A stretch of DNA of 64,000 nucleotides from Alphaproteobacteria bacterium (GCA_965248835.1 CBDFLJ010000002.1:320001-384000); one strand, 5' to 3'; shown: positions 1 to 64,000, counted from the stretch's first letter. The notes: generated by a model not told the origin, from the letters alone. Program-made: numbers and translations.

Positions 1-2
1 AG

Positions 3-191
3 GAGCTTCCATTTGAGCGAGCCGCCGGTCTCCATGGTGACCGCCTCAAGGTAGGGCTTGACGCCCTCGGTCAAGACCACGTTCTTCGGGCCGTTCCACG
101 ATCCGTATATGTATTCGGCCGCCGATGCGGGCTGTCCCGCAAAGGCCATCGCGGTAGCGAAGGGCGCCAAAAGAATCAATCTTCTCGACAT
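3..191 (-). CDS. TRAP transporter substrate-binding protein (DctP-like), 5' part only, runs off window edge
   Basis: Not in ORF track. Manual translation from ATG at 191: MSRRLILLAPFATAMAFAGQPASAAEYIYGSWNGPKNVVLTEGVKPYLEAVTMETGGSLKWKL. Signal peptide ending ASA-A and a DctP-like N-terminus; divergent from dctQM. Confidence 0.7.
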   Translation of the reverse strand, partial: MSRRLILLAPFATAMAFAGQPASAAEYIYGSWNGPKNVVLTEGVKPYLEAVTMETGGSLKWKL

Positions 192-418
192 CTCTCATCC
201 CCTTCTCGGTTCTCGTTGTCCTATTTTCTTTGGGACCCGCGTCTGCGTCGACACGGCGCGGGGCAATGGGCACGATCCCCCCCAACTATATCGCCGGAGC
301 CCTGGGTGACCGAGTCCAATCTTTCGTTGTTTCGGTTGAAGCTTGACCTCGCGCCTCAATTGCCGACAGTGGGGCGGGTCCACTTCCGCGCGCCATAACC
401 GGGACGAGGGAGGGCAGC

Positions 419-964
419 ATGGCGTCGCTCAACCCCGAGGCGCTTCTCAAGAGGCTCGGCGAGGGTCTCGCTGTCGCGGGCGGCGTTGCCCTGGTCCTGA
501 TGATGTTGCACATCGTCGCCGACGTCGCCACCAAGTACCTGTTCAACGACCCGATCGACGGCACCACCGAAATCGTAGCCGCCTATTACATGGTGGCGGT
601 CGTGTTCCTGCCGCTGGCCTATGTGACATTCGCCGAAGGCCATTTGATCGTCGAGCTGTTCACCGTGCGGATGACCGGCCGGCCGCTCGCCGCGCTGATC
701 GGCTGCGCCGGGCTGATAACGCTCGCCTATCTCTTGTTCCTCGTCTACCACACCGGCGTCGAGGCGGTGCTGCGGACCGAGGACGGCGAGGCTTGGGAGA
801 CCTCGGTCGAGCTCGTGGCGATTTGGCCCAGCCGCTGGTTCCTGACGATCGGCCTTGCCGCCATGGCGCTCTATGTCGCGCTGGCGGTGGTCCGCCACTT
901 CAGCCGCGGTTCCCGGGAGCCGGGGTCAGCCCGGCTCGAGGTCCGCGCCCACGATATCTATTGA
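419..964 (+). CDS. TRAP transporter small permease (DctQ)
   Basis: Four hydrophobic segments, DVATKYLFNDPIDGTTEI and GHLIVELF motifs, GGAGGG RBS. Confidence 0.9.
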   Translation: MASLNPEALLKRLGEGLAVAGGVALVLMMLHIVADVATKYLFNDPIDGTTEIVAAYYMVAVVFLPLAYVTFAEGHLIVELFTVRMTGRPLAALIGCAGLITLAYLLFLVYHTGVEAVLRTEDGEAWETSVELVAIWPSRWFLTIGLAAMALYVALAVVRHFSRGSREPGSARLEVRAHDIY

Positions 965-1001
965 GCCTCGGTGGCGTGAACGACCGTTCGGAACCCCTGA
1001 C

Positions 1002-2309
1002 GTGACCAATCTCGAAATCGGATTCGCCGGAATCGGTGCCGTCCTCGCGCTGATCGCGATCCGAGTGCCGATCGGCGTCGCGCTCGGCGGTGTGTCGATC
1101 GTCGGCATTATCCTTATCCGCGGCCCCGGCGTGGCCGCCGGCGTGGTCAAGAACACGCCGTTCGAGTTCGCCGCCAACTGGTCGATCTCGGCCATCCCGA
1201 TGTTCCTGCTGATGGGAGCGTTGGCGCATCATTCGGGAATCAGCTCGTCGCTGTTCCAGGCCGCGCGGCTGTGGCTCGGCAATCTGCCGGGTGGGCTCGC
1301 GGTCGCCAGCAACTTCGCCTGTGCCGGGTTCTCGGCGGCGTCGGGATCGAGCCTGGCGACCGCGGCCGCGATGGGCCGCATCACCATCCCCGAGATGATC
1401 GGCCATGGCTACGACAAGGGGCTGTCGACCGGCGTGGTGGTCGCGGCGGGAACGCTCGGCTCGCTGATCCCGCCCTCCATCCTGATGGTGCTCTACGGCA
1501 TCTTCGCCGAGACGTCGATCGCGCAGCTCCTGGTCGCAGGCGTGCTGCCTGGAATCCTGACGGCCGTCGTGTACGCGGCGATGATTGTCACACGCTGCGG
1601 GCTCAATCCCAAGCTTGCCCCGCCGGTCCGGGAAAAGATTCCGCTCGGCCGCAAGCTCGCGGCGCTCGGCGGCGTGTGGCCGATCCTGGTGCTGATCCTC
1701 GGCATCATCGGCGGTATCTACTCTGGCCTAGTGACGCCGACGGAGGCCGGCGCCTTCGGCGCGTTCCTGTCCTTGGTGATCGCCGCGCTCCAGCGGCGCA
1801 TGAGCTGGGGCCTATTCAAGACCAGCGTCATGGAAGCCCTCATCGGCACGGCGAAGATCTTCTTTATCGCCATCGGCGCGGTGCTGCTCACCCGCTTCCT
1901 CGCGCTCAGCGGCGTTCCATTCTTCATCGGCGAGATGATCGGCGACTGGGCGCTCGACCCGCTGCTGCTGGTACTGGCGACCTCGCTGATCTACCTGCTG
2001 CTCGGCATGTTTCTCGAGCCGCTCGGGCTGATGCTGCTGACCCTGCCCCTGCTGCTGCCGATGTTCGAGGCGCTCAACCTCGACCTCGTGTGGCTCGGCG
2101 TGCTGGTCATCAAGTATCTCGAGATCGGGCTGATGACGCCGCCGGTTGGATTCAACGTTTATATCGTCAAGAGCGTGGTCGGCGACGAGATTCCGCTCGG
2201 CACCATCTTCCGCGGCGTGGTCTGGTTCCTTGCCTGCGAAGTCGTCGTCGTCGCGCTGCTCGTGGCCTTCCCGGAGATATCCCTGTTCCTCCCCCAATTG
2301 ATGAGATGA
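1002..2309 (+). CDS. TRAP transporter large permease (DctM)
   Basis: AIPMFLLMG, SGSSLATAA, GTLGSLIPPS and IGLMTPPVGFNVY motifs. Start moved from 855 to GTG 1002 to avoid overlap with dctQ. Confidence 0.92.
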   Translation: MTNLEIGFAGIGAVLALIAIRVPIGVALGGVSIVGIILIRGPGVAAGVVKNTPFEFAANWSISAIPMFLLMGALAHHSGISSSLFQAARLWLGNLPGGLAVASNFACAGFSAASGSSLATAAAMGRITIPEMIGHGYDKGLSTGVVVAAGTLGSLIPPSILMVLYGIFAETSIAQLLVAGVLPGILTAVVYAAMIVTRCGLNPKLAPPVREKIPLGRKLAALGGVWPILVLILGIIGGIYSGLVTPTEAGAFGAFLSLVIAALQRRMSWGLFKTSVMEALIGTAKIFFIAIGAVLLTRFLALSGVPFFIGEMIGDWALDPLLLVLATSLIYLLLGMFLEPLGLMLLTLPLLLPMFEALNLDLVWLGVLVIKYLEIGLMTPPVGFNVYIVKSVVGDEIPLGTIFRGVVWFLACEVVVVALLVAFPEISLFLPQLMR

Positions 2310-2314
2310 ACTGG

Positions 2315-2500
2315 TGATCCTCCCCCACTGAATTGGTCGATCCTTAAATTTTGGAACAAGGAGGACCGAGGATGGCGAGGAAGCGTCACAAGCCGGAGGA
2401 GATTGTCGGCAAGCTGCGGCAGGCAGAGGTTCTGCGTGGGCAGGGCATGTCGATGGCGGATGCGATCCGGCAGCTGGGGATCAGCGAGGCCACGTTTTAT
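2315..2500 (+). mobile_element. IS3-family (IS407-like) left end with truncated OrfA (2372-2500)
   Basis: TGATCCTCCCCCAC terminus, AGGAGG RBS, then MARKRHKPEEIVGKLRQAEVLRGQGMSMADAIRQLGISEATFY (HTH_Tnp_1-like). Homology stops at 2500. Confidence 0.8.
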
Positions 2501-2640
2501 CTCTATGGACGGCTCTCCCGTTGCAAGGGATGTTGAGATGAGCGGCTGGGTCAGTTGCAAACATCTATCCGGCATCGCCCGTGTCGGGGTGCCCAAATGG
2601 GGAATCCGCGCGCACCCGCCTCTACAGGTGGTAGGCCTCT
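2501..2640 (-). mobile_element. Probable right-end non-coding region of an IS110-family (IS1111 group) element, no transposase
   Basis: Minus strand reads GCGCGCGGATTCC...GCCGGATAGATG...CTTGCAACGGGAGAGCCGTCCATAGAG. This matches my recollection of IS1111-type right ends (-35-like TTGCAA just inside a sub-terminal IR ending GTCCATA). Confidence 0.55.
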
Positions 2641-2641
2641 A

Positions 2642-3276
2642 GGCTCTGGACCCATAAAAGAGCTTTACGGTTCTGTTTGGATCCGATCCAAGCTTCCAAA
2701 CCGTGGGAGCTTGAGAATGTCGGAGAGCTTTTGGCTGAGCGACGAGCAGTTTGGACGTCTGGCGCCGTTGTTGCCGACGGACACGCGCGGCGTGCCGCGG
2801 GTTGACGACCGGCGGGTGATATCAGGGATCATCCATGTTCTTCGATCGGGCTGAAGGTGGAAGGATGCGCCGGCGGAATACGGCCCGCACAAGACGCTGT
2901 ACAACCGCTTTGTCCGCTGGGCGCGACGGCTGATCGTCGGGGCGGGCCATCGCGGCGACGCACCGATTGGCGGCGCGCCTGATCGGTGCCATGGCGCCCG
3001 GCTTGTGCATCGCTGATGCCGCCTACGACAGCGACGCGCTCCGCGACCTGCTTCTCGACCGGGGCACCATCCCGGTCATCCCCAACAACCCGACCCGCAA
3101 ACGGCATCACCCGTTCGATCGTCAGGCCTACCGCCTGCGCAACGTGATCGAACGTGCCTTCGCCCGACTCAAGGACTGGCGCTGGATCGCCACCCAGTAC
3201 GACAAACTCGCCCTGACCTACACCGCCGCCGTCACCATCGCCGCCATCGTCATTTGCTGGTTATGAGTCTGGAGCC
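2642..3276 (+). mobile_element. IS5-family (IS427-like) element, internally deleted, transposase pseudogene
   Basis: Terminal IRs GGCTCTGGACCCATAA / TTATGAGTCTGGAGCC. N-terminus MSESFWLSDEQFGRLAPLLP...RVDDRRVISGI with in-frame TGA at 2852-2854. C-terminus ADAAYDSD...YRLRNVIERAFARLKDWRWIATQYDK. Only 635 bp long. Confidence 0.85.
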
Positions 3277-3310
3277 TGGGGCAGGGGGAGCACAGGGGGG
3301 TAGGAAAAGC

Positions 3311-3338
3311 TTGCCGAGGGGGTCAATACCCATAGACT
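3311..3338 (+). promoter_or_regulatory. Putative sigma70 promoter of the ABC operon
   Basis: TTGCCG-N16-TAGACT, about 30 nt upstream of the SBP start codon. Confidence 0.35.
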
Positions 3339-3366
3339 GTCGGACCACAGGAGAAGAGGTGGGACC

Positions 3367-4833
3367 ATGAAACCATCATTGACCAGGGTATCGACGGTCG
3401 CTCTTGCGGCCGCGCTTTGCTTGAGCATCGGCGCTGCGGCTCCCGCGCTCGCCCAGGACGGCGTCGCGCAGCGCGCGATCGACGGTGCCAAGGCGTATGT
3501 CAAGCAGCACAATCTCAAGAACCCGAAGCTCGACATTCTGCTGAATTCGCTCTACCGCAACTCGTTCCCCGATTTCGCGGCCGAGTGGAAGCAGCTGACG
3601 GGTGTCGAGGTGGACTCGGAGCCGCTCGGCTACACCGACATCCCGAGCAAGGTCATGGGTGAGGCGGTCGCCAAGACCGGCGCGTTCGACATGTTCAACG
3701 ACTTTCCCTACACCCAGCCCGACGCGGCGAGCGCCGGCGTCCTGAAGCCGCTCGATGAGTATGCGGCCAAGTACAAGCCGGATTTCTCGGGCATCCCCGA
3801 AGCGTTCATCGCCCAGCAATACTATAACGGCAAGCAGTACAGCTTCGTCCTCGACGGCGACCACATCATCCTGGTGCTGCGCAAGGACATCGTCCAGAAC
3901 CCCATGGCGCGTGCCGAGTTCAAGGCGGCGACCGGCAAGGATCTCGGCTGTCCCGCGACGATGGCCGAGTGGGAGGAGCAGGCCAAGTTCTTCCACACCA
4001 AGGCGGGCCAGACCCGCTGGGGCGTCAAGTTCGACAAGCCGCTCTACGGCGCCATGGGCTACCGGTCGATCAAGTTTTCGCATCGGCATTTCCCGGCCTA
4101 TTTCGGCGGACTCCTGTTCGACCAGAAGATGAACCCGCGGATCAACACCAAGCAGGGCGTCAACGCGATCACCGCTTTCGCCTCGATCGTCCAGTACATG
4201 CCCGAGGACATCCAGGGCTGGGGGACGCCGCAGATCTACCCCTTCTGGGGCAGCGGGCAGGCCTATTCGGTGATGTCGTTCCCGTCGATCTTCGGTTTCG
4301 GCAACGCCAACCCCAAGAGCACGGTCAAGGGCATCCAGAAGCCCTGCGTGATTCCGGCAACGGATGCGGGCGGCAAGCTGGTGCGCCGCGCCGCCGAGGC
4401 GGCGGGGACGAGCTACATGGTCAACACCTATAGCGACCATCCCGAGCTCGCCTATCTGTTCATCCAGTGGCTGACCAGCCCGTCGGTCGGCAACCGGGCG
4501 ATCGCCCACCCCAGGGGCTTCTGGGACCCGTTCCGCAAGCACAACCTGGGCGATGCCGGCATCATCAAGAAGTTCTCCAACGAGTTCCTCGAGACCACGA
4601 TGGAGAACGCCCAGTACACGACCTCGCTGCTCTATATCGAGGGCCATTACGAGTACATGAAGATCCTCGACAACAACCTCGCCGACGTGATGAACAAGAA
4701 CATCTCGCCTGCCGAGGCGGCGAAGAAGATCGAGCGGCGCTGGAACGCCGTGACCGAGGATATCGGCCGCGACGAGCAGATCGAGGCCTGGCTCAAGGGC
4801 GTCGCGACCGGTCTCTATGTCGACCGGTTCTAG
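3367..4833 (+). CDS. ABC transporter extracellular solute-binding protein (CUT1/carbohydrate type)
   Basis: Signal peptide (ALA-QD), WKQLTGVEV, LKPLDEY, PATMAEWEEQAKFF and HPELAYLFIQWLTS; first gene of the operon. Confidence 0.9.
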   Translation: MKPSLTRVSTVALAAALCLSIGAAAPALAQDGVAQRAIDGAKAYVKQHNLKNPKLDILLNSLYRNSFPDFAAEWKQLTGVEVDSEPLGYTDIPSKVMGEAVAKTGAFDMFNDFPYTQPDAASAGVLKPLDEYAAKYKPDFSGIPEAFIAQQYYNGKQYSFVLDGDHIILVLRKDIVQNPMARAEFKAATGKDLGCPATMAEWEEQAKFFHTKAGQTRWGVKFDKPLYGAMGYRSIKFSHRHFPAYFGGLLFDQKMNPRINTKQGVNAITAFASIVQYMPEDIQGWGTPQIYPFWGSGQAYSVMSFPSIFGFGNANPKSTVKGIQKPCVIPATDAGGKLVRRAAEAAGTSYMVNTYSDHPELAYLFIQWLTSPSVGNRAIAHPRGFWDPFRKHNLGDAGIIKKFSNEFLETTMENAQYTTSLLYIEGHYEYMKILDNNLADVMNKNISPAEAAKKIERRWNAVTEDIGRDEQIEAWLKGVATGLYVDRF

Positions 4834-4846
4834 CCCGGTCAACGCC

Positions 4847-4903
4847 CGTCTGGGCGCCGGCGTGCCTCCCCGCCCCCGGGGCGGCGCGCCGGCGCCCATG
4901 ACG
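4847..4903 (+). other. Long GC-rich intercistronic stem-loop after the SBP gene
   Basis: TGGGCGCCGGCGTGCC (4851-4866) pairs with GGCGCGCCGGCGCCCA (4883-4898), with inner stem CCCCG/CGGGG and outer CGTC/GACG. No U-tract. Confidence 0.75.
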
Positions 4904-4908
4904 CGACC

Positions 4909-5871
4909 TTGAACGCCGCGCTCTCCCCCCGCAGCAACCGACCGTTCGGCAGGCTCGGCGCCTGGCTCGCCCAGGAGCGGGTGTTCCGCTGGATCCCGTT
5001 CGCGCTGGTCGAGGCCACCTTCGTCCTCGTCATCATCATCCCGTTCGTCCTGACCATCTACATCAGCTTCCTGCGCTGGCGCGCCAACCGGCCGTTCGAG
5101 CAGGCCTATCTGTCGGGATTCCGCAATTACGAGCAGGTGCTGACCGACATCGGCTTCTGGGCATCGCTCGGACGCACCTTCTATTTCGCCGGCGCGGCGG
5201 TGGTCTTCGAACTGGTGATCGGCTTCATCCTGGCGATGCTGGTCCACCGCGTCATCCGCGGCCAGCGCTTCTACATCACCCTCTTCCTGGTCCCGATGAT
5301 GATCGTGCCGGTGGTCGCCGGGTACAACTTCTCGATGATCTATCTCGACAGCGGTCCGCTCAACCAGGTGCTCTCGCCGCTGATGCACGTGCTCGGCGTC
5401 GATCCGCGCATCCGCTGGCTCTCGGACCCGACCGCGGCCCAGCTCGCGATCATCTTCGCCGACATCTGGCAATGGACCTCGCTGACCTTCCTGATCTTCC
5501 TCTCGGGCTTCGCCGCGCTCCCGCCCCAGCTCATCAACGCGGCCAGGGTGATGGGGGCGAACCGGCGGCAGATCTTCTTCTGGGTCGAATTGCCGCTGCT
5601 CAGGCCGGTGATCGTGATCGCGGTGGTGATCCGCTCGATGGAGGCGCTCAAGCTGTTCGACCCGGTGGTGCTGCTCACCTTCGGCGGGCCCGGAACCTCG
5701 ACCCAGACCATCGCCTTCTATCTCTGGGAGCAGGTCTGGGAGTTCAACAAGTACAGCTTCGGCGCCGCCGCCTCGGTCCTGCTGCTGATTCTGTTCTCGG
5801 CCCTGATCTTCACCGGCATCTGGCTGATGGTGCGCCAGCGCGCCCAGATCGAGCGCGAGCGGGCAACATGA
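4909..5871 (+). CDS. Carbohydrate ABC transporter permease 1
   Basis: GFRNY, DIWQWT and EAA-like loop NAARVMGA; TTG start uncertain. Confidence 0.9.
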   Translation: MNAALSPRSNRPFGRLGAWLAQERVFRWIPFALVEATFVLVIIIPFVLTIYISFLRWRANRPFEQAYLSGFRNYEQVLTDIGFWASLGRTFYFAGAAVVFELVIGFILAMLVHRVIRGQRFYITLFLVPMMIVPVVAGYNFSMIYLDSGPLNQVLSPLMHVLGVDPRIRWLSDPTAAQLAIIFADIWQWTSLTFLIFLSGFAALPPQLINAARVMGANRRQIFFWVELPLLRPVIVIAVVIRSMEALKLFDPVVLLTFGGPGTSTQTIAFYLWEQVWEFNKYSFGAAASVLLLILFSALIFTGIWLMVRQRAQIERERAT

Positions 5872-6785
5872 ACGGCCGCCGCCGCGACCGCAGGCCGATC
5901 TACCGCCACGCGGTCCTGATCGCCTGGACGATGATCATCATGTTCCCGATCTACTGGATGTTGCAGACCTCGTTCAAGGACGCCGGCGAATGGGTGACCT
6001 GGCCGCCGCATTGGATCCCGCACGACCCGACGCTCAGGAACTACGAGCAGATCTTCACCTTCGACGTCCAGCAGGCCGGGGTCGCCCGCGACGCCAGCGA
6101 ACAGCCGTTCAGCATCTGGGGCTCGCTGTTCGATTCGATGCTGATCTGCACCATCTCCTCGCTGATCGCGCTGTTCATGGGCACCTTCCTGGCCTATGCG
6201 ATCTCGCGCTTCAACGTCGGCGGCGGCAAGTTCCGCCACATGGTGCTGATGGTCCGCATGATCCCGCCGATCGTGATCGCGATCCCGCTTCTGATGTATT
6301 ACGCGGTGCTGATCCCGTTCTCGACCGAGGCGGTGTTCGGGGTCCGTATCAGCCTGTTCGATACCAGGACAGGCATGAGCATGCTCTACGTGACGATCAC
6401 GCTCCCCTTCGTCATCTGGATGATGCTGAGCTTCATCGACGAGGTGCCCTATACGCTCGAGCACGCCGCACGGATCATGGGGGCGGGGCGGATCTATACG
6501 CTGCGCAAGGTGGTCCTGCCGCTGGTCGCCTCGGGCATGGTGGTGACCTTCCTGTTCGTCTTCATCCTGAACTGGGCGGAGTTCCTGCTCGCACTCACGC
6601 TCACTCACCCGGACGTCTCGACGCTGCCGGTGCTGCTCAACAAGTTCCAGAGCGCCTCCGAAGGACGGCTCTACGGCCCTCAGGCGGCGATCGGCACGGT
6701 GATCACGATCCCGGTGGTGGTGCTCGGCATTCTCATCCAGAAGCATTTGGTCAAGGGCTTCAGCTTCGGCATGATGCGGCGGTGA
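5868..6785 (+). CDS. Carbohydrate ABC transporter permease 2
   Basis: ATGA overlap with the previous stop; FPIYWMLQTSFK, EHAARIMGA, WAEFLLAL and IQKHLVKG motifs. Confidence 0.9.
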   Translation: MNGRRRDRRPIYRHAVLIAWTMIIMFPIYWMLQTSFKDAGEWVTWPPHWIPHDPTLRNYEQIFTFDVQQAGVARDASEQPFSIWGSLFDSMLICTISSLIALFMGTFLAYAISRFNVGGGKFRHMVLMVRMIPPIVIAIPLLMYYAVLIPFSTEAVFGVRISLFDTRTGMSMLYVTITLPFVIWMMLSFIDEVPYTLEHAARIMGAGRIYTLRKVVLPLVASGMVVTFLFVFILNWAEFLLALTLTHPDVSTLPVLLNKFQSASEGRLYGPQAAIGTVITIPVVVLGILIQKHLVKGFSFGMMRR

Positions 6786-6799
6786 CGGGGAACCAAATC

Positions 6800-7870
6800 G
6801 TGGCAAACATCGTCCTGAAGGAGCTCGTCAAGCGGTTCGGTGACATCACCGCCGTCAACGGCGTCAACCTGGACATCGAGGACGGGGAGTTCCTGATCCT
6901 GGTCGGGCCGTCGGGCTGCGGGAAGACGACGACGCTCAACATGATCTCCGGCCTGGTCGCCCCCACCAGCGGCGAGATCATGATCGGCGAGCGCAACGTC
7001 ACCCATGTCGAGCCGGGCGAGCGCGGGCTCGGGATGATGTTCCAGGACCTGGCTCTGTTCCCGCATATGACGGTGTTCGAGAACATCGCCTTCGGTCTCA
7101 GGGTCAAGCAGATGCCCGACCGCGAGATCGCCGACCAGGTGCGCAAGGTGGCCGAGTCGTTGCATATCGCGGCGCTGCTCGACAAGCGGCCGGGCGAGTG
7201 CTCGGGCGGCGAGGCGCAGCGGGTGGCGCTGGCTCGGACCATCGTCACCAACCCCTCGGTCTATCTGATGGACGAGCCGCTCTCGAGCCTCGACGCCAAG
7301 CTCAGGGTCGACATGCGGACCGAGCTCAAGGGGCTGCACGAGCGGCTCGGCAACACCTTCGTCTATGTGACCCACGACCAGGCCGAGGCGATGACCATGG
7401 CCGACCGAATCGTGGTGATGAATCTGGGCGAGATCGAGCAGGTCGGCGGCCCGCTCGACATCTACCGCAGGCCGGTCACCCGTTTCGTCGCCGGGTTCTT
7501 CGGCATGCCGACGATGAACTTCCTGGAAGGCGGGATCGAGGCCCGGGACGGGGGGCCGCGTTTCGTGAGCGGGAATCTGAGCGTCGCCCTGTCCGCCGAC
7601 CTGCCCGCCGGGCTCGCCGGAAGGCGGAGCGTCCTCGGCGTCCGCTCCGAGCACGTGACGACCGGCGCGGGCGGCATGTCGGGGACCGTCAGGATCGTCG
7701 AGCCGCTCGGCGACGCGACGCTGGTCTTCTTCGAGTTCGGCGGCGCCGGCCGGCTGGTCGCCAAGACCGACCCCGACCTGACGTTTCGCCCCAACGACCC
7801 GGTGACCTTCGACTTCGATGCCGCGCACTGCCACCTGTTCGATCCCGCCGACGGCGCAAGGCTGAATTAG
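6800..7870 (+). CDS. ABC transporter ATP-binding protein (MalK/UgpC type)
   Basis: Walker A GPSGCGKT, signature variant CSGGE, Walker B YLMDE, VTHDQAEAM and C-terminal TOBE domain. Start is GTG 6800 or 6782. Confidence 0.92.
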   Translation: MANIVLKELVKRFGDITAVNGVNLDIEDGEFLILVGPSGCGKTTTLNMISGLVAPTSGEIMIGERNVTHVEPGERGLGMMFQDLALFPHMTVFENIAFGLRVKQMPDREIADQVRKVAESLHIAALLDKRPGECSGGEAQRVALARTIVTNPSVYLMDEPLSSLDAKLRVDMRTELKGLHERLGNTFVYVTHDQAEAMTMADRIVVMNLGEIEQVGGPLDIYRRPVTRFVAGFFGMPTMNFLEGGIEARDGGPRFVSGNLSVALSADLPAGLAGRRSVLGVRSEHVTTGAGGMSGTVRIVEPLGDATLVFFEFGGAGRLVAKTDPDLTFRPNDPVTFDFDAAHCHLFDPADGARLN

Positions 7871-8376
7871 GGGAGACGGGCCGCGTTGGCACCATGACCC
7901 ACGACGATGAGCGCAACGCAACGACCACGCTATTCGCCGCCCTGAACGTCTTCGACGGCACGGTCATCGGCCGCAATATGCAGCGTCATCGCCACCAGGA
8001 ACTCATCCGCTTCCTCAACACGATCGAGGTCGAGGCGCCGGTCGGTAAAGCCGCTCAAGTCATTCTCGACAATTACGCCGCCCACAAACACCCGAAGGTC
8101 CGGCGCTGGCTCGATCGTCATCCACGCTGGACCTTTCACTTCACGCCGACATCCTGCTCTTGGCTCAACGCCCTGGAAGATTTCTTCGCAAAACACGCCA
8201 AACGCCGCCTCGAACGCGGCGTCTTCCGCTCCGTGGTCGACCTTCAGGCCGCCATCAACCGGTTCGTCGCTGAGCACAACCAAAGCGAGGCCAAGCCATT
8301 CCGTTGGACCGTAGACCTCGACGAAATCATCGCCGGCGTCAAACGCGGGCACCAAACGTTAGATTCCATCCACTAG
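7871..8376 (+). pseudogene. IS630-family transposase, C-terminal remnant with right end
   Basis: TMTHDDERNATTTLFAALN, ILDNYAAHKHP, FHFTPTSCSWLNALE; ends GATTCCATCCACTAG. 5' part absent. Confidence 0.9.
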
Positions 8377-8386
8377 GTGGCGTCGG

Positions 8387-11373
8387 GTGACTTCTGGCCT
8401 CTCAGTCCCCGCAGCTACTGGATCAAGCCCTTCGGCAAGTGGCCCTGCGGGGGCTCTCTTCGAGGGCCAAGTCGCCGCACACTACCTGCTCACAATGCTC
8501 GCTGAAGCCGATCCGCGCGGACTGCCGGGCGTGTCTATCGAACGGATCGAGCTGCAGCGCGCAGGTGAAGGGCATCCCCTCGATGACGTCGTCGTCCACG
8601 GCATCACGCGGACAGGCGAGCCAGCAACGCTGGAGGTGCAGGTCAAGCGCACGATCACCTTCTCCCCCGGCGACACGGTGTTCAAGGACGTTGTAGGGCA
8701 ACTCGCACAAGCTTTCCGAACGCTCGATCTCGCCCATCACCGCCATCAGTTCGCCGTCTCGACCGAGCGCACCTCCTTCAAGATCACCGGTCCTTATCAG
8801 GATGTGCTGCGCTGGGCGCGCGAGGTTAGCTCGGCAGCGGTCTTCATCGGGCGGATCAACCGGGAAAAGGTCGGCAATGACAATATGCGCGCCTTTGTGC
8901 AAACAGTGCGTTCTCATCTTCTGGACGCCGGCTGCGCGAACGACGACGAGACCATTTGGCAGGTCCTGCGCCGCTTTCAGATCCTGATCTTCGACTATGA
9001 CGCACCCGGCTCCCAATCGCTCGAACTGGCACTTGAGCGGGCACGGAATCTGCTCGAACCGAGCGATGCGACGCGGGCCAGCGCCTTCTGGAAGGTCCTA
9101 ACCGAGACCGCGATCCGGGCTGCCGCTTCGGGCGGCGACCTCGACCGCGCACAGCTTCTCTCCGAAATCACAAGAATCAACGGCTTCCGGCTGCTCGGCT
9201 CGCCCCGCAATCGGATGCCGCGCGAAACCCTCGACGAAGCCGCCGGCCTCACCGCCGCCGACCTGCGCGGGAGCATCGCCGGGGTGACCTTGGCGCGCTC
9301 AAGCCAGCTCGACGCCGTGCGCGAGGCGCGCGATGAGGGCCGCTATGTCGAAATTCGCGGCGACCCAGGTGTCGGCAAGTCTGGCCTCCTAGGGATGCTC
9401 GTCGACCAGACACTCAACGAAGCACACACGATCGTTTTCACCCCGGAGCGGACGCTTCCCGGAGGCTGGTTGGCTTTCAAATCCGCGCTGCAGATTGAGA
9501 GCGGACCCGAGGCATTTCTCGCAGACCTCGCGAGCGATGGTGGCGCCGTACTCTTCGTCGACAGCCTCGACTTCTTCGACGACGTCGACAAGCGCGCCAC
9601 GGTCGTAGACCTGATTCGAGTGGCCGCCTCGATACCCACGTTCCAAGTGATCGTCACTGCGCGGAGCGACTTTGGCGAGGACGAACCGAATTGGCTGCCT
9701 TCGGAGACCGTCACAAAGCTCGGCCGCGCTCGACCTGTTTTGCTCGAAGAGCTGGGACCCGAGGAGATAGAGGAGCTCAGAGCCGCTGCGCCTTCCTTGA
9801 GCGCCCTGCTCGCCGACGACCATCCCGCCCGTGCGGTCGCCCGCAACCTCTTCCGGCTGGCGCGCCTGCTAGAAGTAAAGGGTTCAACCGATCAACTCCG
9901 GTCGGAAGTGGATCTAATTGAGCGTTGGTGGACGACGGCCGATGGCCCGGACACGGATCGACGCGGACGGGCGCGCCTGCTTGTCGATCTGACAGACGCT
10001 ATTCTTGCGGGCCGCGATCGCTTGGAGGTCCGCGCTACGTCGTCTGCCGTGGATGCCCTGATCACGAGCGGTACTCTCCGCGAGCTCGACCTCGACCGAC
10101 TCGCGTTTCGACATGATGTCCTCCGCGATTGGGGCGTGGCGGCACGCCTGCACGGCGACTTGGATAAGGTCAACCAGCTTCCGCTCAACCGTGCGGCGCC
10201 CGTCTCGCTAGCGCGGGGCGTCGAACTCGGCGCGCGGTTTGCGCTGGAGCGGTCCGAGGATGGCCAGGCTTGGATCGAGTACGTCGACCGGGTTAGTCAC
10301 GACGGGGCCCATGCATCCTGGCGCCGCTGGTCTCTTCTCGCGATCGTTCGCTCGGAACTCGCCTTCACGCTATTGGATCGAGCGTCTGCGGCACTGATGG
10401 AGAATGACGGCGCGCTATTGCGAGAACTGATCCGCACAGCGATTGCGGTCGAGTCTCGACCGCTCGCTGAAACGCTCGCCGAAGTTGGCGTCGAAGCGGG
10501 ATCAATCCCCGCCGGCATCTACGGCCCAACGAATCGCTCTTGGGAGCGTCTAGCGCGCTGGTTGCTCGCGAGGCAAGCCTGTCTGCCGCTGCAAGGGCTT
10601 CCCGACGTTGTCGAGCTATTCCAGAGCCTCTCTGCGTCCATGTTCTTCGCCGATCCAATAATTACGCCGAGAATGGCCATAGCGCTCGCCGACTGGCTCG
10701 ATGAGGTCGAGGACGCTCTGGATCATCGTTTGTCCTCGGCCGATCCGCCGAGGTTCGCGAGCGCGTTCCGGAATCATGATTTGCAGAAGCTGGCTGGCGA
10801 TGTACGGCAGGCGTTTCTCCTTATGGCCGCCCGCGTGCCCGAGCGGGCGCAAAGCTATTTGTGCCGGCTACTCAGGCGGCGAAATCCCGATCACACAATC
10901 CGCGACATCATGAAATTCCGCGGAACACTGGCGCAGGCGGCGCCTGCAGAGCTCGTTGAACTCACGCTGGCAGGGCTGATCCCAAAGGATGACCAGAAGC
11001 ACCGGAGCACGATCCGAAACGAAGCGTTCACACATCTCGACAGTGACTTCCTACCAAGTTCGCCCTCGCAGGGCCCATTTCTCGACTTGCTCAACGTGGC
11101 ACCAGAACATGGCCTCAGCCTCATCCGGCGCCTGGTCGATCACGCGATCGCCGCCCGCAGCGGCGGACGTGAACCGGGCGATGACGGGATCACGCTCCTC
11201 CTTCCGACCGGTCCGCGTGTCTTTCCGTGGTCACACTCCTATCTCTGGTCGCGACAGGCCGGCGGCTGCTACGCGGTTGCATCTGGCCTCTTGGCGCTCG
11301 AAGCATGGGCACATGCCCGGATCGAACGAGGAAATGTTCCAGAGCAGGTCGTAGCCGATCTTCTTGGGCCTGA
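8387..11373 (+). pseudogene. 5' part of an IS-interrupted nuclease-STAND NTPase (Avs-like candidate defence protein)
   Basis: GPAGALFE...LDDVVV...LEVQVKR (PD-(D/E)xK-like), Walker A GDPGVGKS, Walker B VLFVDSLD, sensor VIVTARS, ARNLFRL and FRHDVLRDW. Confidence 0.75.
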
Positions 11374-12315
11374 GAGCCCTTCCGGAAAGTTCTTGAATCG
11401 GAAGAATCGTTTGTGATTCTGTGCTGGGCATCCGGTTTACAGGAGGAAGCCCGATGTGGACTGCGGAACACCGCCGCGCGGCGGAGCGTCGCGGACTTCG
11501 CTATCCGAGTGATCTGACCGACGCCGAGTGGGCGCTGATCGCGCCAATGATCCCGCCTGCCAAGCGCGGCGGGCGCAAGCGCTCAGTCGACGTGCGCGAG
11601 GTTCTGAACGGCATCTTCTACGTGCTGTCCACGGGCTGCCAGTGGAATGCACTGCCCAAGGATCTGCCGCCGAAGTCGACGGTGTACGACTATTTCGATC
11701 TATGGGAGTGGGATGGCACGCTGGAGCGGATCCATCATGAACTCTACGTCGCGGTGCGCGATGAGGAAGGACGCGAAGCCAGCCCGTCGGCCGCGGTCAT
11801 CGACAGCCAGAGCGCCAAGGCGGCGCAAAAAGGGGGGCGTCGATCGACGATCAAGGCTTCGATGCGGGCAAGAAGGTCACCGGTCGCAAGCGGCACATCA
11901 TGGTCGACACGCTCGGCCTGATGCTGGGCATCGTGGTGCATTCCGGCGACGTTCAGGATCGCGACGGTGCCCACGAGCTCTTGCGCCGCACCCGGCGACG
12001 GTTCCCATTCATCGAGGTGATCTACGCCGACGGCGGCTATCAGGGACCGAAGATGGCCGCGACTGTCGCCAAGACCGGGGGGTGGCGGCTCGAGATCGTC
12101 AAGCGCAACGACGTGCCCCGCTTCGAGGTGCTGCCAAAGCGTTGGATTGTCGAACGCACCTTCGCCTGGATCAGCCGCAACAGGCGCCTCGCTCGCGACT
12201 TCGAACGTCACGTTCGATCCGTCGTCGCCTTCATCCGACTCGCCATGATCCGCATCATGCTGCGCAGACTCGCCGCAACACACTCACCATAGATTCAAAC
12301 TTTCCGGATCGGCTC
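11374..12315 (+). mobile_element. IS5-family (IS1031-like) element, 942 bp, TGA target duplication
   Basis: IRs GAGCCCTTCCGGAAAGTT / AACTTTCCGGATCGGCTC; TGA at 11371-11373 and again at 12316-12318. Confidence 0.92.
11454..12292 (+). CDS. IS5-family transposase in two frames joined by a -1 shift
   Basis: RYPSDLTDAEW, TGCQWNALPKDLPP, IDSQS, then GRKRHIMVDTLG, YADGGY and RWIVERTFAW. AAAAAGGGGGG at 11827-11837 lies at the frame junction. Confidence 0.88.
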
Positions 12316-12318
12316 TGA

Positions 12319-14449
12319 GGGTTCGCCAGCTGCATTCCTCCTCGTTGCAGTCGACGTTCTCCTCTCGCATTGGCCAAAGACCATGACGGCCGCCATCCCT
12401 TTCCTCGGTTCGCCCGAGCTGCTGTCGCTTGATCGAGGCCGCCACATCCATGATGGAATGTCGAGGTTGGACCCGAGCGGATGGTTTGGCCCCGGCCCAA
12501 ACGAACCGACAGGAGTAATTCGACTCGAAGATCTTAGAATGCGGCCGTCGCGCAGCTACCCGTTGGAAACGTTACTTGGACCCTTTGCTCTCAACGAGGC
12601 GGCCGACCACGAAAGACTGCATGCCCTGCTCGCCGCGGCTGCAGCGCGATTGGGGCCTCCTGAATCGGACGATACATTCGCAGAGCCGCGGCTTATGGCA
12701 CGCTACGCCCTTAACCTGACTGACCCTGCAAACTGGTCGTCCGTCGACGGCGGCCGTGCGTACATATCCCCGCCTGAGGAAGCCCGGCACATCGAGGCGC
12801 TCCAAGAAAAGCACGCGGCGCATACCCAGGATGTCCAAATCGACGCAGCGATACAGGGCGTGTTGGAAGACAGCACGCGATCAAGCCACGAGTTCGCGGA
12901 ACAGGCAGTCGCTTATACGCAGCGTCTGTCGACAGTCACGGATTCGCCCGAAGACGTCCTGCGCTCTCGAACCAACGCAATCGTCTCAGCCGCAATGGTA
13001 CTTAGTCGCGACGGCTCCGATAGGTTGCTCGACCAGCACGAAGAATGGGCGCGGAACGTGTTCGCGCCGACATTCGCAACCACCAACCACATCGCCGGTT
13101 CCGGGGGGCCTGACGGCATTCGTTTCAATCCTGTCGCGATCGCCACGCTCGGGCTCATTCACCTTTGGCAGCGACGCGGCCGCGAGGGTGACTGCATCGC
13201 GCTGCTAGAGCTCGCTGGACGAGAAGACTCCTTGGCTGCTCACGGCTTCGGCGGCGGCATCACTGTCCTTCGCGAGATCGACCCGCGGCTTGCGTCTGCC
13301 TTGCTGCGGTGTGCGCTTACCGCCCAAGTCCAGCCGAGTTGGGTTCGCCAGGACACCGAAGAAATCAAGGCAACCAAGCAGGCACAGCACAAGGAGCGGG
13401 TCGCGGGCGCAATTCAAGCCGAGCTGGCCTGGCTGAACAACGTTGGGCCGGAACCGACGTGGCCGATCTTCCCGCCTCCGATGATCTCTGTCCAGCGCGG
13501 CCTGAGGATCGGCGGCAACGATCACGCGGCGCGACGGGCCCCAGCCGTAATGCCAAGCGATCAACTCCATTCTCAGAGGGCCGCCACATGGATTAAACAG
13601 CTAACGCGCGATTCCGGTCCCGACGATTTAGACTGTATCGTGAGCTTTGTTGACGCTTACGCTGATTGGACCGCAGCGGCGAACGGCGCCGGACACCAGC
13701 CGGAGGCCAAGATCGAAGGCCGAATGGGCGAGTGGAACAGCGTTTTCTTTTCGCTTCTAGCCCGCGCCTTCGCGGCCATGACACCCGATCAGGTCGCCAC
13801 CCATGTTGCGCGCTCGGTTGCCGTTCCTGACGAGTCCTTCTTCGATGTCGCAAACGAGCTCGTGCGCATGATCGATCAAGTTCACTTCAATGGGTCCGGT
13901 TTGGACATCGACATGGCGGTCAGGTTGCGCAGCTTGCTGGCAGATCGTTTGGTTCAAACAGCTGGCTGGCGGCGCGAGTGCGATAGCTCGGAGCTCTCGG
14001 TTGAGATGCATATAGGCTCAGCGATTGCTGCGCTATTTTTTAACAATTACAGTCTATTCACAGGATCTTCTTGTGACCTGCTCGCCAAAGGGATCGATCA
14101 AGTTGAGCCCTTCCTGCCTGAACTGAGCAGATTGATCACTGATGGGCCGGTTCCGTTTACCGGGCTCTTGACAATGAGTCTCCTTGAAGTGTCGCCTAGG
14201 TCGGCCCACTTGAGTTTTTTCCTATCGAGTTCAATCACTTGGATCAAACGACAACCGACCAACACGCAGCTGTGGATCGACGTCGGGCTGGGCACTCGCG
14301 TTGCAAAGTGGCTGGAAACAGTCTTTGGGATCGACGCGACGCTCCGTGACCCATCTCATCCGCTGAGATCTCAAATGGAAGACGTTCTCGCTCGTCTAGT
14401 CCAGGCCGGCGTGGCCGACGCTCACAGGGTGGAGGGGCTACTAGTCTAA
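12319..14449 (+). pseudogene. 3' part of the IS-interrupted nuclease-STAND protein
   Basis: In frame with 8387-11373 once the IS and one TGA copy are removed (LLGPE-GSPAAFLLVAVDVLLSHWPKT-MTAAIP). No recognisable catalytic motif. Confidence 0.75.
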
Positions 14450-14467
14450 GGATTGTCTCGCGGTCGG

Positions 14468-14619
14468 TTCCGCTCCGTGGCGACCTTCAGGCCGCCATCA
14501 ACCGATTCGTCGCCGAGTACAACCAAAGCGAGGCCAAGCCATTCCGTTGGACCGCAGACCCCGACAAAATCATCCACGCCGTCAAACGCGGGTACCAGAC
14601 GTTGGATTCGATCCACTAG
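14468..14619 (+). repeat. Second IS630 right-end remnant, direct repeat of 8224-8376
   Basis: Manual alignment gives about 13 mismatches plus 1 gap over 153 nt; both copies end CCACTAG. Confidence 0.9.
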
Positions 14620-15626
14620 CTTGCCAGCAGGTCTTTCAAGGCGGTGTCGATAAAGACCGCGTCGGTCGGGCTTCTCCCCGAGCCGGCCCAATGGCCCCAG
14701 ATCGTGGGGATCGGGCGGAACTCGGCATTGGGCATGTGGGCGGCTTCATACTCGCCGTCTTCGGGCGGGAAATACGTATCCGTCCTGCTCGGCATGACGA
14801 TCGCCCGCGCGCAGATCGAGGCGAGCGCGTCCTCGAAGCGGGAACCGTAGAGCGCATTGGCACTGATGTCGGCGTGCTGCCAGGTCCAGATTTGCGACAG
14901 GATGTTGTTGGCATCGAGCGACAGGCACCAGCGCTCCCAATAGCCGGACAGAAACGCTTCGAGCGTGGCGAACCCGAGGTCCTTGTACTTCTCCTCGCGG
15001 TAGAAGCCCTGCGAGGGCGGCCAGGGCGCCCACGCTCGGCCCAGCGCGCGCAGGCCGGCCGTCGGCGGCTCCTCGTAGTCGCCGCTGCGCCATGCCGGAT
15101 CTGCGGTCAGCACGGCCCGCATGCCTTCGAGAAAGGCAGTGTTGTGGATCGATGTCCGCGCCGACCCGCAGATCGGCGCGATGCGTTCGACCATGTCCGG
15201 AAACAGCGCCGCCCAGTGATAGGTCTGGATCGCACCCATCGAATGGCCGAAGGCGAGCGCGACGCTTTCGATGCCGAACAGCTCGGCGACCAGCTTCCGC
15301 TGCATTTGGACATTGTCGTAGATGGTGACGTCAGGGAAGCGCGCCTTGTCCGATGGCGGCGGTGTGTTGCTCGGCGAGGACGACAAACCATTGCCGGTCG
15401 TATTCATGATGATGATGAAATACTTGCCCGGGTCGATCGCCTTGTCCTGGCCGATGAAGTGTTCGCAGTCTTTGTCGCGCGCGCTGAACGGCGTGAAGCA
15501 CAGCACGACGTTGCTCTTGGCCGCGTTGAGCGTGCCATGCGTGGCATAGGCGATCTTCGCGCCCGGCAACGTTCGGCCCGACTGCAGCACGACCGCGCCG
15601 GCTTCGAATATCTGGTGGTCGGTCAT
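14616..15626 (-). CDS. Alpha/beta hydrolase, homoserine O-acetyltransferase-like
   Basis: GGAGG RBS before ATG 15626; GTLNAAKSNVVL, GNGLSSSPSN, nucleophile GHSMG, DTYFP and WGH. Confidence 0.8.
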   Translation of the reverse strand: MTDHQIFEAGAVVLQSGRTLPGAKIAYATHGTLNAAKSNVVLCFTPFSARDKDCEHFIGQDKAIDPGKYFIIIMNTTGNGLSSSPSNTPPPSDKARFPDVTIYDNVQMQRKLVAELFGIESVALAFGHSMGAIQTYHWAALFPDMVERIAPICGSARTSIHNTAFLEGMRAVLTADPAWRSGDYEEPPTAGLRALGRAWAPWPPSQGFYREEKYKDLGFATLEAFLSGYWERWCLSLDANNILSQIWTWQHADISANALYGSRFEDALASICARAIVMPSRTDTYFPPEDGEYEAAHMPNAEFRPIPTIWGHWAGSGRSPTDAVFIDTALKDLLAS

Positions 15627-16238
15627 CCTACGATCCTCCAAGCGGACCTCGGCCCGATCGCCGAAGACCTCGTTGACCTGTGCGCGGCATTGTTCGGCGC
15701 GTCGGTACAGCGCCTCCGCCCTGTCCGGCGGACAGCTCAACCCGTCCTCGATCATCTCGCGCAGCTTCGGGCTCATCCGCTCCTTGTGGTTTCGATAGTC
15801 CTCACCCAGCGTGCGGGTCAGCCCGACCTTGAGGATCTCCGTATGGATCTCCAACAGATCGTCATATTGCGCCGGCAATCCGACCTCGTCGACCGCCGCC
15901 CCCAGTTCGGCCAGCCGCGCTGCCGCACCCTCCACCGCATCGATGCTGGATTGCTCCGCATGGAACCACATGGGAGTCCGGCACAACCCGATCCGCGGAC
16001 TGCGGTCGAGCCCGTCAGCCAGCGGCCGCGGCGTCTGGTCGTGGACGACCGCGAAGAAGCTCGCCAGGTCGTCGAAGCTGCGCCCCATATAGCCGAGCGT
16101 GTCGAAGCTCGGCTCCAGCGGCAAAATTACCGTGAGGTCGGTGATGCCGCGCGTCGGTTTGAAGGCACAGATCCCGCGGAACGAGGCCGGACGGATCAGC
16201 GAGCCTGCGGTCTGGTTGCCGAAGGCGATGGGCACCAT
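15627..16238 (-). pseudogene. Internal fragment of an amidase-signature enzyme, in frame with the downstream hydrolase
   Basis: MVPIAFGNQTAGSLIRPASFRGICAFKPT...SFDTLG. The catalytic Lys, the GGSS motif and the C-terminus are missing. Confidence 0.7.
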
Positions 16239-16401
16239 ATGGTCTCGGTGGTCGGCTGCAAGGTTTTTTTGTTCCAACCCGATCCTTCCTCTGCAGCCGT
16301 GGAAAACCCTATTCTTGCCGCACGCGTTCCATGCAACCGCGAGATGCCGCGGCGTTCGAGTCGTCCGTCGAAGACCCTTCTCGCAACCGGGGATGAAAGC
16401 C

Positions 16402-17445
16402 ATGACCCACGCAGAAATCGGCCCGAAACTGGCCCGCGCCGCGGATGTCCTTGCGCGGGACATGATGTGCATATCCAAAGGCGAGAGCGTCCTGATTACG
16501 ACCGACACCGGGACCGACATCGTCGGGGTCCAGGCGGTCCAGGATGCCGCCTACCGGCTGGGCGCGAAGGTCGCCTCGATCGTGCTGGCGCCGCCGCTCC
16601 CGTTTCAGGGCGGCCTGGCGGACGCGTTTCTCCCTGACCACGTCAAGGCGGCGACCGGCGAATGCGATGCCTGGATCGACCTGTGCATGCCGTATCTGGC
16701 CGGCTCGAAGGCCTTCGATCGCGCGATGGAGAAGGGCCGCGCGCGATATTTCCTCGGCGCCGATATCGGGGCCGAGGAAATCGTCCGTCTGATGGGCGGG
16801 GCCGAACTCGACGCAATGTTTGCGCTGGGCGATGCGTTCGGTGCGCTGATGGCGGAGTCTGCCGGCAAGGAATGCCGCATTACCAACGCGGCCGGCACCG
16901 ATGTCGGTTTCACGCTGGCCAAGCCCGAAGGCTTCGCGCTGGCCAAGGCGACCAAGCCCGGCGGCTATTTCGTGCCGGGCACGATCGTGTTCATGCCCGA
17001 ATTGGAGTCGGTCCGCGGCTCGGTGGTCACCAGCAACATGTTCCATGAGTATTACACCGAGCTCGGCGAGCCGATGACGCTCAGGATCGACGGCAAGGTC
17101 CAGGAGGTCATCGGCGGCGGTCCGGAGAACAAGGTCATGCAGCGCGCGCTGGCCCGCGCGGGGAACGGGGATTTCGGCTACGTGGTCCATTTCACCTGCG
17201 GTTTTCATCCCGCTGCGCGCTATACCGGCAAGTGTTTCATCGAGGACCAGCGCGTCGCCGGCTACAACGCTATCGGTCTCGGCTTGCCGTTCTGGGTGCC
17301 CGGCGGAGGCGAGAACCATCCCGACTGCGTGATCTCGATGCAGTCGATGTGGGTCGACGGGCAACAGGTTCTCCAAGACGGCGTGATCATCGCACCCGAG
17401 CACCTCGTGGCGATGTCCAAGGAGCTGCTTCCGATCTACGCATAG
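16402..17445 (+). CDS. M29/NicX-fold metalloprotein (NicX-like paralog)
   Basis: KGESVLITTDT, ITNAAGTDV, VVHFTCGFHP and ENHPDCVI; same layout as nicX at 30979. Confidence 0.65.
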   Translation: MTHAEIGPKLARAADVLARDMMCISKGESVLITTDTGTDIVGVQAVQDAAYRLGAKVASIVLAPPLPFQGGLADAFLPDHVKAATGECDAWIDLCMPYLAGSKAFDRAMEKGRARYFLGADIGAEEIVRLMGGAELDAMFALGDAFGALMAESAGKECRITNAAGTDVGFTLAKPEGFALAKATKPGGYFVPGTIVFMPELESVRGSVVTSNMFHEYYTELGEPMTLRIDGKVQEVIGGGPENKVMQRALARAGNGDFGYVVHFTCGFHPAARYTGKCFIEDQRVAGYNAIGLGLPFWVPGGGENHPDCVISMQSMWVDGQQVLQDGVIIAPEHLVAMSKELLPIYA

Positions 17446-17524
17446 GCGCGCTCAGCGGTCCAACAGCCGGGCTGCGTTGTCATGCAGCACCTTTCGTAAA
17501 GCGTCCGGTTGGAAGGGGAAGGCC

Positions 17525-17644
17525 TTGAACCTGTCGGAGGTCTGTCTTTCGAGCCTGCCGTTTCTCGGCTGTTCGGTGCTCCTTGTCGTCCTGATCATCT
17601 TGTTTCCCGATATCGCGCTTTACCTGCCCCGAATGGCGCAGTAA
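17525..17644 (+). pseudogene. C-terminal remnant of a TRAP large permease (DctM)
   Basis: LNLSEVCLSSLPFLGCSVLLVVLIILFPDIALYLPRMAQ* aligns with the C-terminus of the DctM at 32810 (FSQVVYAGLPYIGCAFVLLALLIAVPDVVLFLPSLMGS). Confidence 0.65.
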
Positions 17645-17684
17645 CGCCGCGCCCGGTCGCGCCGCGTGACTTCGGAGCGTCCGA

Positions 17685-18134
17685 TCAGACCGCTTGTCCG
17701 TCGTTTTCTTCCCCGGCCCGCGCGGTCGCCGCGTCGGGGAACACGCACTTTATGGCGTGCATGGCAATCTGTTCGTCTTCAAACGACTTGACCCCGGAAA
17801 TGCCCACCGCGCCGACCAGATGGCCGTCGATTATGATCGGCAAGCCGCCCTGCGCGGCCAGGAACGGGAATGTCGCATAGGCCCTGTGAGTGGTTTCGAT
17901 CCAATGTTCCCAGACGCCGCTCGGGCGGCACGTCATCGCGGAGGTGTTGACCTTGGCCAGCGCGATCTCGTCGTTGCCCGGACGCGCGCCGTCCATGCGG
18001 TGGACGGCGATGATGCGTCCGCCGTCGTTGACGATGGCGACCACGACTTCCCAGTTGTTTCGCCGAGCCTTGTCCTCGGCCGCGGCCATGAGCTGCTTGG
18101 CATCGTCCAGAGTGAGCGCAGGCTTGGTGATCAT
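17685..18134 (-). CDS. GlcG/HbpS-family heme-binding protein
   Basis: VAIVNDGG, RMDGA, IALAK and GGLPIIIDGHLVGAVGISG. Confidence 0.88.
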   Translation of the reverse strand: MITKPALTLDDAKQLMAAAEDKARRNNWEVVVAIVNDGGRIIAVHRMDGARPGNDEIALAKVNTSAMTCRPSGVWEHWIETTHRAYATFPFLAAQGGLPIIIDGHLVGAVGISGVKSFEDEQIAMHAIKCVFPDAATARAGEENDGQAV

Positions 18135-18317
18135 TTGCGATTCCCTCCGCGGTTTGCGGTCTTGCGATCCAGGCGATCGGTCTGCTTAGCACACCGATGT
18201 CCGGCAACGAAAAGACCTGGCGGGCGCGACTTGTCCAAAGGGCGGTTTGCAGCCATCCTTGGTCCGTCCGGGGCCGGCGAAGGGCGCGGGTCCTCGGTCG
18301 TGCCGGAGGGAATGGTC

Positions 18318-19151
18318 ATGGCCTACGAGACGATCAGCGTGACGCCGATGTCGCCCAATATCGGCGGCCTCGTCGGCGGTATCGACCTGAACGAACCCCT
18401 TGGCCGGTCGGTCGTTCGGGACCTTCACGAAGCCCTGATGGAGCATCAGGTGCTGTTCTTCCGGGACCAGAAGCTCACCCATGACACCCACAAGGCGTTG
18501 GGCGAGCATTTCGGCAGGCTGCATATCAGCGTTGGCGGCGACGGCACCAACTCCAAACAGCTGAACGACCATCCCGAGGTCCGGGCGCTGCACTTCGACG
18601 AGAACTCGAAGTCGGTGTCCGGCAATGAGATGTGGCACACCGACCAGTCGTGCCTCGAGACGCCGCCGATGGGTAGCATCCTTTATATCCACACCGTCCC
18701 GCCGGCCGGCGGCGGGGACACGGTGTTCGCCAGCATGTATGCGGCATACGAGGCGCTGTCACCCAATATGAAGCGCTATCTCGAGGGCATGACGGCGCTG
18801 CACGACGGCGCGGGCGCCTTCGCCCGGACGGCGACGAACAACCTGCCGGTCACCGAACAGCCGGTCGTCGCCAAGCATCCGGTGACCGGCCGCAAGCTGC
18901 TCTACGTCAATCCCACTTTCACCACCCGCCTTTGCGGGGTGCCGCGGGGCGAGAGCGAGGCGATTCTGTCCTATCTGTGCGATCACTGCGAGCATCCGAA
19001 TTTCCAGGTGCGCTTCCACTGGGAACCCCATTCGGTCGCCTTCTGGGACAACCGGTGCACGCACCACCTGGCGCTCTGGGACTATTACCCCAATGTCCGG
19101 TCGGGCTACCGCATCCAGATCAAAGGCACCGATCCGGTGATCCCAGGCTGA
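18318..19151 (+). CDS. TauD/TfdA-family Fe(II)/2-oxoglutarate dioxygenase
   Basis: HQVLFFRDQ, WHTD, GGDTVFAS, HPVTGRKLLYVN and FWDNRCTHH. Confidence 0.92.
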   Translation: MAYETISVTPMSPNIGGLVGGIDLNEPLGRSVVRDLHEALMEHQVLFFRDQKLTHDTHKALGEHFGRLHISVGGDGTNSKQLNDHPEVRALHFDENSKSVSGNEMWHTDQSCLETPPMGSILYIHTVPPAGGGDTVFASMYAAYEALSPNMKRYLEGMTALHDGAGAFARTATNNLPVTEQPVVAKHPVTGRKLLYVNPTFTTRLCGVPRGESEAILSYLCDHCEHPNFQVRFHWEPHSVAFWDNRCTHHLALWDYYPNVRSGYRIQIKGTDPVIPG

Positions 19152-19193
19152 GCGCGCTCGATTTCGGCCACCATCCGTTCGGACATCCCGGCG

Positions 19194-21293
19194 TCAGCCT
19201 TCGATTTGAGAGAAATCCGCGACCGCGCCCATGGTCTCGCGAATCTCGCTCAACAGCCTTAACCGGTTCGCGCGCAGCCCGGCGTCCTTGGAATTGACCG
19301 TGACGCAGTCGAAAAATGCATCGACGGGGCCGCGCAAATCCGCCAGCACTGTCATCGCGTCATCGAAGCGCTCGGCGGCAACCAGCGGCGCGGCCTTCCT
19401 GCGGGCCTCCTCGAGCGCGCCGTGGAGCGCGGCCTCCTCGGGCTCGGCCAGCAGCGCCGCATCCGACGGGCCGGCGAGGGCGGCGCCGTCCTTCTTCTCC
19501 TCGATCGCGACGATGTTGCTCGCGCGCTTGTGCGCGATCAACAGATTGGCACCATCCTCCGCACTCAGGAACCGTTCCAGCGCGGCAACCCGAGCCAGGA
19601 GCCGGACCAGGTCATCCTCCCCGCCAAGCTCGAAGACCGCCGCGATCAGGTCGTGACGCACGCCCTGGGCGCGCAGGTGGACCTTCAGCCTGTCGGCGAA
19701 GAAGCCGAGCAACGCGGCCTCCAGGATCTTGGGCCTGTGGCCACCGTCGCGCTGGGCCTCGAAGTCCGGCACGGTCTCGTTGTAGCCCCAATAAGCCTTG
19801 CGGATGACCTCGCGCAGGCTCAGGCGAATGCCGTTCTCGATCACCAGGCGGATGATGCCGAGCGCGGCGCGGCGCAGCGCGTAAGGATCGCCCGAGCCGG
19901 TCGGGCGTTCGCCGACCGCGAAGAACCCGACCAGCGTATCCAACTTATCGGCCATCGCCAGCGCCACCGACAGCGGCGCCCGCGGGCAGTCATCGCCCGG
20001 ACCCTGGGGCGCGTAATGCTCGGCCACCGCCAGCGCCACCGCCTCGCCCCAGCCGTCATGCCGCGCGTAGTGGCCGCCCATGGTCCCTTGCAGCTCGGGG
20101 AACTCGTAGACCATCTCGGTGGTGAGATCCGCCTTGGCCAGGCGTGCCGCGCTGCGCGCCAGCTCGGCATCGGCGCCCGGCAGGAAAGCCGCGATCTCGC
20201 CGGCCAGCGCCTCGATGCGGGCGACCTTGTGGACAAGCGAGCCGAGCCCTGCGTGGAAGACCATCGGCTGCAAGGCATCGACGCGCGATGCGAGCGAGGA
20301 TTTCCGGTCCTGGTCCCAGAAGAACTTGGCGTCCGACAGCCGGGCACGCAGCACGCGCTCGTTGCCGGCGACGATCCCGGCGCCGCCGTCGGGCGCCTCG
20401 GTGTTGGCGACCACGACGAAGCGCGGCGCGAGCGTGCCATCGGGCGCGAGCACGGAGAAGTATTTCTGGTGGGTGCGCATCGCGGTGGTCAGCACCTCTG
20501 CGGGGACGTCCATGAACGCCTCGTCGATGCGTCCCATCAGCGGCACCGGCCACTCGACCAGCCCGGCCACCTCTTCGAGCAGCCCCTTGTCCTCCTTGAC
20601 GCTCAGCCCCTCGGCGGCGGCGAGCGCGGCTGCCCCATCGGCGATGATCTGCCGCCGCTCGGCCGGATCGAGCACGACATGGGCGGTGCGCAGCGCCTCA
20701 TGGTATTGCGCGAAGGAGGTAACCTCGATCGGGCCGGGATCGAGGAACCTGTGGCCGGTGGTCACCGCGCCCACCGGGACACCGCCCGGAAGATCGAAAG
20801 CCAGCGGCGCGCCGTCGAACACACACAGCCCGCGCTCGAGCGTGCGCACCCAGCGGTCGTGCCCCGCGCCCCAGCGCATCGACTTGGGCCAGGTCAGCGC
20901 CGCGACCGCCGCGGCAAGACGGTCCGGCAGCACTTCGGTGGTCGGCCTGCCGGCGCGCTCGAGGACCGCGAACCAGAAAGTCCCCTTGCCCGCCTTGCGC
21001 TGCTCGCACTGGTCGCGTGTCACGCCGTTGGCGCGCAGAAAGCCCTGGATCGCCTTTTCAGGCGCATCGATACGCGGGCCGCGCTTTTCCTCGCGCACGT
21101 CCGGCTGGCGGTCGGGCAGCCCGTCGACGACCAGCGCCAGCCGCCGCGGGGTGACGTAGGCCACGGGCGGATCAAAGGAAAGCCCGGCCGCGGCGAGCTG
21201 CTCGCCCACCAGCCGCGCCAGCCCGGCTGCCCCGCGCGCCTGCATGCGGGCAGGAATCTCCTCGGAGAACAGCTCCAGGACCAGTTCAGCCAT
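19194..21293 (-). CDS. glyS: Glycine-tRNA ligase beta subunit
   Basis: [35 protein letters not shown] and [12 protein letters not shown]. Confidence 0.97.
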
Positions 21294-22167
21294 TCTCGGG
21301 CGCCGCCCTGCTTTCGAGCCAGGCCTCGCAGCAGCCCTTGGCCAGGGCGCGGACGCGGCCGATATAGGCGGCCCGCTCGGTCACGCTGATTGCGCCCCTG
21401 GCATCGAGGAGATTGAAGACGTGGCTTGCCTTGATGCACTGGTCGTAGGCTGGAAGCGCGAGGTGCCGGCCGAGCAGCGCCCGGCATTCGGCCTCGGCGA
21501 AGCCGAATTGCTGCGACAGAATTTCGGTATCGGCGTGCTCGAAGTTATACGCAGAGAACTCGCGCTCGGCCTGGTGGAAGACCCCGCCATAGGTCACCCC
21601 GGCGCCATTGAAGTCGAGGTCGTAGACGTTCTCCACGCCCTGGATGTACATCGCCAGCCGTTCGAGCCCGTAGGTGAACTCGACCGAGACCGGGTCGCAT
21701 TCGATCCCGCCGACCTGCTGGAAATAGGTGAACTGGGTGATTTCCATGCCGTCGCACCAGACCTCCCAGCCGAGCCCGGCGGCGCCCAGCGTCGGACTCT
21801 CCCAATCGTCCTCGACGAACCGGATGTCGTGACGGGCCGGATCGATCCCGAGCTCCGTCAGACTCGCCAAATAGAGGTCCTGGCTGCGCGGCGGCGAAGG
21901 CTTGAGGATCACCTGGTACTGGTAGTAGTGCTGCAGCCGGTTGGGGTTCTCGCCGTAGCGCCCGTCGGTCGGCCGGCGCGAGGGCTGGACATAGGCTGCG
22001 CGCCACGGCTCGGGGCCGAGCGCCCGGAGCGTGGTGGCGGGGTGGAAGGTGCCGGCGCCGACCTCCATGTCGTAGGGCTGCAGGATCACGCAGCCCTGCC
22101 GCGCCCAATAGGCGTGGAGCTTGAGGATCAGACCCTGGAAGGACGTGTCCGGCGCGTCGCTCGACAT
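21286..22167 (-). CDS. glyQ: Glycine-tRNA ligase alpha subunit
   Basis: [40 protein letters not shown] and TYGLER. Confidence 0.98.
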
Positions 22168-22240
22168 GGCATCACGGAGGGCCGGCTTGCGGCGCGGGCA
22201 ACCTACGCGGCGCCCTGGTCCGGGTCAAGCAAACCGCCGC

Positions 22241-22468
22241 TCAGGCGCACTCATGGGGACCGCCCGCCGGCACGAAGGCGCCGCAGCGCGGACAAGGCTC
22301 GAGATCTTCGCCGGTCCGCTCCGGTGCGGCCTTTCGGGCGCGGGCCAGACGGTCCTTCTCCCTGTCCTTGCGGACCTGCTGGTAGCGCGACAGCCAGCGG
22401 AACCCGTACCAGACGAGCGCGATGATCGCGGCGAGCGCGATCAGCTTTTGCAGGCTGAATCCGAGCAT
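22241..22468 (-). CDS. Small membrane protein with a C-terminal CxxC...HxC putative metal-binding motif
   Basis: GGAG RBS; MLGFSLQKLIALAAIIALVWYGFRW TM helix; CPRCGAFVPAGGPHEC. Confidence 0.7.
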   Translation of the reverse strand: MLGFSLQKLIALAAIIALVWYGFRWLSRYQQVRKDREKDRLARARKAAPERTGEDLEPCPRCGAFVPAGGPHECA

Positions 22469-22508
22469 GGCTCCGTTGCCCCGAATGGTTGAACCGGCAG
22501 AGATTTCC

Positions 22509-23408
22509 TCATAGGCCGAAGCGCTTCCACATTGCCCATTCGTCGAGCGCGGCGACGACCTCCAGGGCGAGATCACCCGGCCGCACGCCGTTCGTCCCGA
22601 CGCCGATCCGGCGCCGCAGGCTCGATCTCCGGGTGATCGGGCGCACGCGCACATCCTCGCCGAAGCGCTCGCGCAGGATGGTCTGCATATCGCCCAGCCC
22701 GTCGATCAGCCCGAGCCCGACCGCCTGGCCGCCGGTCCAGAACGCGCCCGAGAACAGCACCTCGTCCTCGCCCTTCAGGCGCCGGCCGCGCCGGGCCCGC
22801 ACGTTGGCCTTGAACGACTCGTGCATCTCCGATTGCAGGTCCAACAGGCTCGCGACGTCTTCGGAGACCTCCGGACGGAAGGGGTCGAGCATGCCCTTGC
22901 GCGGACCGGCGGCGTGGATCCGGCGCTCGATGCCGTGGCGCTCGATGAAATCCGCGAAGCCGAACCCCGCCGAGATCACCCCGATCGAGCCGACGATCGA
23001 GTTCTCGTCGGCGAAGATCTCATCGGCCGCGCAGGCCAGCCAGTAGCCGCCCGAGGCCGCGACATCTTCGACGAAAGCGATCACCGGGACGCCGCGCTCC
23101 TCGGCGCGTTGACGGATCCGCCGGGCGATCAGCGCGCTTTGGACCGGCGAGCCGCCGGGGGAGTTGATCGACAACGCCACCGCGGACAGCCGCCGCGGCG
23201 CGAAGGCCCGTTCGATCGAGCGTTCGAGGCCTTCAAGGCTCATCCCTGCGCCGCGGGCAAGCCCCGTCCGGCCGATGACGCCGCTAAGCCGCAGCACCGA
23301 GAGCAGCGCGCCGGGCTGGCGCAGCCGCCGTAAGGGCATCAACCGGCGCCAACCGCGCGGCCGCGCGGTCGTGCCGGGAATGGGCACCGCCTCGCTCATG
23401 GCATTCAT
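22509..23408 (-). CDS. S49 family peptidase (SppA/SohB-like)
   Basis: INSPGGSPVQS, EDVAASGGYW and IVGSIGV; start 23408 or 23399. Confidence 0.9.
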   Translation of the reverse strand: MNAMSEAVPIPGTTARPRGWRRLMPLRRLRQPGALLSVLRLSGVIGRTGLARGAGMSLEGLERSIERAFAPRRLSAVALSINSPGGSPVQSALIARRIRQRAEERGVPVIAFVEDVAASGGYWLACAADEIFADENSIVGSIGVISAGFGFADFIERHGIERRIHAAGPRKGMLDPFRPEVSEDVASLLDLQSEMHESFKANVRARRGRRLKGEDEVLFSGAFWTGGQAVGLGLIDGLGDMQTILRERFGEDVRVRPITRRSSLRRRIGVGTNGVRPGDLALEVVAALDEWAMWKRFGL

Positions 23409-23454
23409 GACACTATAGATAGAAGACGCGGGCCCGATCGCCAAGCCTGCCGCC

Positions 23455-24207
23455 TCACAGCGCAAGCGGGCCGCCGCCGCGCAGGATCGCTTCGGCCTCC
23501 GGCGTGTAGGAGCCGTCCCCGGCGTGCAGCGCCATGCCGCCGAGAAGCCGCAGCGGCGTGGCCACGCCGGTTCGGGCACGGATCAGCACCCGCCTGGCCG
23601 CCCCGGCGCCGGCGCGGGCCCATAGCGGGAAGACCACGATCTCGCCGCCCCGGCCCGACAATGCCGCAAGCACATCGGCCAGCCGGTCGGTCCGGTGGAT
23701 CAGGGTCAGCGTGCCCTTCCGGCGCAGCATCGCGGTCGCGAAGCCGATCCAGGCCGCAAGATCGGCCTCGCCTTCGATCCGCGCGGCCGCGCGGGCTTCG
23801 TTGTCGGGCCTGCCGGTCGTTCCCGTCTCGAAGAACGGCGGGTTCATCATCACGTGGTCGTAGGCGCCGGGAGCCAGGCGCGGCGGCGGTCGGGCGAGAT
23901 CGCCCATCATCACGTCGACCCGCCGCTCCAGCCGGTTGAGCCGGGCATTCTCGCCGGCGAGCCGGACCAGATCGGCCTGGCGCTCCAACCCGACCACGCG
24001 GCAGCCGGGCACCCGTCTGGCCAGGCACAGGGCCGCGGCCCCGACGCCGGCGCCGGGCTCGAGCACGGACTGGCCGTCCTCGGCGGGCACCGCGGCGGCC
24101 AGCAGCACGGTGTCGATCGCGACCCGGAAGCCTTCGCGCGGTTGGCGAACGGTGATCGCACCGCCCAGCAGCCGGTCCTCGGTGACGTCGTCGCGCCGCG
24201 CGCTCAT
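23455..24207 (-). CDS. tRNA1(Val) A37 N6-methyltransferase-like protein
   Basis: QPREGFRVAIDTVLLAA, EPGAGVG and MNPPF; conserved position next to DUF2007/ispB. Confidence 0.85.
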   Translation of the reverse strand: MSARRDDVTEDRLLGGAITVRQPREGFRVAIDTVLLAAAVPAEDGQSVLEPGAGVGAAALCLARRVPGCRVVGLERQADLVRLAGENARLNRLERRVDVMMGDLARPPPRLAPGAYDHVMMNPPFFETGTTGRPDNEARAAARIEGEADLAAWIGFATAMLRRKGTLTLIHRTDRLADVLAALSGRGGEIVVFPLWARAGAGAARRVLIRARTGVATPLRLLGGMALHAGDGSYTPEAEAILRGGGPLAL

Positions 24208-24428
24208 CTGGGGTCGAGCCGCGCGCCCTCGCCCGCATCGGCGAGGATGCGGCGCGCCCGTTCGTGCGCGTCGTCCTCGACCATGACCCGGCGCGGGATG
24301 GCGAACGTGCTGCCCTCGAGCACCGACATGTGCGAATCCAGCACCGTCGGCACGATCCCTTCGGCGCGCAGCAGGGCTTGAACCCAGGACAGGAAGACCA
24401 GGTCGTTGGTCCGCAGCAGCTCCCGCAT
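24204..24428 (-). CDS. DUF2007-like small protein
   Basis: MRELLRTNDLV...LDSHMSVLEGS...IPRRVMV; ATGA overlap with the methyltransferase. Confidence 0.85.
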   Translation of the reverse strand: MRELLRTNDLVFLSWVQALLRAEGIVPTVLDSHMSVLEGSTFAIPRRVMVEDDAHERARRILADAGEGARLDPR

Positions 24429-24550
24429 CGCTCGGCTGTCGGCCTTTCGGGCGGATGGTCGCACGCCGCACCGGCCAGCTTGACGCTGCCGGCGGCGGGA
24501 CTATGTTCCGTCTGGCTGTCTAGCATCTTCCCGCGGGGGAAACAAAGCTT

Positions 24551-25573
24551 GTGAGTGTGGTCGTAGAGCTCGGACGCGGCCCAGGCGCGCGCCGCGGTCC
24601 CAGCCTGGACAGGCTGACGGCGTTGACCTCCGAAGACCTCCAGCGGGTCAACCAGACAATCATCGAGCACATGCAGAGCCCGGTGCTGCTGATCCCGCAG
24701 CTCGCCGGCCATATCGTAGCCTCCGGCGGCAAGCGGCTGCGGCCGATGATCACGCTCGCCTCCGCCCGGCTGTTCGATTACCGCGGCGCGCGGCATATCG
24801 GCCTCGCGGCCTGCGTGGAGTTCATCCACACGGCGACCCTGCTGCATGACGATGTGGTCGATGAGAGCGACCTGCGCCGCGGCGCGGCGACCGCCAACGC
24901 GGTCTGGGGCAACAAGGCCTCCGTCCTGGTCGGCGACTTCCTGTTCAGCCGCTCGTTCGAGCTGATGGTCGCCGACGGATCGCTCGACGTGCTGGCGATC
25001 CTGTCCGAGGCCGCCTCGGTGATTGCCGAGGGCGAAGTGCTGCAGCTCATGACCGCCAACGACACCGAGACCACCGAAGAGGACTACCTGGAGGTGATCC
25101 GCGCCAAGACCGCGAGGCTGTTCGCTGCCGCAGCCGAGATCGGCGCGGTGGTTGCCGACCGCTCGGATGCCGAGCGCGCGGCGCTGCGCACCTTCGGCCA
25201 CAATCTCGGCATGGCCTTCCAGCTCACCGACGACGTGCTGGATTATTCGGCCCGTCAGGCGACGCTGGGCAAGACCGTCGGCGACGACTTCCGAGAGGGC
25301 AAGATAACGCTGCCGATCGTGCTCGCGTTCCGCGCCGCCGACGAGGACACCCGCAAGTTCTGGCGGCGGACGCTGGAGGACCTCGAGCAGAAGAAGGGCG
25401 ACCTCAAACGGGCGATCGCGCTGCTGGAGCGTACCGGCGCCCTGCGCGCAACGCTTGAACAGGCGCGCCACTATGCCGCCCGGGCGCGCCAGGCGCTCGA
25501 TGGCCTGCCTGAAGGCGAGGCCCACGCCGCGCTTTGCGAAAGCCTGGAATTCGCCGTCGAGCGCGCCTATTAG
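24551..25573 (+). CDS. ispB: Polyprenyl (octa/decaprenyl) diphosphate synthase
   Basis: SGGKRLRP, LLHDDVVD, RRG, FQLTDDVLD and GKTVGDDFREGKITLP. Confidence 0.93.
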   Translation: MSVVVELGRGPGARRGPSLDRLTALTSEDLQRVNQTIIEHMQSPVLLIPQLAGHIVASGGKRLRPMITLASARLFDYRGARHIGLAACVEFIHTATLLHDDVVDESDLRRGAATANAVWGNKASVLVGDFLFSRSFELMVADGSLDVLAILSEAASVIAEGEVLQLMTANDTETTEEDYLEVIRAKTARLFAAAAEIGAVVADRSDAERAALRTFGHNLGMAFQLTDDVLDYSARQATLGKTVGDDFREGKITLPIVLAFRAADEDTRKFWRRTLEDLEQKKGDLKRAIALLERTGALRATLEQARHYAARARQALDGLPEGEAHAALCESLEFAVERAY

Positions 25574-25683
25574 CGCATGCTCCGGACGCGCTGGTGCGGC
25601 GCGAAGACGGCCCATTCGCCGCGACCTTGGAGATCCGCGCCGCACACCGCCCCGGATCCCGTAAACCCCCATCGCCCGAGGCA

Positions 25684-25712
25684 TTGCGAGCCAATCGCCG
25701 GGGCGCTATAAG
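25684..25712 (+). promoter_or_regulatory. Putative sigma70 promoter for tRNA-Pro
   Basis: TTGCGA-N17-TATAAG ending 17 nt before the tRNA. Confidence 0.55.
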
Positions 25713-25729
25713 ACCAGCCCGCACGCGGT

Positions 25730-25806
25730 CGGAGTGTAGCTCAGCCTGGTAGAGCACTGTCTTCGGGAGGCAGGGGCCGGTGGTTCGAATCCACTCACTC
25801 CGACCA
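25730..25806 (+). tRNA. tRNA-Pro (CGG)
   Basis: CGGAGTG/CACTCCG acceptor stem, TAGCTCAGCCTGGTAGAGC D-arm, anticodon arm CTGTC-TTCGGGA-GGCAG, GGTTCGAATCC T-arm and encoded CCA; 77 nt. Confidence 0.97.
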
Positions 25807-25937
25807 GCCCTTTTCCGATCGCCTCAGGGCCAAGCCCAAAGCATGTCTCGAACAAGCCGGACCGGCGCGCATGCCGATTTGCCCGATCGAATCGGCCGGG
25901 TATCCTGGCGTGTGCAACCGAGCGGGAGAATGCGCGC

Positions 25938-27710
25938 GTGAACAGGCAGGCCGTGGATCCGGTGGTCACCGAGATCGTCCGCAACGGTGTGATGGCGGTG
26001 AGCGAGGAGATGAAGACCAACCTGATGCGCACCGCCTACAACATGATCATCTACGAGGCGCTGGACTTCACCGTCGGGCTGTTCACCGCCGACGGCGAGA
26101 CGATTTCGATCGGGCTCGGGCTGCCGATGTTCATCCGCGGCATGGCCGCGACCTTGAAGGCCAAGCTCGCCCATTTCGGCGCGGACGGGATCGAGCCCGG
26201 CGATATCCTGGTCACCAACGACGCCTATGTCACCGGCAGCCACCTCAACCACATCACGCTCAGCCTGCCGATCTACCATGACGGAGAGCTGGTCGGGTTC
26301 GCCTGCTGCATGGCGCATTGGCTGGATATCGGCGGCACGCTGCAGGGCATCACCACAGACATCTATTCGGAAGGGCTCCAGCTTCCGCTGCTCAAGCTGC
26401 AAAAGGCGGGCGTGATCGATCAGGACCTGGTCGATCTCATCGCCATGAACGTGCGCATGCCCGAGCGCGCGCTCGGCGATTTGCGCGCCCAGCTCACCGC
26501 CGTCCGGACCGGCGAACGCGGCTATCTCGGGCTCATCGCGCGCTACGGCAAGGACGCTGTCGCGGCCAGCGTCGCGGCCATCATGGACCAGTCCGAGCAG
26601 GCGGCCCGCGCGCGGACCGCATCGATCCCCGATGGCATCTACGAGGCCGAGGCCTTCATGGACGATGATGGGATCGAAATCGGCAAGCCGGTGCCGATCC
26701 ATGTCCGGGTCGAGGTTGCCGACGAGACCATGACCATCGACCTCACCGACGTGTCCGCTCAGGTCAAGGGCTTCTACAACTCGGGCATCACGACGGCCTA
26801 CGCGTGTGCGCAGGTCGCCTACAAGTGCCTGACCTCGCCGACGGATTATCCGATCAACGACGGCAGCTTCCGCCCGCTCAGCACCGTCATCCCGCCCGGC
26901 CGGATCGTGAGCGCGCAGAAGCCGGCCGCGATGCGGAGCTGGATGAGCTTTCCGATGACCATCGTCGATGCGATCTTCAAGGCGCTGGCGCCCGCAGTGC
27001 CCGAGCGGGTCGCGGCCGGCCACCACGCCGATCTGATGATGGGCCGGATGAACGGCATCGACCCGGCCCGGTCCAAGCTGTTCATCGGCGCGATCGGGCC
27101 GACCGGCGGCGGCTGGGGCGCCAAGCACGACAGCGACGGCGTGAGCGCGACCGTCTGCCTCAACGACGGTGATACCCACAACAGCCCCTCCGAACTGATG
27201 GAGGTCAACTACCCGATCGTCATCGAGCGTCACGGGCTGATCCCCGATTCGGGCGGCGCGGGGCGGCACCGCGGCGGGCTCGGCATCGAATACGTCGTCC
27301 GGGCGCGCTCGCCGCTCAACTTCAACAGCCAGGCCGAGCGCGCCAATTGCGAGCCCTGGGGGCTGCAGGGCGGGCTCGACGGCAGGGGCAACCGCATCGC
27401 ACTCAGGGTGAACGGCGCGCCGGGGCCGGAGTTCACCAACGCCAAGCTGTTCTGGCAGCGGATCGAGGCGGGCGATGCCTTCATCGTCAACTCGGGCGGC
27501 GGCGGCGGCTTCGGTTCGCCGCTCGAGCGGCCGGCCGAGCGGGTCCGCGAAGACGTGCGCCACGGCTATGTAAGCCTCGAGGCGGCGCGCGCGCTCTACG
27601 GCGTGGTCATCGATCCCGAGACATTGGCGCTCGACGAGCGCGCGACCGCGCGTGTCCGCGCAGCGATGGCGACGCTCGCCGCCGCAGACCGAGCGGAGGC
27701 GCGGCCATGA
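25938..27710 (+). CDS. Hydantoinase B / 5-oxoprolinase family protein
   Basis: EEM...RTAYN..IYEALDF, NDAY..GSHLNH, HWLDIGG, DSGGAGRHRGG and GGGGFGSPLER. Confidence 0.93.
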   Translation: MNRQAVDPVVTEIVRNGVMAVSEEMKTNLMRTAYNMIIYEALDFTVGLFTADGETISIGLGLPMFIRGMAATLKAKLAHFGADGIEPGDILVTNDAYVTGSHLNHITLSLPIYHDGELVGFACCMAHWLDIGGTLQGITTDIYSEGLQLPLLKLQKAGVIDQDLVDLIAMNVRMPERALGDLRAQLTAVRTGERGYLGLIARYGKDAVAASVAAIMDQSEQAARARTASIPDGIYEAEAFMDDDGIEIGKPVPIHVRVEVADETMTIDLTDVSAQVKGFYNSGITTAYACAQVAYKCLTSPTDYPINDGSFRPLSTVIPPGRIVSAQKPAAMRSWMSFPMTIVDAIFKALAPAVPERVAAGHHADLMMGRMNGIDPARSKLFIGAIGPTGGGWGAKHDSDGVSATVCLNDGDTHNSPSELMEVNYPIVIERHGLIPDSGGAGRHRGGLGIEYVVRARSPLNFNSQAERANCEPWGLQGGLDGRGNRIALRVNGAPGPEFTNAKLFWQRIEAGDAFIVNSGGGGGFGSPLERPAERVREDVRHGYVSLEAARALYGVVIDPETLALDERATARVRAAMATLAAADRAEARP

Positions 27711-28738
27711 AGGCGCTCGTGCTCGAGGCCGCCGGCGCGCGGTTCGCGCTCAGGGAGCTGCCCGATCCGGTTGCCGGACCCGGCGAGGCGGTCGTGCGGG
27801 TGCGCGCCTGCGGGTCCGGGCTCACCATCCAGCACGTCAAGGCGGGCCGCGCTCCGGTGGCGTTCCCGCGCATCATCGGCCACGAGATCACCGGTGAGGT
27901 CGTGGCGCTGGGGCCAGGCGCGACGGGCCTCGCGATCGATGATCCGGTGACCGCCTATTTCTATCTCACCTGCGGCCGTTGCAAATGGTGTCGGATCGAC
28001 CGGGAAACGCTGTGCGAGAACTTCGCGGGTTTCGTCGGCCGCGAGGTCGACGGCGGCTACGCCGAGTATCTCAAGCTTCCCGCCTCCAGCTTTCTCAAAT
28101 TGCCCGAAGCGCTCGACCACCGCAGATTTCCGGCCGAGATCGGAGTGGTTACCGATGCGATTGCCACGCCGCTGAAGGTGCTCCGGCGCGCCCGTATCGC
28201 AGCCGGCGAGACGGTTGCGGTCTTCGGCGCCGGCGGCGGGCTCGGAATCCATATGCTGATGATGCTGCGCTGGGCCCACGCACGGCCGATTGCCGTCGAC
28301 GTCGTCCCCGACAAGTTCACGGCCTGCCGCGAGGCCGGGGCAGACGCGGTGGTCGACGGCGGGCGGAACGACGTGAGCGAAGCGCTGATCGAGCTCACCG
28401 GCGGACGCGGTCTCGATGCCGCGATCGACTTCGTTTCGGCGCGCCAGACTCTGGAGGCGGCGGTCGGCGCGCTCGGCCGGGGCGGCCGGCTGGTCACGCT
28501 CGGCGGCTCCGGCCAGCCGTTCCAGGCACCGGCCGGCGCAATGCTCAACAAGGAGCTCGAGCTTATCGGCAGCCGCTATGCGACCAGGCAGGAGGTCATC
28601 GAAGCGCTCGAAATCGTTGCCCGCGGCGAAGTCTGGCCGATGGTCAGCGAGATCGGCCGCATGGTCGATGCCGAGTCGATCCACGAGAAGCTCGAAGCAG
28701 GGCTGATCACCGGCCGCGCAGCGATGCTGATCGAATGA
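27707..28738 (+). CDS. Zinc-binding alcohol dehydrogenase (MDR family)
   Basis: ATGA overlap; ACGSG, GHEITG, CGRCKWC-x7-C and GAGGGLG. Confidence 0.9.
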   Translation: MKALVLEAAGARFALRELPDPVAGPGEAVVRVRACGSGLTIQHVKAGRAPVAFPRIIGHEITGEVVALGPGATGLAIDDPVTAYFYLTCGRCKWCRIDRETLCENFAGFVGREVDGGYAEYLKLPASSFLKLPEALDHRRFPAEIGVVTDAIATPLKVLRRARIAAGETVAVFGAGGGLGIHMLMMLRWAHARPIAVDVVPDKFTACREAGADAVVDGGRNDVSEALIELTGGRGLDAAIDFVSARQTLEAAVGALGRGGRLVTLGGSGQPFQAPAGAMLNKELELIGSRYATRQEVIEALEIVARGEVWPMVSEIGRMVDAESIHEKLEAGLITGRAAMLIE

Positions 28739-28769
28739 ACCATCGAATACCCGATCGAGGAGGCAAGTG

Positions 28770-29150
28770 ATGGGATTCCAGGTCGTCGATGTCCCGGGGC
28801 TGCCGAGCCCCGGACAGTTCAGCCATGTGGTCAGGAAGGGCAACATGGTCTTCATCTCCGGCCAGACCGCGCCGGAGGAGGCCAAGGCCGGCAACCTCGA
28901 CCCCTACGACCAGGCGCGCCGCATCTACGGCTATCTGCGCCAGGCGATCACCGCGGCCGGCGGGACGATGGCGGATATCGTCAAGATCAATACCTACGTT
29001 ACGGACGGCAGCCATTTCGACGCGATCCGCGCGCTGCGTCCGGAATATTTCGATCAGCCCTACCCCGCGGCGACCTCGGTCGTCGTCCATGCGCTCGCCC
29101 GCCGAGAGCTGGTGATGGAGATCGAGGCCATCGCCATCCTCGACGATTAG
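28770..29150 (+). CDS. Rid (YjgF/RidA) family protein lacking the catalytic Arg
   Basis: VFISGQ, DIVKIN, YPAATSV and MEIEAIA; GAGGAGG RBS. Confidence 0.88.
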   Translation: MGFQVVDVPGLPSPGQFSHVVRKGNMVFISGQTAPEEAKAGNLDPYDQARRIYGYLRQAITAAGGTMADIVKINTYVTDGSHFDAIRALRPEYFDQPYPAATSVVVHALARRELVMEIEAIAILDD

Positions 29151-29252
29151 GGCGCGTTCCGAACACGCTGGACAGGACCGCGCGATGTGCCGACAGCATT
29201 CCGCCAGCGCTGCGTTAAGCTGTTGATAATCAATGATATTGGATGCTGAACT

Positions 29253-30257
29253 ATGGTCTCCGACGGTCTGGTCTTCCTGTCTTATGAGGACACGCTGGCC
29301 CTCTTGAGCGCGTCCGAGGCGCTGGATGTCTGCGAGGACGTCTACCGGATGCATGCCAACGGCTCGGTCGACTGGACGAGCCCGCCGAGCTTCCGACTGG
29401 ACGATGACACCTTCCACCACCACTGGCACGTCAAGGGCGCGCTGCTCAACGACATCCCGGTCTCGGGCATCCGGATGTACAGCTATTACGAGGACGACGA
29501 GCGTTCGACGGTCGGCACGCTGGAAGCGACCCGCTATGTCCTTCTCAGCGATCCGCACACCTCGGTGGCGATGGCGATGGTCGACGAGCACTGGACGTAT
29601 GCGATCCGCAGCGCAGCCGCGGCCTGCATCGCTTGCAAGTGGATGGCGAACCCGGACTCGAAAATCCTGGGGCTGGTCGGCGTCGGCACGATGGGAGTGA
29701 CCTCGCTCGAATGCCTGACCTCGATGTTCGACTTCGAGGAGATCCGCTGCACTTCGAGGCGGCCGGAAACACGCCAGGCGTTCGCCGAAAAATGGTCGGC
29801 GGCGCTCGGGATCCCGGTGATCCCGGTCGCGACCCCCGAGGAGACGGTGCGCGGCGCCGACATCGCCGTCGGCGGGACCACCTCGACCGAAATCGTTAGC
29901 CGCGAGCCGTGGCTCAAGCCCGGCTGCACCTTCATCTCGCTTGCCCGGCGCGAACTCGATCCAGCCGGCTGGCCCAGGATGGACAAGGTGGTGGTGGACG
30001 ATTTCGACACCAATATGCTGACACCGGCCTTCCGCCAGACCGTCGCCGACGGCCTGCTGACCCGCGAGACCCTGCACGCCGAGATCGCGGATCTGGTGTC
30101 GGGACGGATCGGCGGGCGCGAACGCGCCGAAGAGCGCATCCTGATCCACACCGTGGGCCTGGTCTCCCAGGACGTCGCGCTATGCCACTTCGTCTATAAG
30201 AAGGCGCTGGAGGCCGGCATGGGCCGGTTTCTGCCGCTGCCGCATCTCAGCCGATGA
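29253..30257 (+). CDS. Ornithine cyclodeaminase / mu-crystallin family protein
   Basis: YAIRSAAA, GVGTMG, WLKPG, ELDP and GLVSQDVAL. Confidence 0.88.
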   Translation: MVSDGLVFLSYEDTLALLSASEALDVCEDVYRMHANGSVDWTSPPSFRLDDDTFHHHWHVKGALLNDIPVSGIRMYSYYEDDERSTVGTLEATRYVLLSDPHTSVAMAMVDEHWTYAIRSAAAACIACKWMANPDSKILGLVGVGTMGVTSLECLTSMFDFEEIRCTSRRPETRQAFAEKWSAALGIPVIPVATPEETVRGADIAVGGTTSTEIVSREPWLKPGCTFISLARRELDPAGWPRMDKVVVDDFDTNMLTPAFRQTVADGLLTRETLHAEIADLVSGRIGGRERAEERILIHTVGLVSQDVALCHFVYKKALEAGMGRFLPLPHLSR

Positions 30258-30312
30258 TACGCTGAGCAGGTTTCGGACAGGCTGGACCGGCCCGCTCCGA
30301 TCGGACCATACG

Positions 30313-30843
30313 CTAGACCCGCGCGGCGCGGCGCTCGACCTCCTCGGCGTAGATGTCCTCGTCGATGAAGCCGATCGGGCCGGGCCTGCCGGTGCCGATC
30401 ATGGTCTGCATCAGGACGTCCTCGTCGCTGTCGTTCTGGAAGCCGTGCGGGATGCCGGCCGGGCAGGAGACGACTTCGTAAGGGCCAAGCGTCGTCGAGG
30501 CGCGTCTTCCGTCTTCGTCCTGGAAGAAGACCGTAAGCCTGCCCTTCAGCACGAAAAACGCCTCCTCGACCTCGTGGGTGTGGGCGGAGCCACCCTGGCC
30601 GGGCGGCAGAATCATTATCGACAGCGTGAACCCGCCGGCCGGCAGGGCGTTGGGATCGTCCTTGCCCGACCCGCCGCCGCCGATCATGCGGAACTGCGCG
30701 CGCCGCCTTCCTTCGACCCGGGAATCGGCGAAGGCGTCCCAGTCCGGCTCGAGGTCGTCGAACCGCACCACCCGCCTGCGCGCCAGCTCCTCGATCGGGA
30801 CGTTCCTCAACTCGCGCTGGATCTCGTGTTTGACCCGTTCCAT
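30313..30843 (-). CDS. Cupin domain protein
   Basis: LPPGQGGSAHTHEVEEAFFVLKG and CPAGIPHGFQN; GGAG RBS. Confidence 0.85.
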   Translation of the reverse strand: MERVKHEIQRELRNVPIEELARRRVVRFDDLEPDWDAFADSRVEGRRRAQFRMIGGGGSGKDDPNALPAGGFTLSIMILPPGQGGSAHTHEVEEAFFVLKGRLTVFFQDEDGRRASTTLGPYEVVSCPAGIPHGFQNDSDEDVLMQTMIGTGRPGPIGFIDEDIYAEEVERRAARV

Positions 30844-30978
30844 CGCCCGGCTCCGTGTGTCGCTCACCGGCGCTGATGGTGGCCCAGCCCGCGCGCGCTT
30901 GCAACCGGACAATCCGGTCCTCGCCGCCGGCCCGGTTTGAGGGTAAAATGGAGGCGATCCATTCGAAGGGAGGGAGCG

Positions 30979-32031
30979 ATGCCGGTAGGTGATGCGCGTC
31001 TGAACGCGATGTGGCGTGAGGTCCTGGAGCTTTCCAAGGTCAAGAAGGGCGAGACGGTGGTCATCTTGACCGGGCAGTCGTCGAACCCGCGCTATATCGA
31101 GGCCTCCACGTCGGCCGCCCAGGCGCTGGGCGCGACGGTCTTTCGTATCGACATGCCGCCGGTCAACGAGGACAGGGCGATGGGCAACGACCCGTCCGCC
31201 TATGTCGGGGCGACGCCGCTGGACGGCAACCAGGCGGCGATGGAGGCGATGAAGCGCGCCGACATGGTCGTCGATCTGATGATGCTGCTGCATTCTCCGG
31301 AACAGGAGAAGATCCTGCAGTCGGGCACCCGCATGCTGCTCGCCGTCGAGCCGCCGGAAATCCTCGCCCGCATGATGCCGACGCCCGCCGACAAGCGCCG
31401 GATCAAGGCGGCATCGGCCGAGATCAAGAAGGCCAAGAACATGACGGTCACCTCGCCCTCGGGCACCGACTTCTCGTGCAGGATCGGCTCGTTCCCGGTC
31501 CTGGAAGAGTACGGCTTCGTCGACCAGCCGGGGCGCTGGGACCATTGGCCGAGCGGGTTCCTGGCGACCTGGCCGAACGAGAAGACGGCCAAGGGCACGG
31601 TCGTGCTCGATGCCGGCGACATCATATTCCCGTTCAAATCCTATGTGCAGTCGCCGATCGAGCTTTCGATCGACAAGGGGTTCATCACCCGGATCGACGG
31701 CGGTTTCGAAGCCGAGTACCTGCGCGAATACATGGAATCCTTCCGCGACCCGGACGCTTTCGCGATCTCCCACCTCGGCTGGGGGCTTCAGCCCAAGGCG
31801 CAATGGACGGCGCTTGGCATGTACGACAAGGACGCCTCCATCGGCATGGACGGGCGGTCGTTCTACGGCAACTTCCTGTTCTCGACCGGGCCCAACACCG
31901 AGGCCGGCGGCAAGCGCAACACGCCGTGCCACATCGACATCCCGATGCGCAACTGCTCGGTCTCGCTCGACGGCAAGGCGATGACACGGGACGGCGAGGT
32001 GATCCCCAAGGCCCAGCGCGCGGCGGCCTGA
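30979..32031 (+). CDS. nicX: 2,5-dihydroxypyridine 5,6-dioxygenase
   Basis: AMGNDPSAY, MMLLHSPEQEKIL.SGTRMLLAVEPPEILARM, GRWDHWPSGF, SHLGWGL and PCHIDIP closely match P. putida NicX as I recall it. Confidence 0.85.
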   Translation: MPVGDARLNAMWREVLELSKVKKGETVVILTGQSSNPRYIEASTSAAQALGATVFRIDMPPVNEDRAMGNDPSAYVGATPLDGNQAAMEAMKRADMVVDLMMLLHSPEQEKILQSGTRMLLAVEPPEILARMMPTPADKRRIKAASAEIKKAKNMTVTSPSGTDFSCRIGSFPVLEEYGFVDQPGRWDHWPSGFLATWPNEKTAKGTVVLDAGDIIFPFKSYVQSPIELSIDKGFITRIDGGFEAEYLREYMESFRDPDAFAISHLGWGLQPKAQWTALGMYDKDASIGMDGRSFYGNFLFSTGPNTEAGGKRNTPCHIDIPMRNCSVSLDGKAMTRDGEVIPKAQRAAA

Positions 32032-32103
32032 GGGGCGGCGTCGCCTCGAATCCTCGTGTGGCGGCGGGCTGCTCGTGGGTCTCCGCGGTCCATCGCCGAC
32101 GCG

Positions 32104-32793
32104 CTACTGCAGCTTGTAGCCGACCTCGTAGTGGAGGTTGATGCCGTCCCAGAACATGTATTTCATCCGCGCGCCGTCGCGGGCGTAGCGGAGCGCTATG
32201 TCCTGCTTTTCGGTCGTGTCGCAGTGCTTGACCAGGATCTCGAAGGCGCGCCCGCCGTGCTCGATATCGGCCTCGGCGTGCAACCACCAGTATTCGAGCT
32301 CGTGCTCGGAGAAGTTGTAGGTCTCGCGCAGCGCCGGCAGCACCTTGGAGAACAGCCGCGGCTCCTGCGCCTCGCTGGCGATATGGATGCCCGCGACGCC
32401 GGCGATCCAGGACTCCCGGGCGGTGACGTCGAGTTCCCAGTTGAGCCATGACTCGGTGGTCGGCAGGCCGCGTTCGGCCGCCAGCCCCTCGCGGGTCATC
32501 CCGCAAGCCTCGCAGAACCGCAGCAGCAGTTCGACATGGGGGTTCGTCGGGTCGGTCTCCTCGGCGTAGTTCTCCATCTCCATCGCCACCACGTCTTCGG
32601 GCGCCTTGGCGCAGATGTTGAACAGGGCGGCGGGGAGCAGGTTGCTGATCCAGTACCAATGCTCGCGGATGGCGCCGGCGATGGTCTCGCGCTTGACCTG
32701 GCCTGCCGCCCACTTGTCGATCAGCGGGTGGTTCGCCTGGTGGCGCTCATCGACGGCCGCCTGCAGCGTGTTGCGGAAAGATGGCGTCGTCAT
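32104..32793 (-). CDS. Heme-oxygenase-like di-iron protein (CADD/PqqC/TenA fold)
   Basis: ENYAEETDPTNPH, SEAQ and HAEADIEH give the E/H/E/H/D/H ligand set. Confidence 0.8.
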   Translation of the reverse strand: MTTPSFRNTLQAAVDERHQANHPLIDKWAAGQVKRETIAGAIREHWYWISNLLPAALFNICAKAPEDVVAMEMENYAEETDPTNPHVELLLRFCEACGMTREGLAAERGLPTTESWLNWELDVTARESWIAGVAGIHIASEAQEPRLFSKVLPALRETYNFSEHELEYWWLHAEADIEHGGRAFEILVKHCDTTEKQDIALRYARDGARMKYMFWDGINLHYEVGYKLQ

Positions 32794-32809
32794 TTCGGCA
32801 GCTCCTCGG

Positions 32810-34138
32810 TTATGAGCCCATCAGGCTCGGCAGGAAAAGCACCACATCGGGGACCGCGATCAGGAGCGCCAGCAGGACGAAGGCGCAGCCGATATAGGGC
32901 AGGCCCGCATAGACCACCTGTGAGAACGTCGTGCCCGGCGGTGCGACGCCCATCATCACGAACAGCAGCAGCCCGAACGGCGGCGTGGTCGTGCTGATCT
33001 CCAGAGCGAGCACGATGATGATGCCGAACCAGACCGGATCGAAACCGAGCGAGATCGCGAGCGGCACGAAGATCGGAATGGTCAGCATCATCTGCGAGAT
33101 CTGATCGACGAACATGCCCAGGAACAGGAGCACCGCGAACATGAACAGCAGCATGACCAGCTTGGGCAGCTCGAACCCGCTCGCCCAATCGACGATGCCG
33201 GCGCTGGCGCCCGAGAACGCCATGATCTGGCTGAAGGTCGATGACGCCAGCAGGATCATGAACACCATCGTGGTCACGACCAGCGTGCCTTCGATCGCCT
33301 TGCGGACGACCTTCAACGACAGGCAGCGGAAGCAAGCGGCGAGCACGATCACGCCGACCACGCCAAAGGCGGCAGATTCCGAAGGCGTCGCGATTCCGAC
33401 CAGGATCAGACCGACGACGCAGAAGAACACCAAGCCCAGCGGCACGATGTTGATCATCGTGAGCAGGATCTTGGTGCCGAAGCTCGTCGGGTCGACCGAA
33501 TATAGCGGCGCCGCTTCGGGGTCCAGCCTGACCTGGGCGAAAATCAGCACCGCATAGAGGCTCGCCAGGATCAGTCCCGGAAGAATGCCGCCGATCAGCA
33601 GATGGCCGATGTCGACGGCGGTCAGCGCGCCCATCAGGCTGCCCAGCAGCACCACCAGCGCGGACGGCGGGATCAGGATTGCCAGGCTGCCCGAGCCCAG
33701 GATCGGGCCCATCGACATATGCTTCTTGTATCCCCGGCGCGTCATCTCGGGCACCATCGAGGAGCCCATCATCGCCGTCGTGGAGATGCTCGATCCCGAC
33801 AAGGCGGCAAAGATCGTCCCGCCGGCCACCGCCATATAGGACAGCCGGCCGGGCACGCGCCCGAACACCTTGTCCAGCGTCGAGAAGATTCGGTCCGCGA
33901 TGCCGCAATGGAAGAACAGCTCACCCATCAGGATGAACAGCGGCACCGGGATCAGGAGGAAGTTCGAGACCGACCGCGTCGCGTTGTTGATGACCTGCTC
34001 GATTCCCGCGACCCCGCCCATGAAGACCATCGCGCCGACGACGTTGGCGATCAGGAAGGCGAAGGCGACCGGAATGCTGAGCGCCATCAGCCCGACAACG
34101 AGGCCGAGCATCATGAGGCCCGCCGTATACCACTCCAT
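32810..34138 (-). CDS. TRAP transporter large permease (DctM)
   Basis: PVPLFILMGE, LSGSSIS, LAILIPPS and TTPPFGLLLF. Confidence 0.92.
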   Translation of the reverse strand: MEWYTAGLMMLGLVVGLMALSIPVAFAFLIANVVGAMVFMGGVAGIEQVINNATRSVSNFLLIPVPLFILMGELFFHCGIADRIFSTLDKVFGRVPGRLSYMAVAGGTIFAALSGSSISTTAMMGSSMVPEMTRRGYKKHMSMGPILGSGSLAILIPPSALVVLLGSLMGALTAVDIGHLLIGGILPGLILASLYAVLIFAQVRLDPEAAPLYSVDPTSFGTKILLTMINIVPLGLVFFCVVGLILVGIATPSESAAFGVVGVIVLAACFRCLSLKVVRKAIEGTLVVTTMVFMILLASSTFSQIMAFSGASAGIVDWASGFELPKLVMLLFMFAVLLFLGMFVDQISQMMLTIPIFVPLAISLGFDPVWFGIIIVLALEISTTTPPFGLLLFVMMGVAPPGTTFSQVVYAGLPYIGCAFVLLALLIAVPDVVLFLPSLMGS

Positions 34139-34139
34139 C

Positions 34140-34652
34140 TCAGAGACCCTCCGCGCCCGCGTGGTCCTCTGACAGCATCGAATCCGGTCCGAACAGGAAC
34201 CGGCCGAACTCGGCGGCGAGCAGGAAGAACGCCAACGGCACCGGCGCGGTAACGATCCATCCCGGCATCGGGAAGGAGCGGATGTCCTCGAACCCGCGCA
34301 CGTACTCCGAGATCACGACATCGAGCGAGATAAAGGCCAGAATCAGGCAGATGGCAATGCCGGCGACATAGATCAGCCGCTCCGCCCAGAGCTTGGGCCG
34401 GCCCGACAGCAGCGACGTGAAAATGGTGATGAACACATGGGATTTGCGGCGCAGGACCCAGGGGGTCGCGTACAGCGTCGAATGGAGCAGACCGTATTCC
34501 GCGAGCGAGACCGTCCACAGCGGCGAAGGTATGCCGAGCGTCCGGACCGTCACGTCGTAGACGATGGCAAAGAAGATCGCGGTGAGCACGACGCCGCCAA
34601 GCCCGGCGAGCCCCGTGATCACCGCATCGTATGCCCTTATCAAGCCGCGCAT
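34140..34652 (-). CDS. TRAP transporter small permease (DctQ)
   Basis: Four TM segments, YDVTVR and SHVFITIF; lies between dctP and dctM. Confidence 0.88.
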   Translation of the reverse strand: MRGLIRAYDAVITGLAGLGGVVLTAIFFAIVYDVTVRTLGIPSPLWTVSLAEYGLLHSTLYATPWVLRRKSHVFITIFTSLLSGRPKLWAERLIYVAGIAICLILAFISLDVVISEYVRGFEDIRSFPMPGWIVTAPVPLAFFLLAAEFGRFLFGPDSMLSEDHAGAEGL

Positions 34653-34686
34653 GGCGCGCGTTCGGCGCCCGGCGCCGCGGCCGTGT

Positions 34687-35709
34687 TCACGGCCGGAAGA
34701 GCTTCGATTTGAAGTCCTCGATCATCGCCTGCGGGATCTTGTTCTTGGCTAGCGCCTGCCAGACGCCGATGTCGTAGGCCGCGCTCGAATAGATCTTGGC
34801 CGCCTCGCCCTTCAGGTCGATGTCGATCATGCCGCGCTGCTTGAGCTTGGCCTTCTCGTCGGTGCTCATCTTGGTGAACATGTCGTGCGCCCAGATCTCG
34901 GACTCCACCGCCGCGCGGGTAATCGCTTGCTGGTGCGCGACGCTCAGCTTGTCCCACTTGGCCTTGTTGGCGGCGATGATGATGTCGCCCTGCCAATAGG
35001 CCGGCGTGATGCGGTATTTGAGGAACTTGTCCCAGCCGAAATTGGTCACGCCGGGGCCGATCCAGGCCATGCCTTTGACGATGCCGCGCTCGAGCCCGGA
35101 ATACATCTCGGCGACGTGCATCGGGACCGCGCTGGCGCCGAACCGCTTGAGGAACTCGCGATAGATCGCGACACCGCGCAGCTTCATCCCTGTGAAGTCC
35201 GGCGTCCCGTCGGCGGCGAACTTGGGCTTGTCGGTGAGGTAGAGGTAGAACGTGTAGCCCGAACCGTAATAGCCCAGCAGCTCGGCGTTGAGGCGCTTGC
35301 GCACCGCCTGGTTCATCAGCGCCAGCCCGCCGGTGGTGCGGACTTCCATGGCATGCATGTTCGATCCGTTGAACGCCTGGATCTCCGGAATCTCGCCCAG
35401 GAAATAGGACATCGGGCCGTAATAGACGTCCAGCACGCCACGCGAGATGGCCTTCATCTGCTCGGGCACCGGGGTAACGTCCGGCCCGCCGATATAGCGG
35501 ATCTTGATCTCGTTGTTGGAGTACTCCGCCACCCGCTTCGTGAAGTCGTGCAGCGGGGGGTTGAAGGGATGCTTGCGCGGGAACGCCGTGATCGACTTCC
35601 AGTTCACATCCGCGGCGCCCGCCGGGAGGACCGTAAACGCCGCCGGCACGGCGGCCAGGGCGAGAGAGACGATCGCGCCTCCCCAGACATATTTCAGCAA
35701 CCTCATCAT
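34687..35709 (-). CDS. TRAP transporter substrate-binding protein (DctP)
   Basis: AGGAGG RBS, signal peptide, IGGPDV, DFTGMKLR and EMYSGLERGIV. Confidence 0.9.
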   Translation of the reverse strand: MMRLLKYVWGGAIVSLALAAVPAAFTVLPAGAADVNWKSITAFPRKHPFNPPLHDFTKRVAEYSNNEIKIRYIGGPDVTPVPEQMKAISRGVLDVYYGPMSYFLGEIPEIQAFNGSNMHAMEVRTTGGLALMNQAVRKRLNAELLGYYGSGYTFYLYLTDKPKFAADGTPDFTGMKLRGVAIYREFLKRFGASAVPMHVAEMYSGLERGIVKGMAWIGPGVTNFGWDKFLKYRITPAYWQGDIIIAANKAKWDKLSVAHQQAITRAAVESEIWAHDMFTKMSTDEKAKLKQRGMIDIDLKGEAAKIYSSAAYDIGVWQALAKNKIPQAMIEDFKSKLFRP

Positions 35710-35867
35710 TGCCTCCTTTGATGTTCGGAGCCTCGCCACTTGCATGTTTGGTTTTCTTTCGAGACAGTCGTCGAGCCCCGTCGAGATCTTCGAGCCGCGG
35801 CCGGGGCATGTCAACCGAGGCCTGCCCGCATCGCTGACGGGCACGCGCGGGGCGATGGGACCAAGCG

Positions 35868-37274
35868 ATGACAGACGATACGGCCTTCCTCCCCCTCACC
35901 GATCTGCTGACCGGATACGACGACGGCACCCTCTCGCCGGTCGAGGCGACGGCGGCAGTCTATGACCGGATCGAGGCCCACGACGGCGCGCTCAACCTGT
36001 TCTGCCACCTCCTGGACCGCGCGGAGGCGATCGCGGCGGCCGAAGAGGCCGCGATCCGGTGGTCGCGCAACGCGGCGTCGGGGCCGCTGGACGGGGTGCC
36101 GCTGACCGTCAAGGATGCGATCATCGCCCGGGGCTGGGCGACGCTGCGGGGCTCGAAACTGTCCGATGCGAGCGTCCCCGACGGCGAGGACGCGCCCTCG
36201 GTCGCGCGGGTACGCGCCGCCGGGGCAATCGTGATCGGCAAGACCACCATGCCCGAGTTCGGCTGGAAGGGGGTCACCGACTGCCCGCTTTCCGGGATCA
36301 CCCGCAACCCCTGGAACACCGCCATGACGCCCGGCGGATCGAGCGGCGGCTCGGCGGCGGCCGTCGCCGCGGGGATCGGCCATGCCGCGATCGGCACCGA
36401 TGCCGGCGGCTCGGTGCGCATCCCCGGCAGCTTCTGCGGGCTGATCGCGCTCAAGCCTTCGATCGGCCGGGTCGGCAACTACCCGCCGAGCGCGGCGGGG
36501 ACAATGGGCCATATCGGCCCGATAACGCGCACTGCGGCGGACGCCGCGCTGATGCTCACCGTCATGGCCGGATCGGACCCGCGCGACCCGACGGGACTGC
36601 CCGATGACGGAACGGACTACCGCGACGGGCTCGACGGAAGCATCGCCGGGATCCGCGTCGCCTTCAGCCCGACCTTGGGCTATGCCAAGGTCGACCCGGA
36701 GGTCGCCGCCCTGGTGGCGACCGCAGCCGAAGCGTTCGCGGACCTCGGCGCCCGGGTCGAGCGCGTCGATGCTCCTTTCCCCGATCCGACCGATTGCTTC
36801 CGGACCCATTTCTTCGCCGGCATCGCGCATGCGCTGCGCAATGTGCCGGCCGAGAAGCTGTCGTTGCTGGACCCGGGACTGCTGCCGATCCTGGACAAGG
36901 CCCGCGGGATCGGCCTCGGTCAGTACATGGAAGCGGTCGACGCTCGCGTGGCGCTGTCGCGGACCTCGAAGACGTTCTTCGAGACCCACGACCTGCTGCT
37001 CACCCCGACACTGGCGGTTCCGCCGTTCGAGGTCGGCAGGCTGTCTCCGGACGGCTACGACCAGGAGGAATGGATGGCGTGGTCGCCGTTCACCTATCCG
37101 TTCAACCTGACCGGACAGCCGGCGCTCAGCGTACCGTGCGGGTTCACCGCATCGGGTCTGCCGGTGGGCTTGCAGATCGTCGGCCAGTACCATGCCGATG
37201 CGTTGGTGCTGCGTGCCGCGCACGCCTATCAGAGCGCGCACCCGACATGGGACCGCCGGCCGCCGCTTGCCTGA
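35868..37274 (+). CDS. Amidase-signature amidase
   Basis: LTVKD, TPGGSSGGS and GTDAGGSVRIP (intact Ser-cisSer-Lys triad). Confidence 0.93.
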   Translation: MTDDTAFLPLTDLLTGYDDGTLSPVEATAAVYDRIEAHDGALNLFCHLLDRAEAIAAAEEAAIRWSRNAASGPLDGVPLTVKDAIIARGWATLRGSKLSDASVPDGEDAPSVARVRAAGAIVIGKTTMPEFGWKGVTDCPLSGITRNPWNTAMTPGGSSGGSAAAVAAGIGHAAIGTDAGGSVRIPGSFCGLIALKPSIGRVGNYPPSAAGTMGHIGPITRTAADAALMLTVMAGSDPRDPTGLPDDGTDYRDGLDGSIAGIRVAFSPTLGYAKVDPEVAALVATAAEAFADLGARVERVDAPFPDPTDCFRTHFFAGIAHALRNVPAEKLSLLDPGLLPILDKARGIGLGQYMEAVDARVALSRTSKTFFETHDLLLTPTLAVPPFEVGRLSPDGYDQEEWMAWSPFTYPFNLTGQPALSVPCGFTASGLPVGLQIVGQYHADALVLRAAHAYQSAHPTWDRRPPLA

Positions 37275-37277
37275 GGA

Positions 37278-38114
37278 TCAGCCGCGGCCCTGCGGCCGGT
37301 CCACCGCCTCGTAGCCCGGCCGGTAGCTCTTCTCGTCCAGGAACCCCGTCATGCCGCGGCCCCGTGTGTTCTCGGCATCGCGGAAGCGGAGCTGGTCGGA
37401 CTTGGCCTGGATGAAGTCGTAGGATTCCTCGATCGACATCATGCGCACCGACTTGATGGTTTCCTTGGTCGAGCGCAGCACCTCCGGGTTTTTCTTCATC
37501 AGGTCTTGGGCCAGGTCGATCACCTCGCTGCGCAGCCGCGCCGCCGGCACGGCATAGGTGACAAGCCCGATCTCCGCGGCGGTCTTGCCGTCGAACGGCC
37601 GGCCGGTCATCGCGTAATACATCGACTTCCGATAGTTCATGGTCATGGTGACGACCTTGCTCACCAGCCCGCCCGGCAGGATCCCCCAATTGACTTCCGA
37701 CAGCCCGAACGTCGCTTCCTCGGCGGCAATCGCGAAGTCGCAGGCGACCAGCGGGATGAACGCGCCGCCGAAGCAATAGCCGTTGACCATCGCGATGGTC
37801 GGCTTGGAGAAAGCGGACAGCTTGTACCAGCCCCAGCGGCGGTCGGCCTCGCGCGCGGCAGCCCGCTCGGCAGGCTTGTCGTCGAGGTCGCGGAAGAACA
37901 GCTTCAGGTCCATGCCTGCGCTGAACGCCTCGCCCGCGCCGGTCAGCACGAGCACCTCGATCTCCTCGTCGACGTCGAGCCGGCTGAGCGCGTCGACCAT
38001 CTCGGAATGGAGTTCCGGGCTCATCGCGTTGCGCTTCTCCGGCCGGTTCAGCCGCACCCAGGCGATGCGGTCGGCCTTTTCGATCTCGACGGTGTTGTAG
38101 GCTGGCATGGACAT
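37278..38114 (-). CDS. Hydroxycinnamoyl/feruloyl-CoA hydratase-lyase-like crotonase
   Basis: NRPEKRNAMSP, AGMDLK, FGLSEVNWGILPGG and FLDEKSYRPG. Confidence 0.82.
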   Translation of the reverse strand: MSMPAYNTVEIEKADRIAWVRLNRPEKRNAMSPELHSEMVDALSRLDVDEEIEVLVLTGAGEAFSAGMDLKLFFRDLDDKPAERAAAREADRRWGWYKLSAFSKPTIAMVNGYCFGGAFIPLVACDFAIAAEEATFGLSEVNWGILPGGLVSKVVTMTMNYRKSMYYAMTGRPFDGKTAAEIGLVTYAVPAARLRSEVIDLAQDLMKKNPEVLRSTKETIKSVRMMSIEESYDFIQAKSDQLRFRDAENTRGRGMTGFLDEKSYRPGYEAVDRPQGRG

Positions 38115-38176
38115 CCGGGCCTCCTTCTGATTACCGATTGGACGCGCACCTGGGTCAGTATACGCTTCCGGCCATC

Positions 38177-39241
38177 ATGGATTTCGGCATCAACGTCGCA
38201 ACCTCGGCCGATTCCTGGAAAGTGGTCGCGCGCGCCGAGGCGTTGGGCTTCAGCCACGCCTGGTTCTTCGACACCCAGTTGATCAACGCCGACATTTTCG
38301 TCGCCATGGCTGCGGCGGCGATGCGCACCGAGCGCATCAAGCTCTGCGCCGGCGTGCTGATCCCGTCCAATCGGATCGCGCCGGTGGCCGCCAACGCGCT
38401 CGCCTCGCTTTCCAAGCTGGCGCCGGGGCGCATCCAGTGCGGCATCGGCACCGGTTTCACCGCGCGGCGCGCAATGGGCTTGGGCGCGCTCCCGCTGGCC
38501 GAGGTCGAGGCGTATGTCGAGGTGATCCGCGGCCTGCTCGCCGGACAGACGGTCAGCGCCGACATCGAGGGCGAATCGAGACAGATCCGCTTCCTCAACC
38601 CCGAGCTCGGCCTGATCGAGACCGCGCATGACATCCCCATCCACATGAGCGCGCTCGGGCCCAGGGGGCGGGCGATGACCGCGCGCCTCGGGCTGGACTG
38701 GATCGTGCCGGCGCGCTCCAACGAGCAGACCGTCGCCCAGATCGAGGACATGCAGCGGTGCTGGCACGAGGCCGGCCGGGTGGCCGAGGATCTCTACACC
38801 ACCGTCCAGTGCGGCGGCTGCATCCTCGCCGACGGCGAGCCGGTCGACAGCGCGCGGGCAATGGCCCAGGCGGGGCCCGCCGCCGCCATGGTGATGCACG
38901 ACATGGTCGAAGCCCGGTCCCTCGGCCGGCTCGGCTTCGCGGTCCCCGAGATGCTGCACCGCTCTCTCGAGGCGTACCGCGAGATCCATGCCCGCTACAC
39001 GCCCAAGGACGCAAGCTATCTCAGCACCCATGCCGGCCACCTGATGGTGGTGCGGCCCGAGGAGCGGCCGCTGATCAGCGCCGAGATGATCCGCGCGCTC
39101 AGCTTCACCGGCACCGCGGCGGAACTGCGCGAACGGGTGCGCGGCTTCCGCGACGCCGGCTTTCGCCAGTTCTCCGCCCATATCCGTCATGGCCACCCGG
39201 AGATGGTCGAGGAATGGGCCGAGCTTCTGGCCACCGTCTAG
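38177..39241 (+). CDS. LLM-class flavin-dependent oxidoreductase
   Basis: AEALGFSHAWFFDTQ, TERIKL and LAPGRIQCGIGTG. Confidence 0.88.
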   Translation: MDFGINVATSADSWKVVARAEALGFSHAWFFDTQLINADIFVAMAAAAMRTERIKLCAGVLIPSNRIAPVAANALASLSKLAPGRIQCGIGTGFTARRAMGLGALPLAEVEAYVEVIRGLLAGQTVSADIEGESRQIRFLNPELGLIETAHDIPIHMSALGPRGRAMTARLGLDWIVPARSNEQTVAQIEDMQRCWHEAGRVAEDLYTTVQCGGCILADGEPVDSARAMAQAGPAAAMVMHDMVEARSLGRLGFAVPEMLHRSLEAYREIHARYTPKDASYLSTHAGHLMVVRPEERPLISAEMIRALSFTGTAAELRERVRGFRDAGFRQFSAHIRHGHPEMVEEWAELLATV

Positions 39242-39250
39242 CAATGCCAC

Positions 39251-39289
39251 CGAGACCGGATACGGAGACCGGATATGGAGACCGGATAT
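39251..39289 (+). repeat. 3 x 13-bp tandem repeat containing the RBS and start of the next gene
   Basis: CGAGACCGGATAC GGAGACCGGATAT GGAGACCGGATAT(G). Confidence 0.9.
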
Positions 39290-40274
39290 GACGGATGACT
39301 TGCCCCGCCCCGACCCGCCGATCCGCCGCGTCGTCACCGGCCACGATGCCGCTGGCAGGGCGATCGTGGCCATGGACGGGCCGGCCACGAACCACAAGTG
39401 GCCCGGCGAAGGGCGCGCGGCGGGCATCGTCTCGACGCTGATCTGGAGCACCGACGAATGTCCGGCCGAGATCCGGTCGGAAGAGGATTACGGCGCCCGT
39501 ATCATCCCGACCCAGCCGCCTGCCATGGGCTCGCGGTTCTGCGTGATCGATTTCCAGCCGGGCAATATCGCCCACATGCACCGGACCGATTCGGTGGACT
39601 ACGTGATGTGCCTGTCGGGCGAGATCGACATGGACATGGACGAGTCCACGGTGACCATGCGCACCGGCGACGTGATGGTCCAGCAGGCGACCAACCACTC
39701 CTGGCGGAACCGCGGGACCGAGACCGCGCGCCTCGCCTTCGTCCTGATCGACGGCAAGCCCCCGCCGGGCGGATCGCTCGCGATCGCGGCCGCCATGCCG
39801 GACGCGCAAGCCGGCATGGCGCGGCCCGGATCCGAAATCCGCCGCATCGTCACCAGCCACGACCCGGCGGGCGTCGCACGCCCCATGTGGGACGGCCCGG
39901 CGCTCCACCAGGAGCACAACCCCCGCGGCATCACCGCGACGCTGTTGTGGGGCTCCGACGAGACGCCGGCGGAGACCTGGACGCGCGAGGATTTCGGTGC
40001 ACGCGCGAACGACATCGCGCCGGGCGCGCGCGGCACCTGGTTCCGCATCGTCGACTACCCCGCGGGCACGCCGGGCCGGATGCACCGCACCGACACGCTC
40101 GATTACGCGGTCTGCCTGAAGGGAGCGATCGACATGGAGCTCGACATCGGCCTGGTTCCCTTCCGCGCCGGCGACGTGATGGTCCAGCAGGGCACCAACC
40201 ATAGCTGGGCCAACGCCGGCACCGAGGACTGCCGCATCGCCTTCGTGCTGCTGGATGCGAAGAACCAGACCTGA
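39288..40274 (+). CDS. Tandem double-cupin protein
   Basis: Two homologous halves: IRRVVTGHD...MHRTDSVDY...QQATNHSW and IRRIVTSHD...MHRTDTLDY...QQGTNHSW. Confidence 0.85.
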   Translation: MTDDLPRPDPPIRRVVTGHDAAGRAIVAMDGPATNHKWPGEGRAAGIVSTLIWSTDECPAEIRSEEDYGARIIPTQPPAMGSRFCVIDFQPGNIAHMHRTDSVDYVMCLSGEIDMDMDESTVTMRTGDVMVQQATNHSWRNRGTETARLAFVLIDGKPPPGGSLAIAAAMPDAQAGMARPGSEIRRIVTSHDPAGVARPMWDGPALHQEHNPRGITATLLWGSDETPAETWTREDFGARANDIAPGARGTWFRIVDYPAGTPGRMHRTDTLDYAVCLKGAIDMELDIGLVPFRAGDVMVQQGTNHSWANAGTEDCRIAFVLLDAKNQT

Positions 40275-40348
40275 ACGCTTGCCCCGCCGGTGCCGGCGCC
40301 CTAGTTGGACCTGAAATCAACCACGCCGCGTGTTCAAGGGAGCGCCCG

Positions 40349-41170
40349 ATGGCCGAGACCGCCGCGATCCAGACCGTCAATGCCAGGCTGACCTATTCGG
40401 TCGATATTGGGGTGAAACCGGTCAACGAGACCATGGAAGAAGGCAACATGTCCCGCCGCCGGTCCGGCGTCCAGGAAGACCACCCGATGAGCATCCGCAA
40501 CGGTCGGCCGCTGCGCGATACGTTCTCGCTCGAGGAGTCGGGCTTCGTGTTCGTCGACCACAAGACGGCGATGAAGGATTTCTTCGACATCGAGGAACTC
40601 GAGGCGGTCTACTACCCGGAGGTCGAGCGGCTGGTCGAGGAGCAGACCGGCGCCAGGCGGGTGGTGGTCTTCGACCATACGCTGCGTTCAGGCGACGAGG
40701 ACACCCGCGAGACCCGCAAGGTCCGCGAGCCGGTCAAGGCGGTCCACAACGACTACACCGAATGGTCCGGCCCGCAGCGGGTGCGTGACCTGGTGCCCGA
40801 CGAGGCCGACGAACTGCTCAAGCGCCGGTTCGCCATCGTCCAGGTCTGGCGGGCGATCAACCAGCCGATTCAGTCCGATCCGCTGGCGATCGCCCACGCG
40901 CGCAGCCTTCAGCCGGCCGATCTGATCGCTTCGGAGCGGCGCTATCCCCACCGGGTCGGCGAGACCTACCAGGTCGCCTACAACCCCGATCACAAGTGGT
41001 TCTATTTCCCGGAAATGAACCGCGACGAGGCGCTGGTCTTCAAGGTCTACGATTCAGAGACCGACGGCCGGGCGCGGTTCACCGCCCACACCTCGTTCGG
41101 CGATCCCAACACGCCTCGCGGCGCCCCGGCCCGCGAGAGCATCGAGATGCGCACCATCGCCTTGTTTTAG
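40349..41170 (+). CDS. CmcJ/NvfI (AsaB-like) family oxidoreductase
   Basis: YYPEVERLV, FDHTLR, VHNDYT, VWRAI, TAHTSF and RESIEMR. Confidence 0.82.
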   Translation: MAETAAIQTVNARLTYSVDIGVKPVNETMEEGNMSRRRSGVQEDHPMSIRNGRPLRDTFSLEESGFVFVDHKTAMKDFFDIEELEAVYYPEVERLVEEQTGARRVVVFDHTLRSGDEDTRETRKVREPVKAVHNDYTEWSGPQRVRDLVPDEADELLKRRFAIVQVWRAINQPIQSDPLAIAHARSLQPADLIASERRYPHRVGETYQVAYNPDHKWFYFPEMNRDEALVFKVYDSETDGRARFTAHTSFGDPNTPRGAPARESIEMRTIALF

Positions 41171-41194
41171 AAGCGCCGCCCGGTCGGCGCCGGC

Positions 41195-42250
41195 TCAATT
41201 GACGGCGAAGTGCGGGATCACCTTCTCGCCGAACAGGTGCATCGACCGCTCGGCCGCATCGAAGGGGATGTGGCCGAAATTGACCTGCATCGAGGCGACG
41301 TCGAAGCCGACTGAGTCCTGATAGGCTTGGATCTGGTCGATAATCCGCTCCGGAGAGCCCACCCACGCCGCGCCCGAGGCGACCTGGGTTTCGAAGCTCT
41401 CCTTCTCCAACATTCGATACATCTTCTCGTAGCCCGGATAGTCCTTGCTGGCTGCGCCTTCGACCCACGGCCGGGCGGCGTCGAGGATCGCCTGGAGATA
41501 GCGGTTCAGCGGATCGCGCGCGATGCGGACGGCCTCCGCATCGTCGTCGTGGCAGAACATGTGGAAGGCGAGCATCACCTTGCCTTTTCCGGGATGGCCG
41601 GCGGCCTTCCAGGCCTCGCGGTAAAGCCCCAGCAGCTCGACCATGCGGGTGCTCACCAGCGGGATCGCCATGATGAAATCGCCCTTCTCGCCCGCCTTGA
41701 CGAAGGATTCCGGCGTCGTCGTGGTCGCCGTCCAGATCGGCGGGCGCGGCTTCTGGGTCGGGCGCGGCAGCGAGGTGACGTTGCTGAAGCTGTGGAAGCG
41801 CCCCTCGCAGGTTACGTCCTCCTCCTCCAGGAGCTGGCGGATCTGCGCGGTCCCCTCGTCGAACCGGGCGACGGACTCATCGAGGCTGATGCCGAACTTC
41901 TCGAACTCGTGCGGCAAGAAGGCGCGCGCCATCCCGAGGTCCAGCCGCCCGCCGGAGAGCGCATCCACCATGCCGGCCTCGCCGGCGATCTTCAGCGGGT
42001 TGTTGAAGACCGGCAGGACCGCGCCGGTGACCATGCGCGCCTTCCTGGTGCGCTGGCATGCGGCGGCGAGGAAGACCATCGGTGCCGGCGCGTAGCCGCC
42101 ATAGGACAGGAAATAATGCTCGACCGTGCGGGCGTGGCTGTAGCCGTAGACGTCCATCAGGTCGCACAGCGACAGGCATTCCGCGTAATACTGCGCGCCC
42201 GTCTTGGTCTCCGGGCCGACCGAGGGGAAGAACTGGACGCCGAACTCCAT
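41195..42250 (-). CDS. LLM-class flavin-dependent oxidoreductase (luciferase-like)
   Basis: VEHYF..YGG, MVDALSGGRLDLG, PRPTQKPRPPIW and VGSPERI. Confidence 0.9.
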   Translation of the reverse strand: MEFGVQFFPSVGPETKTGAQYYAECLSLCDLMDVYGYSHARTVEHYFLSYGGYAPAPMVFLAAACQRTRKARMVTGAVLPVFNNPLKIAGEAGMVDALSGGRLDLGMARAFLPHEFEKFGISLDESVARFDEGTAQIRQLLEEEDVTCEGRFHSFSNVTSLPRPTQKPRPPIWTATTTTPESFVKAGEKGDFIMAIPLVSTRMVELLGLYREAWKAAGHPGKGKVMLAFHMFCHDDDAEAVRIARDPLNRYLQAILDAARPWVEGAASKDYPGYEKMYRMLEKESFETQVASGAAWVGSPERIIDQIQAYQDSVGFDVASMQVNFGHIPFDAAERSMHLFGEKVIPHFAVN

Positions 42251-42283
42251 CGCCGCTGCTCCTTGGGCAATTTCGGGATGCGG

Positions 42284-43015
42284 TCAGGCGGCGACGCCGA
42301 CCGGCAGGATCTCGTGCTCCTTCAGGTGGTGCTCGCGATAGACTTCGGTGATCGAAGCCCAGCGCAGCCGGCAGGCGTCCTCGCACACCTTGAGCGCGCG
42401 CGGCAGGTCGTTGGTGCCCTCCAGATAGCGTTTGCACAGCGCCATCTGGCGCTCGCTGTGCTCGAGGTCGGCCTCGGCATGCTCGACGAAGAAGTCGATC
42501 TTGGGATCGGTGCGCTCGAAGCCGTAATGCGTCTCGAAGGCCGGGATGGTCACCTCGTTGTTCAGCGCGACCTGCTGGCCCTCCTGGGTCGACTGCATCG
42601 CGAGCGCGACGCCCAGCGGCTCATCGCGCAGGCAGTGGATGTAGTGCAGCGAGCGCGCCCACCAGGCGGGCGGCATCTGCGTGTTGCGCACCTCCCGCTC
42701 CGGCAGCCCGGCCGCGGCGCAGAACCGGAAGATCATCTCGTTGTGGTTATGGGGCACGTGGCCTTCCTTGGGGATGGCCGCCAGCCCCTGCTCCTCGGCC
42801 AGGTTCTCGATCAGCGCGACCTGGATGTCCTCGGGCGCGCGGTAGAACAGCAGTCCGAAGGACGGCTGGACCATCTCGACGAACTTGAAGTGGTTGGCCA
42901 TGTAGACGCCCAGCGCATGGAGTTCCAGCTCGCCCACGGCCATTGCCTGGAAGAACGGGTGGTTCTTGGTATGCCATTTCTCGCGGATAGCGTTGATCTG
43001 GTCTGCGGCGCTCAT
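42284..43015 (-). CDS. Heme-oxygenase-like di-iron protein (CADD/PqqC/TenA fold), second paralog
   Basis: NHPFF, ENLAEE...HNH, QEGQ and HAEADLEH. Confidence 0.8.
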   Translation of the reverse strand: MSAADQINAIREKWHTKNHPFFQAMAVGELELHALGVYMANHFKFVEMVQPSFGLLFYRAPEDIQVALIENLAEEQGLAAIPKEGHVPHNHNEMIFRFCAAAGLPEREVRNTQMPPAWWARSLHYIHCLRDEPLGVALAMQSTQEGQQVALNNEVTIPAFETHYGFERTDPKIDFFVEHAEADLEHSERQMALCKRYLEGTNDLPRALKVCEDACRLRWASITEVYREHHLKEHEILPVGVAA

Positions 43016-43171
43016 GATCTCATCCCTTAAGGCGTGCGGTTGCCGTGATGCTATCGCGAGCCTCGCGCCCCCTCAACCCGCCGCCTCCCATTTCATGAAC
43101 CAGGACATTGTCGCCTGTCCGGCGGCGTGCTAGCACGTTGGTGACGCGCGATCGGCCGGGGGAGACATGCC

Positions 43172-43945
43172 ATGGGCAGGCCCGCAATGCTCAGCAACGA
43201 CATCTCGGAGTCCGAATGGAAGGAGCGGGTCGACCTGGCCGCGGCGTTCCGGCTGGTCGACCTCTACGGCTGGTCGGATCTCCTGGGCACCCACCTGTCG
43301 GCACGGGTGCCCGATGCGCCCGATCAGTTCCTGATCAACCCCTTCGGCATGCTTTTCGAGGAGATCACCGCCTCCTGCCTGGTCAAGGTCGACGAGGACG
43401 GCAACGAGCTCAGCCCTTCGACGTTCGGAATCAACCCGGCAGGTTTCACCATTCACAGCGCGGTCCACAAGGCCCGGCCCGAAGCGGGCTGTGTGATCCA
43501 CACCCATACCCAGTCCGGTGTCGGGGTCGCCACCCAGGACGACGGCCTGTTGCCGCTCAGCCAGCACGCACTCGCGGTCCTTGCCCATACCGGTTACCAC
43601 GACTACGAGGGGATCGCCTTCGACCTCGGCGAGCGCGAGCGGCTTGCCGCGAACCTCGCCGGCCACAACGTCCTGATCCTGCGCAACCACGGCCTGCTTA
43701 CGGTCGGCAGGACGGTCGGCGAGGCGTTCATGTGGATGTATCGCGCCGAGCGCGCCTGCAAGTTCCAGCTCGCCTTCCAGCAGGCCGGCGCCGTCCCCCG
43801 CGAGATCTCGGAAGACGTGCAGCGGGTTACCGCCGAGCGCAACCGGCACGCTATCTCGAACGCCGGCTACCGGCCGATCGGCGAGCGCGAATGGCCGGCG
43901 CTGGTCCGCAAGCTCGACCGCGACAACCCCGGCTATGCCGATTAA
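43172..43945 (+). CDS. Class II aldolase/adducin family protein
   Basis: THLSARVP, GFTIHSAVH, HTHT and LRNHG. Confidence 0.92.
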   Translation: MGRPAMLSNDISESEWKERVDLAAAFRLVDLYGWSDLLGTHLSARVPDAPDQFLINPFGMLFEEITASCLVKVDEDGNELSPSTFGINPAGFTIHSAVHKARPEAGCVIHTHTQSGVGVATQDDGLLPLSQHALAVLAHTGYHDYEGIAFDLGERERLAANLAGHNVLILRNHGLLTVGRTVGEAFMWMYRAERACKFQLAFQQAGAVPREISEDVQRVTAERNRHAISNAGYRPIGEREWPALVRKLDRDNPGYAD

Positions 43946-43974
43946 GCTGTCACCACAACGAGGAGGGTCCACCC

Positions 43975-44319
43975 ATGACCATCGACAGGATCAAACCGGG
44001 CGCCTGGAACAGCCGGGTGGTGGTGCACGGCGGGCTGGCCTATCTGTCCGGTATCGTCGCCGAGGACAAAACCCGCGACGTCAAGGGTCAGACCGAACAG
44101 GTGCTGGCGCAGATCGACGGCTTCCTGGCCGAGGCGGGGACCGACAAGTCGCGGATCCTGTCCGCGACCGTCTACATGGCCGATCTGTCGCAGAAGGATG
44201 CGATGAACGAGGCCTGGATGGCCTGGCTCGATCCCGCCTGCGTGCCTGCGCGTGCCGCGGTCGGGGTCGTGCTGACGCCCGGCACCGAGGTCGAGATCAT
44301 GCTCGTCGCCGCGGTATAA
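43975..44319 (+). CDS. Rid family protein (YoaB-like, catalytic Arg retained)
   Basis: YLSG, AGTDKSRIL, MNEAW, PARAAV and VEI; GAGGAGG RBS. Confidence 0.88.
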   Translation: MTIDRIKPGAWNSRVVVHGGLAYLSGIVAEDKTRDVKGQTEQVLAQIDGFLAEAGTDKSRILSATVYMADLSQKDAMNEAWMAWLDPACVPARAAVGVVLTPGTEVEIMLVAAV

Positions 44320-44383
44320 TTCGTTATCCGCGCCGGCGAATTGCGATAAGCTTCCCCATCGTCCAAGCGGAACGGAGGCTCCG

Positions 44384-44794
44384 ATGTCGGAATTCAAGCA
44401 AAAGCTGGTGATCAGCCACGCCGACGGCGCGGTCTATGGGAAAGCCGGCATACGCGATCAGTTCGTGTACCGCCATTTCGGCATCGAAGAGGCGACCGGC
44501 GGCAAATACGGTGCACACCTGATTCGCGGCGGCGATGGACCTCCGCCGATCGAGGACCACCTGCACACCGACATCGATTTCCTGATCGTCTATGTGGTCA
44601 GCGGATGGGTGAAGTTCTGGTACGAGGGCCACGGCGAGGAAACGCTGCGAGCGGGCTCGGTCCATATGCTGCCGCCGGAGATCAAGCACGGCGTGCTGGA
44701 CTGGTCCGACGACCTGGAAATGCTCGAGATCACCTCGCCGGCCGAGTACGGCACCCGCGCGCTGACCGCCGAAGAGATGGCGGTGACCGCCTGA
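44384..44794 (+). CDS. Cupin domain protein
   Basis: YRHFGIEEATGG, HLHTDIDF, PPEIKH and LEITSPAEY. Confidence 0.85.
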   Translation: MSEFKQKLVISHADGAVYGKAGIRDQFVYRHFGIEEATGGKYGAHLIRGGDGPPPIEDHLHTDIDFLIVYVVSGWVKFWYEGHGEETLRAGSVHMLPPEIKHGVLDWSDDLEMLEITSPAEYGTRALTAEEMAVTA

Positions 44795-44807
44795 GAAGGG
44801 CGCCGCC

Positions 44808-45656
44808 TTAAAAGTCTGCCCAGTCCGGCCTTTGGACCGTGATGTCCGCCGCGCCGGCCTGCAGCTTCTCGGCGGCTTCGATCGCCTCCAGGCGCAGCAT
44901 GGCCAGGCCGAGTTCGCCGGTGCTGCCCCTCATTTCGCCGACCTGCGCCGCGCCGCGGTGAACCGCCGTCCCGGGCGGCGGGGCGGGGCCGTCGATGCGC
45001 ACCGGCACCAGGCGCTTGCGCACCAGGGCGCGGTGCTTCATCCGCGCGGTGACCTCCTGGCCGACATAGCATCCCTTCTCGAAATCGACGCCGTTCAACG
45101 CCTCGAAACCGTTCTCGAGCAGGAAGGACTTCTCCGAAACCAGGTCGCGGCTGCCGTCCGGGACGCCGAGGCGGATGCGCAAGCCGTCATAGTCCGCGCG
45201 CGCGGCGGGCCGCAGGCCGGCCGCGGCAAGCGCCCCGCGGTCCGCCGGCGCGATGATCACCCGGGCACCCAGCCCCTCGATGCGTGGATCGGGGAATGAA
45301 AGCCCGCGCCCGAGTCGGGCGGCGGCCGCCGCCGCACCGTCGCCGATCACCGCATGGACCTCGAGGTCGAAGCCGTCCTCGATCGCGACCTTGGCGCGCA
45401 GCCGGTACATCAAAAGCCGGCGGCGCAGCGCCTGTTGCCCGGCCGCCTCGCAATCGAGCCACAGCGCATCGCCGCTTGCGATGACGAAGAAGTCGAACAG
45501 GTATTTGCCCTGGGGGGTCAGCAGGGCGGCGTGGATCGCCTCGGTCCCGGTGACCTTGTCGATATCGTTGGAGATCAGGCCCTGCAGGAAGGGCCGCGCG
45601 TCCTCGCCGGAGACCGACAGCACGGCACGATCCTCGAGTCTGATGTATTCCGGCAT
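44808..45656 (-). CDS. ygfZ: Folate-binding Fe-S cluster repair protein YgfZ
   Basis: FLQGLISND, LLTPQGK and signature KGCYVGQE. Confidence 0.9.
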   Translation of the reverse strand: MPEYIRLEDRAVLSVSGEDARPFLQGLISNDIDKVTGTEAIHAALLTPQGKYLFDFFVIASGDALWLDCEAAGQQALRRRLLMYRLRAKVAIEDGFDLEVHAVIGDGAAAAAARLGRGLSFPDPRIEGLGARVIIAPADRGALAAAGLRPAARADYDGLRIRLGVPDGSRDLVSEKSFLLENGFEALNGVDFEKGCYVGQEVTARMKHRALVRKRLVPVRIDGPAPPPGTAVHRGAAQVGEMRGSTGELGLAMLRLEAIEAAEKLQAGAADITVQRPDWADF

Positions 45657-45807
45657 CGCCTGGTCCACCGACGCAATATTCGGGCTCACAGTGAAGTGGC
45701 ATGCCTGATCGCCCTCGGCAAGGCCGGAAGGCCCGAACAGGTCCGCTTGACGAGTCTTTCGCGAACGGCTTATTCGTCGGGCAGATTGGCTGGTTTGGAA
45801 CAGGATC

Positions 45808-46803
45808 ATGAGTGAACGGTTCCGGGCGCTCGTCCTGGAAGAGGGCAAGGACGGCCCGGTGGCGACAATCGCGGAGCTCGACGAGGCGGCGCTGCCGCAG
45901 GGCGAGGTGACGGTCGCGGTCGCGTATTCGGGGCTGAACTACAAGGACGGCATGATCCTCAAGGGGCTTGGCCGGCTGGTGCGCAGCTATCCGCATGTCC
46001 CGGGCATCGATCTGGCCGGCACCGTGGCGGAGTCGGCCTCGGCGAACTTCGCGGTCGGCGACAAGGTGCTGGTGACCGGCTACCGGATGGGCGAGGTCCA
46101 TTGGGGCGGCTATGCCCAGCGCGCCCGGGTGCCGGCCGAATGGGTGGTCAAGTGCCCCGACGGGCTCGATCCGTTTCAGGCAATGGCGCTCGGGACGGCC
46201 GGGTTCACCGCGATGATCGCGGTCATCGCGCTCGAACAGGCCGGGCTCAGGCCGGGCGCGGGCGAGGTGTTGGTCACCGGCGCCAACGGCGGGGTCGGCA
46301 GCGTCGCGGTGAGCTTGCTGGCGGCGCTTGGCCACGAGGTGGTGGCCTCCACCGGACGGCCGGAGACCGGGGCGGCGCTGAAGGCGCTCGGGGCCGCGAC
46401 GGTCATCGACCGCGCCGAGCTCGCCGCAGCGCCCGACCGTCCGCTGTTGAACGAGCGCTGGGCCGGCGCGGTCGATGCGGTCGGCGGCACCACGCTCGCC
46501 TCGATCCTGGCCGGGCTGCGCTACGGCGCTGCGGTCGCGGCCTGCGGGCTTGCCGGCGGCAGTGCGCTGGAGACCACGGTGATCCCGTTCCTGTTGCGCG
46601 GCGTCCGGCTGCTGGGGATCGATTCGGTGATGTATCCGCACGCGCCTCGGCTGGAAGCCTGGCAGCGGCTCGCCACCTTGCTGCCCAAAGACGCCTTCAA
46701 CCAGTTCGCCGGCACCGTGCCGCTCGACGCGCTGCCCGGTCTTGCCGAAGAGATCCTCCAGGGCCGCACGCGCGGCCGCACGGTGGTCGATGTCAACGCC
46801 TGA
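45808..46803 (+). CDS. acuI: Acryloyl-CoA reductase AcuI/YhdH-type MDR oxidoreductase
   Basis: LNYKDG, PGIDLAG, GTAGFTA, TGANGGVGS and PFLLRGVRLLGIDSV. Confidence 0.8.
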   Translation: MSERFRALVLEEGKDGPVATIAELDEAALPQGEVTVAVAYSGLNYKDGMILKGLGRLVRSYPHVPGIDLAGTVAESASANFAVGDKVLVTGYRMGEVHWGGYAQRARVPAEWVVKCPDGLDPFQAMALGTAGFTAMIAVIALEQAGLRPGAGEVLVTGANGGVGSVAVSLLAALGHEVVASTGRPETGAALKALGAATVIDRAELAAAPDRPLLNERWAGAVDAVGGTTLASILAGLRYGAAVAACGLAGGSALETTVIPFLLRGVRLLGIDSVMYPHAPRLEAWQRLATLLPKDAFNQFAGTVPLDALPGLAEEILQGRTRGRTVVDVNA

Positions 46804-46924
46804 CCCGGCCAGCGGTTTGCAACCTTTTCGTTCGCGCGATGCCGTCGTTACCCGCGTCGCTGCGTGGAACCGGTTCGGGCGGTGGCCGGGGCTTTCAGCG
46901 GGTTTTCTCGCTGCGTGTTCGTTC

Positions 46925-47317
46925 TTGTCGCGGCGACGGCGGCCACGGCCCGGTTCGATCCTTCGGCCGCTTGCGCTCGCCCCGGCGCTTGCGGGCATTC
47001 ACGCGGGTGCCGTGACCGCCCAGGTCGAGGTTCCGGTGACCTTCGGCGATTCGATGCGCTGGTACTCTCGGGCCGCCGAGGTCGGTTTCGCGCCCGCCCA
47101 GCTCAATCTCGGCGTGCTCTATGCCAAAGGTGACGGTGTCGAGCCCGATCCGGTCGAAGCCTGGGTGTGGTTCGACCGTGCTGCGTCCAAGGACCAGCCC
47201 CAGGCTGAAATCTTCCGCAGCCGGCTCGAAGGCATGATGAGCGAGGCGGAGCGTCGGCGTGTACGCGCCGCCGCCAAGAAGCGCCGCGCCCGCCTCGCCC
47301 CCGGCCAGGCGCGGTGA
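46925..47317 (+). CDS. Small, possibly exported Sel1-repeat protein (start uncertain)
   Basis: WYSRAAEVGFAPAQLNLGVLYAKGDGV...EAWVWFDRAA; TTG 46925 gives a signal-like N-terminus. Confidence 0.55.
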   Translation: MSRRRRPRPGSILRPLALAPALAGIHAGAVTAQVEVPVTFGDSMRWYSRAAEVGFAPAQLNLGVLYAKGDGVEPDPVEAWVWFDRAASKDQPQAEIFRSRLEGMMSEAERRRVRAAAKKRRARLAPGQAR

Positions 47318-47383
47318 GCGCCGCCGTGATCCACGCGTGAACGGTGCCCGGGCCCGACCGACCCAGTTGGATTGGGACATACA

Positions 47384-49048
47384 TTAGGCCTGGCGGTGGA
47401 CGAAGCTGCCGCCGAGGACCGTTGCCAGGCAGTCGATGTCCTCGAATTCACGCGGGTCGATGTCGAGCGGGTTCTTGGAAAGCACCGCGCAGTCGGCGAG
47501 CCAGCCCGGCATCAGCCGGCCCTTGCGGCCTTCCTCGAAGGTGAACCAGGACCCGGCCGCGGTCACCATTTCCAGCGCCGCCTCGGCCGAAAGCCGTGCC
47601 GAGGCGCCCAGCACGCGGCTGGTCGTTCGCTCGCTGCGCAGCATCATCGCTGCCATCGTCGCCAGGGGATCGTAGGGCACGTTGTCGGTGCCCGCCGCAA
47701 CCGGCACGCCACGCTCGCGCAGCGGTTTTGCCGGCACCAGAAGCGCTTCCTCCTCCGCCGACAGGTCGAAGAACCTGGTGCCGTTCTTCCACAGGTGATG
47801 CAGCGGAATCAGCGTAACCCCGAGCCCCATCGCCTCGATGGCGTGCAGGTCCTCCGCGCGTGACAGGCTGAGATGCTCCAGCACCCAGCGGCGGCCGCGC
47901 AGGTCGAACCTTGCGTGGACGCGCTCGAGGATCGGCAGGATCGTCGCCTGAACGCCCGCCGAGGCGATGGTGTGCACGCGGATGCCGTGCTCGGCGGCCA
48001 GCATGCACAGACGCTCGAACGCCTCCGGTTCATGGGCATGCCAGTGGAAGCTCCAATATCCGGTATCGTTGCCCCGGCTGCGCGCGAGCCCGGCCGCGAC
48101 CGGATCGCCGCCGAAGCCGATGTGGATACCCGACACCCGGTACATTGCATCGCCCAGCCCCGCGCCCCGCGCGGGACCGAGCCAGTCGCGCATGACAGCC
48201 TCGGCGTCCTCAAGCGAGCGCCAGGCAGGGTTGACGACCATGCCGACCCGCATCGTCAGCGCGCCCGCCTGCCACAAATCCTGGTAGATCCGCATGAACG
48301 CGGGCGAGCAGCCGTGGCCCTCGTAGATGCTGGTCGTCCCCTTGGCGTTGTAGAGCCGCATCGCCTCGCGGACCCCCGCCGTCCGTTCCGCCGTCGAGAA
48401 GCCAGGGACCGCCGGCAGCAGGTCGAGCTGGACCGACTCGCGGGGGTTGTCGTCGGATATCACCCCGGTCGGCTCGCCGTCGGAATCCTTGAGGATCGTG
48501 ATGCCGGCAAGGCGCGGGGTGGTGTCGCGGTCGATCGCGTTGAGCGCCAAGCCCGCCGAATTGAGCGCGGTAAAACAAGGCGGGGTGCCCCAATAGCCCG
48601 AGGGCGGCAGAATGCACACCGGATTCGCGGGCGCGGCCCGGTCGAGCTCGCGGCGCGTCGGCATGCGCCCTTCCGACAGGGCCGCCGGGCCGTCGAAGTA
48701 ATAGGGCGGGGTGCCGACCGGCATGGTGATGATCCACTCGCCCGCGGCCCGCGCGGCGGCCAGCGATTCGATACGGGCGAGCACGTCCCCGACGGAGGCC
48801 GCCCCGGCGAGCGAGGGGCGGGCGGCCTTGATGCCCTCGGTATCCATGTGCGCGTGGGTATCGTTGAAGCCCGGGATGATCGACGCCGCGCCGAAGTCGA
48901 CGATCTCGGCTTCGCCGCGGGTTGCGCCCAGCACGTCCTCGCGCGATCCGACAGCCAGGATCCGCCCGTCGCGCAGCGCAAGCGCCTGCGCGCGCGCGCC
49001 CGCGCCGTCGAGCGTGATCACCTCGCCCAGCAGGATCAGGTCCGCCAT
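47384..49048 (-). CDS. Amidohydrolase family 3 (YtcJ-like) protein
   Basis: PGFNDTHAH, RVHTI, LEH, AGTD and GWLADCAVLS. Confidence 0.88.
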   Translation of the reverse strand: MADLILLGEVITLDGAGARAQALALRDGRILAVGSREDVLGATRGEAEIVDFGAASIIPGFNDTHAHMDTEGIKAARPSLAGAASVGDVLARIESLAAARAAGEWIITMPVGTPPYYFDGPAALSEGRMPTRRELDRAAPANPVCILPPSGYWGTPPCFTALNSAGLALNAIDRDTTPRLAGITILKDSDGEPTGVISDDNPRESVQLDLLPAVPGFSTAERTAGVREAMRLYNAKGTTSIYEGHGCSPAFMRIYQDLWQAGALTMRVGMVVNPAWRSLEDAEAVMRDWLGPARGAGLGDAMYRVSGIHIGFGGDPVAAGLARSRGNDTGYWSFHWHAHEPEAFERLCMLAAEHGIRVHTIASAGVQATILPILERVHARFDLRGRRWVLEHLSLSRAEDLHAIEAMGLGVTLIPLHHLWKNGTRFFDLSAEEEALLVPAKPLRERGVPVAAGTDNVPYDPLATMAAMMLRSERTTSRVLGASARLSAEAALEMVTAAGSWFTFEEGRKGRLMPGWLADCAVLSKNPLDIDPREFEDIDCLATVLGGSFVHRQA

Positions 49049-49214
49049 CGCCGCCTCCCGTCCCGACGCCCCAGTCTATCGCATGTCCCGAAAGAGCCGG
49101 ACCGGATCCACCGGATCGGACGATGCGCCGGCGCCGCCGGGCCGGGCGTTGCGCGCGCCCCTGCCATGGGCGAGGATCGCCCCTGTCGGTGCGCGATTGG
49201 ACGAAGGAGCTTCC

Positions 49215-49820
49215 ATGAAGGGCTACGCCTCACATAACTCGCCGTTTGCCCGCAAGGTCCGGGTCGCGGCGATCGAGACCGGCCAGGGCGAGACGATCGA
49301 CTGGACGATGGTCGATCTCGTCGACCGTCCGGCGGTGCTCGGGCAGACCAATCCGCTGGACCAGGTGCCCGTGGTCATCCAGGACGACGGCACAGCGCTC
49401 TATGATTCGCCGGTGATCTGCCAATATCTCGACAGCTTGCACGACGGGCCGAAGCTCTATCCCGAGGTCGGCGCGGCGCGCTGGACGGCGCTGCGGCTGG
49501 AAGCGCTGGGTGACGGGCTGGGGGCGGCCTCGGCCGCGCTCGCCGGCGAGCGGCGGCGCCCGGAGGACCGCCGTTACGATCCCTTCATCGCTGCCCAGTC
49601 GGGGAAGATCGGCGCGGCGCTGGCCGCGCTCGAAGACGAGATCGATCGGCTCGACGGCCCGACCGGCATTGCCCAGATCGCAGTGGCTTGTGCGATCGGC
49701 TACATGGAGCTGCGCGCGTGCGCGCCCGGATGGCGCGAGTCCCGCCCACGCCTCGCCGCCTGGTACGATGCGTTCCGCGACCGCCCCTCGATGCGCCGGA
49801 CCGCTCCACCCGACCAATAA
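49215..49820 (+). CDS. Glutathione S-transferase family protein
   Basis: SPFARKVR, NPLDQVP and YDSPVICQYLD; AAGGAG RBS. Confidence 0.9.
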   Translation: MKGYASHNSPFARKVRVAAIETGQGETIDWTMVDLVDRPAVLGQTNPLDQVPVVIQDDGTALYDSPVICQYLDSLHDGPKLYPEVGAARWTALRLEALGDGLGAASAALAGERRRPEDRRYDPFIAAQSGKIGAALAALEDEIDRLDGPTGIAQIAVACAIGYMELRACAPGWRESRPRLAAWYDAFRDRPSMRRTAPPDQ

Positions 49821-49959
49821 ACACCGCCCTGAAACACCGCCCCGGTCGATTCGCCGGTCCGGCCGGTTCGGGACAGGCGCCAGGACGCCTCCGGGGACGC
49901 CCGAGGCGCTGCACCGTCGGCGGCGTGAGTCCCGCCGGCCGGTTCGTCCCCGGTTCGTC

Positions 49960-51120
49960 CTACGGCTCGATCAGGTGCGGTATGAAGCGCGCATCATCGC
50001 CGGTGACCAGCGAGCGGTCCTCGCGGATGCACAGGCCCGCCGCCTGGCTTGCGACCACCCAGCAGCCGATCATCGGGTGGTTGCCGTCGAACTCGGGCAG
50101 CGGGTGGAAGGCCTGGACGATATGGCCTTCGCGGCCGTAATTGCCCGGATGCGGGATGTGCGCGCTGCCCCCGCGGACGATCTCTACGTTCTGTCCCTCG
50201 CGCGACAGCAACGGCTTGCGGACGTAGGTCTCTGCCAGCGCGGAAGCGCGCGGGTCATCGGCAAAGAAGCTCGGCAGCAGGTTTGGGTGGCCCTCGAACA
50301 TTTCCCACAACAGCGCCAGCAGGCCCTTGTTGGAAAGGATCGCCTTCCAGGCCGGCTCGATGAACACCGCCCCGCAATCGGGGACATTGCGGCCGAACTC
50401 TTCCGCCATGATCCATTCCCAGGGATAGAGCTTGAAAAGGTTTTCGATCACCCGGTCGTCGAGGTCGGTGAACCGGCCCGCCCGGTCGATTCCGATATCG
50501 TCCATGTAGACGAAACCGGTCTGTAGCCCGGCCTGCTTCGCGCAATCTTCCAAATAGGCGACCGTGCCGCGGTCCTCCTCGGAGTCCTTGGCGCAGGCGA
50601 AGTGGAGGACGCCGGAGACGCCGAAACGCGACAGCGCATCGATCAGCTTCTCGTGCAGCGCATTGAACTGGTCCGCGCCTGACGCGACCATGCCGGCCTC
50701 GATGGCCTGCTCGAGCCAGACCCACTGGAAGATCGAGGATTCGTAGAGCGCGGTCGGGGTATCGGCGTTGTATTCCAGCAGCTTTGCCGGCCCGGTCCCG
50801 TCATAAGAGAAATCCATCCTGCCGTAGAGGTTCTTCTCGCCCTTTCGCCAGCTTTCGGCGATCGTCTCCCAGAAGGCTTCGGGGATCGCCAGCCGCGCGA
50901 GCACGGCCTCCTCGGCCAGCGCGCGCTCGACCACCGAGAAGCACATTTCCTCGAGCTCCTCGACCGGCTCCTCGAGCCCGTCCTCGATCTCCTCCAGGGT
51001 GAATCGGTAGACCGCGCTCTCGTCCCAATAGGGGTCGCCCTGGATCGAATGGAAGTCGAAGCCGTGCGCCAGCGCGACATCCTTCCAGTCCGGGCGCGGC
51101 GCGATCGGGGTGCGCTGCAT
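49960..51120 (-). CDS. ygiC: Glutathionylspermidine synthase-like ATP-grasp protein (YgiC family)
   Basis: YWDES, YGRMD, LEYNADTPT, KLYPWEW, EPAWK and KPLLSREG. Confidence 0.88.
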   Translation of the reverse strand: MQRTPIAPRPDWKDVALAHGFDFHSIQGDPYWDESAVYRFTLEEIEDGLEEPVEELEEMCFSVVERALAEEAVLARLAIPEAFWETIAESWRKGEKNLYGRMDFSYDGTGPAKLLEYNADTPTALYESSIFQWVWLEQAIEAGMVASGADQFNALHEKLIDALSRFGVSGVLHFACAKDSEEDRGTVAYLEDCAKQAGLQTGFVYMDDIGIDRAGRFTDLDDRVIENLFKLYPWEWIMAEEFGRNVPDCGAVFIEPAWKAILSNKGLLALLWEMFEGHPNLLPSFFADDPRASALAETYVRKPLLSREGQNVEIVRGGSAHIPHPGNYGREGHIVQAFHPLPEFDGNHPMIGCWVVASQAAGLCIREDRSLVTGDDARFIPHLIEP

Positions 51121-51138
51121 CCCGGCTGTCGGCTCGCC

Positions 51139-51681
51139 CTAGCCGGCGACCGAGCCGTAGCCGCGCGCGCTCTTGCCGAAGCCGCCGCGGGAGGTCGTGC
51201 GCATCTTGGTGGTCGGCGCCGCCCCGGCCGATTTTGCGATCTGGGTGCGGCCGATCCGGTCGCCGACCTTGCGGTTGTCGGCGGTGCGGAAGGATTTGGG
51301 ATCGTCGACCGAGCGGTAGAGCGGCTGGGAGGCCACGCCGGCGCGCGGGCCACCGAGCATCGAGCCCATCATGTAGCCCATCATCAGGGGCATGAAGACC
51401 GAGCCGCCGGTGGTGGTGCGCTGCGCCGCCTGCTCGCAGTTTTCCGCGCCGAAATCGGACTGGCAGGCCTCGAGCGAGGTGTATTTGGGCGCCGCCTTGA
51501 TGTGGGCCGTCCGGGCGGTCTCGTATTCGACGTCGCATTGCGCGCGGGTCAGAGCCTGGTCGGCGTAGCATTGCTGAAGGCTCTCGAAGACCATCGCGTC
51601 GATCTGCTGCTCCTCGCATGCGGTCAGCGCGATCGCGCTCGCGCCCATCATCACCAGGCCGATTGATCTGGACCGTTTCAT
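51139..51681 (-). CDS. ygiB: DUF1190 (YgiB family) lipoprotein
   Basis: Lipobox LTAC, APKY...C..DFG..NC, FMPLMMGYMMG and RGGFG. Confidence 0.85.
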   Translation of the reverse strand: MKRSRSIGLVMMGASAIALTACEEQQIDAMVFESLQQCYADQALTRAQCDVEYETARTAHIKAAPKYTSLEACQSDFGAENCEQAAQRTTTGGSVFMPLMMGYMMGSMLGGPRAGVASQPLYRSVDDPKSFRTADNRKVGDRIGRTQIAKSAGAAPTTKMRTTSRGGFGKSARGYGSVAG

Positions 51682-51814
51682 GGCGACCTCCGGTGGCAAT
51701 CGAATGGTGTCCCGAGCAGGACTCTAGCCCGGAACCGCGCCCATGTCTCGCTGCTGTCCTGCTTCGGACCGGGGCGCGCAGGGGCCAGATCGATGTTGGA
51801 ATGGCACGCCGCTC

Positions 51815-52564
51815 TCATATCCGGTTCTCGGCGATCAGCGCTTCGACCTCCCGGTCGGTCATCTGGAAGTCGAACTGCTCGTTGCGCATGCGCACGCGCT
51901 GTATGCTGACCTCGTGGACGGCGCGCTTCATGCGCTCAAGGTCCTCGGCCGATTCGACCGCCTGGGCAGCGGCCACGGCGGCGTCCTCGTAGTGGTCCTT
52001 CTCGTCGGTGTGGATGATCTTCATCGCCGCGGCGAGCCGCTCCTCGATCTCCCCGCCCGACAGCTTGGAGGCCTCGCGGAAGGTGCTGGCGCCGCCGCCC
52101 TCGGTCAGCCCCATGGCGGCCACCAGGCAGGGATCGCCCGATTCCACATAGGCCCGCCGCATGTCGTTGAGCTCCCGGTCTTCCGGCAACTGGCCGACGT
52201 CGCCGTCGGTGAGCGGACGGCCGAGGATAAATTCCAGCACCTCGGCCAGGACCACGTAGTGCTCGAACTCCTCGGTCATCATCTTGAGCGAGGCCAGCAT
52301 CGCGCGCCGGTCGCCCCCCGTGCCGAGGCCGCGAAAGCCTTCCACGATGTCGCAGAATTCCATATGCAGCGCATTCGCGTAGCCATCGGTTGCGCCGTAG
52401 CCGATGGTCGGGTTGAGCTCTTTGTAGACCGCAGAACCCAGGTAGCGGATATAGGCCTCCCGGCTCGGCGGGCCGGCGAAGAACCTCCTGGTGATCTCCG
52501 CTTCCGCATCCCAGAACGGCTTCGCGACCGCGATCAGCCGCTCGGCAATCTCCTGGTCGGACAT
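51815..52564 (-). CDS. Ferritin-like di-iron domain protein of unknown function
   Basis: Paired ExxH motifs EEFEH and DEKDH with upstream Glu (KE, TE); GGAG RBS. Confidence 0.7.
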   Translation of the reverse strand: MSDQEIAERLIAVAKPFWDAEAEITRRFFAGPPSREAYIRYLGSAVYKELNPTIGYGATDGYANALHMEFCDIVEGFRGLGTGGDRRAMLASLKMMTEEFEHYVVLAEVLEFILGRPLTDGDVGQLPEDRELNDMRRAYVESGDPCLVAAMGLTEGGGASTFREASKLSGGEIEERLAAAMKIIHTDEKDHYEDAAVAAAQAVESAEDLERMKRAVHEVSIQRVRMRNEQFDFQMTDREVEALIAENRI

Positions 52565-52875
52565 CGCGCGCTCTCCCTGACCAAGTGTCGATTATCGCTT
52601 CTCAACTGCGCGGCGCCTATCCCGCGCTTCGTCGCCGGCGCCACGCGGACACCGCCCATATCATAGCGGATAGGCATTGCTGGATGAGCGGGATTCGTTT
52701 TTTGAGCGTTCGCGTTGTGAAGCCTGAGCGCGCCGGCCTGCGGCCCGCATGCGGACGGCAGGCAAGCGCCCCGGGACAGATGAACTTCATGGATAAGCGG
52801 GCAGCGTCTTGCCCCCGCCCGGCCTGCCGCACATGATGGATCGGGCGTAGCGGTCGAACGGTCAAACGGTTGAGC

Positions 52876-54534
52876 ATGGCGAGCAGGACGGACGCGCGGG
52901 CGGTTGCCGCCGCGCAGGATCGGGCCTACCCCGATCTCCACGATCATCTGGCGGCGCTGGACGATGCCGGGTTGCTCTACCGGATCGGCCATGCGGTCGA
53001 TAAGGACTCCGAGCTCCATCCGCTGGTCCGCTGGCAGTTCCGCGGCGGCATCCCCGAAGCCGAGCGCAAGGCGTTCCTGTTCACCGACGTCCGCGATGCC
53101 GCCGGGCGCGCGTTCGATTTCCCGGTCCTGGTCGGCGGGCTCGCGGCGAGCGCGGAGATCTACTCCATCGGCATGGGCGTTCCGGTCGCCGAGATCGGCG
53201 CGGCGTGGCAGCGTGCGATGACGGCGCCGGTCCTGCCGCGCGAGGTCGCGCGCGCGCCGTGCCAGGAAATCGTGCTCAGCGGGGCCGACCTCGACGGGCG
53301 GGGCAGGGGGCTCGACGCCCTGCCGGTGCCGATCTCGACGCCGGGCTACGACGCCGCGCCGTATCTCACCGCGACATGCTGCATCTCGGCCGATCCGGAG
53401 ACCGGCATCCAGAACATGGGCACCTATCGCGGCCAGCTCAAAGGCCCGCGCCGGCTGGGGCTCAAGATGTTCGTCGAGCTCGGCCAGGGCGGCTACGCCC
53501 ATTGGCAAGCCTGCCGGGCGCGCGGCGAGAGGCTTCCTATGGCGATCGTCGTCGGCTGCCCGCCGGTGGTGGCCTATTGCGCGCCGCAGAAGGTCGGCCT
53601 CGGGGTCGACGAGCTCGCGGTGGCCGGCGGTCTCATCGGCGCACCGATCAACGTCGTGCGCGCACGCAGCGTCGACCTGCTGGTGCCGGCGGAAGCCGAG
53701 TTCGTGATCGAAGGCCACGTCGATACCGAGTATTTCGAGCCCGAGGGGCCGTTCGGCGAGAGCCACGGGCATGTGAACCTGGAGGAGTACAACTTCGTCT
53801 TCGAGGTCAGTGCGATCACCCACAGAAGCGATGCCGTCTTCACCTCGATGATCAGCCAGGTAACGCCCAGCGAGTCCTCGGTGGTCAAACGGGTCGCCTA
53901 CGAGCCGTTGTTTCTGGAACATCTGCGCGACCATCTGGGGATCAAGGGGATCCGCCGGGTCTCCATGCACGAGCCGCTGACCAACCTGCGCCGGGTGATC
54001 ATCCTCCAGGTCGCGGCCGGCACGCCGCGCACCGAGATCTGGCGCGCGCTCTACGGCACCTCGTCCTTCCAGAAGCCGTGCGGCAAGTATGTCATCGCGG
54101 TCGACGAGGACATCGATCCGGAAAACGCCGATGCGGTGTTCTGGGCGATGGCCTATCGCGCCGATCCGGCGCGCGATACCGCGATCCTGCCGCACCGCGA
54201 CCGCGGCCACGGGCCGAAGGGCGGGGCCGAGGAGGACTCCTCGCTGCTGGTCGATGCGACCCTGCGCGAGCCGGTGCCGCCGGTCTCGCTTCCCAAGCGC
54301 GAATACATGGAACGGGCGCGCGCGCTGTGGGAGGAGATCGGCCTGCCGCCGCTCAAGCCCGAGCCGCCCTGGCACGGCTATTCGCTGGGCGACTGGTCGC
54401 AGGCATGGGATGAGGATGCGCTGCGCGCGGTCCAGGGCCGCTACATGGAGACCGGCGAGCGGTCGCGCCAGCACCGGCGCAGCGATGTCGAGCCCAACGC
54501 GCTGATCCGCGACGCGGGGCCGCAAGCCGAATGA
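52876..54534 (+). CDS. UbiD-family prFMN-dependent decarboxylase
   Basis: QNMGTYR, VPAEAEFVIEG, EGPFGE and VIAVDEDID. Confidence 0.92.
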   Translation: MASRTDARAVAAAQDRAYPDLHDHLAALDDAGLLYRIGHAVDKDSELHPLVRWQFRGGIPEAERKAFLFTDVRDAAGRAFDFPVLVGGLAASAEIYSIGMGVPVAEIGAAWQRAMTAPVLPREVARAPCQEIVLSGADLDGRGRGLDALPVPISTPGYDAAPYLTATCCISADPETGIQNMGTYRGQLKGPRRLGLKMFVELGQGGYAHWQACRARGERLPMAIVVGCPPVVAYCAPQKVGLGVDELAVAGGLIGAPINVVRARSVDLLVPAEAEFVIEGHVDTEYFEPEGPFGESHGHVNLEEYNFVFEVSAITHRSDAVFTSMISQVTPSESSVVKRVAYEPLFLEHLRDHLGIKGIRRVSMHEPLTNLRRVIILQVAAGTPRTEIWRALYGTSSFQKPCGKYVIAVDEDIDPENADAVFWAMAYRADPARDTAILPHRDRGHGPKGGAEEDSSLLVDATLREPVPPVSLPKREYMERARALWEEIGLPPLKPEPPWHGYSLGDWSQAWDEDALRAVQGRYMETGERSRQHRRSDVEPNALIRDAGPQAE

Positions 54535-55598
54535 GCCCGCACCGCATCGCCGTCATCCCGGGCGACGGCATCGGCAAGGAGGTCGTCCCCGAGGGCCTGC
54601 GCGTGCTCGAGGCCGCCGCTGCCAGGTTCGGCATCGACCTGGCGTGCACGGCGTTCGACTGGGACTGTTCGCGCTATGCCGAGACCGGCCGGATCATGCC
54701 CGCCGACGGGCTCGACCGTCTGGCCGATTTCGACGCGATCTTCCTCGGCGCGGTCGGCATGCCCGGCGTGCCCGACCATGTCTCGCTGTGGGACATGCTG
54801 ATCCCCATCCGGCGGCGGTTCGACCAGTACGTCAATTTGCGCCCGGCCAAGCTGTTCGAAGGCGTGCGCTCGCCGCTGGCCGACCGGCGGCCCGAAGACA
54901 TCGACATGCTGATCGTGCGTGAGAACGTCGAGGGCGAATACTCCCAGATCGGCGGCCGGCTCTATCCCGGCACCGACAACGAGCTCGCCGTCCAGCAGTC
55001 GGTGTTCACCAGGAGGGGCTGCGACCGGATCATGCGCTTCGCCTTCCGTCTGGCCGAGACCAGGAAGGCGCGCAAGGTCACCTCGGCCACCAAGTCGAAC
55101 GGGATCATCCATTCCATGCCCTACTGGGACGAGCGGTTCGCGGCAATCGCGGCCGAGTTTCCCGCGATCGAGACCGACCAGTTCCACATCGACATCCTGG
55201 TTGCCCACTTCGTCGCCCATCCCGACTGGTTCGATGTCGTCGTGGGCTCCAACCTGTTCGGCGACATCCTGTCGGATTTGGGGCCTGCGGTCGCCGGCTC
55301 GATCGGGCTCGCGGCCTCGGGCAACATCAACCCCGAGCGCGACCATCCTTCGATGTTCGAGCCGGTGCATGGCTCCGCGCCGGACATCTACGGCCGGAAG
55401 ATCGCCAACCCGATCGCCCAGATCTGGTCCGGCGCGATGATGCTGGGCCATCTGGGGCATGCCGACGCCGAGGCCGCGATCGTCGAAGCGATCGCCGCCC
55501 TGCTGGCCAGCGACGGGCCGAAGACCGCCGATCTCGGTGGGGCCGCCGGCACCGAAGATGTCGGCCGCGCCCTGGCCGAGGCGGTCCGGTCGGGATGA
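54531..55598 (+). CDS. Tartrate / D-malate dehydrogenase (decarboxylating), TtuC/DmlA type
   Basis: IPGDGIGKEV, VPDHVSLW, TKSNGI..SMPYWD, NLFGDILSD and FEPVHGSAPD; ATGA overlap. Confidence 0.9.
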   Translation: MSPHRIAVIPGDGIGKEVVPEGLRVLEAAAARFGIDLACTAFDWDCSRYAETGRIMPADGLDRLADFDAIFLGAVGMPGVPDHVSLWDMLIPIRRRFDQYVNLRPAKLFEGVRSPLADRRPEDIDMLIVRENVEGEYSQIGGRLYPGTDNELAVQQSVFTRRGCDRIMRFAFRLAETRKARKVTSATKSNGIIHSMPYWDERFAAIAAEFPAIETDQFHIDILVAHFVAHPDWFDVVVGSNLFGDILSDLGPAVAGSIGLAASGNINPERDHPSMFEPVHGSAPDIYGRKIANPIAQIWSGAMMLGHLGHADAEAAIVEAIAALLASDGPKTADLGGAAGTEDVGRALAEAVRSG

Positions 55599-56293
55599 TC
55601 ACCCTCCACGCCTGGCCGACGCCCAACGCCCAGAAGGTCTCGATCATGCTGGAGGAATGCGGCCTGGCCTATGAGGTCGTGACGGTCGACATCAACCGGG
55701 GCGCCCAGTTCGCGCCCGGGTTCCTTGCGATCGCGCCGAACAACCGGATCCCCGCGATCGTCGATGACGAGGGCCTCGACGGCGCGCCGTTGTCGCTGTT
55801 CGAATCGGGCGCGATCCTGCATTACCTGGCCGAGAAGACCGGCCGGTTCATGCCCGAAAGCGGGCCGGGGCGCTACCGCGTGATGGAATGGCTGATGTTC
55901 CAGATGGGCGGGCTCGGCCCGATGTGCGGCCAGGCCCACCATTTTCGCCAGAAGATGGGCGGCTCGACGGTGCCCTACGGCATCGCCCGCTACACCGACG
56001 AGGTCGGGCGGCTCTACGGCGTGATGGAGACCAGGCTCCGGTCCAGCCGCTTCCTCGCCGGCGAGGTCTATTCGGTCGCCGACATCGCCTGTTGGCCCTG
56101 GATCCGCCCGCACCGCCGCCAGGGCCAGGATCTGGCCGATTATCCGTCGCTCCGCCGCTGGTTCGAGGAGATCCGGGCGCGGCCCGCAGTCGAGCGCGGC
56201 ATGCAGCTCCTGGCCCAACACCGCGGCAGGCGCGCGCTCACGCCCGAAGCACGCGCGACCTTGTTCGGCGCCGCCCAGTTCAAGGCGCGCTGA
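55595..56293 (+). CDS. GST-like disulfide oxidoreductase (YfcG/YghU type)
   Basis: TPNAQK, PNNRIPAI, FESGAIL and WLMFQMGGLGPM; ATGA overlap. Confidence 0.9.
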   Translation: MITLHAWPTPNAQKVSIMLEECGLAYEVVTVDINRGAQFAPGFLAIAPNNRIPAIVDDEGLDGAPLSLFESGAILHYLAEKTGRFMPESGPGRYRVMEWLMFQMGGLGPMCGQAHHFRQKMGGSTVPYGIARYTDEVGRLYGVMETRLRSSRFLAGEVYSVADIACWPWIRPHRRQGQDLADYPSLRRWFEEIRARPAVERGMQLLAQHRGRRALTPEARATLFGAAQFKAR

Positions 56294-56297
56294 GGCT

Positions 56298-57077
56298 CTA
56301 CCAGGCCGTCCAGCCGCCGTCGACCGACAGCGCCGCGCCGGTGATCAACGCGGCCGCCGGCGAGGCGAGGAAGACCACCGCCCCCATCACGTCCTCCAAT
56401 TGGCCAAGCGCGCCAAGCGGAATCCGGGAAAGCGTATCCTCGCGGAAGGCTCGGTTCTCGAAGAACGGCCTGGTCATCGGGGTGAGGATGAAGGTCGGGC
56501 CGATCGAGTTGACCCGGATCCGGTGCGCTGCGAGCTCGACCGCCATTGCCTTGGTCAGCCCCTCCACCGCGTGCTTGGAGGCGCAGTAGACCGTCCGGGT
56601 CGGTGCGCCGACATGGCCCATCTGCGAGGATATGTTGATGATCGCCCCGCCGTTTCCCGCCTCGATCATCCGCCGTGCCGCGGCCTGGCTTGCCATGAAC
56701 AGCGCCTTGACGTTGAGGTCCATGATCGTGTCGTAGTGGGCCTCGGTCACCTCGACGAACGGTTCGGGCACGTTGGTGCCGGCGTTGTTGACCAGGATGT
56801 CGATGCGCCTGGGGCTTGCCAGCGCCGCGTCAAGCGCCGCGCCCGTAGTGATGTCACAGACGATGGTCCGGGCATCGCCGCCGATCTCGCCGATCCTGGC
56901 CGCGACCTCATCGAGATCGGTCTGGGTGCGGCTGATCAGGACGAGGTCGGCGCCGGCCTCGGCCAGCGCAAGCGCCGCTGCGCGCCCGATGCCACGGCCG
57001 GCTCCGGTCACCACCGCGCACAGCCCGTCGAGCCGCATCGATGGGGTCTTCGGTGTTTCGATGCTCTGAGTGCTCAT
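56298..57077 (-). CDS. Short-chain dehydrogenase/reductase
   Basis: TGAGRGIG, NNAG, SSQMG and YCASK; AAAGGA RBS. Confidence 0.93.
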   Translation of the reverse strand: MSTQSIETPKTPSMRLDGLCAVVTGAGRGIGRAAALALAEAGADLVLISRTQTDLDEVAARIGEIGGDARTIVCDITTGAALDAALASPRRIDILVNNAGTNVPEPFVEVTEAHYDTIMDLNVKALFMASQAAARRMIEAGNGGAIINISSQMGHVGAPTRTVYCASKHAVEGLTKAMAVELAAHRIRVNSIGPTFILTPMTRPFFENRAFREDTLSRIPLGALGQLEDVMGAVVFLASPAAALITGAALSVDGGWTAW

Positions 57078-57111
57078 CGGTCCTTTCCGTTTGGCGCGCC
57101 GGCGTGAATTG

Positions 57112-57146
57112 TTGACAGCACCAGGCCGATTGCCCGTAATCGGCCT
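57112..57146 (+). promoter_or_regulatory. Putative promoter with overlapping palindromic operator
   Basis: TTGACA-N17-CGTAAT; perfect inverted repeat AGGCCGATT-N6-AATCGGCCT (57123-57146) covers the -10 element. Confidence 0.55.
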
Positions 57147-57169
57147 CGACCTGGGCAAGGGGGGACGAG

Positions 57170-58138
57170 ATGCCGCGCCGCCACGATGAAGGCAAGCTTG
57201 ATATGACCATCCTCCGCGAGACCGCGGAGCGTTGCAAGAACTGGGGCAAGTGGGGCCCGGACGACGAGGCGGGCACGCTCAACTACATCACGCCCGAGAC
57301 GGTCGTGGCCGCGGCAGGGCTGATCCGCAAGGGCAAGGTGTTCTCGCTCGCGCTGAACTTCGACCGCAACGGCCCGCAGAAGGGCCTGTGGGGCAACCGG
57401 TTCAACCCGATCCACACCATGCTGGCGACCGGCACCGACGCGGTGGCCGGCACCCAGGACGAGGGCGGGCTGCGCTTTGCCGACGACATGGTCTCGCTGC
57501 CGCTGCAATGCGGCACCCAGTGGGACGCGCTGGGCCACATCTTCTACGACGACAAGATGTGGAACGGCTACGACGCCAGGCTGGTCGATTCCGACGGCGC
57601 CCAGAAAAACGGCATCGAAAAGGTCAAGGACAAGATGGTCGGGCGCGGCGTGCTGCTCGATGCCGCGCGCCATTTCGGCGTCGAGCGGTTCCAGGACGGC
57701 ATCGCGATCACCAACGAGGACCTCGACGCCACCGCCGCGGCCCAGGGCGTGGAGATCCGCCGCGGCGATTTCGTGATCGTGCGCACCGGCCACATGGGCC
57801 AGTGCCTGCGCGAGGGCGAATGGGGCGGCTATGCCGGCGGCGACGCGCCGGGGCTCGCCTTCGAGACCGCCGAGTGGATCCACGCCAAGGAGATCGCCGC
57901 GATCTGCACCGATACCTGGGGCTGCGAGGTCCGCCCCAACGAGACCACCCAGGCGAGTCAGCCCTGGCACTGGGTGGTGATCCCGATGATCGGCATCACC
58001 ATGGGCGAGATCTTCTATCTGGAGGAACTCGCCGATGACTGCGCCGAGGACGGCGTCTACGAGTTCTTCTTCTGCGCGCCGCCCTTGCCGATCACCAAGG
58101 CGGTGGGCTCGCCGCTCAACCCGATCGCGGTGAAGTAG
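57170..58138 (+). CDS. Cyclase family protein (kynurenine formamidase-like metal hydrolase)
   Basis: NWGKWGPDDEAGTLN, QCGTQWDALGH, VGRGVLLD and GSPLNPIA. Confidence 0.9.
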   Translation: MPRRHDEGKLDMTILRETAERCKNWGKWGPDDEAGTLNYITPETVVAAAGLIRKGKVFSLALNFDRNGPQKGLWGNRFNPIHTMLATGTDAVAGTQDEGGLRFADDMVSLPLQCGTQWDALGHIFYDDKMWNGYDARLVDSDGAQKNGIEKVKDKMVGRGVLLDAARHFGVERFQDGIAITNEDLDATAAAQGVEIRRGDFVIVRTGHMGQCLREGEWGGYAGGDAPGLAFETAEWIHAKEIAAICTDTWGCEVRPNETTQASQPWHWVVIPMIGITMGEIFYLEELADDCAEDGVYEFFFCAPPLPITKAVGSPLNPIAVK

Positions 58139-58144
58139 GCACCG

Positions 58145-59446
58145 ATGACGAGGATCCTCAAACGGCGCAAGGGCGCGGAAGAAACTCGGTCCGCCGAGGA
58201 TCAGGTGCGCCGGACTGTCGAGGACATCCTGGGCGATATCCAGGCGCGCGGCGACGAGGCCCTGCGCGCGCTGTCGCAGAAGTTCGATAAATGGTCGCCG
58301 GAAAGTTTCCGGCTGAGCGCCGCGGAGATCGAGGCCCTGGTCGCACGCGTCCCGGCGGAGACCATCTCCGACATCGCGTTCGCCCAGGCCCAGATCCGCA
58401 ACTTCGCCCAGGTCCAGCGCGCGGCGCTGCAAGACGTCGAGGTCGAGACCATCCCCGGGGTGACCTTGGGCCACCGCAACATCCCGGTGCATAGCGTCGG
58501 CTGCTACGTTCCCGGCGGGCGCTACCCGATGGTGGCATCTGCCCATATGAGCGTGGTCACCGCAAAGGCGGCCGGTGTCGAGAGGATCATCGCCTGCACG
58601 CCGCCGACCGACGGGGCGCCCCATGCCGAGACCATCGCCGCAATGGCGTTGGCCGGGGCCGATGAGATCTACATCATCGGCGGCGTCCAGGCGGTCGGCG
58701 CGATGGCGCTGGGCACCGAGACGATCGCGCCGGTCGACATGCTGGTCGGCCCGGGCAACGCCTATGTCGCCGAGGCCAAACGCCAGCTTTTCGGCCGGGT
58801 CGGGATCGACCTGCTCGCCGGCCCGACCGAGATCCTGGTGGTGGCCGACGAGACCGCCGACGCAGAGATGGTAGCGACCGACCTGTTGGGCCAGGCCGAG
58901 CACGGCCCGACATCGCCGGCGACGTTGATCACCACCGATGCCAGACTCGCCGAGGCCCTGCCGGCGGAGATCGACCGCCAGCTCGCCGTGCTGCCGACCG
59001 CCGAGGTCGCCGCTGCCGCGTGGCGCGATTTCGGCCAGATCATCGTGGTCGAGAGCGACGAGGAGGCGGCCGCCGAGGCCGACAAGCTCGCCTGCGAGCA
59101 TGTCGAAATCCTGACCCGCGAGCCGCGCTGGTTCCTCGAGCGCATGCGCAATTACGGCTCGATGTTCCTCGGGCCCGAGACCAACGTGTCCTACGGCGAC
59201 AAGGTGATCGGCACCAACCACACCCTGCCCACCATGGGGGCGGCGCGCTATACTGGCGGGCTGTGGGTCGGCAAGTTCCTGAAGACGGTCACCTATCAGG
59301 AATGCACCGAGGCGGCGAGCGTGGAGATCGGCGATTACTGCTCCAGGCTGTGCGCGATCGAGAAGTTCTGGGGGCATAAGGAACAGGCCGACCTCAGGCT
59401 GCGGCGCTATGGCGGGCGCAATATCGGCCTGGGCGCCGACCGATAG
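58145..59446 (+). CDS. Histidinol dehydrogenase paralog (HpsN-like)
   Basis: [30 protein letters not shown] and [14 protein letters not shown]; no his operon context. Confidence 0.8.
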
Positions 59447-59461
59447 GGTGGAGCGGCGGGC

Positions 59462-60649
59462 GTGGATGGCGTAATCTCGAACGACCTTCGCGGCGAGCTC
59501 GTCGCGCGTGCGCGCGACCTGGTCCCGGCGCTGCGCGAGCGCGCGGCGACGTGCGATGAGATCCGCACGATCCCGCAGGAAACCCACGATGCCTTCCTCG
59601 ATGCCGGGTTCTACAAGATCCTCCAGCCGGCGCGGTTCGGCGGGCTCGAGATGGATCTGGAGACCATGATCGACGTCGCGGCCGAGCTCGGCCGCGGCTG
59701 CGGCTCCAGCACTTGGGTCTACACCAACCTGGTCATGCAGGCCTGGCTCAACGGCCGCAAGGACCCGCGCGCCCAGGAAGAGTTGTGGGGCGATGACGAG
59801 GATGCCCAGGTCGCCTGCTCCTTCCCCGATCCCGCGGCGGAGGTGCGCGAGATCGACGGCGGCTTCGTGGTCAAGGGCACCTGGCGCTATTCCAGCGGCA
59901 TCGATTTCGTGAGCTGGAACAACCTCCAGCTCTTCCTCAAGCCCGAGCACGGCCCGCCGGTCAACGTGTTCGCGATGATCCACAACGCCGAATACGAGGT
60001 GATCGACGACTGGGACATGACGGGTCTGCGCGGCACCGGCAGCCGCTCGCTGCGCATCGAAGAAGCGTTCATCCCGGAATACCGCGTCCACCGCATCCGA
60101 GACGACCAGGCCTTCGAGACCCCGGGCAGCAAGATCAATCCCGGCACGATCTACCGCCTGCCGTTCTGGGGGATCGGCGGGCGTGCCTTCTCCAGCCCGG
60201 CGATCGGTTATGCCCGCGGCGTGATGGACCTGGTGGTCGCGGACTTGCGCGACCGGGTGGCCGCGCGCGGCGGCGTCAAGCTCGCCGACCAGCCGACCGT
60301 CCAGGTGCGCATCGCCGAAGCCGGGGCCGAGATCGACGCCGCCTGGGCGCTTCTGCTGCGCGACTGCGCCGAGGCGACCGCGATGACCGAGGCCGGCCGG
60401 ATGGCCGACCTCGAGACCCGGATGCGCTGGCGGCGCAACAACGCCTACGCGGTCCAGCTCTGCCTCCGGGCGACCGACCGTCTCTACCCGCTGGCCGGCA
60501 TGCGCGCCATGCAGCCCGGCAGCGCGGTCGCGCGGCTATGGCGCGACGTCCACGCCGCCTCGTCCCAGGTCGGCACCGCCTGGGATCCGCAGGCCACCAA
60601 CTACGGCAAGGCGCTGTTCGGCGCCGCGCTGTCCGACCCGCGTGCCTGA
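59462..60649 (+). CDS. Two-component flavin-dependent monooxygenase, oxygenase subunit (acyl-CoA dehydrogenase fold, HsaA-like)
   Basis: QPARFGG, GCGSSTW, WRYSSG, DDWDMTGLRGTGS and RLWRDVH. Confidence 0.88.
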   Translation: MDGVISNDLRGELVARARDLVPALRERAATCDEIRTIPQETHDAFLDAGFYKILQPARFGGLEMDLETMIDVAAELGRGCGSSTWVYTNLVMQAWLNGRKDPRAQEELWGDDEDAQVACSFPDPAAEVREIDGGFVVKGTWRYSSGIDFVSWNNLQLFLKPEHGPPVNVFAMIHNAEYEVIDDWDMTGLRGTGSRSLRIEEAFIPEYRVHRIRDDQAFETPGSKINPGTIYRLPFWGIGGRAFSSPAIGYARGVMDLVVADLRDRVAARGGVKLADQPTVQVRIAEAGAEIDAAWALLLRDCAEATAMTEAGRMADLETRMRWRRNNAYAVQLCLRATDRLYPLAGMRAMQPGSAVARLWRDVHAASSQVGTAWDPQATNYGKALFGAALSDPRA

Positions 60650-60681
60650 CCCGAATGATGCCAAGCAGGGAGGAAACCCAG

Positions 60682-61209
60682 ATGGCAAACCGTGAAGTCT
60701 CTCGCGAGGAAATGCTGTCCCGCACCGCCAGGTTCGACGACCTCAACCCGAGCCCGGTCGCCTTCGTCGACACAAAGCTGCCCGGCCATGAGCGCGACAT
60801 CTACAACGTCATCGGCGCCGGCGTGACCGAGGATGCCAATCTCAAGCCCGCGATCGCTGCGGTCGAGGGTTTCAACCTCACCTATTCCGCGGCCGAGCCC
60901 GGCAAGGGCGCGGCGCTGCATTCCCACCAGACGGTCGAGGTGTTCATCCCGATGTCCGGCAAATGGTCGGTCTATTGGGGCGACGACGGCGAGAACGAGG
61001 TGATCCTCGGGCCGTGGGATGTGGTCTCGGTGCCGGTCGGCGTGATGCGCGGCTTCAAGAACGTCGGCACCGAGCACGCCTTCTTGATGGCGATCATCGG
61101 CGGCACCGATTCCGGCAAGGTCGACTGGGCCGAAAGTGTGCTCGAACGGGCCGCTAAGACCGGCCTGGCACTCGATAATGCCGGCAACCTGGTCGAGGCG
61201 CAGGCCTAG
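60682..61209 (+). CDS. Cupin domain protein (paralog of 30313-30843)
   Basis: RFDDL...AFVD...IGAG...PGKGAALHSHQTVEVF; GGAGG RBS. Confidence 0.85.
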   Translation: MANREVSREEMLSRTARFDDLNPSPVAFVDTKLPGHERDIYNVIGAGVTEDANLKPAIAAVEGFNLTYSAAEPGKGAALHSHQTVEVFIPMSGKWSVYWGDDGENEVILGPWDVVSVPVGVMRGFKNVGTEHAFLMAIIGGTDSGKVDWAESVLERAAKTGLALDNAGNLVEAQA

Positions 61210-61236
61210 CCTCGCCCCACCGCAGAGCGAACGCCG

Positions 61237-61269
61237 GTCCGGGGGCCTGTTCCGAACGGGCTCCCGGAC
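61237..61269. terminator. Hairpin between convergent genes
   Basis: GTCCGGGGGCCTGTT-CCG-AACGGGCTCCCGGAC, a 15-bp stem with two G-U pairs; no U-tract. Confidence 0.55.
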
Positions 61270-61311
61270 TGCGGCCGGATCCGCCCCGCCGCGAAGCGCG
61301 GTGACGCGGGT

Positions 61312-63693
61312 CTACGCCGTCCGGAGGGCCGCGAGAACCAGATCGGGCGACAGAGGAATGTCGTCGATCCTGGCGCCGAACGGTCGTATCGCGTCGTTGA
61401 CCGCATTGACCACCGCGGCCGCGGCACCGGCGGTGCCGGCCTCGCCCGCCCCCTTGGCGCCGAGCTCGGACAGGCCGGTCGGGGTCTCGATATGGGCGAC
61501 CTCGATATCGGGCGTCTCCAGGAACTGCGGGACCAGGTAATCGGCCATCGTCCCGCTCAGGAGCTGGCCCGCATCGTCGTAGACGCAGTGCTCCCACAGG
61601 GCTGCGCCGATGCCCTGGATCACGCCGCCGCGGACCTGCTCGTCGACGAGCTGGGGGTTGATCATCCTGCCGCAATCTTCGACCGCCCAGTGGTTGAGCA
61701 GCTTGATCTCCCCGGTCCCCGTATCGACCTCGACCCAAGCGGCCTGGACACCGTTGGTGAAGACGAACGGATAGTCCGTGACCCGGTAATGGCGGGTCAC
61801 CACCAGCTCCGGCTGATGGTCGTTGGGCAGGTCGTTGCCGCGGTAGAACGCGGTCCGGGCGACCTCCGAAAGCGCCATGCGCTGGCTGCCGGTGGCCTCA
61901 TCGACCACGGCGCCGTCGCGGATATCGAGGGTCTCTGGCTGCGCTTGCAGAAGGATCCCGGCGGTCTCAAGGACGTTGGCGCGCAGCGCGCGCGCCGCCT
62001 GCCACCCGGCCTCCCCGCCAATCCCGGCCGCGCGCGAGGCCCAGGTCCCGCCGCCATAGGGCGTGTGGTCGGTATCGCCGGTGATCACCCGGACCTTCTC
62101 CAGGGGGATGCCGAACCCGGTGGCGACGACCTGGCCCATGACTGCCTCGGCGCCCTGGCCCTGCTCGGTCACGCCGGTCGAGCACGTCACCGTCCCGCCC
62201 GCCTCCAACCGCAGCGTACAGCCGTCCTGGGCCGCGATATGCGCCCCGCCGACGCCGTAGAACATCGGGCTCGGATTGGTCACCTCGATGAAGGTTGCAA
62301 GCCCGATGCCGCGATAGATCCCCTCGGCCCGCAGCGCTTGCTGTTCGGCGCGCAGATCCGCGTATCCCATCATCTCTTCGAGCTTGTCGAGCGATGCCTG
62401 GTGCGACAGGCTCTCGAATCTGAGGCCCGAGGCCGACCCGCTGGGATAGGCGTCATCGGCGATCATGTTGCGCCGGCGGATGGCGAACGGATCGATCCCG
62501 GCAGCCTCGGCGGCGAGGTCGACCAGCCCTTCGGTCACCGAGCAGGCGATCGGATGGCCGACGGCGCGGTACTGGCACATCATCGCCTTGTTCTGGAACA
62601 CCACCCGCCCGCGTGCGCGATAGTTGGGACAGGCGTATTGCGATCCGACCAGGTTGAGGATCTGGTTGGTTTCGATCGCGCTGGTGCGGGGGTACATCGA
62701 ATAGGGCCCGATCCCGGTGAGATCGTCGATCTCGAAGGCCAGGATCTCGCCGTCGGCCGCGACAGCGATACGCCCGTCCACCCGGTGGTCGCGGGCGTGG
62801 ATGTCCGAGACGAAGGACTCCAGCCGGTCGGCGATGAACTTGACCGGGCGGCGCAGCATGAGGCTGAGCGCGGCCGTCGCGATCTCATCGCCGTAGGTGT
62901 GCACCTTGATGCCGAACGAGCCGCCGACATCGGGGGTGATGACGCGCACCGCGTCCTCGGGCAGGTCCAGATGCTTGGAAAGGATATATTGGATCATGTG
63001 CGGGCATTGGGTGGCGAGCCACACCGTCAGCCTTCCGTCGCCCGGATCGAAGCTTGCCAGCGCCGCGCGGGGCTCCAGGCAGACGCCGGTATGCCGGCCG
63101 AAGCCGAACGAGGCCTCGACCACATGGGCGGCCGCCGCGAGCGCCTCCTCGGTCTGTCCGACGTCGATATTGCGCTCCCAGGCGAGGTTGTCGCCGAGCT
63201 CGGCATGGATCGGCGCCGCGCCGGCGGCGAGCGCCGCCTCGGCATCGACGACCGGCTCGAGCGGGGCGTAGTCGATTTCGACCAGCGCGGCCGCGTCCTC
63301 GGCGACCGCGCGGCTGTCGGCCAGGACCGCGGCCACCGGCTCGCCCTGCCAGCGCGCGACCGTGGTCGCCATCGCCGGCTGCGGCGGCGACTTCAGGCCC
63401 TGCAGATGGGTCAGCACGCCGACCCAGGGCGTGCAGTGTTGGGCGAGCTCTGCCCCCGTCACCACGGCGACGACGCCGGGCATCGCACGCGCGGCATCGC
63501 TGCGGATGGCATCGATCCGCGCGTGGGCGTGGGGGCTGCGCAGGAAGGCGGCGTGCACCATGCGCGGCAGGCTGACGTCGTCGACGAAGCGCCCGCGGCC
63601 CGCCGTGTGCCGTCCGGCCGCCTCGCGCGGCGCGCTGCGCCCGATATAGGAGTTCGGCCGGTCGAATCGTGTCAGTATGACCTGGTCCGCCAT
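61312..63693 (-). CDS. Xanthine dehydrogenase family molybdopterin-binding large subunit
   Basis: FLRSPHAHA, DVGGSFG.K, QYRAVG, EQGQG, GGTWASR and GAKGAGEAG. Confidence 0.92.
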   Translation of the reverse strand: MADQVILTRFDRPNSYIGRSAPREAAGRHTAGRGRFVDDVSLPRMVHAAFLRSPHAHARIDAIRSDAARAMPGVVAVVTGAELAQHCTPWVGVLTHLQGLKSPPQPAMATTVARWQGEPVAAVLADSRAVAEDAAALVEIDYAPLEPVVDAEAALAAGAAPIHAELGDNLAWERNIDVGQTEEALAAAAHVVEASFGFGRHTGVCLEPRAALASFDPGDGRLTVWLATQCPHMIQYILSKHLDLPEDAVRVITPDVGGSFGIKVHTYGDEIATAALSLMLRRPVKFIADRLESFVSDIHARDHRVDGRIAVAADGEILAFEIDDLTGIGPYSMYPRTSAIETNQILNLVGSQYACPNYRARGRVVFQNKAMMCQYRAVGHPIACSVTEGLVDLAAEAAGIDPFAIRRRNMIADDAYPSGSASGLRFESLSHQASLDKLEEMMGYADLRAEQQALRAEGIYRGIGLATFIEVTNPSPMFYGVGGAHIAAQDGCTLRLEAGGTVTCSTGVTEQGQGAEAVMGQVVATGFGIPLEKVRVITGDTDHTPYGGGTWASRAAGIGGEAGWQAARALRANVLETAGILLQAQPETLDIRDGAVVDEATGSQRMALSEVARTAFYRGNDLPNDHQPELVVTRHYRVTDYPFVFTNGVQAAWVEVDTGTGEIKLLNHWAVEDCGRMINPQLVDEQVRGGVIQGIGAALWEHCVYDDAGQLLSGTMADYLVPQFLETPDIEVAHIETPTGLSELGAKGAGEAGTAGAAAAVVNAVNDAIRPFGARIDDIPLSPDLVLAALRTA

Positions 63694-63837
63694 CTCGCCC
63701 CCGCTGCGCTTGTTTTCTCCTGTCCAAAGCTCTATGCCGCCTATGGGCGAACGGTCAAGCCGTTTGGGACATTGAGGCCTTGCCGAGCCGCCCCCGGTGT
63801 TGCGATCATCGGCCGTCACTGCGAAGGGAAAATACCG

Positions 63838-64000
63838 ATGGCACTGACCAGCCTGGACCACTGTTCGATCAGGACAGCGAAGCTCGACGAGACGCGCGAC
63901 TTCTATGTCGATGTCCTGGGGCTCGAGGACGGCGACCGGCCGGACTTCCCGTTCCCCGGCAACTGGCTCTATGCCGATGGTGTGGCGGTGGTCCATCTGG
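63838..64000 (+). CDS. VOC/glyoxalase family protein, 5' part (runs off window)
   Basis: Not in ORF track. Manual translation: MALTSLDHCSIRTAKLDETRDFYVDVLGLEDGDRPDFPFPGNWLY...VHL. Confidence 0.85.
   Translation, partial: MALTSLDHCSIRTAKLDETRDFYVDVLGLEDGDRPDFPFPGNWLYADGVAVVHL

What the first reader, a model, noticed from the sequence alone, without database searches (positions are those of the whole stretch)
8387..14449. Hidden 1705-aa nuclease-STAND NTPase gene (candidate Avs-like anti-phage sensor) reconstructed across an IS5 insertion
Seen: the 1009-aa and 688-aa ORFs are one gene. Deleting 11374-12318 (IS plus one TGA copy) joins 2987+2131 nt into a single open frame (LLGPE|GSPAAFLL...WPKTMTAAIP) with no other lesion. 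Its architecture is an N-terminal DDVVV...EVQVK PD-(D/E)xK-like motif, a GDPGVGKS/VLFVD STAND ATPase and roughly 1100 aa of C-terminal sequence with no motif I recognise. Established: effector-STAND-sensor is the layout of Avs/NLR-like defence proteins. Inference: this is a single-gene defence system whose sensor region may define an uncharacterised subtype and phage trigger.
Basis: partly seen in the sequence, partly recalled or inferred. Interest (0 to 1): 0.85.

Follow-up and report, generated by a model that had tools for sequence, protein, structure and literature searches.

The report
IS-split Avs4-like anti-phage sensor gene
Two neighbouring reading frames are the halves of one 1705-residue gene for a nuclease-armed bacterial immune sensor related to the known phage-portal sensor Avs4, cut in two by a recently inserted mobile element, so it is a real but fairly ordinary find.

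Summary
ORFs 8387-11416 and 12383-14449 are one gene. A 942-bp IS5-family element (11374-12315) with a 3-bp TGA target duplication splits it. Removing the element gives a 995+1+709 = 1705-aa frame that lines up residue for residue with intact 1700-1735-aa homologues.

The protein is not an unknown architecture. A profile of the family hits the solved EcAvs4 structure (8DGF) at E 8e-32. AlphaFold models of both halves match Avs4 end to end: residues 272-995 to Avs4 176-895, and the C-terminal 709 aa to Avs4 896-1587.

Only the N-terminal effector differs. It has a Cap4-type PD-(D/E)xK nuclease fold, as in SeAvs3, Cap4 and LmuA, whereas EcAvs4 carries an Mrr-type nuclease.

No neighbouring gene is conserved, so it is a single-gene system. 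It occurs in 3 of 400 sampled genomes of the class and often sits next to integrases and defence genes.

The curated Avs4 models do not detect the window's copy. PADLOC's Avs4 model does hit 20 of 28 relatives.

Verdict: an IS-inactivated, divergent Avs4-like defence gene. Its trigger is probably a phage portal, which is untested. Novelty and interest are modest.

The parts
8387..11373 (+). 5' part of the split gene (codons 1-995 plus the first two bases of codon 996); GTG start
   Evidence: aligns to residues 12-994 of the intact 1713-aa homologue P0004 at 79% identity
8417..9226 (+). N-terminal effector domain (residues ~11-280) with a Cap4/DUF4297-type PD-(D/E)xK nuclease fold; putative active site E26, D66-D67 (8582-8587) and E83-x-Q85-x-K87 (8633-8647)
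   Evidence: Model pLDDT 86.8. VIA-align: 9c1m_G HerA-DUF Z 13.9, rmsd 3.2, 181 aligned; 9hr5_A LmuA Z 13.7; 6wan_F AbCap4 Z 13.4; 8zue_A Hachiman structure Z 11.9; 8dgc_A SeAvs3 residues 2-502 Z 12.4. Invariant D66, D67, Q85, K87. No Pfam PF14130 sequence match.
9203..10576 (+). STAND (NACHT-like) NTPase module, residues ~273-730: Walker A GDPGVGKS (9359-9382), Walker B LFVDSLD (9551-9571), winged-helix H576-D577 (10112-10117)
   Evidence: VIA-align NLRC4 4kxf Z 17.6, NLRP3 Z 17.5, NOD2 Z 16.5. The profile alignment to Avs4 pairs the Walker A, Walker B and HD motifs. Invariant G330, K331, S332, D392, H576.
10577..11373 (+). First part of the helical sensor region (residues ~731-995), upstream of the IS
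   Evidence: Model residues 272-995 align to Avs4 8dgf_B 176-895, Z 16.3, 652 aligned
11371..11373 (.). Left copy of the 3-bp target-site duplication (TGA)
11374..12315 (+). 942-bp IS5-family insertion sequence (GAGCCC...GGCTC); terminal inverted repeats ~11374-11391 and 12298-12315
   Evidence: Inverted repeat I1. 12 full-length copies at 99-100% identity in the genome. TNA duplications at 10 of 12 copies.
11421..11921 (+). IS transposase, N-terminal frame (DUF4096; NCBIfam transpos_IS5_3, profile positions 1-114 of 258)
11900..12292 (+). IS transposase, C-terminal DDE domain in the -1 frame relative to the N-terminal frame (DDE_Tnp_1 E 3e-19); a programmed frameshift is inferred
   Evidence: frames
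12316..12318 (.). Right copy of the 3-bp target-site duplication (TGA)
12319..14449 (+). 3' part of the split gene: last base of codon 996, 709 codons of Avs4-like sensor, then the stop codon
   Evidence: 65% identity to residues 997-1702 of P0004; model pLDDT 89.8; residues 1-709 align to Avs4 8dgf_B 896-1587, Z 16.8, 621 aligned, next hit Z 11.3
7873..8376 (+). Context: remnant of an IS630-type transposase (DDE_3, profile positions 29-145 of 146) that ends 10 bp before the gene's start codon

Best explanation
The locus is a single-gene anti-phage STAND immune receptor of the Avs4 lineage that has been knocked out by a recent IS5-family insertion.

The intact 1705-aa protein has three parts:
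- an N-terminal Cap4-type PD-(D/E)xK nuclease;
- a NACHT-like STAND NTPase;
- a ~975-aa all-helical sensor homologous to the portal-binding sensor of EcAvs4.

By analogy with the solved Avs3, Avs4 and Avs7 systems, the proposed mechanism is as follows. The monomer is autoinhibited. The sensor binds a conserved phage structural protein, most likely the portal. ATP binding then drives the NTPase to form a tetramer. This brings the nuclease domains together into an active DNase, which destroys DNA and aborts the infection.

In this genome the IS cuts the sensor at the position equivalent to Avs4 residue 895/896. No full-length receptor can therefore be made, and the system is presumed inactive.

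What is shown: the split, the IS, the homology and the folds, the conserved catalytic and Walker residues, and the lack of a conserved partner gene. What is inferred: defence function, oligomerisation, DNA cleavage, portal as the trigger, and loss of function.
For: Split and precise rejoining.

The insertion is probably recent. The IS copy is 99-100% identical to 11 other copies. The window's copy also keeps every residue that is invariant across the 51-sequence alignment.

Avs4 homology:
- the family profile (51 sequences) hits PDB 8dgf_A, EcAvs4, at E 8e-32 in two colinear stretches (280-765 to 190-669; 850-1300 to 746-1219); the next hit has E 0.0015;
- Foldseek ranks Avs4 first for both halves (E 1.2e-20 and 3.4e-7);
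- VIA-align maps residues 272-995 to Avs4 176-895 (Z 16.3) and the C-terminal 709 aa to Avs4 896-1587 (Z 16.8, against 11.3 for the next, generic solenoid hit);
- PADLOC's Avs4 HMM hits 20 of 28 diverse family members, best E 1.3e-38.

Nuclease: Cap4-type fold at Z 11.9-13.9 over about 180-200 residues. D66, D67 and Q85 are invariant and K87 at least 90% conserved in 51 sequences. They sit at the start of one modelled beta-strand and on the next one.

Stand-alone and mobile: the largest neighbour family occurs in 4 of 61 non-redundant loci. The gene was found in 3 of 400 other genomes of the class and in 21 plasmid records. Phage_integrase is the commonest Pfam family among 141 neighbours, at 8 of 141. 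ResIII, SWI2_SNF2, AAA_21, Abi_2, Fic and Schlafen-type neighbours also occur. In the S. meliloti pSymA record the homologue lies near a type I R-M plus Abi cluster and a caspase/pYEATS pair.

Mechanism in the literature, from passages I read: EcAvs4-Mrr binds the portal (8DGF) and SeAvs3-Cap4 binds the terminase (8DGC); the Cap4 and Mrr nuclease domains mediate tetramerisation (10.64898/2026.08.25.746987). ATP-driven tetramerisation enables Cap4-mediated DNA cleavage in SeAvs7 (10.64898/2026.01.04.697583).
Against: - Sequence identity to EcAvs4 is only about 11-13%, so the same trigger is not assured.
- The curated Avs4 models do not recognise the window's copy. NCBIfam NF041815 gives 15.5 bits against a cut-off of 1500. 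PADLOC's Avs4 model gives nothing at E <= 0.1 for either half. Neither model finds anything in the whole genome at E <= 0.01.
- No sequence-level match to Pfam Cap4_nuclease. It is not among the 25 families listed of 42 for 28 members, and it has no hit in the genome at E <= 10. The nuclease assignment therefore rests on fold and motif position.
- In this window the gene does not sit in a recognisable defence island. Its neighbours are a sugar ABC transporter, an IS630 remnant and an amidase/hydrolase-like gene.
- The neighbourhood tally has no matched control, so enrichment is not demonstrated.
- There is no experimental evidence of phage defence for any member of this clade. All names given by sources are 'hypothetical protein' or 'ATP-binding protein'.
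Confidence: 0.75

Rival explanations
1. The architecture and the defence role are the same, but the sensor has diverged to recognise a phage protein other than the portal. The clade would then be functionally a distinct Avs family.
For: Sensor identity to EcAvs4 is about 11-13%. In the same 50 homologues, the C-terminal 709 aa are consistently less conserved than the N-terminal 995 aa: 65, 56, 53, 51 and 48% against 79, 72, 68, 64 and 57% for the five closest. That fits a fast-evolving recognition surface. Lee et al. 2026 report that related-looking helical sensors detect many different phage proteins, and that Avs11 senses the portal without any similarity to Avs4.
Against: The sensor is colinear with Avs4's sensor over its whole length. 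Avs4 is its only specific structural match, at Z 16.8 against 11.3 for the next hit. The passages of Lee et al. I read say that Avs proteins recognise the fold of their targets across little or no sequence similarity. Low identity alone therefore does not imply a new trigger.
Confidence: 0.3
2. It is the large subunit of a multi-gene system, as the PADLOC candidate name PDC-M54A suggests, and needs a partner gene that is missing here.
For: The best PADLOC hit of the window's N-terminal half is PDC-M54A: E 5.3e-17, residues 17-598 against profile positions 15-618 of 1621. 15 of 28 relatives also hit it. My reading of 'M' as 'multi-gene' is from recall.
Against: No conserved neighbour: 213 neighbours within three genes in 61 non-redundant loci, with the largest family present in 4 loci. 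In six annotated plasmid records the flanking genes all differ. The PDC-M54A match covers only the nuclease and NTPase, not the sensor.
Confidence: 0.07
3. It is a non-immune STAND protein, such as a regulator or a factor in conflict between mobile elements, and not an anti-phage sensor.
For: Lee et al. note that defence and non-defence STAND clades are interspersed. In this window and in the R. leguminosarum record the gene lies beside sugar-transport genes. No match in 50,697 phage records.
Against: It combines a nuclease effector with invariant catalytic-type residues and full-length homology to an experimentally validated defence protein. Its distribution is patchy (3 of 400 genomes). Integrase, R-M, Abi and toxin-antitoxin genes are among its neighbours.
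Confidence: 0.08
4. The split is not a knockout. The 1009-aa N-terminal product (nuclease, NTPase and a quarter of the sensor, plus 14 IS-encoded residues), or the two halves together, keep some activity.
For: ORF 8387..11416 stays open and ends inside the IS. ORF 12383..14449 has its own ATG. Neither half shows any further lesion.
Against: The cut removes the part equivalent to Avs4 896-1587, which is most of the sensor. Expression was not measured. No sigma-70-like promoter was found in 7800-14800; this is weak evidence. Seven of 61 homologue loci carry frameshifts or deletions in the gene, which fits ordinary decay.
Confidence: 0.05

Closest known systems
EcAvs4 (AVAST type 4; PDB 8DGF, bound to the phage PhiV-1 portal)
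   Same: A single polypeptide with an N-terminal nuclease, a STAND NTPase and a long helical sensor. The NTPase and the sensor are homologous end to end: profile E 8e-32, and VIA-align maps residues 272-995 and the C-terminal 709 aa onto Avs4 176-1587. Walker A, Walker B and the winged-helix HD motif pair up in the alignment.
   Different: About 11-13% identity. The effector has a Cap4-type fold, whereas EcAvs4's is Mrr-type (EcAvs4-Mrr named), and the N-domain is about 280 aa against about 175 aa. It fails the NCBIfam Avs4 equivalog cut-off (15.5 against 1500 bits). Its trigger has not been tested.
SeAvs3 (PDB 8DGC) and SeAvs7: Avs proteins with a Cap4 nuclease effector
   Same: An N-terminal Cap4-type nuclease fused to a STAND NTPase. 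Model residues 11-510 align to SeAvs3 2-502, Z 12.4. The likely activation route is tetramerisation of the Cap4 domains.
   Different: The sensor is Avs4-like, not Avs3-like: Foldseek E 1e-20 for Avs4 against 1e-11 for Avs3. Avs3 senses the terminase and Avs7 the major capsid protein.
Cap4 / DUF4297-type defence nucleases (AbCap4 6WAN, LmuA 9HR5, HerA-DUF4297 9C1M) and the Hachiman structure 8ZUE
   Same: The fold of residues ~11-280, Z 11.9-13.9. An acidic pair sits at the start of one modelled strand and a Q-x-K on the next.
   Different: No sequence-level match to Pfam PF14130. The domain is fused to a STAND NTPase, not to SAVED, SMC-like or HerA partners.
PADLOC candidate PDC-M54A
   Same: The best PADLOC hit of the window's N-terminal half (E 5.3e-17), covering the nuclease and the NTPase. 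15 of 28 relatives hit it.
   Different: The match stops at about residue 600 of a 1621-position profile. No partner gene is conserved. No paper holding 'PDC-M54' was found in the library.
IS5-family insertion sequences with 3-bp TNA target duplications (the subgroup names IS1031/IS427 are from recall)
   Same: NCBIfam transpos_IS5_3 above its cut-off, DUF4096 plus DDE_Tnp_1, a two-frame transposase, terminal inverted repeats, and TNA duplications at 10 of 12 copies.
   Different: No megablast match in 72,556 plasmid records. The element was not compared with ISfinder.

Membership tests
Avs4 (AVAST type 4) | STAND NTPase core with Walker A and B and a winged-helix His, homologous to that of EcAvs4 | tested here: met
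   Profile stretch 280-765 aligns to EcAvs4 190-669 with GVGKS/GVGKT, LFIDxLD/IVVDSAE and FxHD/ITHD paired. Invariant K331, D392, H576.
Avs4 (AVAST type 4) | C-terminal sensor homologous to the portal-binding sensor of EcAvs4 | tested here: met
   Profile stretch 850-1300 aligns to Avs4 746-1219. P0002 residues 1-709 align to 8dgf_B 896-1587, Z 16.8, 621 aligned, next hit Z 11.3. Foldseek E 3.4e-7, TMq 0.48.
Avs4 (AVAST type 4) | Score above the curated NCBIfam equivalog cut-off (NF041815, 1500 bits) | tested here: not met
   15.5 bits, E 0.0018, for P0001 and no hit for P0002. No hit in the genome at E <= 0.01. The halves were scored separately, but even added together they are far below the cut-off.
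Avs4 (AVAST type 4) | Recognition by PADLOC's Avs4 HMM (PDLC02169) | tested here: inconclusive
   The window's halves give no hit at E <= 0.1, and the genome none at E <= 0.01. Yet 20 of 28 family members hit the model at E <= 0.001, best 1.3e-38. The R. leguminosarum and Neorhizobium homologues hit only weakly, at 7.8e-4 and 2e-4.
Avs4 (AVAST type 4) | Activation by a phage portal protein, followed by tetramerisation | not testable with these tools
   No experiment was possible. Complex prediction was not attempted because the sensor plus a portal exceeds its 1000-residue limit and no cognate phage is known.
Avs4 (AVAST type 4) | Stand-alone, single-gene system | tested here: met
   The largest neighbour family is present in 4 of 61 non-redundant loci. 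The flanks differ in six annotated plasmid records.
STAND / NLR-like NTPases | NBD-HD1-WHD(-HD2) fold | tested here: met
   NLRC4 Z 17.6, rmsd 4.4, 395 aligned over residues 273-729; NLRP3 and NOD2 Z 16-17.5. Sub-threshold Pfam hits to AAA_16 (24 of 28), nSTAND3 (15 of 28) and NACHT (13 of 28).
Cap4 / DUF4297 PD-(D/E)xK nuclease | Cap4-type nuclease fold | tested here: met
   Z 13.9 (9c1m_G, rmsd 3.2, 181 aligned), 13.7 (9hr5_A) and 13.4 (6wan_F), covering model residues ~11-280. This was a second look at Foldseek's top 1000 chains for a 995-residue model; the domain was not folded on its own.
Cap4 / DUF4297 PD-(D/E)xK nuclease | Match to Pfam PF14130 (Cap4_nuclease) | tested here: not met
   Not among the 25 families listed (of 42) for 28 members at E <= 1. 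No hit in the genome at E <= 10. The only lead is an ESM Atlas cluster with PF14130 on 46% of its members, score 0.90.
Cap4 / DUF4297 PD-(D/E)xK nuclease | Catalytic D...(D/E/Q)xK residues in the canonical positions | tested here: inconclusive
   D66-D67 lie immediately before modelled strand 68-73, and E83-x-Q85-x-K87 lie on strand 79-87. D66, D67 and Q85 are invariant and K87 at least 90% conserved. No residue-level superposition on a solved active site was available.
PADLOC PDC-M54 | Full-length match to the A protein, plus a conserved partner gene | tested here: inconclusive
   The match covers only profile positions 15-618 of 1621. No conserved neighbour was found. The makeup of PDC-M54 could not be looked up (one search found no paper).
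IS5 family (the inserted element) | IS5-type DDE transposase, terminal inverted repeats, short target duplication | tested here: met
   transpos_IS5_3 at 130.9 bits against a cut-off of 110. DDE_Tnp_1 E 3e-19. Inverted repeats 87% complementary over 23 nt. TNA duplication at 10 of 12 copies.

The most novel reading that the evidence does not exclude
The ~1700-aa Cap4-nuclease/Avs4-like clade is functionally a separate Avs family. Curated Avs4 models miss it, its source names are 'hypothetical protein' or 'ATP-binding protein', and it is common on rhizobial megaplasmids and in soil metagenomes. Its fast-evolving sensor would have been retuned to a trigger other than the canonical portal, or to portals of phages of soil Alphaproteobacteria that EcAvs4-type sensors do not see.
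Probability: 0.3. Interest if true: 0.5.

Novelty: new member of a known kind. Interest (0 to 1): 0.3.

Why it matters
It adds a concrete, well-delimited example of an IS knocking out a large immune receptor gene in a genome where that IS is active (12 copies).

It also flags a sizeable clade that current annotation leaves as 'hypothetical protein' or 'ATP-binding protein', and whose window copy the curated Avs4 models miss. The clade has 477 representatives of 50%-identity clusters at E <= 1e-30. Its members turn out to be Avs4-like sensors carrying a Cap4-type nuclease.

For annotation, these genes should be labelled Avs4-like. For biology, the clade offers a natural effector swap on an Avs4 chassis, and a divergent sensor that could test how far portal recognition tolerates sequence drift.

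None of this opens a new mechanism. The systematic STAND census of Lee et al. 2026 (589 clades, 684 sensor clusters) probably already contains the clade.

Tried and rejected
- Sequence searches for the N-terminal domain alone gave nothing. A profile of 7 N-terminal segments against PDB sequences had a best E of 0.13, to an unrelated tape-measure protein. Pfam gave only sub-threshold P-loop hits.
- Pfam Cap4_nuclease, PADLOC Avs4 and NCBIfam Avs4 each found nothing in the window's own genome.
- The family was not found in 50,697 phage records, so a phage-borne origin is not supported.
- The IS had no megablast match in the plasmid collection.
- The search for related loci on genome contigs with the single protein returned only one locus, so I used plasmid records and metagenome contigs for context.
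- Conserved partner gene: looked for and not found.
- 'Intact homologues ending near 11373': the short forms seen (994-1493 aa) were checked in 7 loci. All 7 are frameshifted or partly deleted genes, with C-terminal sequence following in another frame or partly lost; none is a natural short form.
- The neighbourhood tallies covered 141 neighbours within two genes in 51 loci. Before the count I dropped 10 loci where no long ORF could be called, 9 near-duplicate loci, L028 and L056 as duplicate contexts, 3 ORFs that were fragments of the gene itself, and L090-L092 to fit the 50,000-residue limit. No matched control set was run, so I claim no enrichment statistic. The PADLOC tally shows at most 2 members per model.
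- Complex prediction was not used: sensor plus portal exceeds its size limit and no cognate phage is known.
- I did not determine the host organism.
- Gao et al. 2022 (Science) could not be read. What I say about it comes from two later preprints that cite it. I read passages and sections 4 and 10 of 10.64898/2026.01.04.697583, and passages of 10.64898/2026.08.25.746987.
- Supplementary tables are closed. Supplementary Tables 2 and 5 of Lee et al. may already place this clade, which bears on the novelty call.

Full report
**1. The observation.**

The DNA between them is a compact insertion sequence:
- 942 bp, from 11374 to 12315;
- terminal inverted repeats 87% complementary over 23 nt, in arms that run a few bases into the flanks;
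- TGA on both sides;
- a transposase in two overlapping frames. The first frame carries DUF4096 and NCBIfam transpos_IS5_3 (130.9 bits, cut-off 110). The second, in the -1 frame, carries DDE_Tnp_1 (E 3e-19).

The window's genome has 4.89 Mb in 2 contigs, and the window is C2:320001-384000. It holds 12 full-length copies of the element at 99-100% identity. In 10 of the 12, the three bases on either side are the same TNA triplet. Removing the element plus one TGA is therefore the correct excision.

I translated the two parts separately. P0001 (8387-11371) has 995 aa and P0002 (12320-14446) has 709 aa. With the single codon GA|G that spans the break, the frame has 1705 codons and no other lesion.

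**2. It is one gene.**

A word-indexed search with P0001 found 747 proteins at E <= 0.001 among the 8000 candidates scored. Of the 120 listed, 94 are 1634-1735 aa long. The closest is P0004, 1713 aa:
- P0001 aligns to its residues 12-994 at 79% identity;
- P0002 aligns to its residues 997-1702 at 65% identity.

That leaves exactly two residues at the junction, so the insertion is precise and nothing was lost.

In 80 metagenome loci, a long ORF could be called in 70, and 56 of those are at least 1600 aa. Seven shorter forms were checked. All are frameshifted or partly deleted copies, not natural short forms.

An exhaustive HMMER search of 1.84 billion cluster representatives gave 2104 hits at E <= 1e-3 and 477 at E <= 1e-30. 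This is a large family with a fixed length.

**3. What the protein is.**

Single-sequence Pfam and NCBIfam scans give only sub-threshold P-loop and STAND hits. A profile of 51 family members is much more telling. It hits one solved structure far above everything else: EcAvs4, 8dgf_A, at E 8e-32. The next hit has E 0.0015. The match has two colinear stretches, 280-765 to Avs4 190-669 and 850-1300 to Avs4 746-1219. Walker A, Walker B and the winged-helix H-D motif are paired in the alignment.

AlphaFold2 models built on the same alignment are confident: P0001 has pLDDT 86.8 and pTM 0.74; P0002 has pLDDT 89.8 and pTM 0.84.
- Foldseek ranks Avs4 first for both halves, at E 1.2e-20 and 3.4e-7. Avs3 is second for the N-terminal half, followed by animal NLRs.
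- VIA-align gives the ranges. Residues 273-729 match the NACHT module of NLRC4 (Z 17.6).
- Residues 272-995 match Avs4 176-895 (Z 16.3, 652 aligned).
- P0002 residues 1-709 match Avs4 896-1587 (Z 16.8, 621 aligned). The next hit is a generic solenoid at Z 11.3.

The break made by the IS therefore corresponds to Avs4 residue 895/896, inside the sensor.

**4. The effector.**

Residues ~11-280 do not align to Avs4's N-terminus. They match Cap4-type defence nucleases:

| Structure | Z | rmsd | aligned |
|---|---|---|---|
| HerA-DUF4297, 9c1m_G | 13.9 | 3.2 | 181 |
| Lamassu LmuA, 9hr5_A | 13.7 | 4.4 | 204 |
| AbCap4, 6wan_F | 13.4 | 4.6 | 201 |
| Hachiman structure, 8zue_A | 11.9 | 4.3 | 197 |
| SeAvs3, 8dgc_A (model 11-510 to chain 2-502) | 12.4 | 18.1 | 393 |

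E26 (at least 90% conserved), D66-D67 and Q85 (invariant) and K87 (at least 90%) sit on helix 1, at the start of one modelled strand, and on the next strand. These are the places expected for a PD-(D/E)xK site. That assignment comes from my knowledge of the fold, not from a residue-level superposition.

There is no sequence-level Pfam PF14130 match. An ESM Atlas neighbour cluster with PF14130 on 46% of its members is only a lead.

According to passages I read, EcAvs4 carries an Mrr nuclease and senses the portal. SeAvs3 carries a Cap4 nuclease and senses the terminase. In both, the nuclease domains mediate tetramerisation (10.64898/2026.08.25.746987). In SeAvs7, ATP-driven tetramerisation enables Cap4-mediated DNA cleavage (10.64898/2026.01.04.697583).

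**5. Family limits.**

The curated models do not see the window's copy:
- NCBIfam Avs4 gives 15.5 bits against a 1500-bit cut-off.
- PADLOC's Avs4 model gives nothing for either half.
- Neither model finds anything in the genome.

The best PADLOC hit is the candidate PDC-M54A, over the nuclease and NTPase only (E 5.3e-17). Across 28 diverse relatives, however, PADLOC's Avs4 model hits 20 (best E 1.3e-38) and PDC-M54A hits 15. The clade is therefore continuous with what PADLOC calls Avs4. The window's alphaproteobacterial branch is simply beyond the models' reach.

All source names seen are 'hypothetical protein' or 'ATP-binding protein', plus one 'NACHT domain-containing protein' for a distant plasmid hit.

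**6. Context.**

Within the window the gene is preceded by a sugar ABC-transporter operon and by an IS630-type DDE_3 remnant that ends 10 bp before the start codon. A convergent amidase/hydrolase-like ORF follows it. None of these neighbours is a defence gene: an ABC ATPase hit to PADLOC 'mad3' is generic.

The third-codon-position G+C content of the two halves is 0.71 and 0.66. The flanking genes have 0.82-0.88. The 2-18 kb stretch is lower in G+C than the rest of the window. Both fit acquisition by horizontal transfer.

Elsewhere the gene is patchy and mobile:
- It was found in 3 of 400 other genomes of the class and in 21 plasmid records, 13 of them near full length. It was found in none of 50,697 phage records.
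- On S. meliloti pSymA it lies near a caspase/pYEATS pair, an IS21 and a type I R-M plus Abi cluster.
- In Neorhizobium it lies near IS66, toxin-antitoxin genes and an integrase.
- In Polymorphobacter it follows two integrases and an IS110.
- In Phyllobacterium it lies near a DEAD-box helicase and a DUF4041 gene.
- In R. leguminosarum it lies beside sugar-transport genes, and on the Pseudomonas mandelii plasmid among replication genes and hypothetical genes.

In 61 non-redundant metagenome loci, no neighbour family recurs in more than 4 loci. Among 141 neighbours within two genes in 51 loci, the commonest Pfam family is Phage_integrase (8). ResIII (3), SWI2_SNF2, AAA_21, Schlafen AlbA_2, Fic and DUF3800 (2 each) and Abi_2 (1) also occur. 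PADLOC models match at most 2 neighbours each.

This looks like the variable, integrase-rich territory where defence genes live. I ran no matched control, so I claim no enrichment.

**7. Mechanism and status.**

The best reading is a stand-alone Avs4-lineage receptor. Its sensor binds a conserved phage protein, with the portal the first candidate. ATP-dependent oligomerisation follows. The Cap4-type nuclease domains then assemble into an active DNase. Those three steps are inferred from the solved relatives.

The IS removes the last 709 residues of the sensor from the reading frame, so the receptor is presumed dead. The insertion looks recent: the IS copy is 99-100% identical to its siblings, and the window's protein keeps every residue that is invariant across 51 homologues.

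The sensor half diverges faster than the N-terminal half across the same homologues. That leaves room for a shifted trigger.

**8. Novelty.**

Lee et al. 2026 catalogue 589 STAND clades and 684 sensor structural clusters, and describe Avs7-24 (sections 4 and 10 read). A full-text search for 'PDC-M54' found no paper. I found no paper on this clade in the three Avs searches I ran, and no source names it.

I rate it a new member of a known kind, with a swapped effector and a divergent sensor. Interest is modest.

**9. Limits.**

- The N-terminal domain was not folded on its own.
- No residue-level superposition of the active site was possible.
- No complex prediction was run.
- Expression was not examined.
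- Gao et al. 2022 was not readable.

Noticed in passing
G000 C1:129401-131287 (outside the window): Two copies of the same 942-bp IS lie head to tail, separated by only 3 bp (TTA). This is a tandem IS dimer, which could be a transposition intermediate or a nested insertion at the very end of a copy.
   Followed up: no
G000 C2:794504-795445 and C2:852647-853588 (outside the window): These two IS copies are the only 2 of 12 whose flanking triplets differ (TAA/TCA and TAA/TTA). This hints at recombination between IS copies or loss of a flank.
   Followed up: no
window 7873-8376 (+): A C-terminal fragment of an IS630-type transposase (DDE_3, profile positions 29-145 of 146) overlaps the long spurious-looking ORF 7198..8376 and ends 10 bp before the Avs4-like gene's GTG start. 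The gene may have arrived with another mobile element, or lost its native promoter to one.
   Followed up: partly
window 14616-16520 (-): A 634-aa ORF with high third-position G+C (0.83) combines a partial Amidase match (profile positions 141-290 of 445) with an alpha/beta-hydrolase match. It is either an odd fusion or a decayed gene. The longer overlapping + strand ORF 14547..16637 is probably not coding.
   Followed up: partly
window 2000-18000: G+C content is 0.62-0.65 here against 0.66-0.71 over most of the rest of the window. The two halves of the Avs4-like gene have lower third-position G+C (0.71 and 0.66) than the flanking genes (0.82-0.88).
   Followed up: partly
loci L030, L037, L063, L073, L078, L084, L086: Seven of 61 non-redundant metagenome homologues are split by frameshifts or internal deletions. 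This is either recurrent decay of the gene or assembly error. In L078 the frame changes close to the position where the IS sits in the window.
   Followed up: partly
L008 (R. leguminosarum WSM1325 pR132501) 1520-12411: The 64%-identical homologue also lies directly downstream of a sugar ABC-transporter operon, as in the window. I did not test whether the transporters are orthologous or this is coincidence.
   Followed up: no
L070:6680-11350, L084:8116-13371, L032:5518-9909: In three metagenome loci the gene is adjacent to another very large ORF (1463-1751 aa). I did not identify these individually; they could be further large defence proteins.
   Followed up: no
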